Part shown: positions 1 through 31,135 of the stretch, in pieces | Layout of the letters: each line of letters starts with the position of its first letter | Numbering within the stretch: the first letter of the stretch is position 1 | IMG/VR virus record: IMGVR_UViG_644736359_000006 | Strand: one strand, 5' to 3' | Source: a virus | Lineage: Duplodnaviria; Heunggongvirae; Uroviricota; Caudoviricetes | DNA: 31,135 nt | Position numbers and translations under genes: made by a program | Notes under the pieces: generated by a model | Told to the model about the DNA's origin: nothing | Databases searched by the model: none | What the model saw: the letters and a program-made list of their open reading frames with translations, nothing else

Positions 1-1284
1 TTACAGACTTCTGGAAGGTTGCGCAGCTCTTACAACACGCGGTTGATCTTCCGCAGCGTCTTCCAGCGCACTTAAATCACGGTCTTTCACCTCTGGCATT
101 TTCAGCGCAGAGATTAAACCAATCACTGAATATGCCATGATCATAATGGCGATCGGATACCAGGATTCCGTCATGGTGCAGAAAATACCCGCCAGGATAG
201 GACCAAAACCGGAAGCGATAAGACCACCAATTTCTTTAGAAATAGCCATCCGGGTAAAGCGGTTTTTACAGCCGAACATTTCTGCCATGGTAATGTTTTC
301 CAGAGCAAATAATCCCAGCACCGCACAGTTATGAATCACAATCAGTGCAACCATAATGGTGCTCGGGGCATAGCTTTTATCTACAATGATAGAAAGCATT
401 GGCCATGCCAGCACAATCGCGGAGGTATTCATAATAATATACGGGATCCGGCGACCAATTTTATCGGATAACCAACCAAGGAACGGAATGGTCATAAAGC
501 CGAGAATCGAACTAATCATCAATGCATCTGTTGGAATTGCTTTGTTAAACAATAACGTCTGCACTAAATAGCCTGCAAGGAAAGTCTGAATTAACCCGGA
601 GTTACCCGCCTGACCAAAACGCAGCCCTGTTGCCAGCCAGAAGGATTTGCTCTGGAACATGCTACCAGCAGGTGCAGGTTTTGCTGTGGGTTGGTTGCTG
701 TCATTAACCTTCTCAAAGACCGGGCTTTCTTTCAGATTCATACGTAACCAGATAGCAAAGACCATCACGACAACGCTCGCCAGGAACGGTATACGCCATC
801 CCCACGCCAGCAGTTCCTCTTTACTGAGAATGAAGAACATAAAGGCCCAGATTGCCGTTGCGCTCAAGGTTCCGCAGTTAGTTCCCATAGCTACAAATGA
901 GGAGATAATTCCGCGCTTACCTTTTGGTGCATATTCCGCCAGCATCGTACCGGCACCGGAAATTTCCGCACCTGCACCCAACCCCTGAATAATACGCAGC
1001 GTCACCAGCAAGATGGGGGCAAAAACACCAATCTGTGCATAGGTCGGTAACACACCAATTAAGGTGGTACAGATCCCCATCATGGTGATGGTAATAAAGA
1101 GCACTTTTTTACGCCCTATTCTGTCGCCCATTTTGCCGAAAATAAATGCTCCGACAATACGCGCCACATAACCTGCACCGTAGGTTCCCATTGCCAAAAT
1201 TAACGCCATTGCCGTTGATGATTCAGGAAAAAATATTTCATGAAACACTAACGCTGCGCCGAGCGAATATAACTGGAAATCCAT
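1..1284 (-). CDS. ydfJ: MFS transporter YdfJ, 427-aa portion lacking the first TM helix (gene split by prophage insertion)
   Basis: 427-aa ORF with multi-TM hydrophobic profile and MFS-type loop GKMGDRIGRKK; begins at MDFQLY...EIFFP without the usual first helix; AT-rich prophage DNA starts immediately upstream (~1285). Confidence 0.8.
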   Translation of the reverse strand: MDFQLYSLGAALVFHEIFFPESSTAMALILAMGTYGAGYVARIVGAFIFGKMGDRIGRKKVLFITITMMGICTTLIGVLPTYAQIGVFAPILLVTLRIIQGLGAGAEISGAGTMLAEYAPKGKRGIISSFVAMGTNCGTLSATAIWAFMFFILSKEELLAWGWRIPFLASVVVMVFAIWLRMNLKESPVFEKVNDSNQPTAKPAPAGSMFQSKSFWLATGLRFGQAGNSGLIQTFLAGYLVQTLLFNKAIPTDALMISSILGFMTIPFLGWLSDKIGRRIPYIIMNTSAIVLAWPMLSIIVDKSYAPSTIMVALIVIHNCAVLGLFALENITMAEMFGCKNRFTRMAISKEIGGLIASGFGPILAGIFCTMTESWYPIAIMIMAYSVIGLISALKMPEVKDRDLSALEDAAEDQPRVVRAAQPSRSL

Positions 1285-2069
1285 AATTCACAGGTGTTTT
1301 TTCCCATCCTGTGGTTCCCTTGGCGTTTTCTAGGTTTTTTCAGATAGTTGCATTTTTTAAAAAGCATCCTGAGTTCGATCTCAGTGTCTATCTGGGGCCT
1401 ATTTCTGTCCCATATATGCCCCAAAAAAACTCCCCAACAGATAAGTGGTTTTTTCATGGATTTATGCGTAAAATCAAGAACGGCTGGAAATCATTCAATA
1501 CACACACTATCGAAAAATTTACCAGCCAACCGCAGCACGTTCTTGCATAAGGCGTGTCTGCGGTTTTTCAACTATTCAGATACATCACTCCCATCACATT
1601 CATTCCTCCGCATCAAAGGCATATAGGCTATATCACCTTGATATTTTTCTTCTTCAGATAAAAACTGTTATCTATGTATACTTTTAAACCCAATCCGTGT
1701 AGAGTCTCTGCATAAGATAGTTTGCAGTTGCCGCTTCAGCTTGCGCCATAAACCGCCTGATTTTTGCTGCCACCTGTTAGCATTCCTGTATACCTGAAAC
1801 GACAATGTTTATCTACGAACTTTAAGAACACCCAAGATAAAAATCGTCAACTATATCATATATAACACATTAATAATTCGAGGCTATATGAACAGCATAC
1901 TGATAATCACTTCTCTCCTTATCATATTCAGCATTTTTAGTCATGCCCTAATAAAATTAGGGATTGGCATATCCAATAACCCAGACAAAACCGATGTATA
2001 AGTCAACATATTCTGAATCAGACATACAATATCGCAATGAAAATCAATAATATTTTAAGGAATATCTTC

Positions 2070-2303
2070 ATGAAATCAAAAGACACCCTAAAGTGGTTCC
2101 CTGCGCAGCTTCCTGAAGTAAGAATTATCCTAGGGGATGCTGTAGTGGAAGTAGCAAAACAGGGAAGACCTATCAATACCAGAACATTGCTTGATTACAT
2201 TGAAGGAAACATAAAGAAAAAATCATGGCTGGATAACAAAGAATTATTACAAACAGCGATATCAGTTCTTAAAGACAACCAAAATTTAAATGGTAAAATG
2301 TAA
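2070..2303 (+). CDS. ydfK: YdfK/YnaE-family small cold-shock-associated protein
   Basis: 77-aa ORF MKSKDTLKWFPAQLPEVRIILGDAVVEVAKQGRP...; AAGGAA Shine-Dalgarno about 8 nt upstream of ATG at 2070. Confidence 0.8.
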   Translation: MKSKDTLKWFPAQLPEVRIILGDAVVEVAKQGRPINTRTLLDYIEGNIKKKSWLDNKELLQTAISVLKDNQNLNGKM

Positions 2304-2618
2304 TATAATTAACTTACTTTTTTATCATTTTCCACTTTAACAACATTTTGCTCCACTTTTCCACGACCAAACAACTTGAAATCTGGTTAAAATAACACGC
2401 AACACTATTCTTCTTCCTTGAGTCCGCCTGGAACTCGAAAAACAAACCGAGTTAAAGCCATTTTTCACAAAATCGATTTTGGGTCTCACCAAAATTACGG
2501 GGTTGCATACGCATTCGTTTATTTTCGAACGTGTACATACAAATATGCACAAAAATAATCAAAATTATTTTCTGAGATGCATTATGATATGAACACCAAT
2601 TTCGTATAGAGTCTCACT

Positions 2619-3209
2619 ATGTCTCGAATTTTTGCTTACTGTCGGATATCAACGCTGGATCAGACCACCGAAAATCAACGCCGGGAAATCGAAAGTGCAG
2701 GTTTTAAAATCAAACCTCAGCAAATAATCGAAGAACACATTAGCGGCTCAGCAGCAACCAGTGAGCGTCCTGGTTTTAACCGGTTGCTTGCTCGCCTGAA
2801 ATGTGGTGATCAATTGATTGTGACAAAATTGGATCGCCTTGGTTGTAATGCAATGGATATCAGGAAAACAGTGGAACAACTGACCGAAACAGGTATCAGA
2901 GTGCATTGCTTAGCATTGGGGGGCATTGACCTGACCAGTCCAACAGGAAAAATGATGATGCAAGTAATTTCAGCAGTCGCTGAATTTGAACGAGACCTTT
3001 TACTTGAACGCACTCATTCCGGGATAGTAAGAGCCCGGGGCGCAGGGAAACGTTTTGGTCGACCACCTGTGTTAAATGAAGAACAGAAACAGGTGGTATT
3101 CGAACGGATTAAGTCAGGTGTAAGTATAAGTGCCATTGCCCGGGAATTCAAAACCTCGCGGCAAACCATTTTAAGAGCCAAAGCAAAACTTCAGACACCT
3201 GACATATAA
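2619..3209 (+). CDS. pinQ: Serine recombinase / DNA invertase Pin
   Basis: 196-aa [23 protein letters not shown]... with resolvase-type catalytic N-domain and C-terminal HTH; sits between ydfK and the tail-fibre genes as in Qin. Confidence 0.85.
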
Positions 3210-3436
3210 AAAATAATCTCGGTGTGAGATGCTTTACGTCTTCCAAGCCCCCTTCCTTGCCGTAAATGGAAAGATACATCTAATTATAGAATTTATATGT
3301 TTTACCCTACGGCAGTGCTGGCCATTCAATATCCTGTGCAGTTGACGTATCAACACGGTTCAGCAACACCCGATACTTTTTCCTGGCTTCCAGCAACGGG
3401 GTTTCTTCCTCCGTTGCATATACAGCTCACCTTTTT

Positions 3437-3730
3437 TCACCCACGATTAACCAACAGCCAGATCAGCAGACACGCCACCACCGGCACAGCAAAATCCATC
3501 AGGCTTGCCACATCCCAAACACGCGGATCAAAACCGCCCCACCACGGCATGTTAATCCGCTTGCCATGCCCGAACATTTCAATCCAGCGATATTCTGCCT
3601 GGGTGTGTTCACGCGCAATGAAGAACGTACAACCAGCTATCGCCCCATAAGCCCAGTTTCCGGTAAAAAGACCAACCAGTGTCTGCGCAGCCACAGCACA
3701 AAGCGCATGAAGAAAAGGTGTTATATCCAT
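3437..3730 (-). CDS. Hypothetical small membrane protein
   Basis: 97-aa ORF with two hydrophobic segments; AGGAGG Shine-Dalgarno directly upstream of ATG at 3730; family not recognised. Confidence 0.45.
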   Translation of the reverse strand: MDITPFLHALCAVAAQTLVGLFTGNWAYGAIAGCTFFIAREHTQAEYRWIEMFGHGKRINMPWWGGFDPRVWDVASLMDFAVPVVACLLIWLLVNRG

Positions 3731-3740
3731 TACTCCTCCT

Positions 3741-4445
3741 TTATCTAATATCGCTTCGGGAAGTTAATAACAACTTTAATTCTGACTCAAGTTCATCAAC
3801 TCTTTCAGTCAGTTTCTGGATATGGTGAATCAGTGGAACAACCAGACGTTCGTACATTACACCTTCGGCAACAAGGCCATTGCTGGAAATAGCTTCAGGA
3901 GCATCATCTTCGTTAGCTGGTCGCCAGTGTACAAACTGAGGAGCAATTTCTCCTACTTCCTCGGCAATCAATCCGTAGAATCCCCAGTCACGCCTGTCAT
4001 TTTCGCATTGCGACCTGTACCACACAGGGCGCATCCTGAAAATGAGATCGGCGTGCTCTGAATCTATTGTCTCTACTGAATGTTTATAGCGGATAGACGA
4101 TGTTGACCGCAGCACAGACGAAATTGCAGGGTCAGGATTAAGATAAAGGTTTGCCGCCGCTGTAGTCGTGGCCAAATTCCATAAATAAAACGCTTCACGA
4201 CCTGTCAGTGGATAAAAATCTCCGCCATAACGACCACTTTCCAGATCGTTCACTTCCACTTTGTTTTTCAGCTTATTATCAACTTCAGTTTTTGTGTATC
4301 TGGAGCTGATATCCTGCTTTGCACTGGTCATCTCAGTCTGAAGCGTTGATACTTTTCTGCTAATTGATGAAATATCTTCCTTAGCTTTACTGACATCCCC
4401 CTTTAGCTTGGTGATATCTCCTGGAATTACTGTCGATGTAGCCAT
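3741..4445 (-). CDS. Tail-fibre-associated protein with C-terminal intramolecular-chaperone (peptidase S74-like) domain
   Basis: 234-aa ORF; N-terminal coiled-coil-like K/S/T-rich stretch; C-terminal motif SSIRYKHSVE...GLIAEEVGEIAPQFV...GVMYERLVVPLIHHIQKL resembles the endosialidase/tail-spike chaperone domain. Confidence 0.45.
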   Translation of the reverse strand: MATSTVIPGDITKLKGDVSKAKEDISSISRKVSTLQTEMTSAKQDISSRYTKTEVDNKLKNKVEVNDLESGRYGGDFYPLTGREAFYLWNLATTTAAANLYLNPDPAISSVLRSTSSIRYKHSVETIDSEHADLIFRMRPVWYRSQCENDRRDWGFYGLIAEEVGEIAPQFVHWRPANEDDAPEAISSNGLVAEGVMYERLVVPLIHHIQKLTERVDELESELKLLLTSRSDIR

Positions 4446-4454
4446 TTTCCTGCC

Positions 4455-4736
4455 TCACATCCAGCCACGAAGTTGATGCTCAACAACAACCGCGTATTTA
4501 TCGAATATTGACGATTTTTTTGCATCATTAATGATGCGCACGTTTACAAAATATCCGTCTTCCTTAACACATACCGGCTCGCCATCTTCAGTAAGTTCTC
4601 CGGTTTCTTTGTACACGTTACCTATCACGTCAATAAGAATATCATCCTGCATCGACTCGTCATCATAATAGCCAGCACTCTTCATAAAGGCCGAAAAGTC
4701 GGCCTTGTCTGTGAATTTGATAATTAAATCTCGCAT
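4455..4736 (-). CDS. Hypothetical protein translationally coupled to stf
   Basis: 93-aa ORF whose ATG overlaps the stf stop (TAATG); acidic, no recognisable motif. Confidence 0.4.
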   Translation of the reverse strand: MRDLIIKFTDKADFSAFMKSAGYYDDESMQDDILIDVIGNVYKETGELTEDGEPVCVKEDGYFVNVRIINDAKKSSIFDKYAVVVEHQLRGWM

Positions 4737-7114
4737 TATATTATCTCTCCCATTTGCGCATCGGTTAATTCTTTATGCCATATTCTAAAATTCCTGATAT
4801 AACCAAATAAATGACGTAAGCCGGCTGTAGTCTGGCCTCCAATCCTTATACCTGTAGCACCACTAACACTCTTCCACGTTGTTGATGCTGGTGTTGATAA
4901 AACCCCATTGCAGCCAGCCTGAAACTTGCCATCGCTTTTTATTCTATATACAGCGATAATCTTTCTTGGGTAATTTCCAGGTGGAAATGATATTGGATTA
5001 CCAAATTGAACATATGGAGTTCCTACACTACCTGCTGTATTTCTGAATGCAAAAACAAAAGCGTCGTCTTTTGTTTTAAATCCTGTTATATCATAAATTC
5101 TAGGCGCGGAATTTGGTGCTATAGACCAATTTTTATTCACTTCAACCATGCAGGTTAAAGGTTTGCTGGCCATGTTATTTTTACAAGGCAATGTAACAAT
5201 ATCGCTTGCTCGCGTTGATGCAACTGTATCGGAAATGATAAAAGATGATGCGCATGAGCCGCCTTCAAATTGTGGTGTCGTAACATCCAAATATTCCCCG
5301 CCCAAATAAGTTCCAGGTGAAACAGGTGGAGCAATTTGGATCTGAGAGCCAACCATATTATCAATAGCTTCAGATTGATATGTAACCTCGAAATAAATCC
5401 ATCCATTAGATTCTTTCTCCGCTCGGGCGGTTATTCTTGCAGCCCCTCCTCCCGTTTTCCTAATGGACATATCTGTTATATTAAGATATGCATCTGCCAG
5501 ATAAAAATATGCGGACCCGTCATATCTTTCAAATCTTATACGACATTGTATATTAGCACTATCGCTTTTTACACGACATGATGTTGTAACATACTTTTCA
5601 GTTCCAGTAACATCGACACCTCTTCCTCCTGAAACCGCAGCGATATTCATTGTCGTATTTGTCCCAATTTTTTCGTCCTTTATTTGAAACCGCCCATAAG
5701 TAAAGCCAAACTCATCAACACCACTTTCTGTTATAGTTACACTTGTTGTAGCTCCCCACTTAGATGGCGTAAGTGAATTAAGATGATAGTTGGTTCTTTG
5801 TCCTTCAATCAGCAAACCTTCTCGTTCAAATCGCGGTTCGTCAACTTCAGCAACGGTTAATACTCCTGATTTATTAATGTATGTTGCACCTGATGCGCGT
5901 TTGAAGCTAACAACCTTATCGGATGGCATTTTAATAACATCATCACCTACAGTTATTTGCTTATAACCAGGCGAAAAGCCAGCAAGCATATCCAGTGAAT
6001 CGTTAAACGGTATCCACACATCGGGAAGCGGCTGCAAAACTTGTTTATACGGCTCCGCAGCCTGGCTTGCATACTCTCTGGCTGCGTCTTCACTTGCTTT
6101 TGCAGCCGTCTGGCTTGCAGCGGATGCTTTCGCCGAGTTAGCCGCCGCAGTCTCGCTCGCCTTTGCGTTGGTTTCACTGGTTTTTGCAGCTTTTTGACTG
6201 TTGGCTGATGCAGTGGCAGAAGAAGCCGCCGCACTTGCAGAACCAGCTGCGGCACTCTCGCTTTGGGCCGCTGCATCCTGACTGTTTTTCGCCGCAGTTT
6301 CGCTGGCTTTGGCATTCGTTTCGCTGGTCTTCGCTGCCGTCTGGCTGGACTTTGCGTTAGTTTCGCTCGTCTTCGCTGCTTTCTGGCTGTTAGCTGCAGC
6401 AGTTGCTGATCCAGCTGCTGAAGTCGCAGAACCGGCTGCCGCACTCTCGCTTTCGGCTGCTGCAGCCTGACTGCTTTTCGCCGCAGTTTCACTGGTTTTG
6501 GCATTCGTTTCGCTTGTTTTCGCTGCCGCCTGGCTGGACTTTGCGTTGGTTTCGCTCGTCTTTGCTGCTGTCTCGCTATTTTTCGCGTTGTTTTCTGATT
6601 TTTTAGCTGCTGTCGCGGAGTTTGCCGATGCAGTCTGCGAGGCCGCTGCCGCCTGTGCGCTGTTAGCTGCATGCGTTTCTGAGGTTTTCGCCGCGTTCTT
6701 CGATGATGCCGCTGCTGTTTCTGATTTCTTTGCTGCCGCTGCGCTCTGAGAGGCGGCTTCAGCGTTGCGTGCTGCTTCTTCCACCATTGCCTCAAAACGA
6801 CGCAATGCCTCCGGCATGACATCATCTTCCGTCATGGCACCGAGAAAATCATTCAGCGTACCAGGTCTGGAACCTTCATAGACGGTAATGGTTCCGGCAT
6901 GTGAAGGCGGAAAACCTTCAACCAGCAGGGTGACGCTGTACTGGCCATACTCGACATCCATGCTGTAACGCCCGGCTTCATCCGGATTTTCAGAGGCTAC
7001 CGTGTTCACCAGTACCGTGGTGCTGTTACGCTTTGCCTTCAGTTGAATAGTGCAGTTCTGTATTGGTTTTCCCGCACCATCTTTCAGCACACCTGAGATT
7101 TTTACTGCTGCCAT
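4736..7114 (-). CDS. stf: Side tail fibre protein, lambda Stf-like N-terminus, Ala/Ser/Thr-rich repeat shaft, LamG/ConA-like C-terminal domain
   Basis: N-terminus MAAVKISGVLKDGAGKPIQNCTIQLKA... matches lambda Stf; GGAG RBS before ATG 7114 (ORF track starts at upstream GTG 7120); C-terminal ...LFGYIRNFRIWHKELTDAQMGEII resembles the LamG jelly-roll end motif. Confidence 0.85.
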   Translation of the reverse strand: MAAVKISGVLKDGAGKPIQNCTIQLKAKRNSTTVLVNTVASENPDEAGRYSMDVEYGQYSVTLLVEGFPPSHAGTITVYEGSRPGTLNDFLGAMTEDDVMPEALRRFEAMVEEAARNAEAASQSAAAAKKSETAAASSKNAAKTSETHAANSAQAAAASQTASANSATAAKKSENNAKNSETAAKTSETNAKSSQAAAKTSETNAKTSETAAKSSQAAAAESESAAAGSATSAAGSATAAANSQKAAKTSETNAKSSQTAAKTSETNAKASETAAKNSQDAAAQSESAAAGSASAAASSATASANSQKAAKTSETNAKASETAAANSAKASAASQTAAKASEDAAREYASQAAEPYKQVLQPLPDVWIPFNDSLDMLAGFSPGYKQITVGDDVIKMPSDKVVSFKRASGATYINKSGVLTVAEVDEPRFEREGLLIEGQRTNYHLNSLTPSKWGATTSVTITESGVDEFGFTYGRFQIKDEKIGTNTTMNIAAVSGGRGVDVTGTEKYVTTSCRVKSDSANIQCRIRFERYDGSAYFYLADAYLNITDMSIRKTGGGAARITARAEKESNGWIYFEVTYQSEAIDNMVGSQIQIAPPVSPGTYLGGEYLDVTTPQFEGGSCASSFIISDTVASTRASDIVTLPCKNNMASKPLTCMVEVNKNWSIAPNSAPRIYDITGFKTKDDAFVFAFRNTAGSVGTPYVQFGNPISFPPGNYPRKIIAVYRIKSDGKFQAGCNGVLSTPASTTWKSVSGATGIRIGGQTTAGLRHLFGYIRNFRIWHKELTDAQMGEII
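6120..6600. repeat. Tandem 189-bp (63-codon) repeats inside stf
   Basis: Unit beginning gcactctcgcttt at 6252 recurs at 6441 (period 189 bp, ~90% identity) with a degenerate copy upstream; encodes repeated ...SESAAAGSA...ANSQKAAKTSETNAK... blocks; explains the shadow ORFs on both strands. Confidence 0.7.
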
Positions 7115-7125
7115 ATCCACTCCAC

Positions 7126-7151
7126 AAAAAAGCCCGCCTGAACCGGCGGGC
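7126..7151 (-). terminator. Rho-independent terminator after lom
   Basis: Stem gcccgcc/ggcgggc (7132-7138, 7145-7151) followed on the minus strand by a run of six U. Confidence 0.55.
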
Positions 7152-7178
7152 TGTCATAACACTGTGTTACCTGGCTAA

Positions 7179-7778
7179 TCAGAATTTATAACCGACACCC
7201 ACGATGAAACCGTCAGTGCGCCAGTCACCACTGCCGGAACCTTCATAAGCAAGGTCAATGGCCACGGATTCGGTCGGGTTAAACTGCACGCCAGCCCCCC
7301 ACGCCAGAGACGTGTTGCTGTGGCGACCGTCATCACTTCCGGTCAGCACATCGTGCGTTTTCCCCTTGTTGTCAGTTACGCGGAGATAATCCCCGGAGAA
7401 GGTCGACACACGGCTGTAAGCCATACCCGCCATCGCATACGCGCTGAACCATTCATTCACGCGCACAGACGGCCCCGCCATCACGCTGAACCAGCGGTTA
7501 CGCACGGAATCTTCATGCCAGCGGGTATCGCTGTAATGCGTTTTTTGCTCATCTTTGGCATTGGCATAACTGAATGACGTCACCAGCCCCAGCGTGTCCG
7601 TAAACTCATAACGGTATTTCACGTTAATCCCGTTCAGATCATCGCTGCCGGGAACGTTCGTCGAGGCATGAAGATACCCCGCGCTCAGCGTGGACTGATG
7701 TTCAGACGCCCATGCAGGCGCACCGGATACGGCCAGACAAATGGCTACGGACAAAATGGCGGCATAAAGTTTACGCAT
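7179..7778 (-). CDS. lom: Lom/Ail/OmpX-family outer-membrane protein
   Basis: 199-aa ORF with signal peptide, alternating beta-strand pattern and C-terminal ...GVGYKF; located between J and stf as in lambda; GAGAGG RBS. Confidence 0.8.
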   Translation of the reverse strand: MRKLYAAILSVAICLAVSGAPAWASEHQSTLSAGYLHASTNVPGSDDLNGINVKYRYEFTDTLGLVTSFSYANAKDEQKTHYSDTRWHEDSVRNRWFSVMAGPSVRVNEWFSAYAMAGMAYSRVSTFSGDYLRVTDNKGKTHDVLTGSDDGRHSNTSLAWGAGVQFNPTESVAIDLAYEGSGSGDWRTDGFIVGVGYKF

Positions 7779-7802
7779 AATTACCTCTCGCTTTTCTGCA
7801 AT

Positions 7803-7826
7803 AAAAAAGGCGTCATTTCTGACGCC
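7803..7826 (-). terminator. Rho-independent terminator after J fragment
   Basis: Stem ggcgtca/tgacgcc with tttc loop, followed on the minus strand by UUUUUU. Confidence 0.55.
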
Positions 7827-7844
7827 CGTTATGGGTTATAAAAT

Positions 7845-9148
7845 TCAGCTAATCATGATGCCTGCAGTGGCTTTCTTCATCACCACAACCAGCAAATCGC
7901 TGATACTTGCTGTGGGATACCAGCCATTTACCAGCCATGCCGATACAGAAAATTCCAGTGTCATTACACCACTGCCTGCAGGCATATCAATAACACCCGT
8001 ATATATCAGCGTATTATCCAGAGCCGTTCGGTTATAAATTTCAGCACCGTTTTTTCGTACTATCAGACGGCATGAGGAGTAGATATCAGTATGATCTTGC
8101 TCATGTTTAGCGCCACTGAATGCCACCGCCGGAATAACAATTTGCCGGTCAAACGGCTGATCGTCATAAACCCTGACGGTAATGGTCCCTGATGGCCACC
8201 GCTCCGGTGCACGGGAGTCCCGGGGGAAAGCTTTGCCCACTGTTTTAACGAGATCGCCTTCAATCTGGTTCGCGGACAGTTTTCCCAGAACCCGGCAGTT
8301 CTCGTTAATCGTGACGTTGTTGAGCGTCCCGGAGTTCGCATTCACGTTACCGCTAATATCGGCATTTTTCGCCGTCAGCCGCCCGTCCGGTGTCAGGGAA
8401 AATGCCGGAGGATTACCGCCGCTGGTAATGGTGGGAGCCGTCAGATATTTCAGGAACACTTCGTTCATGAATATCTGATCGCCCTGACCAACAAACATCG
8501 GCTTTGTGTTGCCATTCGCAGGATTAATCATCGCAATCCTGTCCGCCGCCAGCAGCACCTGACTCTGCATACCGTCAGGGGTATTCTCAATACCGGCACC
8601 AATACCCGCGATATAAAGGCGTCCGTCCTGCATCTGCTGCAGCTTCACAGCCCACATGCTGTTCAGGTTATTATTTGTATCAACCTGAACCTTCTGTATC
8701 TGCTGGATTGCCGCACTCTGGTCTTCCAGTTTCTTATTGACGGTCTGCGTGATTTCATTACTGACATCCGTGATGGACGTTCTGATTTCCGCCAGGTCAG
8801 GCGCAAGCTGACCGTTATCAATCTGCGTCCACAACTCCTGAGCCAGATGGGTTTTCCCTATCTCTCCTTTGAAAAAATTCAGATAGCCGGATGCATCATC
8901 ACTCGGCTGGCCAACAGCCTCCACGAATGCCGATTTGCCAACGGTGTTCACACTGCGGATGTAAAAATAATAATCATGGCCCGGTTTGATATTGATACTG
9001 GCGGCTATCCAGTACAGCGCCGTGCCAAGATAGCGTGCTGTGGTTTCAACCTGCCTGATATCCGCAATCCGCTTTTCCGAGAACCAGAACTCAAACTGTA
9101 CCGTCGGATCATAAACCGCAAGATGCGGCGTGGCGGTTATCTGAAAAT
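7845..9148 (-). pseudogene. Host-specificity protein J (tail tip), C-terminal ~434 codons only, 5' end removed by IS3
   Basis: Long ORF runs without a native start straight into the IS3 left end at 9149; position upstream of lom matches lambda J. Confidence 0.7.
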
Positions 9149-9204
9149 TGATCTTACCCAGCAATAGTGGACACGCGGCTAAGTGAGTAAACTCTCAGTC
9201 AGAG

Positions 9205-9513
9205 GTGACTCACATGACAAAAACAGTATCAACCAGTAAAAAACCCCGTAAACAGCATTCGCCTGAATTTCGCAGTGAAGCCCTGAAGCTTGCTGAACGC
9301 ATCGGTGTTACTGCCGCAGCCCGTGAACTCAGCCTGTATGAATCACAGCTCTACAACTGGCGCAGTAAACAGCAAAATCAGCAGACGTCTTCTGAACGTG
9401 AACTGGAGATGTCTACCGAGATTGCACGTCTCAAACGCCAGCTGGCAGAACGGGATGAAGAGCTGGCTATCCTCCAAAAGGCCGCGACATACTTCGCGAA
9501 GCGCCTGAAATGA
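9205..9513 (+). CDS. insE: IS3 OrfA (InsE), HTH transposase component
   Basis: ORF ...[31 protein letters not shown]... with C-terminal leucine-zipper-like region; first ATG at 9205, conventional start a few codons later. Confidence 0.85.
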
Positions 9514-10376
9514 AGTATGTCTTTATTGAAAAACATCAGGCTGAGTTCAGCATCAAAGCAATGTGCCGCGTGCTCCGGGTGGCCCGCAGCGGCTGGTATA
9601 CGTGGTGTCAGCGGCGGACAAGGATAAGCACGCGTCAGCAGTTCCGCCAACACTGCGACAGCGTTGTCCTCGCGGCTTTTACCCGGTCAAAACAGCGTTA
9701 CGGTGCCCCACGCCTGACGGATGAACTGCGTGCTCAGGGTTACCCCTTTAACGTAAAAACCGTGGCGGCAAGCCTGCGCCGTCAGGGACTGAGGGCAAAG
9801 GCCTCCCGGAAGTTCAGCCCGGTCAGCTACCGCGCACACGGCCTGCCTGTGTCAGAAAATCTGTTGGAGCAGGATTTTTACGCCAGTGGCCCGAACCAGA
9901 AGTGGGCAGGAGACATCACGTACTTACGTACAGATGAAGGCTGGCTGTATCTGGCAGTGGTCATTGACCTGTGGTCACGTGCCGTTATTGGCTGGTCAAT
10001 GTCGCCACGCATGACGGCGCAACTGGCCTGCGATGCCCTGCAGATGGCGCTGTGGCGGCGTAAGAGGCCCCGGAACGTTATCGTTCACACGGACCGTGGA
10101 GGCCAGTACTGTTCAGCAGATTATCAGGCGCAACTGAAGCGGCATAATCTGCGTGGAAGTATGAGCGCAAAAGGTTGCTGCTACGATAATGCCTGCGTGG
10201 AAAGCTTCTTTCATTCGCTGAAAGTGGAATGTATCCATGGAGAACACTTTATCAGCCGGGAAATAATGCGGGCAACGGTGTTTAATTATATCGAATGTGA
10301 TTACAATCGGTGGCGGCGGCACAGTTGGTGTGGCGGCCTCAGTCCGGAACAATTTGAAAACAAGAACCTCGCTTAG
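9510..10376 (+). CDS. insF: IS3 OrfB (InsF), DDE transposase catalytic domain, in -1 frame relative to orfA
   Basis: 288-aa ORF overlapping the orfA stop (ATGA) in the -1 frame; DDE-type core ...HTDRGGQY... Confidence 0.85.
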
Positions 10377-10529
10377 GCCTGTGTCCATATTACGTGGGTA
10401 GGATCAATTCACCTAAATACGAGGCATTGCTGTAGTTGAATTGCATTGCTGTATTAGCCTGACAGTGACAGAATACGATATTGACTCTGTCACTTGTGAA
10501 ATGGTCAGAATGGTTAGCAGTTATGGTGA

Positions 10530-10736
10530 TCAGTCAACCACCAGGGAATAATCCTTCGTATTCTTATCGTGCTTTACTAACGCGGCCTCAATTGCCCTGA
10601 ATGCTTCCAGAGACACTTGATGTTCTATACATGCAATTACAACATCCGGGTAACCCATCGAAATGGTGCTATTAAGCATAGTTTTTACACGAACCTGCTC
10701 CTGGGAGGGGGCATCAGTGTATTGATCTTTATGCAT
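10530..10736 (-). CDS. Hypothetical protein
   Basis: 68-aa ORF only; no motif recognised. Confidence 0.3.
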
Positions 10737-11031
10737 TTTGTCGCTCCATGCGTTTGCTCTTCACTTACGGCTAAAAATATAACGTCAAATCACTCAGCAT
10801 GAAAGAGTGAAAGATTCAGCGCGTTTCCCTTACATAATCTGTCGTTTGTATTCTCTTCAGGCATACCGGAAAGACTAGGTATTGTCACACAACCAATACC
10901 ATCGACAATCGAGATTTATACCTATTCGGTAATGTTTAAATATAACAAAACCCCGTAAAAACGAGGTTTATGGGTAATTTGTATTGTTGAATAGCATCTG
11001 ATGAGAAATTGATGCTAATACTATAAACAGA

Positions 11032-11205
11032 CTAGATTAAATCAATCTTGATATCATAGCTTTCAAGACCAGTCATTTTTTCCCGTGCAGTAAACTGGAT
11101 ACTGGTAACTTCTTTCCCGGTCTTTTTCTTAAGCTCAATGATTTTTTTTGTTATATATTCAGAAATATCTGCTTCTGTTTTTGTTTTTAACTCTTCAATG
11201 TTCAT
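11032..11205 (-). CDS. gnsB: GnsA/GnsB-family small protein
   Basis: 57-aa product MNIEELKTKTEADISEYITKKIIELKKKTGKEVTSIQFTAREKMTGLESYDIKIDLI; GAGG RBS; start set at the second ATG. Confidence 0.75.
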   Translation of the reverse strand: MNIEELKTKTEADISEYITKKIIELKKKTGKEVTSIQFTAREKMTGLESYDIKIDLI

Positions 11206-11377
11206 CATTTCCTCTTTTAGTCTGTTATGACTTTCCTGGTACACAGTAGTGTCAATTATATGGAGCAAACGTATAAAAGATAAGATGAAACATCGCAATA
11301 ATCAACATACGACGGTCTAAATTTCACACAAACAGATAAAGATGATTATCATTTATTATCAATGCATTAGAATCAAA

Positions 11378-11647
11378 TCAATTCAAGAGTCTCATTGCTG
11401 CTTCCAGAATTTCTTCTGAAGTTACATGTCGATCCGCTGCTACATAAATGACTTTATGATCTCCGGTCAGAGATGGAAACCCTGCAGCCATTACAGTGAG
11501 GTGTGTTGTTTCGCCATTTGGATATTCACGCATGATGGTGTTAACTCCGGTCATCACTGGCACTACCATTGCTGGTTCAGAGTTAAAAAAAACTATTATT
11601 TTTTTCATAATGTTACCGTAATATGTGAGTATCCATCGACTAGACAC
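11378..11647 (-). CDS. Hypothetical protein at the ynfN position
   Basis: ORF only; start codon uncertain (internal MKKIIVFF... possible); no strong RBS. Confidence 0.3.
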   Translation of the reverse strand: MSSRWILTYYGNIMKKIIVFFNSEPAMVVPVMTGVNTIMREYPNGETTHLTVMAAGFPSLTGDHKVIYVAADRHVTSEEILEAAMRLLN

Positions 11648-11652
11648 TAAGC

Positions 11653-11672
11653 AAAAAAGCTCCCGAAGGAGC
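11653..11672 (-). terminator. Candidate rho-independent terminator downstream of cspI
   Basis: Stem gctcc/ggagc with cgaa loop, followed on the minus strand by UUUUUU. Confidence 0.4.
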
Positions 11673-11879
11673 CTTCATTTTCACTTTCTTAAATCTAACG
11701 ACAGACGGCTAACATTTAAGTATTGTGAAATATTATCAAATGTAATCATCATTGATTTACAAAAGATACATTTTGCCCCGAAAGGATTCCTGTCAGAAAC
11801 ATCAAAAGATGATGTTCTATACTGAGAACCATGGCAACACGGGCATCTAAAGTGAATATGGTTTGTAATATTTTCTACC

Positions 11880-12092
11880 TCAAAGTGCCACAACATGAAC
11901 AGCCGCGGGGCCTTTAGGTCCGTTCTCAATACCAAATTCGACTTCCTGATTCTCAGTTAACGTTTTGAAATCGTTGCTCTGAATAGCTGAGAAATGGACA
12001 AACACATCTTTGCTACCATCTTTCGGCGTGATGAAACCAAAACCTTTTTCAGGGTTAAACCATTTCACTAAACCAGTCATTTTGTTAGACAT
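11880..12092 (-). CDS. cspI: CspA-family cold shock protein
   Basis: 70-aa product [38 protein letters not shown]... with RNP1/RNP2 motifs; long AT-rich 5' leader upstream. Confidence 0.85.
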
Positions 12093-12455
12093 CATTATTA
12101 CCTTTTGAAGAAGTTAGCCCTTGGGCAGAATGGTCCGAAAAAAAATATCAGAGAGAAAAACCAACAAGGAAATCTCAAGAGGTACAAATAATAAAATTAT
12201 AACAATGACTGCTTCAGATAATTTTGTAACAAACCAGAACACCATTAACGCATGATTAACCAACCATAGCAAGGATTACTTTTGTAAAGAAAAACACACG
12301 AATGAAACAATAGCTTTATTTATTAATAAAACGTGTCATTCTGTCTAATGACCTTTTATCTTACCCTTAAGATTTCAAGGATTTTGACTCATGGAAGAGT
12401 CCTTTTTATTTAAATTTCACATTCAGCGCTAAAAATAATCCGATTTAATATTAAT

Positions 12456-13483
<1,028 letters not shown>

Positions 13484-13596
13484 GGATATTTATCAGGATT
13501 TATCGGCTTCAAATCCCCGGATATGTTAAATCTTACCTCATCAGTGATGGGCACTGGCGGGAGGAGGATGTCAATCTGATAAACACAGAGGCGACT

Positions 13597-13857
13597 ATGG
13601 ATTACACAAATCTACCAAAACAAACTTTTGCTGATTTAATCGCACTCAGGCAAGCAGTCGTAGCTCTAATCAACTTGTTGCCGGAGAAGGAAAAGGAATT
13701 AGTTAAAGCGCTTCTTAACAGAACTGCCGCCGATTTTTCATCATATCCACTGACAGATGACCTTGCGGACCTTCCTGAATTAATTGCAGCGTCCGCCAAT
13801 AAGCTTACTGAAGAGATTTACCCTCCTCAAAAATCTTCACAAAATTCCTGCGAGTAA
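13597..13857 (+). CDS. Hypothetical protein, opposite strand to the lysis genes
   Basis: 86-aa ORF with GAGG RBS 6 nt upstream of ATG; 3' end overlaps the convergent 183-aa gene; could be a shadow ORF. Confidence 0.3.
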   Translation: MDYTNLPKQTFADLIALRQAVVALINLLPEKEKELVKALLNRTAADFSSYPLTDDLADLPELIAASANKLTEEIYPPQKSSQNSCE

Positions 13858-14356
13858 CTTCAATGCAATAATCGTAAAACGCCGCAAACTGCTCATCGCG
13901 GCGTTTTTTTTCATCTTCAGAAGGAATCAGCACCGACAATTTTTTATTCAGATCAGCGACGCTGCCCTCCAGTTTTTCAATGGGCGATTCAATATCATCT
14001 TTTTCTGACCGCAATGCCGTCGGTGGCGTCTTCAGAGAACCAGTAATTCTTCCCGGTAGCTTTCCTTTGTAGGTTATCCACACATTCTGCGCCTCTAAAA
14101 TTATGGGGCGCTTTTCCGGCGACTGCTCATCCCCTTCACATAACCCGGCAGCAACATCCAGGAAGACCTGTCTGATGCTCCTTCTGGCTGCTGCCTCATA
14201 AAACTCCAGCGCAGCTCCTTCAACACGGTCCATGGCGACATCCAGGCCAAAAATTTCACCGTCAAAGCGTTCTTTGTCCTGTAAGGCTACAGTTACCGTA
14301 ACTTTATTCTCAAAATTACGGACTCCTTTCACAACCAGTTCATAGTCTTGAGTCAT
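13805..14356 (-). CDS. Uncharacterised protein between holin and endolysin (ydfR position)
   Basis: 183-aa acidic ORF; GAGGAGAG RBS; starts 5 nt after the holin stop; no TM segment or signal peptide. Confidence 0.5.
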   Translation of the reverse strand: MTQDYELVVKGVRNFENKVTVTVALQDKERFDGEIFGLDVAMDRVEGAALEFYEAAARRSIRQVFLDVAAGLCEGDEQSPEKRPIILEAQNVWITYKGKLPGRITGSLKTPPTALRSEKDDIESPIEKLEGSVADLNKKLSVLIPSEDEKKRRDEQFAAFYDYCIEVTRRNFVKIFEEGKSLQ

Positions 14357-14360
14357 TGGA

Positions 14361-14576
14361 TTACTCTCCTCTCGCAGCCTTACGCCTGTCTTCTTTAATC
14401 TTGAAATAAAGATTTGTCAGATACGTCAGCATGCCAAATACCAGACTACCCAATACACCTATTGCCGCCCACTGTGAGGGCGTGACTTTATCGAGCAACT
14501 GTAAAAACCAGTAGCCAGCACTGCCTGCAGAGGTGCTGTAGGCGATGCCCGTTGTTAACTTATCCATGGATTTCAT
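14361..14576 (-). CDS. essQ: Class II pinholin, phage 21 S-like
   Basis: 71-aa product [71 protein letters not shown] with dual-start motif MKSM; GGAGGTGA RBS. Confidence 0.85.
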
Positions 14577-14666
14577 AGCCTCACCTCCGCAGATAACGGA
14601 TGGTGTACACGGTTTGGTTCGAAGAAGGAAAGAAGTTACATTAGCGTAAGGCCCGAACATCTATTC

Positions 14667-14697
14667 AAAAAGAAAAACGCCAGCAATTATTCTGGCG
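14667..14697 (-). terminator. Rho-independent terminator between AraC-family gene and holin
   Basis: Stem cgccag/ctggcg with 8-nt loop, followed on the minus strand by UUUUUCUUUUU. Confidence 0.55.
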
Positions 14698-14766
14698 TAG
14701 CTAAAAATATCGTATAATCTTACACTTCAAAAAATAACTTTATAAAATGCCATCACATCATATCTT

Positions 14767-15489
14767 CTAAGAAAATCTTGATAAATATTGGTGCGGAGGC
14801 ACACCAAAATATCCTCTAAAAACACTTACAAAATATGATGCATTGTCATACCCGCATATTCCCGCCACCTTGCCGACAGTATGGTTACTGTAGATCAATA
14901 ATCTTTGCGCCATCATCATTCGTTCTTCAAGAATTAATTTACTAAACGATAACCCTTCGTCTTTTAATTTTCTTTTTAACAAACTCTCGCTCATATATAA
15001 TCTTGAAGATATATCACAAAGTCTCCATGACGCTGAGATATCCGAGTGAATAATAGCCTTAACTTTACAACCTAAGCTATTAAGACTTCCGAACAAAAAA
15101 CTTTGCACTATTTTCTCTGAAGATAAGACAGCAAGACATGCAAGTGATATTTGATTTCTAACTACATCCACGGTTTTGCTATCACAATTCAAGCATGCAA
15201 CCAAGTTCTTTAACAATGAAAAATCTTCACATTCTACTATCAAGTATGACGGATAAAACCTTCTTACAGAAAAAGGTGAGAGTGTGTAGTTTTTAAAGAA
15301 ATCATTAACTGTTTTCTCCTCAACATCTACGATCATTAGATGATCTGTATTTGACGAAAAAAGATCTTTTAAATTGTATTCAATGAGGACAGCATTTCCT
15401 TTTTTAAACAAAATATCTTCTTTACCAATTCGGACACCAAACGAGTTCAACACCAAAATGATAGAACATATGTATGGCATATTATCCAC
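14767..15489 (-). CDS. AraC/XylS-family transcriptional regulator, AppY/Rns-like
   Basis: 240-aa ORF with C-terminal AraC-type HTH (...GKVAGICGYDNASYFVSVFRGYFGVPPHQY); AT-rich coding sequence suggests foreign origin. Confidence 0.75.
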   Translation of the reverse strand: MDNMPYICSIILVLNSFGVRIGKEDILFKKGNAVLIEYNLKDLFSSNTDHLMIVDVEEKTVNDFFKNYTLSPFSVRRFYPSYLIVECEDFSLLKNLVACLNCDSKTVDVVRNQISLACLAVLSSEKIVQSFLFGSLNSLGCKVKAIIHSDISASWRLCDISSRLYMSESLLKRKLKDEGLSFSKLILEERMMMAQRLLIYSNHTVGKVAGICGYDNASYFVSVFRGYFGVPPHQYLSRFS

Positions 15490-16758
15490 CTGATATCATT
15501 GGGGTTACACCAGGTAAGTATAGGTGGAAAATCAATATTCGCCAGTTCAACAATAAGGAAAATCTCATTGCATCACAACTATAAAACCATGTGTTTAACT
15601 CACAAAAAACAAATCATTAAACTAATCTGTTATATTATAATAGCTGCGTGCAATAATAATATTATATGCTCTTAATATTCACTTGAAATATCTTCATATA
15701 AAAACAGATTGAATAAAATCTTTTGGGGCTGGTATGTTTACCAACATTAAATTGCATCTCAATGTTTTCTTTAGCGTGAACAGGATTTTTATAAAAACTG
15801 ACACTATGAGCATCATAGCGTAGTTTTTACGATTGTAAATATCCTGCATACAGGAACTCATCACTTTCAGATGATATCGCATACAGTTAATTCACCATCA
15901 GTCTTAGAGCCAGTTCTTCCGGATAGGGATCGAAGTAATTCTGTGTAAGCAAGTAATCATTAGGATACTCACCCAGATAATGCTTCAGCAGAGTCAACGG
16001 CGCAAGAAGAGGCAATGTGCCAAAGCGATAGTTAAGTATAACCTCGCTCAACTCTTTACGCTGGCGTGTGCTTAAGTAATTACTAAAATACCCCTGTATA
16101 TGCATCAGCACATTCGTGTGATTTTTACGTGATGCTGGTTTTCTGAGAATCGCCATCAGATTATCACGATACACCTCAAAGTATGATTCAAGGTCCGCCC
16201 ACTCGTGTATTGCAGCCACAAATGGTCCCATATCTTTATAGCCTGCCTGGCTATGCGCCAACAACTGAAGCTTATAACGACTATGAAAAGCTAATAACTC
16301 TCTTCTTGATAATTTCTCCTTGTAAAGGTGATTGAGCTCATCCAAAGCAAAAACTCTTTCAATAAAATTCTCACGAAGCACTGGATCATGTAATCGCCCA
16401 TCCTCTTCAACCGGTAGCCAGGAAAACTTTTCCATCAAAGTGCTCGTAAATAGTCCCACTCCATCTTTACGACCTCGATTACCATTTTCATCATAGACAC
16501 GCACGCGCTCCATGCCACAGCTGGGAGATTTAGCACAAACCACAAACCCCGATACATCCTTTAATTTGTCCATATAAGAACGACTAAACTCTGTCATTCT
16601 CTCTGTCACATCCTCATTCTGGTCGTGGCTGAAACACATCCGTATATTTCCTTGCTTCGAGCGCACAAGTCGTAGAGCAGGACGCGGAACTGGCAGCCCT
16701 ATTGATCTTACCCAGCAATAGTGGACACGCGGCTAAGTGAGTAAACTCTCAGTCAGAG

Positions 16759-17067
16759 GTGACTCACATGACAAAAACAGTATCAACCAGTAAAAAACCC
16801 CGTAAACAGCATTCGCCTGAATTTCGCAGTGAAGCCCTGAAGCTTGCTGAACGCATCGGTGTTACTGCCGCAGCCCGTGAACTCAGCCTGTATGAATCAC
16901 AACTCTACAACTGGCGCAGTAAACAGCAAAATCAGCAGACGTCTTCTGAACGTGAACTGGAGATGTCTACCGAGATTGCACGTCTCAAACGCCAGCTGGC
17001 AGAACGGGATGAAGAGCTGGCTATCCTCCAAAAGGCCGCGACATACTTCGCGAAGCGCCTGAAATGA
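16759..17067 (+). CDS. insE: IS3 OrfA (InsE)
   Basis: Identical product to copy 1 orfA. Confidence 0.85.
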
Positions 17068-17930
17068 AGTATGTCTTTATTGAAAAACATCAGGCTGAGT
17101 TCAGCATCAAAGCAATGTGCCGCGTGCTCCGGGTGGCCCGCAGCGGCTGGTATACGTGGTGTCAGCGGCGGACAAGGATAAGCACGCGTCAGCAGTTCCG
17201 CCAACACTGCGACAGCGTTGTCCTCGCGGCTTTTACCCGGTCAAAACAGCGTTACGGTGCCCCACGCCTGACGGATGAACTGCGTGCTCAGGGTTACCCC
17301 TTTAACGTAAAAACCGTGGCGGCAAGCCTGCGCCGTCAGGGACTGAGGGCAAAGGCCTCCCGGAAGTTCAGCCCGGTCAGCTACCGCGCACACGGCCTGC
17401 CTGTGTCAGAAAATCTGTTGGAGCAGGATTTTTACGCCAGTGGCCCGAACCAGAAGTGGGCAGGAGACATCACGTACTTACGTACAGATGAAGGCTGGCT
17501 GTATCTGGCAGTGGTCATTGACCTGTGGTCACGTGCCGTTATTGGCTGGTCAATGTCGCCACGCATGACGGCGCAACTGGCCTGCGATGCCCTGCAGATG
17601 GCGCTGTGGCGGCGTAAGAGGCCCCGGAACGTTATCGTTCACACGGACCGTGGAGGCCAGTACTGTTCAGCAGATTATCAGGCGCAACTGAAGCGGCATA
17701 ATCTGCGTGGAAGTATGAGCGCAAAAGGTTGCTGCTACGATAATGCCTGCGTGGAAAGCTTCTTTCATTCGCTGAAAGTGGAATGTATCCATGGAGAACA
17801 CTTTATCAGCCGGGAAATAATGCGGGCAACGGTGTTTAATTATATCGAATGTGATTACAATCGGTGGCGGCGGCACAGTTGGTGTGGCGGCCTCAGTCCG
17901 GAACAATTTGAAAACCAGAACCTCGCTTAG
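17064..17930 (+). CDS. insF: IS3 OrfB (InsF)
   Basis: As copy 1 but ...EQFENQNLA instead of ...EQFENKNLA. Confidence 0.85.
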
Positions 17931-18299
17931 GCCTGTGTCCATATTACGTGGGTAGGATCATATAGCCATTTCCGGACATACTGGTCTGAATGTTACCCAT
18001 TCCACTAATTTGTCCATTAAAAAGTCATCTCTTTTGTGACCACCATCAAAACGAACAGCAGAACCGCCCAAACAACCGCTGATCCCAATCACAGGTTTTT
18101 TTATCATTTCCTCCCCCTTGACTAATTCATTAACACATAAACTTTGTAGTGCACGGACTAAATTGCCTTTCTGGCTTCATCACTGACAATTTTTCTGTTA
18201 TTGACTATTCCTAATATAGTAGGAAAGTTCTTTAAGTGATCGGTCGTACTCATCTATCTTTCATACTTACTCTCAACTATCAAAAGTACAGGATTTATT

Positions 18300-18824
18300 A
18301 TGAAGTTATGGCCTGTGTTGACTGGCATTGCACTCTCTTTCACTCTTATAGCATGTAAGGCTCCGACACCACCTAAAGGTGTGCAGCCGATTACAAATTT
18401 TGACGCCAACCGCTACCTCGGAAAATGGTATGAAATAGCTCGCCTCGAGAACTGGTTCGAACGTGGTCTGGAACAGGTCAGCGCTACTTATGAAAAACGG
18501 AACGACGGAGGGATTCGCGTACTTAACCGTGGATACGATCCAACGAAAAACAAATGGAGCGAGAGCGAAGGTAAAGCATACTTTACTGGAGATACTAAAA
18601 CTGCAGCGTTGAAAGTTTCGTTTTTTGGCCCCTTCTATGGTGGCTATAATGTAATCAAACTGGATGATGAGTATAAGTATGCTCTTGTCAGTGGTCCGAA
18701 CAGAGAATACCTATGGATTCTGGCAAGGACCCAAACTATTCCAGATAATGTAAAAGCAGACTATGTGCGTACCGCTCAAAAGTTGGGATTCAATGTCAAT
18801 GAACTATTATGGGTTAAACAATAA
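18300..18824 (+). CDS. blc: Bacterial lipocalin Blc-like outer-membrane lipoprotein
   Basis: 174-aa ORF with lipoprotein signal (LIAC) and lipocalin motifs ...FDANRYLGKWYEIARLE...KVSFFGPFYGGYNVI...; diverged from chromosomal Blc (judged from memory, not aligned). Confidence 0.8.
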   Translation: MKLWPVLTGIALSFTLIACKAPTPPKGVQPITNFDANRYLGKWYEIARLENWFERGLEQVSATYEKRNDGGIRVLNRGYDPTKNKWSESEGKAYFTGDTKTAALKVSFFGPFYGGYNVIKLDDEYKYALVSGPNREYLWILARTQTIPDNVKADYVRTAQKLGFNVNELLWVKQ

Positions 18825-18979
18825 AATCCCCACCCGAAATGATACTTATTAGAAAAAAACCAGCCTTTGGGGAGGCTGGCTAAATCAGGAAATAAGCTGT
18901 TATATGATAATAACTACGTTGCGATTCCAACATTTAAAATGTTAGACTAATGAAAATCAGACAGCAACTTTTCCTTTAA

Positions 18980-19372
18980 TTATTTCGAACAATCAGCATC
19001 CATCTCCAATCGGAGATCCAACACCATCAGCATGCCCTCCACTACGCCCTCAGCTTTCTGGAGCATCCTGCCAACCCAACAATCAGATCGCCCATGCTTA
19101 CGTGCAAGCGCCATAAAAGTCATGCCGCCGACATAATAGTCCACCAATAAATCATGTAAATCGCTGTTGTTTTTTTTCAGGCGAGCCATACATTCACAAA
19201 TGATCATCGCGTCATCGTCACAGCATTGCGGACGAGATCTTACTTTTGAAGGAATTAATCCCTTAAAACCGGCGGCAATGGACGACCAGGTCACATCTTC
19301 ATGATTATTAGCCGCCCATGCCCCCCAACGCTCAAGAACCATCTGAATATCACGCATCAACTTACTCCACAA
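18980..19372 (-). CDS. quuQ: Late-gene antiterminator Q (QuuD/QuuQ family)
   Basis: ORF ...[75 protein letters not shown]...; alternative start at 19357. Confidence 0.7.
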
Positions 19373-19374
19373 AA

Positions 19375-20025
19375 TTAGGCCAGCACACCAATTGCCAGCG
19401 CGCGATCGATAAATCGAAAAATCAGCTCCAGTTGGGAGCCATACTTCTCTTCAAATGCCACGGTATCCGTATGCAACTCGTCGTGATGCTTTCTGCACAA
19501 AGGCAAAACAAAGAGATCATGTGCTTTGGTTCCCATTCCGCCCTGCCCGTGACCAATCAGATGATGCGGATCGTCGGCTGGCATACCGCAGCAAGCACAC
19601 GGCTGTGTCTTAACCCAGCGTGTGTATTTCTCCTTAACCCACCGGTGACGTTTAGGCAGCTTCATGAAAGATTCCGGAGACTCTGGATCAACGGTGATGC
19701 TTACCACCGTCTTTTCCTGTGATGGGTTTTGTTGCTGGTGGGCGTGAGGCAACGGTGCAAGATTTTTTGTGCGCTGTTTCAATATGCTGGTGGCGGTCTG
19801 CTCTCCCGGTACGATGTCGCTTTCGCGGTACACCGAGCAGATTTTTTCCGCTGGTAATCCCAGCGAGCGACGTAATACCGCTTCCGGTAGCGCGTCCGCC
19901 AGCTGATTGCGGACCGCCCACCAGGATACCCGGGTATTGTGGAATACCGGCATGGATTCACGGCCCGGCTTAACGACCACCAGCCCAAGTTCCGGTACCA
20001 GAACAGGTCGAAGTAATACCCGCAC
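19375..20025 (-). CDS. DUF968-like nuclease-domain protein (YdfU-like)
   Basis: C-terminal ...[46 protein letters not shown]...; N-terminal half unrecognised; GC-rich with several overlapping shadow ORFs. Confidence 0.5.
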
Positions 20026-20026
20026 G

Positions 20027-20305
20027 TTACCTCCAGATGCGTTGCTGGAATGTACGGGACGGACGCGGTGGGCGTTCGGAGTAAGGCAATCTGACTGAGA
20101 TTATCCAGTGACGGTAGTCGAGACTAAGGGCTTTCTTAACCTCGTATCCGCGCCTGCGGTAACACTGAATTATCCATTCAGCCTGCTCTTCAGTGCATGG
20201 AGGGTGTTGGAACCATTCAGACTTGAATGCGTGAGAATACCGCTCGTGCGTGCAGACAAGAACGGGCGAATTATCAGAATTGTAATATTTTACGTTGCGT
20301 GCCAT
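20027..20305 (-). CDS. Hypothetical nin-region protein
   Basis: 92-aa ORF, stop 2 nt before the DUF968 start (operon coupling). Confidence 0.4.
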   Translation of the reverse strand: MARNVKYYNSDNSPVLVCTHERYSHAFKSEWFQHPPCTEEQAEWIIQCYRRRGYEVKKALSLDYRHWIISVRLPYSERPPRPSRTFQQRIWR

Positions 20306-20371
20306 CGGTTTTCTCCGGTGGCACGGTGTTACTCAGCGGGAGTTCAGCCCCGCGCAAGATTGTAGATGAGT

Positions 20372-20623
20372 TTATTCTTCTGCAAAAGCTGAAAAGCCTG
20401 CTTTTATTCCGATCTCTTTCAGTGCCTGTAATGAAGTGACAAACTCACCTTCGCGCAAGATAAATCCGTCTGTCACTCGACCATCCACAAAATTAATTAA
20501 CGCAGCCCCATTCTTTCGCAAACACATAATGCGGTAATGACTAACAAGATTTCCATTTTCAACGCACACAGCATAGAGGCCATCTTCACAAAAATTTTTA
20601 CGCAGTTCTTCGATGTTCATCAT
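20372..20623 (-). CDS. Hypothetical protein at the rem position
   Basis: 83-aa ORF; length and position relative to hok match rem of Qin, but sequence not verified. Confidence 0.4.
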   Translation of the reverse strand: MMNIEELRKNFCEDGLYAVCVENGNLVSHYRIMCLRKNGAALINFVDGRVTDGFILREGEFVTSLQALKEIGIKAGFSAFAEE

Positions 20624-20740
20624 CAGAATCCTTCCGGATAATTAGCTCTCCCCTTTAAGGGACCATCCCTCTTATCCCTGCGCGCTACTTAAGTATTTTT
20701 GATTCTATTCCGGCACCGTCCAGAACTTCAAACGCGTTGA

Positions 20741-20769
20741 AAATAAAAACAAAAACCCGCCGAAGCGGG
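20741..20769 (-). terminator. Rho-independent terminator downstream of hok
   Basis: Stem cccgc/gcggg with cgaa loop, followed on the minus strand by UUUUUGUUUUUAUUU. Confidence 0.6.
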
Positions 20770-20839
20770 TTAAGTGCGAGTGCGTTGAGGATGCCTGCCA
20801 CATCAGAGGTGGCGAGGGATTTCTCCCTCGCCGGGTCTC

Positions 20840-20995
20840 TTACTCCTCAGGTTCGTAAGCTGTGAAGACAGCGACCTCCGTCTGGCCGGTTCGGATTCGT
20901 ACCTCGCAGAGGTCTTTCCTCGTTACCAGTGCCGTCACTATGACGGTTAAACAGATGACGATCAGGGCGATTAACATCGCCTTTTGCTGCTTCAT
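20840..20995 (-). CDS. hokD: Hok-family type I toxin
   Basis: 51-aa product MKQQKAMLIALIVICLTVIVTALVTRKDLCEVRIRTGQTEVAVFTAYEPEE; in-frame upstream extension (mok-like) in the ORF track; AAGGAGAAG RBS. Confidence 0.85.
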   Translation of the reverse strand: MKQQKAMLIALIVICLTVIVTALVTRKDLCEVRIRTGQTEVAVFTAYEPEE

Positions 20996-21607
20996 AGCCT
21001 GCTTCTCCTTGCCTTTCGGCACGTAAGAGGCTAACCTACATGTGTCTAGCATGAAATTGGCCTCAGATTAATGTTAAGCGTCTTGCAGGACGCGTAATGT
21101 TAACTGGGGCTTTTCTCTATCTGCCGTTGGTGTTCATGCCCGAGGCAGATAGCCTCAAGCACCCGCAGCCATTCTACTTAACTACCGTTACCTCTCCAAT
21201 ATGAAATCAATCAGAAAGGTGATCCATAAGAACAATAACAAGACAATAAATTGCCATTACAGCCACAATAGCCAGCGTGCATTTGAGAACCAGCACATAA
21301 ATCTCCTGCTCTTGACGTATACAGGCACTGATAAATATGTGTCTTCGTGCTCGTTACTTCAATACGTAAGCGTCAGTTGCGCGTAATCAAATCAGACAAC
21401 CGACTTTAAACCAGGGACAAACAGCAGGTAAAATAATCAAACGTTATTTTAAGCCATATCATGGCTGCAAGATTTCCTCTAATTTCAACAAGATGAGCAG
21501 GTCATTGCTTGCACTGATGACCTGCTCATTAATCATGATTATTTGAAAATTAAGGTAGGCGTACTATATATAGAAACACTGCTACGCTCCGTTGGCATAA
21601 TATAAAA

Positions 21608-22294
21608 TCATTCCTGGCCTTCTTTACCGTAGTGGAGTTGACCAATTTTGATTAGAGGGCGTCCCTGAGATTTGCGGTGTAGATTGGTATCGCGCAGTGA
21701 ATACACGCAGCCACAATATTCCTGCTGATAGAATTGTTCGCGCTTGCTGATTTCAATCATGCGGGAAGAGCCGCCCTGCTTTCGCCAGTTATAATCCCAG
21801 TACACCATGCCCGGATAATACGCGACGGCTCGCCGTCCACAGTCGTTAACCTGCTGCATATTTTTCCAGCGTGAAATGCCCAGTGAGCTACTGATCACAC
21901 TGAAACCATTTTCAGCGGCATACAGCGCAGTCCGCTCAAAACGCATGTCAAAACACATGGTACAACGGATCCCTCGTTCAGGCTCCCATTCCATTCCTTT
22001 GGCTCGCTCAAACCAGTTGTCTGTGTCGTAATCAGCATCAATAAATGGCACGCCGTGTTGTTTAGCAAAGCGAATATTCTCATCCTTACGAATTAAATAC
22101 TCTTTCTGAGGATGAATGTTCGGGTTGTAGAAAAAGATGGTGTAGTCGATTCCCGAGGCCTGAAGCGCCTCCATCACTTCACCGGAACATGGAGCACAGC
22201 AAGAGTGCAGTAATAGTTTTTTTGCCCCGTTTGGGAGCTCCAATTTGGGGCGTTTGAAATCAGCAACAGTCATAAATGTGTTTATGAGGTTCAT
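21608..22294 (-). CDS. QueH-like (DUF208) epoxyqueuosine reductase homologue
   Basis: Motifs [12 protein letters not shown] near the N-terminus and [10 protein letters not shown] near the C-terminus; start codon uncertain (ATG 22294 or 22273, or GTG 22387), none with a clear RBS. Confidence 0.5.
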
Positions 22295-22326
22295 GAAAAT
22301 AGCAAAAAGTGTAGCATCAGAACGGG

Positions 22327-22560
22327 CTATCGGAAACAGATGTCTAAATCTGGTAATGTCTGCTTTTGATGCAAAGCAGACAACCACGGCAGCGCACGAA
22401 AATCAGCTATAATGTCGGGATTAATAATCGGGTGACGTCCATCACATAGCGAATGTTCCTCTTTCCTGATATCGCTAAATATCGACCATTCGTCATTCTT
22501 ATCGAACCAGAGCATGCGACTGCCACAGCACATGTCGAGAATGGTAGCCGATGTACTCAC
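22327..22560 (-). CDS. Small ORF with DMCCGS motif, possibly 5' part of a frameshift-split gene
   Basis: GTG start overlapping the upstream stop (GTGA) with GAGGTGA RBS; product ...[19 protein letters not shown]...; frame overlaps the QueH-like frame by ~60 nt. Confidence 0.3.
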
Positions 22561-22979
22561 AGCATCACCTCCCGATAATTCCCCTGATAAAACGTCAGAA
22601 CACGCTGCATAACTTCGCTCTTCCGGCACTCGCGACAGATTATGTTTAGACGACTGTCGTAGCGGCGTATTTCTCCATCAGGTAATGACCAGATAAGGTC
22701 CGGATCAACCACAGCAGGTTTCTTCACCTTTGCCCTCGAGAGTTTTTTGCGGGCGTTTTGCCAGTCCTTACGCGCCTGTTCAGACGGGAATAACCCGTAG
22801 CCGGAGTTGTATACATCGCCACTGGCTACCAGCTCTCTGGCAAGAACGCTCATCAGATATCTAGTCGCACCTGTTTTAGCTTCCAGTTGCCGTAACGTCT
22901 CACGACCGCTCTGGCGCACGAGTTCCACCACCTGCCCTTTAATTTTTTCCCGCTCTTCTTGTGTAAAAACTTTTGCCAC
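22557..22979 (-). CDS. Hypothetical protein, possible DNA-binding
   Basis: 140-aa basic ORF with C-terminal ...ICRECRK... cysteine pair; family not recognised. Confidence 0.45.
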   Translation of the reverse strand: MAKVFTQEEREKIKGQVVELVRQSGRETLRQLEAKTGATRYLMSVLARELVASGDVYNSGYGLFPSEQARKDWQNARKKLSRAKVKKPAVVDPDLIWSLPDGEIRRYDSRLNIICRECRKSEVMQRVLTFYQGNYREVML

Positions 22980-23019
22980 AACTCCCCCTTAAAATTACCT
23001 CATGACCTGAAATCAACAC

Positions 23020-24039
23020 TTATCCTCTGAAACCAGGCGGAATTTCTGTATCCGGTTCAGAAATATGATTAACACAACGCTGTACAGGTGAACGTCCCAG
23101 GCGGATGACCAGTTCGTCCCATTTTTCGCGGAGCTTTGACGGGCTCATGATGTTTTTTACCCAGAATGGATCTCGCTGAACCCGACCAAACATTTCGCAA
23201 ATTTGTCTGTGGCTTCTGCCATCCAGCATCCGCATTGTGCGCACGTCATTGGCCCAGGCAGTCCAGTTAGGCTCTTTTGGTCGCATGATCTCGCCATCAT
23301 CACTGGCTGCCTGTTCGTAGAGACCCACGATCCGCCCCCAGATCCACTGCGCACACGCCAAATCCTCCCTGCTACCCCACTGGCGTTTTTTCGCACTAAA
23401 CACAACCGCGTCGGAGTTCCGGGTTAAAAAATCCTGTTCAGTCGTCTGCGGGTCCGGTTGCGAAGCTTCCGGACGAAAAGTGTTTTTATTCTCTGTAGTA
23501 ATCTCTGTTGTATTCTCTGTAAGATCATCAGGCCATTTTGACCCGATGACATTGGATCGTTTTGAACCAATGGAGCGTTTCATTTTGACCTCTTCCATCG
23601 TGTCATTTTGACCTGATGGAGCGGCGCATTTTGAACCGATGGATTCGTTCAATTTGCCACCATCTAAAAGCTCGCTCCCATAGTTGATCGTGTAGAAATT
23701 GGTCATATCGCGCTTTGATTTATTGAGCTTTTCACAACGCAAAAGCCCCAGCGTTTTCAGACTTGCAAACGCGCGCTTTAACGTTGACTCTGACCAGAAT
23801 GGGAACTGTTCCAGCCATTGTTCCGTTGTGTTATAAATCCAGCGAACACCATCACATTCCATACCGGAGTTGGTATCTCTCAACCAGTAGTGCAGTTGTT
23901 GCAAAACAATGGCTTCGTTTAAGCCGATTTTCATTGCCAGCTGCGTGTTTATAACCAGTGGGCGTTCAGCAAAAAGAAGACTCATAATTCCATCCAGCTT
24001 TTTGTTGGTATTGCTGTCGATACGCAAGCTTGAAAGCAA
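23020..24039 (-). CDS. Phage replication initiator (O-like / replisome organiser)
   Basis: 339-aa ORF; N-terminal ...PLVINTQLAMKIGLNEAIVLQQLHYWL... HTH region; central SIGSK repeats encoded by iterons; likely start at internal MSLLFAERP (23985). Confidence 0.6.
   Translation of the reverse strand: MLSSLRIDSNTNKKLDGIMSLLFAERPLVINTQLAMKIGLNEAIVLQQLHYWLRDTNSGMECDGVRWIYNTTEQWLEQFPFWSESTLKRAFASLKTLGLLRCEKLNKSKRDMTNFYTINYGSELLDGGKLNESIGSKCAAPSGQNDTMEEVKMKRSIGSKRSNVIGSKWPDDLTENTTEITTENKNTFRPEASQPDPQTTEQDFLTRNSDAVVFSAKKRQWGSREDLACAQWIWGRIVGLYEQAASDDGEIMRPKEPNWTAWANDVRTMRMLDGRSHRQICEMFGRVQRDPFWVKNIMSPSKLREKWDELVIRLGRSPVQRCVNHISEPDTEIPPGFRG
23534..23661. repeat. Origin-like iterons inside the replication gene
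   Basis: 5-6 copies of CATTTTGA(C/A)C...ATGGAGCG with ~23-bp period; adjacent 23490-23520 has three TCTCTGT repeats and AT-rich DNA. Confidence 0.65.
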
Positions 24040-24487
24040 TTGCTTTTTCTATAAGTTCGTCAGTTTCACGATCTACAACGGCAGGATCTGCAAAAAGCAG
24101 TCCGGATTCCACCACATCGCCATATTCTTTATTTAACCCGGCGATCATGTACGTAATACTTTTTCCATCACTGATCTCACGATACAACCTGAAATCACTA
24201 ATCCGGATAGCCTCCATAATTGCAGGCACTAGCGCTGTGAACTTTTCACGCTTATCCCTGGTGTCGATAGCCTTCCAGCGTTCGAATATCTTCACTCGAT
24301 TAACGCTAAGCGCTCGCTGATCAACCGCGCCACCTTCATATGTGACACGCTGAACATCGATGTTCGGGCGCTCTTTCAAAGCCCAGAATGCTTCAGTGAT
24401 TAATATCGTCGCCTGCTCCTGTGTCATTCCTGGTCGACATATCCAGGCATCCAGAGCCTCACGAGCCTGTTCAGGAGTGATTTTCAT
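23966..24487 (-). CDS. Hypothetical protein at the cII position
   Basis: 173-aa ORF overlapping both neighbours (operon coupling); possibly YdaT-like, not verified. Confidence 0.4.
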   Translation of the reverse strand: MKITPEQAREALDAWICRPGMTQEQATILITEAFWALKERPNIDVQRVTYEGGAVDQRALSVNRVKIFERWKAIDTRDKREKFTALVPAIMEAIRISDFRLYREISDGKSITYMIAGLNKEYGDVVESGLLFADPAVVDRETDELIEKAIAFKLAYRQQYQQKAGWNYESSFC

Positions 24488-24701
24488 TGTTCAACCGCCC
24501 CGCCCGCTTCGTCTTACGATATTCGTCATAAACTTTGGGATCATACTGAAGCTCCCCGCCAGATGCCTCCTGTAGACGCATCGCGCGACCTTCAGGAACC
24601 AGTATCCCCCAAGCAGCAACACTTGCCAGTCTCACTCCTGCGGCATTGGCAAGCTTTGTTTTGCTGCCAAAAAAAGTAATTGCGTCAACTTTAAGCATCA
24701 A
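24471..24701 (-). CDS. dicC: DicC-like (Cro-like) regulator
   Basis: 76-aa ORF MMLKVDAITFFGSKTKLANAAGVRLASVAAWG... with HTH; divergent from dicA across a 77-bp operator region. Confidence 0.65.
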   Translation of the reverse strand: MMLKVDAITFFGSKTKLANAAGVRLASVAAWGILVPEGRAMRLQEASGGELQYDPKVYDEYRKTKRAGRLNNENHS

Positions 24702-24710
24702 AGCCCCCTC

Positions 24711-24730
24711 TTGTTAGACTTTTCTAACAT
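24711..24730. promoter_or_regulatory. Operator palindrome in dicC-dicA intergenic region
   Basis: TTGTTAGA-cttt-TCTAACA inverted repeat. Confidence 0.55.
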
Positions 24731-24778
24731 TATTGTGCGCGGGATACCTAAGTCAAGAAAAATTAGAATTACCTAACT

Positions 24779-25186
24779 ATGGATACAAGAACCCTAGGCC
24801 AGCGAGTTCTGGCGCGACGAAAAGAATTACGCTTAACACAACGAGAAGCTGCGCGCCTCGCTGGAGTTGCTCACGTCACAATTTCACAATGGGAAAGAGA
24901 CGAAACCCAGCCAGTCGGAAAACGATTGTTTGCTTTAGCGGATGCTCTGAAGTGCTCACCTACATGGCTAATGTTTGGTGACGAAGACAAGGCACCAGTG
25001 CCTGCACAAGAACTTCATGTGGAAACAGAGCTAACTCCCAACCACAAAGAATTGATCGAATTATTCGATGCTCTTCCATCTTCCGAGCAGGAAGCCTTGC
25101 TGTCTGAAATGCGCGCAAGAGTAGAAAACTTCAACAAACTCTTCGAAGAAATGCTTAAAGCGCGTAAAAATAAATCAATAAAATAA
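24779..25186 (+). CDS. dicA: DicA-family XRE HTH repressor
   Basis: 135-aa ORF with motifs ...LTQREAARLAGVAHVTISQWERDETQP...SPTWLMFGDEDK...MRARVENFNKLFEEMLKARK. Confidence 0.85.
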   Translation: MDTRTLGQRVLARRKELRLTQREAARLAGVAHVTISQWERDETQPVGKRLFALADALKCSPTWLMFGDEDKAPVPAQELHVETELTPNHKELIELFDALPSSEQEALLSEMRARVENFNKLFEEMLKARKNKSIK

Positions 25187-25221
25187 CATTCTTTTCAAGT
25201 GATTAGTTGCGCCCACCCTTT

Positions 25222-25278
25222 TTGTTAGATCAATCTAACAAAAAACACTTGCCTCTCATGTTAGGTTATTCTAAATTA
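25222..25278 (+). promoter_or_regulatory. Putative DicA-repressed promoter/operators of the dicB operon
   Basis: Second copy TTGTTAGA-tcaa-TCTAACAA (25222-25241), candidate -35 TTGCCT (25250-25255) and -10 TAAATT (25273-25278) at 17-bp spacing, degenerate third half-site pair TGTTAGG..TCTAAAT over the spacer. Confidence 0.5.
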
Positions 25279-25354
25279 CTTTCCATCAAGACACCGCACG
25301 GTGTTCTCAGCAAACAGTTCCGCTACCCCGGCGTTAAGGGGAAATGAGGTCAGC

Positions 25355-25507
25355 ATGGATACTATCGATCTTGGCAACAGCGAATCTCTGGTATGTGGCG
25401 TGTTCCCCAACCAGGACGGTACGTTCACCGCGATGACATATACCAAAAGCAAAACGTTTAAAACCGAATCTGGCGCGCGTTGCTGGTTAGCCAGAAACAC
25501 TGACTGA
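25355..25507 (+). CDS. ydfA: YdfA-like small protein
   Basis: 50-aa product MDTIDLGNSESLVCGVFPNQDGTFTAMTYTKSKTFKTESGARCWLARNTD; GAGG RBS. Confidence 0.6.
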   Translation: MDTIDLGNSESLVCGVFPNQDGTFTAMTYTKSKTFKTESGARCWLARNTD

Positions 25508-25884
25508 TGAGGCTGACGATGGAATTTAAAGATTTACCGTCTGATGTACAGAAAACAGCAGCTCATACATTGCATTCTGTGCTGCGAGAAATCGGGAAAG
25601 ATATTGCAAGCGAGCCAGCAAAAGATCTGGCCCGGAAAATCAAGACCGCTTTCGTTGAGCTTTATAATGTTGGCACTGACTCTGAAACTGTCGAGACCAA
25701 GACCGTAAGTTCACCAATATTCTCACTTGAGCCAGGCGTATTATCAGGTGAAATATGCACCGAGATTTCCAGCGAACTGCTTCCGGTAATACGAGAAGCA
25801 ATTTGCCGTCGCGGTTTGGATGGAAGTTACGATCATGACGTCCTGCAAGTTCTCAGGACAATGGTGACTTCACTGGGGATTTGA
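25507..25884 (+). CDS. YdfB/YdfC-like protein (single 125-aa ORF)
   Basis: Start overlaps the ydfA stop (TGATG); family assignment from position only. Confidence 0.5.
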   Translation: MRLTMEFKDLPSDVQKTAAHTLHSVLREIGKDIASEPAKDLARKIKTAFVELYNVGTDSETVETKTVSSPIFSLEPGVLSGEICTEISSELLPVIREAICRRGLDGSYDHDVLQVLRTMVTSLGI

Positions 25885-26053
25885 TCCCTGCGTCCTCTAA
25901 CCTTTTGATATAGCGGTCCTCCAAGAAGCGGTAAATTTTGTCGAAATCATCTTTCCCCTCTGGTTTATTCAGAGGATTACAGGACCCGTAAGTAGCGGCA
26001 TACATTTCAACCGTTTTATCAAAAATATAAGAGACAAATTCTTCTTTAGTCAT
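25853..26053 (-). CDS. Candidate antisense small protein inside the dicB operon
   Basis: 66-aa ORF MTKEEFVSYIFDKTVEMYAATYGSC... with AAGGAA RBS 6-7 nt upstream of ATG; convergent overlap with the 125-aa gene. Confidence 0.35.
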   Translation of the reverse strand: MTKEEFVSYIFDKTVEMYAATYGSCNPLNKPEGKDDFDKIYRFLEDRYIKRLEDAGIKSPVKSPLS

Positions 26054-26327
26054 ATAGATTTCCTTCTTGGTTATTCGGGATAAGAAGGATACCACCTCGC
26101 CTGACGTGGTTAAAAGCAGGCACACAACACGAAAGCGCACGGCGAAGTTCGTCTCACTGTACGGTGTCGTTAAATTTAATTCGACCGTGCGCTTCCGGTT
26201 GTGGCAACCCGCGAAATGGCGCGGCGGTAAGTATGGCGGGGTTATTCCTTCCCCGTTGAGGACACCGAGTTGTCAGGTTGACCATACGCTTAAGTGACAA
26301 CCCCGCTGCAACGCCCTCTGTTATCAA

Positions 26328-26380
26328 TTTTCTGGTGACGTTTGGCGGTATCAGTTTTACTCCGTGACTGCTCTGCCGCC
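26328..26380 (+). ncRNA. dicF: DicF small RNA
   Basis: Sequence tttctggtgacgtttggcggtatcagttttactccgtgactgctctgccgcc followed by gttttt matches the 53-nt DicF with its 3' terminator hairpin. Confidence 0.85.
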
Positions 26381-26555
26381 GTTTTTAAAGTGAATTTTGT
26401 GATGCGGTGAATGCGGCTAAGCGCACGCGGAACAGTTAAAACCAAAAACAGTGTTATGGGTGGATTCTCTGTATCCGGCGTTAATTGTTAACTGGTTAAC
26501 GTCACCTGGAGGCACCAGGCACTGCATCACAAAATTCATTGTTGAGGACGCGATA

Positions 26556-26744
26556 ATGAAAACGTTATTACCAAACGTTAATACGTCTGAAGGTTGTTTT
26601 GAAATTGGTGTCACTATCAGTAACCCTGTATTTACTGAAGATGCCATTAACAAGAGAAAACAAGAACGGGAGCTATTAAATAAAATATGCATTGTTTCAA
26701 TGCTGGCTCGTTTACGTCTGATGCCAAAAGGATGTACACAATGA
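26556..26744 (+). CDS. dicB: Cell division inhibitor DicB
   Basis: 62-aa product MKTLLPNVNTSEGCFEIGVTISNPVFTEDAINKRKQERELLNKICIVSMLARLRLMPKGCTQ; GAGGA RBS. Confidence 0.85.
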   Translation: MKTLLPNVNTSEGCFEIGVTISNPVFTEDAINKRKQERELLNKICIVSMLARLRLMPKGCTQ

Positions 26745-26932
26745 ATTCAGCATTTGCGCTTGTTCTGACAGTTTTTCTTGTTTCCGGAGAGCCAGTTGAT
26801 ATTGCAGACAGTGTTCACAGGACAATGCAGGAGTGTATGACTGCAGCAACCGAACAGAAAATTCCCGGTAACTGTTACCCGGTCGATAAAGTTATTCACC
26901 AGGATAATATCGAAATCCCGGCAGGTCTTTAA
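26741..26932 (+). CDS. ydfD: YdfD-like small membrane (lysis-associated) protein
   Basis: 63-aa product with N-terminal hydrophobic helix; ATG overlaps the dicB stop (ATGA). Confidence 0.75.
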   Translation: MNSAFALVLTVFLVSGEPVDIADSVHRTMQECMTAATEQKIPGNCYPVDKVIHQDNIEIPAGL

Positions 26933-27025
26933 AACAGTTCCGTAATAAATATCCGGTTTCATTCTTATATGCCAGCAATGGCAGGGATTTGTTCATCCTT
27001 AAATCTGTCATGAGGTTAAAACAAA

Positions 27026-29497
27026 ATGAGTAAAGTCTTTATTTGCGCCGCTATTCCTGACGAACTGGCAACAAGGGAAGAAGGCGCTGTGGCTGTAGCC
27101 ACAGCCATTGAAGCTGGCGACGAACGCCGTGCTCGAGCAAAATTTCACTGGCAGTTCCTGGAACATTATCCGGCTGCTCAGGACTGCGCTTATAAATTTA
27201 TTGTCTGCGAGGATAAACCTGGCATACCCCGCCCTGCCCTCGATTCATGGGATGCTGAATATATGCAGGAAAACCGCTGGGATGAGGAGTCTGCTTCTTT
27301 TGTCCCGGTTGAGACTGAATCCGATCCGATGAACGTCACTTTTGACAAGCTGGCCCCTGAAGTACAGAACGCTGTCATGGTTAAGTTCGACACATGTGAA
27401 AACATCACCGTTGATATGGTTATTAGCGCACAGGAATTGTTGCAGGAAGACATGGCAACATTCGACGGACATATCGTTGAAGCGTTGATGAAAATGCCAG
27501 AAGTTAACGCCATGTATCCGGAGCTTAAGTTGCACGCCATTGGGTGGGTTAAGCATAAATGTATTCCTGGTGCTAAATGGCCCGAAATTCAGGCAGAGAT
27601 GCGCATCTGGAAAAAACGTCGCGAAGGTGAACGCAAGGAAACCGGAAAATACACGTCTGTTGTTGATCTCGCCCGCGCCAGAGCCAATCAACAGTACACT
27701 GAAAATTCAACAGGAAAAATCAGCCCGGTCATTGCTGCCATTCATCGCGAATACAAGCAGACATGGAAAACACTGGATGACGAACTGGCCTACGCTCTCT
27801 GGCCTGGTGATGTGGATGCCGGAAACATTGACGGCAGCATCCATCGCTGGGCAAAAAAAGAAGTTATCGACAACGACCGCGAAGACTGGAAGCGTATCTC
27901 GGCATCAATGCGCAAACAGCCTGATGCCCTTCGCTACGACCGCCAAACTATTTTTGGCCTTGTCCGTGAGCGTCCGATCGACATTCACAAAGATCCCGTA
28001 GCACTGAACAAATATATCTGCGAATACCTGACGACAAAGGGCGTGTTTGAGAATGAAGAAACAGACCTGGGCACTGTTGATGTTCTCCAGTCATCAGAAA
28101 CACAAACTGATGCAGTGGAAACTGAGGTATCTGATATCCCAAAAAATGAAACCGCGCCGGAAGCTGAACCATCTGTAGAGCGTGAGGGGCCGTTCTATTT
28201 CCTCTTCGCAGATAAGGACGGAGAAAAATACGGTCGCGCAAACAAACTTTCTGGTCTGGATAAGGCACTGGCTGCTGGCGCCACTGAAATCACAAAAGAA
28301 GAATATTTTGCCCGAAAAAATGGCACATACACGGGCTTACCGCAAAATGTAGATACCGCTGAAGATTCAGAACAACCAGAGCCGATAAAAGTTACCGCTG
28401 ACGAAGTAAACAAAATTATGCAGGCAGCCAATATCAGCCAGCCTGACGCCGATAAGTTGCTTGCTGCATCACATGGTGAATTTGTTGAAGGGATTAGTGA
28501 CCCGAATGATCCGAAATGGGTTAAGGGGATCCAGACCCGCGATTCTGTGAACCAGAACCAGCATGAATCGGAACGGAACTACCAAAAAGCGGAACAAAAC
28601 AGCCCAAATGCGTTACAAAACGAGCCAGAAACGAAACAGCCTGAACCAGTGGCGCAACAGGAAGTGGAAAAAGTCTGCACCGCCTGCGGTCAGACCGGCG
28701 GCGGCAACTGCCCTGATTGTGGCGCGGTGATGGGCGACGCAACATACCAAAAAACATTCGATGAAGAGTATCAGGTTGAAGTTCAGGAAGATGATCCGGA
28801 GGAAATGGAAGGCGCTGAACATCCACACAAGGAGAACACTGGCGGCAATCAGCATCACAATAGCGATAATGAAACTGGCGAGACGGCAGATCACTCAATT
28901 AAGGTGAACAGTCATCACGAAATCACATCCACCAGCAGGACGTGTGACCATCTAATGATCGACCTTGAAACCATGGGAAAAAATCCTGATGCACCGATCA
29001 TCTCAATAGGTGCAATATTTTTCGATCCGCAAACCGGAGATATAGGACCGGAATTTAGTAAGACTATCGATCTGGAAACTGCTGGCGGAGTCATTGATCG
29101 GGACACCATTAAATGGTGGCTTAAGCAATCACGCGAAGCACAATCTGCCATTATGACCGATGAAATCCCGCTAGATGATGCACTGTTACAATTGCGGGAA
29201 TTTATCGACGAAAACTCCGGTGAATTTTTTGTTCAGGTTTGGGGAAATGGAGCCAACTTCGACAACACGATTTTGCGCCGTTCATACGAACGGCAGGGGA
29301 TCCCCTGCCCGTGGCGTTACTACAACGATCGCGATGTACGCACAATCGTTGAGCTGGGGAAAGCCATAGATTTCGATGCCAGAACGGCTATTCCATTCGA
29401 AGGTGAGCGCCATAATGCACTTGATGACGCCCGTTACCAAGCAAAATACGTTTCAGTTATCTGGCAAAAACTGATCCCGAGTCAGGCTGATTCTTAA
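27026..29497 (+). CDS. ydfE: Full-length YdfE-type exonuclease: RecE-like N-terminal region, zinc ribbon, C-terminal DnaQ-like DEDDh 3'-5' exonuclease domain
   Basis: 823-aa ORF; ...ADKLLAASHGEFVEGISDPNDPKWVKGIQTRDSV... ; CTACGQ...CPDCG; C-terminal MIDLETMGKNPDAPIISIGAIFFD...HNALDDARYQAKY. Confidence 0.75.
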   Translation: MSKVFICAAIPDELATREEGAVAVATAIEAGDERRARAKFHWQFLEHYPAAQDCAYKFIVCEDKPGIPRPALDSWDAEYMQENRWDEESASFVPVETESDPMNVTFDKLAPEVQNAVMVKFDTCENITVDMVISAQELLQEDMATFDGHIVEALMKMPEVNAMYPELKLHAIGWVKHKCIPGAKWPEIQAEMRIWKKRREGERKETGKYTSVVDLARARANQQYTENSTGKISPVIAAIHREYKQTWKTLDDELAYALWPGDVDAGNIDGSIHRWAKKEVIDNDREDWKRISASMRKQPDALRYDRQTIFGLVRERPIDIHKDPVALNKYICEYLTTKGVFENEETDLGTVDVLQSSETQTDAVETEVSDIPKNETAPEAEPSVEREGPFYFLFADKDGEKYGRANKLSGLDKALAAGATEITKEEYFARKNGTYTGLPQNVDTAEDSEQPEPIKVTADEVNKIMQAANISQPDADKLLAASHGEFVEGISDPNDPKWVKGIQTRDSVNQNQHESERNYQKAEQNSPNALQNEPETKQPEPVAQQEVEKVCTACGQTGGGNCPDCGAVMGDATYQKTFDEEYQVEVQEDDPEEMEGAEHPHKENTGGNQHHNSDNETGETADHSIKVNSHHEITSTSRTCDHLMIDLETMGKNPDAPIISIGAIFFDPQTGDIGPEFSKTIDLETAGGVIDRDTIKWWLKQSREAQSAIMTDEIPLDDALLQLREFIDENSGEFFVQVWGNGANFDNTILRRSYERQGIPCPWRYYNDRDVRTIVELGKAIDFDARTAIPFEGERHNALDDARYQAKYVSVIWQKLIPSQADS

Positions 29498-29569
29498 TGT
29501 TCAACTGTCGCCGGTTGTGACTGGTATTCTGCAACCGGCGCTCGTCTGATGTAAGAGATAAAGAAATCG

Positions 29570-29821
29570 ATGAGCGAAGTAATCATGATTGTCTCTCCCG
29601 GCAAATGGGTATCCGAAGAGCAGTTAATTGCGCTGAAAGGAATAAAAAAAGGTACGTTAAAAAAGGCCCGGGAAAAATCGTTTATGGAAGGAAGGGAATA
29701 TAAGCATGTCGCTCATGACGGTATGCCATGGGATAACAGTCCATGCTTTTACAACCTGGAAGAAATTGATCGCTGGATTGAGCGCCAGGCATCAGCGAGA
29801 CCAAGACGTCATCTTACTTGA
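29570..29821 (+). CDS. xis: Excisionase-like protein
   Basis: 83-aa ORF immediately upstream of int; basic, small; family recognition moderate. Confidence 0.55.
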   Translation: MSEVIMIVSPGKWVSEEQLIALKGIKKGTLKKAREKSFMEGREYKHVAHDGMPWDNSPCFYNLEEIDRWIERQASARPRRHLT

Positions 29822-29840
29822 CTAAAAGCCACACTAACTA

Positions 29841-31135
29841 ATGAGAGAAGTTGAAATGAAATATCCGACAGGCGTGGAAAACCATGGAGGGAAATTACGT
29901 ATCTGGTTTGTTTATAAAGGCGTAAGAGTCAGGGAAAATCTGGGGGTTCCTGACACAGCAAAAAACAGGCGCGTTGCAGGTGAACTACGCGCCTCTGTTT
30001 GTTACGCAATAAAAACTGGTGTTTTCGACTATGCAAAACAGTTTCCCTCCTCACGCAATCTGGAAAAATTTGGTGAGGCCCGACAAGATTTAACCATAAA
30101 AGAACTGGCTGAAAAATTTCTGGCACTAAAAGAAACTGAAGTCGCCAAAACATCACTCAACACATACCGTGCCGTCATCAAAAATATCCTGAGCATAATC
30201 GGTGAAAAAAATCTTGCCTCATCGATTAATAAAGAAAAATTACTGGAGGTTCGTAAAGAGCTACTGACTGGATACCAGATCCCCAAAAGTAACTATATTG
30301 TTACACAACCAGGGAGATCGGCTGTAACTGTAAATAATTACATGACAAATCTTAACGCCGTGTTCCAGTTTGGTGTTGATAACGGTTACCTGGCAGATAA
30401 TCCGTTTAAGGGGATCTCGCCATTAAAGGAATCAAGAACCATTCCGGATCCTCTTTCGCGGGAGGAATTTATCCGTCTTATCGATGCGTGCAGAAATCAG
30501 CAAGCAAAAAATTTATGGTGTGTTTCTGTTTATACTGGCATTCGCCCTGGTGAGCTGTGTGCACTTGGATGGGAGGACATAGATCTGAAAAATGGAACAA
30601 TGATGATCAGGAGAAATTTAGCAAAAGACCGTTTCACGGTACCAAAAACACAGGCGGGAACCAATCGGGTCATTCATCTTATTAAGCCAGCAATCGACGC
30701 TCTCCGGAGTCAGATGACATTAACGAGACTGAGCAAAGAGCATATCATTGATGTTCACCTCAGAGAGTATGGCAGAACAGAAAAACAAAATGCACCTTTG
30801 TTTTTCAACCTGAAGTGTCAGCGAGAGTAAAAAATTATGGTGACCATTTTACCGTTGACTCAATAAGGCAGATGTGGGACGCAGCGATAAAACGTGCCGG
30901 ACTCCGCCATCGAAAATCATATCAGTCGAGACATACTTATGCCTGCTGGTCGCTGACAGCTGGTGCTAACCCGGCATTTATAGCAAACCAGATGGGCCAT
31001 GCAGATGCGCAAATGGTATTTCAGGTATACGGAAAATGGATGTCTGAAAACAATAATGCACAGGTAGCTTTGTTAAATACACAGTTAAGCGAGTTTGCCC
31101 CAACCATGCCCCATAACGAAGCAATGAAAAATTAA
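29841..31135 (+). pseudogene. intQ: Tyrosine integrase, lambda-type, split by a frameshift near 30812-30830
   Basis: ORF 29841-30830 (N-terminal/core-binding part ...TGIRPGELCALGWEDIDL...) continues in another frame from 30815 (...HTYACWSLTAGANPAFIANQMGH..YGKWM..) containing the catalytic R/H/Y region. Confidence 0.75.

Follow-up and report, generated by a model that had tools for sequence, protein, structure and literature searches.

Predicted operators of a P22-type immunity switch in the Qin-like prophage of Escherichia coli B

Does a palindrome that recurs at two promoters of a prophage immunity region mark the operators of the prophage repressor? This question is raised by a stretch of 31,135 nucleotides of prophage DNA (hereafter the window), in which TGTTAGA-N4-TCTAACA had been noticed between dicC and dicA and again, with a degenerate third site, upstream of ydfA. 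The original prediction held that one repressor controls both its divergent partner and the downstream dicF-dicB-ydfD toxic operon. As judged from the sites and from related loci, the palindromes can be predicted with high confidence to be operators of a DicA-type prophage repressor at its two target promoters. The switch is a known one, already described for K-12 and laid out as in phage P22; the locus adds an ordinary new allele to it and leaves the accepted picture unchanged.

The immunity region of a Qin-like prophage

The window is a Qin-like prophage of the E. coli B lineage, and its positions 19000-31135 are 100% identical to chromosomes of this lineage, including ATCC 11303 and B derivatives. 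The E. coli B annotation lists a Q antiterminator, rem, hokD, a YdaT-family protein, a Cro/CI family regulator and an HTH protein, followed by a DUF1391 protein, two hypothetical proteins, dicB, ydfD, exonuclease, excisionase and a frameshifted integrase. Pfam, Rfam, this annotation and the identities to K-12 bore out the earlier gene calls for dicC, dicA, ydfA, dicF, dicB and ydfD, and DicA proved to be a divergent allele. The dicC and dicA genes are divergent and separated by an 80-bp gap. Coordinates are collected in Table 1.

Table 1. Predicted operators, candidate promoters and genes of the immunity region and its surroundings.
Feature	Position	Strand	Description
Oc, OR1-equivalent	24712-24729	strandless	perfect palindrome TGTTAGActttTCTAACA; TTGTTAGActttTCTAACA with flanking T is 24711-24729
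Om, OR2-equivalent position	24736-24753	strandless	TGCGCGGgataCCTAAGT; half-site in right half only; overlaps dicC -35
Oa, OR3-equivalent	24761-24778	strandless	AATTAGAattaCCTAACT; 4 mismatches; immediately 5' of dicA ATG
Distal OL operator, P22 OL2 position	25223-25240	strandless	perfect palindrome TGTTAGAtcaaTCTAACA
Proximal OL operator, P22 OL1 position	25259-25276	strandless	TGTTAGGttatTCTAAAT; 3/14 mismatches
Candidate dicC promoter, PR-equivalent	24729-24756	-	-35 TTGACT 24756-24751, 16-nt spacer, -10 AATAAT 24734-24729; 10/12 matches (sigma-70 scan)
Candidate dicBp, PL-equivalent	25249-25277	+	-35 TTGCCT 25249-25254, 17-nt spacer, -10 TAAATT 25272-25277
rem, homologue of K-12 antirepressor	20372-20623	-	'protein Rem' in identical E. 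coli B record
dicC, Cro-like regulator, 75 aa	24471-24698	-	Pfam P22_Cro E = 4.9e-12; 86% identity to K-12 DicC; annotated CDS; WP_000921596.1
dicA-type repressor, 135 aa	24779-25186	+	Pfam HTH_3 only; 57% identity to K-12 DicA; WP_000381212.1
ydfA (DUF1391)	25355-25507	+	Pfam and annotation; first gene 3' of dicBp
DicF small RNA	26330-26381	+	Rfam RF00039, 72.5 bits, E = 2.3e-14
dicB, cell division inhibitor	26556-26744	+	Pfam DicB 136 bits; annotated
ydfD (DUF1482), lysis protein	26741-26932	+	Pfam and annotation

Several other features of the prophage were recorded. At the prophage end (30815-31135), the integrase carries a frameshift according to the E. coli B annotation, so that the prophage probably cannot excise despite its intact early left arm. 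The arm carrying exonuclease, xis and int is intact in the window and truncated in K-12. Between ydfA and dicF (region 25519-26053), a 121-aa ORF without Pfam match replaces the ydfB and ydfC genes of K-12, and its end is overlapped by a 66-aa ORF on the opposite strand (25853-26053). Transcription reading through from dicBp could be disturbed by such a convergent gene, which would lie within the presumed dicB operon. An IS-like element is present inside the prophage in two identical, directly repeated copies (9147-9446 and 16701-17000) at a distance of 7554 bp, and their ORF pairs (9205-10376 and 16759-17930) each consist of overlapping 102-aa and 288-aa ORFs; the segment between them could be lost or inverted by recombination. 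Rfam also detected typical Qin cargo, namely a sok antitoxin RNA beside hokD (20840-21164) and, on the minus strand, a thermoregulator 5' UTR of the cspA type (11834-12250).

Operator-like sites and candidate promoters

A pattern search confirmed that the palindrome is present at both promoters. Two exact matches to TGTTAGA-N4-TCTAACA were found in 31,135 bases against 0.00 expected from 100 dinucleotide-preserving shuffles, none of which (0/100) held a copy. The first, Oc, sits between the minus-strand 75-aa ORF and the plus-strand 135-aa ORF, where it adjoins the -10 and overlies the inferred +1 of the leftward dicC promoter. The second is part of TTGTTAGAtcaaTCTAACAA at 25222-25241, located 36 nt past the stop codon of the 135-aa ORF; the palindrome ends 8 nt 5' of the -35 and its arms reach 12 nt (25219-25230 and 25233-25244). 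When up to 3 mismatches were allowed, only 25259-25276 joined the two perfect sites. This stringency is weak when taken alone (16/100 shuffles give at least 3 matches), and the third site was accepted because of its position and the comparison with other loci, not because of the count. Its left half is operator-like and its right half also serves as the -10. The proposal that the downstream sites cover the promoter was right for this degenerate site, which lies over the spacer and the -10, and wrong for the perfect palindrome, which is placed 5' of the -35 and not over it.

In an independent repeat search, the three sites and the C-rich 5' flank that precedes each of them fell into a single repeat family of 25 nt; the search also found 24760-24777 to be complementary to 25260-25277, in the third site, at 16/18 positions. 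The scan for further copies that had been suggested at the outset added the weak site Oa in the immunity region, and the half-site Om was recognised there in register with P22 OR2; both had been missed earlier. The tally in the window is two strong sites, two weak full sites and the half-site at 24736-24753. No copy with 3 or fewer mismatches was detected beyond the immunity region in the whole-window scan, and the 4-mismatch matches elsewhere, two of which fall within the two IS copies, look like chance.

Among the candidate promoters, the dicC one carries a TTGACT element ('agtcaa' on the plus strand) that is kept in most related loci. The dicBp candidate was not called by the sigma-70 consensus scan (8/12, under threshold) and its hexamers are weak. 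It was retained because its positions are identical to those of K-12 and P22: it aligns hexamer by hexamer with K-12 TTGACC/TAATCT and with the annotated P22 PL (TTGACC/TAAATT) and its 5' nucleotide. From the position of the annotated P22 PL start, the dicBp +1 would lie at A25285 in CCATCAA. Further starts are predicted near 24722 on the minus strand and, for dicA, at A24779 or 2-3 nt before it.

The repressor gene itself may be expressed from within its own operator. Leaderless repressor mRNAs are known from P22 and from lambda PRM. In the window, a -10-like TAGAAT (24764-24769) lies inside Oa and ends 9 nt before the dicA ATG, and no Shine-Dalgarno sequence was found 5' of this ATG in the Oa region. 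Because of these two features and the reported leaderless dicA mRNA of K-12 (PMC4681348, Fig. 2A), Oa and the dicA promoter probably overlap in the manner of OR3 and PRM, and the dicA mRNA of the window is itself probably leaderless. The 'TTTAGAATTACCTAACT-ATG' element is far better conserved than Oc across immunity types.

Palindromes downstream of a gene could also be RNA or DNA hairpins, such as a terminator after dicA or a processing signal. Indeed, 25219-25244 can fold into an 11-bp hairpin (-9.6 kcal/mol, z = -5.7) located 33 nt past the dicA stop codon. However, it is followed by a run of A instead of T on the plus strand and by AGGG on the minus strand, so it is no intrinsic terminator, and the hairpin stems are A+T-rich. 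For the third site, folding gave no hairpin (-2.4 kcal/mol, z = -0.4). Moreover, the K-12 counterpart TGTTAGCtataGCATACA and many other loci have kept the half-site sequence and lost the pairing, and the co-variation described below links the half-site sequences of distinct sites, a pattern not expected from hairpins. We consider a hairpin function very improbable and retain the operator interpretation.

Correspondence with the immunity regions of P22 and K-12

Residues 1-71 of DicA align to the N-terminal DNA-binding domain of the P22 C2 repressor (E = 1.3e-18; PDB 1adr, 2r1j). The annotated P22 record marks OR1-3, PR, PRM, the 5' nucleotide of the RM transcript, OL1-3 and PL, and its operators align with the window in one register (ACTAAAGgaatCTTTAGTcaagtttATTTAAGatgaCTTAACTatg in P22 with TGCGCGGgataCCTAAGTcaagaaaAATTAGAattaCCTAACTatg in the window, and ATTTAAGttttCTTCAAAaatacaCTTGACCatttAATTAAGaagtCTTAAATTttagCCATCA with TGTTAGAtcaaTCTAACAaaaaacaCTTGCCTctcaTGTTAGGttatTCTAAATTactttCCATCA). 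Upstream of the repressor gene, P22 reads ACTAAAGgaatCTTTAGT-caagttt-ATTTAAGatgaCTTAACT-ATG and the window TGCGCGGgataCCTAAGT-caagaaa-AATTAGAattaCCTAACT-ATG; downstream, P22 reads ATTTAAGttttCTTCAAA-aatacaCTTGACCattt-AATTAAGaagtCTTAAATT-ttagCCATCA and the window TGTTAGAtcaaTCTAACA-aaaaacaCTTGCCTctca-TGTTAGGttatTCTAAATT-actttCCATCA. By this alignment Oc, Om and Oa are the predicted counterparts in position of OR1, OR2 and OR3, the perfect downstream palindrome that of OL2 and the degenerate site that of OL1.

The likeness extends to the homologous N-terminal domains of the repressors, the homologous Cro proteins and the 18-bp operators built 7-4-7. The order OR2, 'caag', OR3, ATG is in identical register, as is the order OL2, 7 nt, CTTGnC, 5 nt, OL1/-10 TAAATT, 5 nt, CCATCA. 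The -10 TAAATT is located in the right half of the degenerate site, as in P22. The repressor mRNA would be nearly leaderless in both systems; the P22 RM transcript begins 4 nt before the ATG, and Oa is in register with OR3. In contrast, the half-sites are different (TGTTAGA in the window, ATTTAAG in P22), the OR2 counterpart is shrunk to a half-site and no OL3 equivalent was recognisable in the window when it was aligned in register to the annotated P22 record. The PL-type promoter drives ydfA-dicF-dicB in the window and gene 24 (N-like) in P22. DicA is also shorter (135 versus 216 aa): Pfam found an HTH only and no C-terminal S24/LexA-like autocleavage domain, and the PDB match ends at residue 71. 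Since this domain is missing, which agrees with published K-12 DicA (PMC10448788), induction would be expected to go through an antirepressor and not RecA.

The operator architecture of K-12 Qin was published in 1986-88 (Bejar et al. 1986, 1988). In the account of Bejar et al. 1988 given by Ragunathan et al. 2023 (PMC10448788), the dicAC locus resembles a lambdoid immunity region, with three operator-like sequences in each of the dicA-dicC and dicA-dicBp intergenic regions. K-12 DicA binds in vivo to the 20-nt inverted repeat Oc, TTGTTAGTCATAACTAACAA, a binding which is abolished by one A-to-C change, and at Oc it represses dicC and activates dicA (Yun et al. 2012, PMC3441716). The downstream operators are predictions even in K-12, because the DicA site at dicB is listed as low-evidence, with its location unknown, in the database summary used by the Reg-Seq authors (PMC7567609).

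The window resembles K-12 Qin in its gene order (ydaT-like, dicC, dicA, ydfA ... dicF, dicB, ydfD, with rem nearby), its 135-aa repressor and the equal intergenic lengths. Oc, Om, Oa and the two sites flanking the dicBp -35 are at matching positions, with the same 7-4-7 geometry and 6/7 identical half-site bases (TGTTAG). In the fetched K-12 sequence, TGTTAGTcataACTAACA is in register with the window Oc TGTTAGActttTCTAACA, and the dicBp -35 (TTGACC) is flanked by TGTTAGCtataGCATACA and TGTTAGTcatgGCTAATC, which are TGTTAGC... and TGTTAGT... sites. The two alleles differ in the recognition helix (VAHVTISQWER in the window DicA, ISHVSVSQWER in K-12 DicA) and in the innermost half-site base, which is swapped symmetrically (TGTTAGA/TCTAACA versus TGTTAGT/ACTAACA). 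In addition, the distal downstream site is a perfect palindrome in the window and a degenerate one in K-12, and similarity to K-12 breaks off directly past the -10.

Since dicC, which encodes a DNA-binding protein of the P22_Cro family, lies beside the sites, these could mainly be bound by DicC, or by DicC only at the downstream promoter. In lambdoid phages Cro and repressor share their operators, and dicC affects dicBp switching in K-12 (PMC10448788). However, dicA deletion in K-12 derepresses dicBp 22-fold and dicC deletion has no such effect (PMC10448788), and it is DicA that binds Oc in vivo (PMC3441716). DicC has also remained 86% identical between K-12 and the window, whereas DicA (57%) and the operators have diverged together, which points to DicA as the specificity partner. 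An exclusive use of the sites by DicC is not likely, and we regard this reading as improbable; a use shared by DicA and DicC is likely. Because Om and Oa of K-12 were not bound by DicA in the in vivo assay (data not displayed; PMC3441716), it may be DicC or the promoter, and not DicA, for which the two weak upstream sites are used. That one repressor acts at both promoters is the established model for K-12 Qin; for the window, this model is indirectly supported by the K-12 experiments, by the correspondence with P22 OR and OL and by the co-variation of 13 immunity types presented below, but 'one' is incomplete, as DicC, by analogy with P22 and lambda, probably shares the sites.

Half-sites across immunity types and their meaning

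An alignment search for DicA homologues, restricted to one genome per species, gave 57 loci, and the set was enlarged by four regions taken from genomes of E. coli and from an Stx2a phage. The palindromes, whose absence from homologous loci had been named as the observation that would speak against the proposal, are present there. The same layout (operator, about 8 nt, -35, 4 nt, operator with -10, about 6 nt, CCATCAA) recurs in Escherichia, Citrobacter, Buttiauxella, Enterobacter, Pantoea, Erwinia, Rahnella, Rosenbergiella, Superficieibacter and others. The core half-sites vary by type (TTAGA, TTAGG, TTAGT, CTTAGG, TTGAG, TAAAG), and a change at the divergent promoter is matched at both downstream sites (Table 2). 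Cores were compared in Citrobacter, Enterobacter, Buttiauxella, Rahnella, Rosenbergiella, Superficieibacter, O157:H7, the Stx2a phage and P22. They track the recognition helix, with VAHVTIS paired to TTAG(A/G), ISHVSVS to TTAG(T/C) and VS(G/D)SSISLWE to TTGAG.

Table 2. Half-sites at the divergent promoter and at the two downstream sites in different immunity types.
Type	Divergent-promoter site	Downstream sites
Window	TGTTAGA	TGTTAGA and TGTTAGG
K-12	TGTTAGT	TGTTAGC and TGTTAGT
Enterobacter, and E. coli/Stx2a-phage type	CCTTAGG or CCTTAGA	ACTTAGG, and CCTTAGG or TCTTAGA
Buttiauxella	TATTGAGttttCTCAATA	CATTGAGttttCTCAATT
O157:H7	TTGAG core, variant flanks	TTGAG core, variant flanks
Rahnella	ATTTAGGaataCCTAAAC	ATTTAGTtattCCTAAAT

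In a half-site table of 13 types, read by eye and in register, the promoter-proximal site differed from its own divergent-promoter site by 1.23 mismatches of 7 and from those of other types by 2.92, and the distal site by 1.23 and 3.20, respectively; in both cases 0/100,000 permutations were as good. An automated test, in which the best upstream 18-mer of a locus was compared with its own downstream region and with those of 12 other operator groups, agreed with the reading by eye (3.15 own versus 4.78 cross mismatches, 0/20,000 permutations as good); automatic site choice was in the wrong register in several distant loci (L026, L028, L029, L036 and L040) and used a wrong anchor in one more (L018), and the statistics were still significant. 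The left half of the predicted third site follows the immunity type, and by this comparison the site has a role beyond that of a -10 box. Its right half, TCTAAAT, could be conserved through its -10 function alone.

The last reading to be weighed is that the repeat is a chance or recombination-scar duplication without function. Immunity regions are mosaic, and the similarity to K-12 that ends just after the -10 would fit a recombination scar. Against it, none of the 100 shuffles held an exact copy, and the matching layout is found with other half-sites in many genera. In E. ruysiae and E. albertii, the half-sites are kept despite altered spacers and flanks; in E. albertii, the DicA of which is 99% identical, the sites are TGTTAGAtattCCTAACA and TGTTAGAccaaTCTAACA. 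The comparative data effectively refute a functionless duplication, which we hold to be the least credible of the alternatives, and operators are the interpretation that we pursue.

Two variants were noticed among the E. coli loci. Strain DP051 has an identical DicA, but the right half of its distal palindrome is TCTAAAA instead of TCTAACA (the C is lost), and represents a natural operator variant that can be compared for repression strength. In AMSCJX02 (6052-7219), a Rha-family regulator gene is inserted into dicB of an otherwise identical immunity region, leaving a dicB fragment and a second, complete dicB; this insertion is missing from the window.

Taken together, the sites are very probably operators belonging to a lambdoid immunity switch of the P22 type, carried by the Qin-like prophage of E. 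coli B; this prediction is drawn from comparative sequence data. Established here are the sites and their geometry, the way in which they correspond to those of P22 and K-12, and the fact that they co-vary with immunity type; for the allele of the window, we infer binding, transcription starts, dimeric stoichiometry and the roles of DicC and Rem. A dimer of the 135-aa DicA-type repressor would bind 18-bp sites (7 + 4 + 7) with the half-site TGTTAGA. At Oc, DicA would shut off the promoter of the cro-like dicC and, by analogy with K-12, would also stimulate the weak leaderless dicA promoter, whose putative -10 falls inside the weak site Oa. On both downstream sites, it would exclude RNA polymerase from the promoter of ydfA...dicF-dicB-ydfD, and this occupancy would keep the toxic division inhibitors silent. 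DicC, acting on shared sites with another order of preference, would probably make the switch bistable. Relief would come from Rem, encoded 4 kb away and the likely antirepressor, or from switching, as in K-12, where dicBp is derepressed 22-fold by dicA deletion and 165-fold by Rem (PMC10448788). A DNA loop joining the two perfect sites, at a distance of 511 bp, was also considered; the spacing is not conserved, with a gap from the dicA stop to the distal site of about 35 to about 140 nt among loci.

When the literature was searched for the exact operator strings, K-12 Oc alone came up, and no study of the E. coli B allele of the window was found in the searchable literature. This allele possibly represents a distinct immunity specificity, a tentative proposal resting largely on the symmetric swap of the innermost base (T/A to A/T), the central spacer and the changed recognition helix, and one in which we place somewhat less than even confidence. 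If it is true, DicA of the K-12 type and of the B type would not cross-regulate, and the P22-like repressors and operators would form a graded natural series (TTAGA, TTAGG, TTAGT, CTTAGG, TTGAG, TAAAG) from which a recognition code may be read.

Cloning of K-12 Oc on a high-copy plasmid is toxic. The exact operators and promoter given here can guide the cloning of the region or the titration of the repressor with multicopy operator DNA. The comparative table pins the predicted position of DicA at dicBp, for which at least one database summary lists the location as unknown (PMC7567609). In derivatives of E. coli B such as BL21 and relatives of REL606, which are workhorse strains, the switch would restrain two division inhibitors, DicF and DicB, together with YdfD, a lysis protein. 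The overall importance of the finding is modest. The comparative table also offers natural repressor/operator pairs for studies of specificity.

Follow-up and report, generated by a model that had tools for sequence, protein, structure and literature searches.

The minus-strand reading frame that faces the early operon upstream of dicF in a Qin-like prophage is almost certainly a genuine, selected small protein gene rather than a chance ORF, and comparison of related loci suggests that it forms, with the C-terminal domain of the gene it runs into, what is probably a portable convergent cassette of lambdoid prophage early regions in the Enterobacteriaceae. We refer to the 66-amino acid gene as Y and to its 121-amino acid plus-strand partner as X; the window is the whole stretch of DNA analysed here, 31,135 nucleotides of the IMG/VR virus record IMGVR_UViG_644736359_000006, and its features are collected in Table 1. 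The existence of Y is already known, as a database entry for a hypothetical protein; its tail-to-tail arrangement with X seems not to have been described in the literature searched.

Table 1. Features of the Y locus and its surroundings (positions in the window).
Feature	Position	Strand	Details or basis
Cro-like gene	24471-24701	minus	
dicA-like repressor gene	24779-25186	plus-strand layout	
ydfA (DUF1391)	3' end at 25507	plus-strand layout	
X, 121-aa partner gene	25519-25884, alternative start 25507	plus	WP_001320327.1; phrog_33007, E=1.3e-82
X C-terminal domain	25741-25884	plus	alignments
Y, 66-aa gene	25853-26053	minus	ATG 26053-26051, TGA 25855-25853
X/Y 3'-3' overlap, 32 nt	25853-25884	both	ORF coordinates
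Y Shine-Dalgarno sequence, AAGGAA	26065-26060	minus	6 nt from the ATG
Possible hairpin in the Y 5' UTR	26061-26089	minus	UCCUUCUU (26089-26082) with Shine-Dalgarno arm AAGAAGGA (26068-26061); RNAalifold
Candidate Y extended -10, TGgTATCCT	26094-26086	minus	inferred
Candidate Y -35, TTAACC	26113-26108	minus	inferred; 4/6 matches, 16-nt spacer
Mosaic module (end of ydfA, X, Y, 58 nt upstream of Y)	25487-26111		BLASTN against K-12, NC_000913.3
Long stem upstream of dicF	26120-26205		fold energies; context, outside Y
dicF sRNA gene	26330-26381	plus	Rfam RF00039, 72.5 bits, E=3e-15
dicB	26556-26744	plus	Pfam DicB PF05358, E=3.3e-40

The window is a lambdoid prophage of the Qin/mEp460 type, and the 631 bases around Y are 100% identical to E. 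coli B, BL21(DE3) and many other strains. The dicF gene lies 277 nt from Y, and dicB is followed by ydfD and then by a full-length RecE-like exonuclease gene. When the window is compared with the Qin prophage of K-12 (BLASTN, NC_000913.3), similarity stops at position 25486 and is back at 26112 with 97% identity, and the module between these points takes the place of ydfB-ydfC of K-12 Qin. The RecE-like exonuclease VIII gene (27026-29497, plus strand) encodes 823 amino acids and is full length, like its counterpart in phage mEp460. The annotation of BL21(DE3) lists a truncated pseudogene instead, and the window hence does not come from BL21(DE3) itself. The prophage also carries two copies of an IS3-family element on the plus strand, at about 9148-10400 and about 16702-17960, in direct orientation and 7554 bp apart. 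Each consists of a 102-amino acid HTH_Tnp_1 ORF and a 288-amino acid rve ORF, and the two copies are identical over their initial 201 bp, after which they mismatch.

The initial annotation had described Y as a 66-codon minus-strand ORF with a well-placed AAGGAA ribosome-binding site that overlaps the 3' end of the plus-strand gene, and start, stop, site and overlap are all as it described them (Table 1). The size of the ORF alone is within chance, as the same 3 kb hold many spurious ORFs of 50-110 codons, and Y is taken as a real gene because of comparative evidence and not because of its length. Among seven diverged alleles, the pairs with an estimable dS gave dN/dS values of 0.06-0.33 (Nei-Gojobori), and in distant pairs the third codon positions hold an excess of the differences (e.g. 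12/14/28 and 21/13/33 over the three positions). The sole length change among the alleles is an in-frame indel of one codon in L002/L003. The comparison of synonymous and nonsynonymous changes across relatives, which had been suggested as a check, thus reveals clear purifying selection on Y, and most of the related loci retrieved carry an uninterrupted ORF, so that the reading of Y as an antisense-encoded small protein is now backed by comparative sequence evidence. Full-length relatives were found at 89, 88, 73, 57 and 54% identity. The N-terminus, MT[KN]EEFV.YIFDKTVE, is nearly invariant: codons 1-16 are 88% identical at the nucleotide level across the most distant alleles, with 14 of the 16 residues invariant. 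In the same alleles, the last 36 nt are 67-75% identical, as opposed to 54-67% for codons 17-55.

A purine-rich Shine-Dalgarno sequence is found at the same distance from the ATG in the relatives, namely AAAGGAA in L002, AGGGAGG in L004 and GGAGGA in L071, with flanks that differ; the site is hence retained in four unrelated upstream contexts. L002 and L004 have in-frame stop codons 15 and 24 nt before the ATG; the start is thereby fixed at this codon, and a 95-codon version of the ORF extended to a GTG (to 26140) is ruled out. Y is annotated as WP_000159335.1 (RefSeq) in BL21(DE3) and as VUF53565.1 in the inducible phage mEp460, in which the protein is 100% identical, and it matches phrog_34441, a phage family of unassigned function, over its entire length (E=1.5e-50, residues 1-66 against profile positions 1-66 of 66). 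PGAP and PHROGs each call the gene independently. Among 5426 complete E. coli genomes, 394 (about 7%) contain Y-specific DNA, which is at least 99% identical in 393 of them and nearly always labelled 'hypothetical protein'. The G+C content of Y is 40.8%, compared with 45-54% in the neighbouring genes.

The AlphaFold model of Y, built from six sequences, is a two-helix hairpin (H3-22 and H31-54) with a flexible tail (pLDDT 81.5), and the sequence has no hydrophobic segment; Y is thus predicted to be a soluble protein of two helices and a flexible tail. Searches of Pfam, NCBIfam and PADLOC gave no significant match. The Pfam family Zn_ribbon_16 was considered and rejected, as its E value of 0.04 was below threshold and Y does not have the cysteine pattern. 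Foldseek searches of the PDB and BFVD returned generic helical-hairpin matches only (E>0.8), and a profile search of the PDB found no match. An exhaustive HMMER search retrieved 13 clusters among 1.84 billion representatives, which are either relatives from enterobacterial prophages or repeat-protein noise. We found no usable report in the literature on WP_000159335 or on ybl80/81/82.

The partner X, named 'Ybl81' in UniRef, is also under purifying selection (dN/dS 0.15-0.38). Its AlphaFold model shows two helical hairpins and a disordered linker at low confidence (pLDDT 59), and its C-terminal domain of about 50 amino acids follows the pattern GE.LP...AI...G..G.Y......V...M..SLG. The initial annotation had placed Y between a ydfB/C-like gene and dicF. 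The position is correct and the label is not: BLASTP produced no alignment of X with YdfB or YdfC, which makes X a positional analogue only, and likewise none of Y with either protein. The idea that the X C-terminal domain and Y are paralogues was also discarded (hhalign probability 0.07%). An alignment search with the C-terminal domain in a database of 5.8 billion proteins returned no match, a type of search that is limited by the word index.

In every lineage with a complete Y gene, a gene on the opposite strand converges on Y and overlaps its 3' end. This convergent partner is present in the window and in L002/L003, L004/L005, L011, L065, L067 and L071. The two genes share 32 nt in the window, L011, L065 and L067; the overlap extends to 56 nt in L002/L003 and measures 35 nt in L071. 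In the Cedecea loci L004/L005, the partner frame runs through all of Y. What is conserved of the partner is the C-terminal domain only, and Y is always accompanied by this domain. X has a different N-terminal part in L002/L003 and none in Cedecea and L071; the Cedecea partner (L004) consists of the C-terminal domain alone, and the likeness of the L071 partner to the X domain is weak and was judged by eye. The X-domain ORF of Cedecea L004 (3568-3897, minus strand) has lost the usual stop and continues antisense through the whole of Y to give 109 amino acids, with an arginine-rich tail that looks like non-coding read-through.

A search for the X domain in IMG/VR identified 62 loci, and in 55 of these Y is full length and convergent. 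The others show a 365-bp deletion, an IS1 insertion or a 64-amino acid variant. The deletion (25904-26268; L091 and L094) removes Y codons 1-51, the region upstream and the putative RNase III stem, and leaves X, dicF and dicB intact. In L123, L124, L127 and L128, the sequence reads as an IS1 end at about Y codon 13. Where such natural deletions or insertions have destroyed Y, X stays, as do dicF and dicB where the sequence reaches them. The same IS1-truncated Y protein (P0006/P0007) is recorded from Shigella sonnei. In three further loci (L068, L069 and L070), only Y codons 1-15 to 1-22 and the upstream region remain, joined to unrelated sequence, which shows a recombination breakpoint inside Y. 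In most lineages, the cassette directly follows the immunity repressor gene and comes first or second in the leftward early operon; the Cedecea copy is located between cro and cII. At both sites, X lies on the strand of the early operon and Y on the opposite strand. Convergence and 3' overlap are kept at these two positions and across four divergent lineages of prophages.

A consensus promoter scan called no promoter for Y, with the best -10 candidate below threshold. The swapped module has only 58 nt upstream of Y, and a self-contained promoter would therefore lie within these 58 nt, where we regard the extended -10 element TGgTATCCT as a candidate. This candidate is the sole minus-strand match to TGNTANNNT between 25233 and 28740; the motif class as a whole occurs 70 times in the window (62 kb of strand), so that a match is weak evidence taken singly. 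GGTGGTATCCTT is invariant in the window, L002, L011 and L067, and reads TGaTACCCT in L004, and divergent lineages share the form TGnTAnCCT 35-45 nt before the ATG. The candidate -35 element extends across the mosaic boundary at 26111/26112, and conservation does not include L002. Instead of being part of a promoter, the conserved GGTATCCTT could be the anti-Shine-Dalgarno arm of a hairpin in the 5' UTR, for which RNAalifold predicts 11 pairs, three of them with changes on both sides; the fold of the single sequence (-9.8 kcal/mol, z -1.2) is not significant alone. A real hairpin would place the start of the Y transcript upstream of 26089, in a stretch with no sequence common to the lineages.

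No intrinsic terminator for Y is predicted on the minus strand within the following 1 kb or so, the nearest such site lying inside the dicA-like gene. A stem at the Y stop codon (GUCCUG...CAGGAC) was rejected as a terminator, as it has no U-tract and a z score of -1.25. The part of the text of a BL21(DE3) transcriptome paper that was available contains nothing on the Y locus, and we found nothing usable for Y in BL21 transcription start-site tables in the literature. An ArcA-modulated RNA, sRNA-17, has been described from an mEp460-type prophage of E. coli RS218 (PMC7719688); its sequence is absent from the window, and it is not the Y transcript.

Based on the arrangement of the two genes, we propose that Y has a weak sigma-70 promoter of its own, of the extended -10 type, which would give a transcript with a 5' UTR of about 26 nt. 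As this putative promoter belongs to Y itself, Y could be made while the DicA-like repressor keeps the early operon (ydfA-X-dicF-dicB) off. Upon derepression of the operon, head-on transcription would pass over the Y promoter and gene, with the result that Y would be silenced and X made. Conversely, transcription of Y would produce an RNA complementary to the 3' end of the X mRNA and would meet polymerases bound for dicF and dicB. The products of X and Y would thus be alternatives, and we speculate that the most likely target or partner of the Y protein is the C-terminal domain of X, for instance within a four-helix heterodimer. Effects on DicF and DicB would be a by-product of the site of the cassette in Qin-like or mEp460-like prophages. 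We consider the account as a whole, that is, a coding gene in a cassette with a switch run from its own promoter and incidental effects on DicF/DicB, to have an even chance of being correct, and its mechanistic part is tentative and somewhat unlikely in the form given here. A bolder version, in which X and Y constitute an undescribed two-gene switch of temperate phages that works by mutual exclusion through convergent transcription and binding, with Y restraining X in the lysogen and incidentally gating read-through, in Qin-like prophages, to the toxic DicF and DicB, seems rather improbable to us.

The strongest alternative, which is doubtful but deserves weight, is that Y is a self-contained accessory gene of the moron type that benefits the lysogen, for example through exclusion or an effect on host physiology, and that its link with X is a physical overlap and nothing else. 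Morons of lambdoid phages, following the concept of Juhala and Hendrix, include lambda lom and bor and HK97 gene 15, and a classical moron is a single gene with its own promoter and its own terminator. Y resembles them in being an extra gene between conserved early genes, present or absent among mosaic prophages and missing from the K-12 counterpart, reverse-oriented and lower in G+C than its neighbours; with a possible promoter of its own, it could be expressed independently of the surrounding operon. Its occurrence in only a fraction of E. coli genomes and its dispensability in some lineages, seen in the L091/L094 deletion and the IS1 insertions of L123/124/127/128, also fit. It differs in that the promoter is a candidate, no terminator was found and what moves is a pair of convergent genes. 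Even where the N-terminal part of X is replaced or missing, its C-terminal domain varies and is transferred together with Y, and the cassette has moved as a pair into a different operon. An overlap of 32 nt would suffice physically, yet a whole domain of 50 amino acids has been retained, which argues against a merely physical link. PADLOC also gave no defence-family match.

It is also conceivable, and in our view improbable, that Y or its transcription exists to tune DicF and DicB, either by transcriptional interference or by antisense pairing in the dicB operon. The geometry is in keeping with this, as Y lies on the opposite strand, with the operon promoter (which follows the dicA-like gene) on one side and dicF on the other, and a Y transcript would run antisense into X and ydfA for lack of a terminator after Y. 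Furthermore, dicF and dicB depend on read-through from an upstream promoter (bioRxiv 10.1101/2023.04.14.536235). The distribution of the genes argues against such a role. The X-Y cassette occurs in prophages without dicF and dicB (L002-L005, L011, L063-L067 and L071), including the Cedecea copy in the rightward cro-cII operon, and K-12 Qin, like most E. coli, has dicF and dicB and no Y cassette; among the 5426 E. coli genomes, 4317 have the shared dicF upstream sequence and 394 have Y. Y is thus not co-conserved with dicF/dicB and lies on the strand opposite to the ydfA-to-dicB polycistron. As cassette and dicF/dicB occur apart, regulation of DicF/DicB is probably not the conserved role of Y. 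In addition, the selection on Y acts at the level of the protein, and a role of transcription alone would need no such selection. The candidate promoter is weak, and the predicted Y transcript overlaps none of dicF, the putative RNase III stem and dicB. An effect of Y on DicF/DicB is possible at most as a local by-product, via polymerase collision.

The stem between Y and dicF (26120-26205) folds on the plus strand with -30 kcal/mol (z -3.1) and on the minus strand with -40 kcal/mol (z -5.2). An RNase III-dependent DicF species of 190 nt has been described (bioRxiv 10.1101/2023.04.14.536235), and the stem is likely the RNase III site that gives rise to this precursor, with a cut near 26192 by arithmetic. 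It is located outside the X-Y module and is absent from the predicted mRNA of Y. The arms of the stem, not its loop, are conserved beside the cassette in L011 and L067 (about 3850-3940), both of which lack dicF. The spacer between dicF and dicB (26379-26588, plus strand) has a sub-threshold match to Rfam STnc100 (RF02076; 34.5 bits against a gathering threshold of 47, E=5e-5) over the full model length. A promoter-like site between dicB and dicF on the minus strand (26491-26464; TTAACA, 16 nt, GAGAAT) lies inside the part common to the window and K-12, and would run antisense to DicF.

Two types of phage control element bear comparison with the proposed arrangement. The OOP RNA of phage lambda is non-coding and antisense to the 3' end of cII, and leads to RNase III-dependent decay. 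Similarly, the 3' part of a Y counter-transcript would be complementary to the 3' end of an early-operon gene beside the immunity region, and the Cedecea cassette sits exactly between cro and cII. Y differs from OOP in being a protein gene under selection at the amino acid level. Judged as a cis-antisense RNA of the type I toxin-antitoxin or OOP kind, Y has the expected overlap geometry of 32 nt, but it is protein-coding and the products are not hydrophobic. Interference between convergent promoters is part of the pR/pL switch of coliphage 186 and of the opposition of PR and PRE in lambda. In these switches, the promoters are close, the control over the repressor or the lytic choice is direct, and the interference has been measured. 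X and Y likewise are face-to-face units in the control region of a temperate phage, in which a strong lytic promoter could silence a weaker one. In contrast, their promoters would be about 800 bp apart, that of Y is putative, and neither product is a recognisable regulator.

That X and Y form a toxin-antitoxin-like or abortive-infection pair is very unlikely. They are two small, tightly linked genes on a mobile element that are retained together, and the Cedecea locus adjoins another toxin-antitoxin-like pair, TumE/HVO_A0114; however, X and Y are convergent and not co-transcribed, neither has a match to a toxin, antitoxin or defence family (Pfam, NCBIfam and PADLOC) or in the PDB, and neither is hydrophobic like type I toxins. 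Single losses, of Y in L091, L094 and L123 and of X in L068-L070, also occur without obvious counter-selection. The notion that Y is a non-functional chance ORF spread by annotation pipelines, for which one could cite its shortness, the many spurious ORFs of like length nearby and its lack of a Pfam or NCBIfam family with just 13 clusters in the exhaustive search, is effectively refuted by the dN/dS values, the in-frame indel, the conservation of the start codon and a Shine-Dalgarno site among alleles that are 54-73% identical and differ in context, and a helical model predicted with confidence from six sequences.

Apart from its pairing with X, Y is an ordinary uncharacterised phage accessory gene, and reverse-oriented accessory genes in lambdoid early regions are already known. 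Its setting is what lends it wider interest. Both the Qin-like prophage carried by E. coli B and BL21(DE3) and phage mEp460, which is inducible, have Y beside dicF and dicB, whose products inhibit cell division; BL21(DE3) is among the most widely used laboratory strains, and the control of DicF and DicB is still being worked out. In K-12 Qin, the ydfB-ydfC module belongs to the dicBF operon (PMC5069750). The X-Y cassette is found at the same location, flanked by ydfA and by the conserved sequence that precedes dicF, but has no sequence similarity to this module, and both K-12 genes lie on the operon strand, with no antisense gene there. For studies of dicBF regulation outside K-12, this means that ydfB-ydfC are not the equivalents of the X-Y cassette and that the 'untranslated' stretch upstream of dicF carries a selected gene in reverse orientation. 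X and Y also provide a small, tractable example of conserved convergent genes that overlap at their 3' ends.

Follow-up and report, generated by a model that had tools for sequence, protein, structure and literature searches.

The dicF, dicB and ydfD genes

The DNA analysed here, hereafter the window, is a viral record of 31,135 nucleotides (IMG/VR IMGVR_UViG_644736359_000006) that carries, one behind the other on the plus strand, the genes for the small RNA DicF, the cell-division inhibitor DicB and the lysis protein YdfD (Table 1). The segment holding these genes belongs, in our judgement almost beyond doubt, to a pL-like early-left operon, 'dicBF', in the lambdoid prophage of Qin type that Escherichia coli B carries. 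A preliminary description of the window had claimed that dicF, DicB and YdfD are all present and intact, and Rfam, Pfam, NCBIfam and alignment with E. coli K-12 confirm it, with matches well above anything that chance would produce; indeed, by all the sequence-level criteria examined, the three products belong to known families. The order dicF-dicB-ydfD is shared with the Qin (Kim) prophage of K-12 MG1655 (ydfABC-dicF-dicB-ydfD-ydfE), and DNA identity to Qin is 98-99% between the RNase III hairpin that precedes dicF and the exonuclease gene. Base-by-base comparison of 26250-26932 with the K-12 locus likewise gave an identity of 98-99%, with 9 substitutions, and for 26112-27792 the value is 98.2%. 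The dicBF locus has been reported as widespread across E. coli prophages (PMC5069750), and in the genome collection searched the 801-bp region around the cassette has some match in 4741 of the 5426 complete genomes.

Table 1. Features of the window that bear on the dicF-dicB-ydfD cassette and its prophage
Feature	Position	Strand	Description
Cold-shock gene cspI, 5' UTR	11834-12250	-	cspA-type thermoregulator over cspI; Rfam RF01766, 109.8 bits
IS3, two copies	9214-10376 and 16768-17930		direct orientation
rem	20372-20623	-	homologue of the K-12 DicA antirepressor; BLASTP 78/82, 95% identity; RefSeq annotation
hokD and sok antisense RNA	20840-21164	-	Rfam RF01794, 115 bits; only toxin-antitoxin element of the window
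DicC (Cro-like)	24471-24698	-	NCBIfam NF007282, 165.8 bits; Pfam P22_Cro; BLASTP
Two operator-like palindromes	24713-24777	.	dicC-dicA intergenic region; OR equivalent
DicA-family repressor	24779-25186	+	135 aa; NCBIfam NF007257, Pfam HTH_3, BLASTP
Two operator-like palindromes, GTTAGATCAATCTAAC and GTTAGGTTATTCTAAA	25224-25275	+	overlap the putative dicBp; OL/pL equivalent
ydfA-like first operon gene	25355-25507	+	Pfam DUF1391, 94 bits; annotation
121-aa phage ORF	25519-25884	+	phrog_33007, E 1.2e-82; replaces K-12 ydfB/ydfC
66-aa convergent phage ORF	25853-26053	-	WP_000159335.1; phrog_34441, E 1.8e-49
Long hairpin upstream of dicF	26120-26205	+	putative RNase III substrate that would yield the 190-nt DicF precursor
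dicF	26329-26381	+	53-nt DicF sRNA gene, U-tract continuing to 26386; Rfam RF00039 and K-12 alignment
dicB	26556-26744	+	62-aa cell-division inhibitor, A61T relative to K-12; Pfam PF05358, NCBIfam NF049927, RefSeq WP_000854560.1
ydfD	26741-26932	+	63-aa lysis protein, V6A and V23D relative to K-12; Pfam DUF1482 (PF07358), RefSeq WP_001083270.1
Exonuclease gene	27026-29497	+	823 aa; early-left arm, downstream of the cassette; Pfam Rv2179c-like 3'-5' exonuclease at residues 642-813
xis	29570-29821	+	downstream of the exonuclease gene; annotation
int, frameshifted	29856-31135	+	downstream of xis; annotation

DicF was one of the first bacterial sRNAs to be found. In the window, plus-strand positions 26330-26381 match the whole of the Rfam DicF model RF00039 (model positions 1-52 of 52), with 72.5 bits (E 2.3e-14) against a gathering score of 48. 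The 53-nt element of the preliminary description was thereby recovered; its start, however, had been placed at 26328, and the K-12 alignment gives 26329. The gene is identical to the annotated K-12 dicF at 52 of 53 nucleotides, and nucleotides 1-52, in which the two target-pairing regions and the stem of the terminator lie, are those of K-12. The sole change, C to G at nucleotide 53 (window position 26381), comes immediately after the 3' side of the terminator stem and has no part in the pairing predicted with ftsZ. The stem of the DicF terminator is interrupted and was missed by a terminator scan, but folding confirmed the hairpin; it is followed by UUUUU, is the same in both DicF alleles with nucleotide 53 unpaired, and has a predicted energy of -16.6 kcal/mol here versus -15.9 kcal/mol in K-12. 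Among E. coli complete-genome records, 890 have the exact 60-nt sequence with G53 as their best match and 3055 the K-12 sequence with C53, the two alleles together placing DicF, by 60-mer best matches, in about 3950 complete-genome records. G53 is also carried by the plaque-forming phage Tritos; it is a common allele, and the substitution looks harmless.

In K-12, DicF represses the translation of ftsZ through its 3' region and of xylR through its 5' end, and pykA is a further target that it represses, the pairing regions being the 3' half for ftsZ and pykA and the 5' end for xylR (PMC5069750). The ftsZ target is identical in strain B, the leader of which equals that of K-12 from -90 to +60, and the duplex predicted with the ftsZ ribosome-binding region is alike for the C53 and G53 alleles, nucleotide 53 being unpaired in both. 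The energy of this duplex was considered as evidence of pairing and rejected: the -41 kcal/mol returned by RNAduplex with the 150-nt ftsZ leader was equalled by 40 of 500 shuffled sRNAs. Because the energy is thus unexceptional, the claim that DicF pairs with ftsZ rests on the published mutational data.

Two observations concern how dicF is recorded elsewhere. RefSeq annotation by PGAP of the identical sequence, in BL21(DE3), B-DolR and others, lists dicB and ydfD and lacks a dicF ncRNA, and the 60-mer search likewise gives 'none' as the annotation under its matches; the sRNA is thus unannotated in most genomes. In addition, the 247 nt at 26319-26565, which comprise dicF and the spacer behind it, are 100% identical to 249906-250152 of MT713136.1 (Aeromonas phage AP1, 254 kb). 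The match lies near the end of that jumbo-phage record, is odd given that the host is unrelated, and may be an artefact of assembly or contamination.

A spacer of 174 nt with two substitutions relative to K-12 separates dicF from dicB, which is preceded by a Shine-Dalgarno-like GAGGA. On translation neither dicB nor ydfD contains a premature stop. DicB matches Pfam PF05358 with 136 bits (cutoff 27) over residues 1-62 of 62 and NCBIfam NF049927 with 132.3 bits (cutoff 100), the identical sequence is annotated as DicB in RefSeq (accession in Table 1), and the exact protein occurs on at least 1000 contigs. The gene differs from that of K-12 by one synonymous change and by A61T, the protein beginning MKTLLPN and equalling K-12 DicB through residue 60. 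Deletion of the C-terminal 8 residues of DicB leaves full toxicity, and the N-terminus (K2, L5) is essential (PMC4967827); A61T falls within the dispensable residues, and K2 and L5 are intact. DicB inhibits division via MinC, and when expressed from a plasmid it prevents colony formation by BL21(DE3), a derivative of strain B, the allele not being stated (PMC4967827). The DicB of strain B would be expected to bind MinC and inhibit the Z ring in the manner published for DicB. DicB is also reported to protect against phages that use ManYZ (PMC6832061).

The coupling of dicB and ydfD that had been claimed for this locus is borne out by the sequence at 26741-26744: within ACAATGAAT the ATG of ydfD (26741-26743) and the TGA of dicB (26742-26744) overlap as ATGA, through which ydfD is translationally coupled to dicB. 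A Shine-Dalgarno-like AAGGA lies upstream of ydfD. The protein scores 87 bits against Pfam DUF1482 (PF07358; cutoff 25), is named 'lysis protein YdfD' in RefSeq, and its exact allele is found on at least 1000 contigs. Function requires intact termini and conserved cysteines (PMC8835842); both termini are intact here, and C32 and C45 are present. The label 'membrane peptide', under which YdfD had first been described in the window, identified the right gene but falls short, since this is a characterized lysis protein: it binds IspG and makes dividing cells lyse, an effect that DicB counteracts (PMC8835842). In the study that showed IspG to be the target, ydfD was obtained by amplification from BL21(DE3) and proved lytic; the ydfD sequence in the supplement of that study has the D23 codon string found here and is without the K-12 string, and the published forward primer imposes V6, so that the lytic clone covers D23 and not A6 (PMC8835842). 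By analogy with the BL21(DE3) clone, the A6/D23 YdfD of strain B would lyse cells and bind IspG. Two minus-strand ORFs that run across the cassette (26417-26692 and 26747-26962) were weighed as possible genes; they have no annotation in the identical RefSeq sequence.

Immunity region and operon upstream of dicF

The operon stands next to a region with the layout of lambdoid immunity, in which cI-like and cro-like genes diverge and repeated operators lie on both sides of the repressor gene. The cI-like protein scores 224.7 bits against NCBIfam NF007257, 'transcriptional repressor DicA' (cutoff 101), and is 57% identical to K-12 DicA by BLASTP; for the Cro-like DicC, whose NCBIfam score likewise exceeds the cutoff of its model, the identity is 85%. 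The pattern GTTAG-N6-CTAAC, with at most one mismatch, occurs at four sites in the 31 kb, all of them in the intergenic regions that flank the repressor gene, and these sites align with the K-12 operator regions, including the dicA-ydfA intergenic region, and share their half-sites. The pattern tried first, TTAGA-N6-TCTAA, had the wrong spacing and was discarded as noise (9 matches versus 14.8 expected). The layout of dicC, dicA and operon, the GTTAG-N6-CTAAC half-sites, rem and hokD are all shared with K-12 Qin, and the regulatory architecture is kept.

A consensus promoter scan found no plus-strand promoter between dicA and ydfA, and the position of dicBp is for this reason taken from the K-12 alignment and the published transcript map (PMC10448788). 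The putative promoter, TTGCCT-17-TAAATT, agrees with the consensus at 8 of 12 positions and overlaps the second of the downstream palindromes. In K-12, dicBp is induced by deletion of dicA or by overproduction of Rem, an antirepressor of DicA that raises it 165-fold, and the filamentation that follows depends on DicF and DicB (PMC10448788). The window encodes a close homologue of Rem. It should be stressed, however, that its control of a repressor 57% identical to DicA is not assured, and because of this divergence and of the different genes between promoter and dicF, the route of derepression in strain B is one that we infer.

Those different genes occupy 25498-26112, a stretch with no homology to K-12, where the 121-aa ORF and the convergent 66-aa ORF stand in place of ydfB and ydfC. 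Neither ORF has a Pfam or NCBIfam match. The 66-aa ORF is not in K-12 and overlaps the 3' end of its plus-strand neighbour by 32 nt; lying between promoter and dicF, it could cause transcriptional interference, and the two ORFs together could affect read-through to dicF. The terminator scan returned no plus-strand terminator-like site from the promoter region to dicF.

Homology to K-12 resumes at 26112, a mosaic junction separated by a few bases from the 5' side of the long hairpin. It follows that hairpin, dicF, dicB and ydfD travel as one block, the genes upstream of which are exchanged. A stem of ~25 bp is predicted alike in the window and in K-12 for this hairpin; the differences between K-12 and B in and around it lie mostly in its loop. 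In K-12, RNase III and RNase E process the polycistronic RNA to DicF, with a 190-nt precursor (PMC10448788), and a precursor of that length would place the cut at ~26192, in the 3' arm of the hairpin and 137 nt before the start of DicF. At the other end of the operon a weak terminator-like hairpin 3' of ydfD (26970-26983) fits the longest K-12 transcript, which ends after ydfD (PMC10448788).

It could be argued that an operon of the B/Tritos type differs from that of K-12 in its ratio of DicF to DicB output or in its route of induction. We regard this as unlikely. The candidate causes are a heteroimmune DicA, the 121-aa and convergent 66-aa ORFs, and G53, any of which could have this effect; with G53, the base of the DicF terminator might gain a U-G pair. 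Were the operon altered in this way, Rem might fail to act on it, the convergent gene might interfere with its transcription, or termination at DicF might change.

The prophage and its relatives

Positions 6200-31135 of the window match the genomes of E. coli B ATCC 11303 and B-DolR without a break at 100% identity, and its first 60 bases match them too. The 801 bp around the cassette are 100% identical in many genomes of the B lineage, including BL21(DE3), C41, C43 and NEB strains. By RefSeq coordinates the window extends from a truncated ydfJ to the end of the frameshifted integrase gene, beside rspB. This is the attachment context of K-12 Qin, which occupies the same chromosomal site between ydfJ and rspB. 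The preliminary description was right to call the prophage cryptic: its integrase is frameshifted, its tail genes are cut, two IS3 elements have inserted, and RefSeq annotates no head or terminase genes within it.

Comparison with K-12 Qin shows differences of several kinds. In the cassette, G53 replaces C in DicF, DicB carries A61T, and YdfD carries V6A and V23D; upstream, the repressor is the 57%-identical one, and the two phage ORFs take the place of ydfB/ydfC. Downstream, the exonuclease gene and xis are intact, whereas K-12 retains the IS2-truncated pseudogene ydfE, which represents the first ~255 codons of the exonuclease gene. The relBE pair, which follows hokD in K-12 Qin, is absent here; a gene resembling queH, part of a methyltransferase gene and a gene of the DUF977 family take its place. 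BL21(DE3) departs from the window in its turn, with a single IS3, loss of the genes between the two copies (lom, gnsB, cspI, lysis genes and others) and an exonuclease gene cut to 498 nt, all of which would fit a loss of DNA, in the BL21 lineage, from the ancestral-B sequence seen here.

The plaque-forming lambdoid phages Tritos (OV696610), HannyBb and mEp460 have a similar early-left operon. Tritos is 99.4% identical to 26300-26940, its DicF and tail, G53 included, being the same as those of the window, and its gene order (cro / cI - three small ORFs - dicF - dicB - ydfD - 823-aa exonuclease - xis - int) is also that found here. Unlike the window, with its frameshifted integrase, its IS3 elements and its lost morphogenesis genes, Tritos, a phage of 46 kb, is complete, its integrase is intact, and it carries ydfB/ydfC-like ORFs. 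With the 'exonuclease VIII' of Tritos the 823-aa protein shares 99% identity, and it equals K-12 ydfE over ~255 aa. Labels for this protein vary between 'exonuclease VIII', 'exonuclease' and '3'-5' exonuclease', the first of which looks questionable because the only Pfam domain is the C-terminal Rv2179c-like/RNase_T domain (DEDD-type).

Phage lambda has in the same place, between the repressor gene with pL and exo-xis-int, the small division inhibitor kil, which resembles the cassette in position and function. We know of no DicF-like sRNA in lambda. Both kil and the cassette are reported to be expressed on derepression and to block Z-ring formation (PMC3961180). Kil inhibits FtsZ in a ZipA-dependent manner, whereas DicB acts via MinC.

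The toxicity of the cassette raises the question of whether it is a strict toxin-antitoxin or addiction module in which a cognate antitoxin stabilizes the prophage. Overexpression of any one of DicB, DicF and YdfD is toxic, DicB counteracts the lysis induced by YdfD, and a genuine hok/sok element lies elsewhere in the same prophage. Searches of 26100-27000 with Rfam, Pfam and NCBIfam, however, found no antitoxin family or antisense RNA, control is transcriptional, through a cI-like repressor and operators, and the place of the cassette, at the kil position of the early-left operon in viable lambdoid phages, fits host takeover and exclusion rather than addiction. As no antitoxin was found and control is exerted by a phage repressor, the cassette is not to be regarded as a toxin-antitoxin system, a reading to which we give almost no credence. 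The designation 'toxic module' in the preliminary description understates the known roles of the locus in phage exclusion and metabolic regulation.

Expression and function in strain B

The mechanism proposed for the operon of strain B is carried over from K-12. Downstream of its own gene, the DicA-family repressor would bind the GTTAG-N6-CTAAC operators, which overlap the promoter there, and so hold the operon off. Loss of the repressor, the Rem antirepressor, stochastic switching or stress would relieve this repression and allow a polycistronic RNA to be made, in which RNase III would cut the hairpin at ~26120-26205 and RNase E would trim to the 5' end of DicF. DicF would end at its own intrinsic terminator, and dicB and ydfD would be expressed from transcripts that read through it. 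With Hfq, the 3' half of DicF would pair with the ftsZ ribosome-binding region and block FtsZ synthesis, and its 5' end would regulate xylR. DicB would bind MinC and direct it to the Z ring, stopping division, and would block the entry of phage DNA through ManYZ. YdfD, finally, would bind IspG and cause dividing cells to lyse, an outcome that co-expressed DicB would counteract.

It is by homology, then, that we infer expression of the cassette, processing of its RNA and its phenotype in strain B. The identity of the ftsZ leader in the two strains and the killing of BL21(DE3) by plasmid-borne DicB speak for this transfer from K-12. In contrast with this proposal stands the view that the cassette is intact yet silent or non-functional in this strain, because the exchanged upstream genes and the convergent ORF keep transcripts from dicF and dicB, because the heteroimmune repressor cannot be relieved, or because G53, T61, A6 or D23 is inactivating. 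In keeping with such silence, the upstream part of the operon (25498-26112) is without K-12 homology, the operon contains a phage ORF on the minus strand, the repressor shares 57% identity with K-12 DicA, and no plus-strand promoter exceeded the threshold of the scan. Inactivation, however, is argued against by the finding that the alleles are very common in E. coli and occur in a plaque-forming phage, and the sites of the substitutions are ones for which tolerance has been shown or predicted. The operators, the position of the promoter and the RNase III hairpin are, moreover, conserved. A silent cassette is also at odds with a section heading in the work on YdfD, which states that ydfD mRNA levels, determined by RT-qPCR in BL21(DE3), increased under stress (PMC8835842). 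Silence thus appears very improbable, and a cassette that can be expressed remains the preferred reading. The further claim of the preliminary description, that derepression would block FtsZ function and cell division, is plausible on the basis of the K-12 experiments, from which a division block would be expected in strain B as well.

The dicBF operon is among the best-characterized loci of cryptic prophages, and the targets of DicB and YdfD are known. The division-inhibition and lysis cassette described here is the intact E. coli B version of this locus, an ordinary one that has been described before, and beyond its correct annotation there is little at stake. Strain B is a standard laboratory lineage. 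Ancestral E. coli B and the BL21 strains derived from it nevertheless carry a complete and probably inducible cassette for division inhibition and lysis, which is worth recalling if filamentation or lysis appears in these strains under stress or during protein overexpression.
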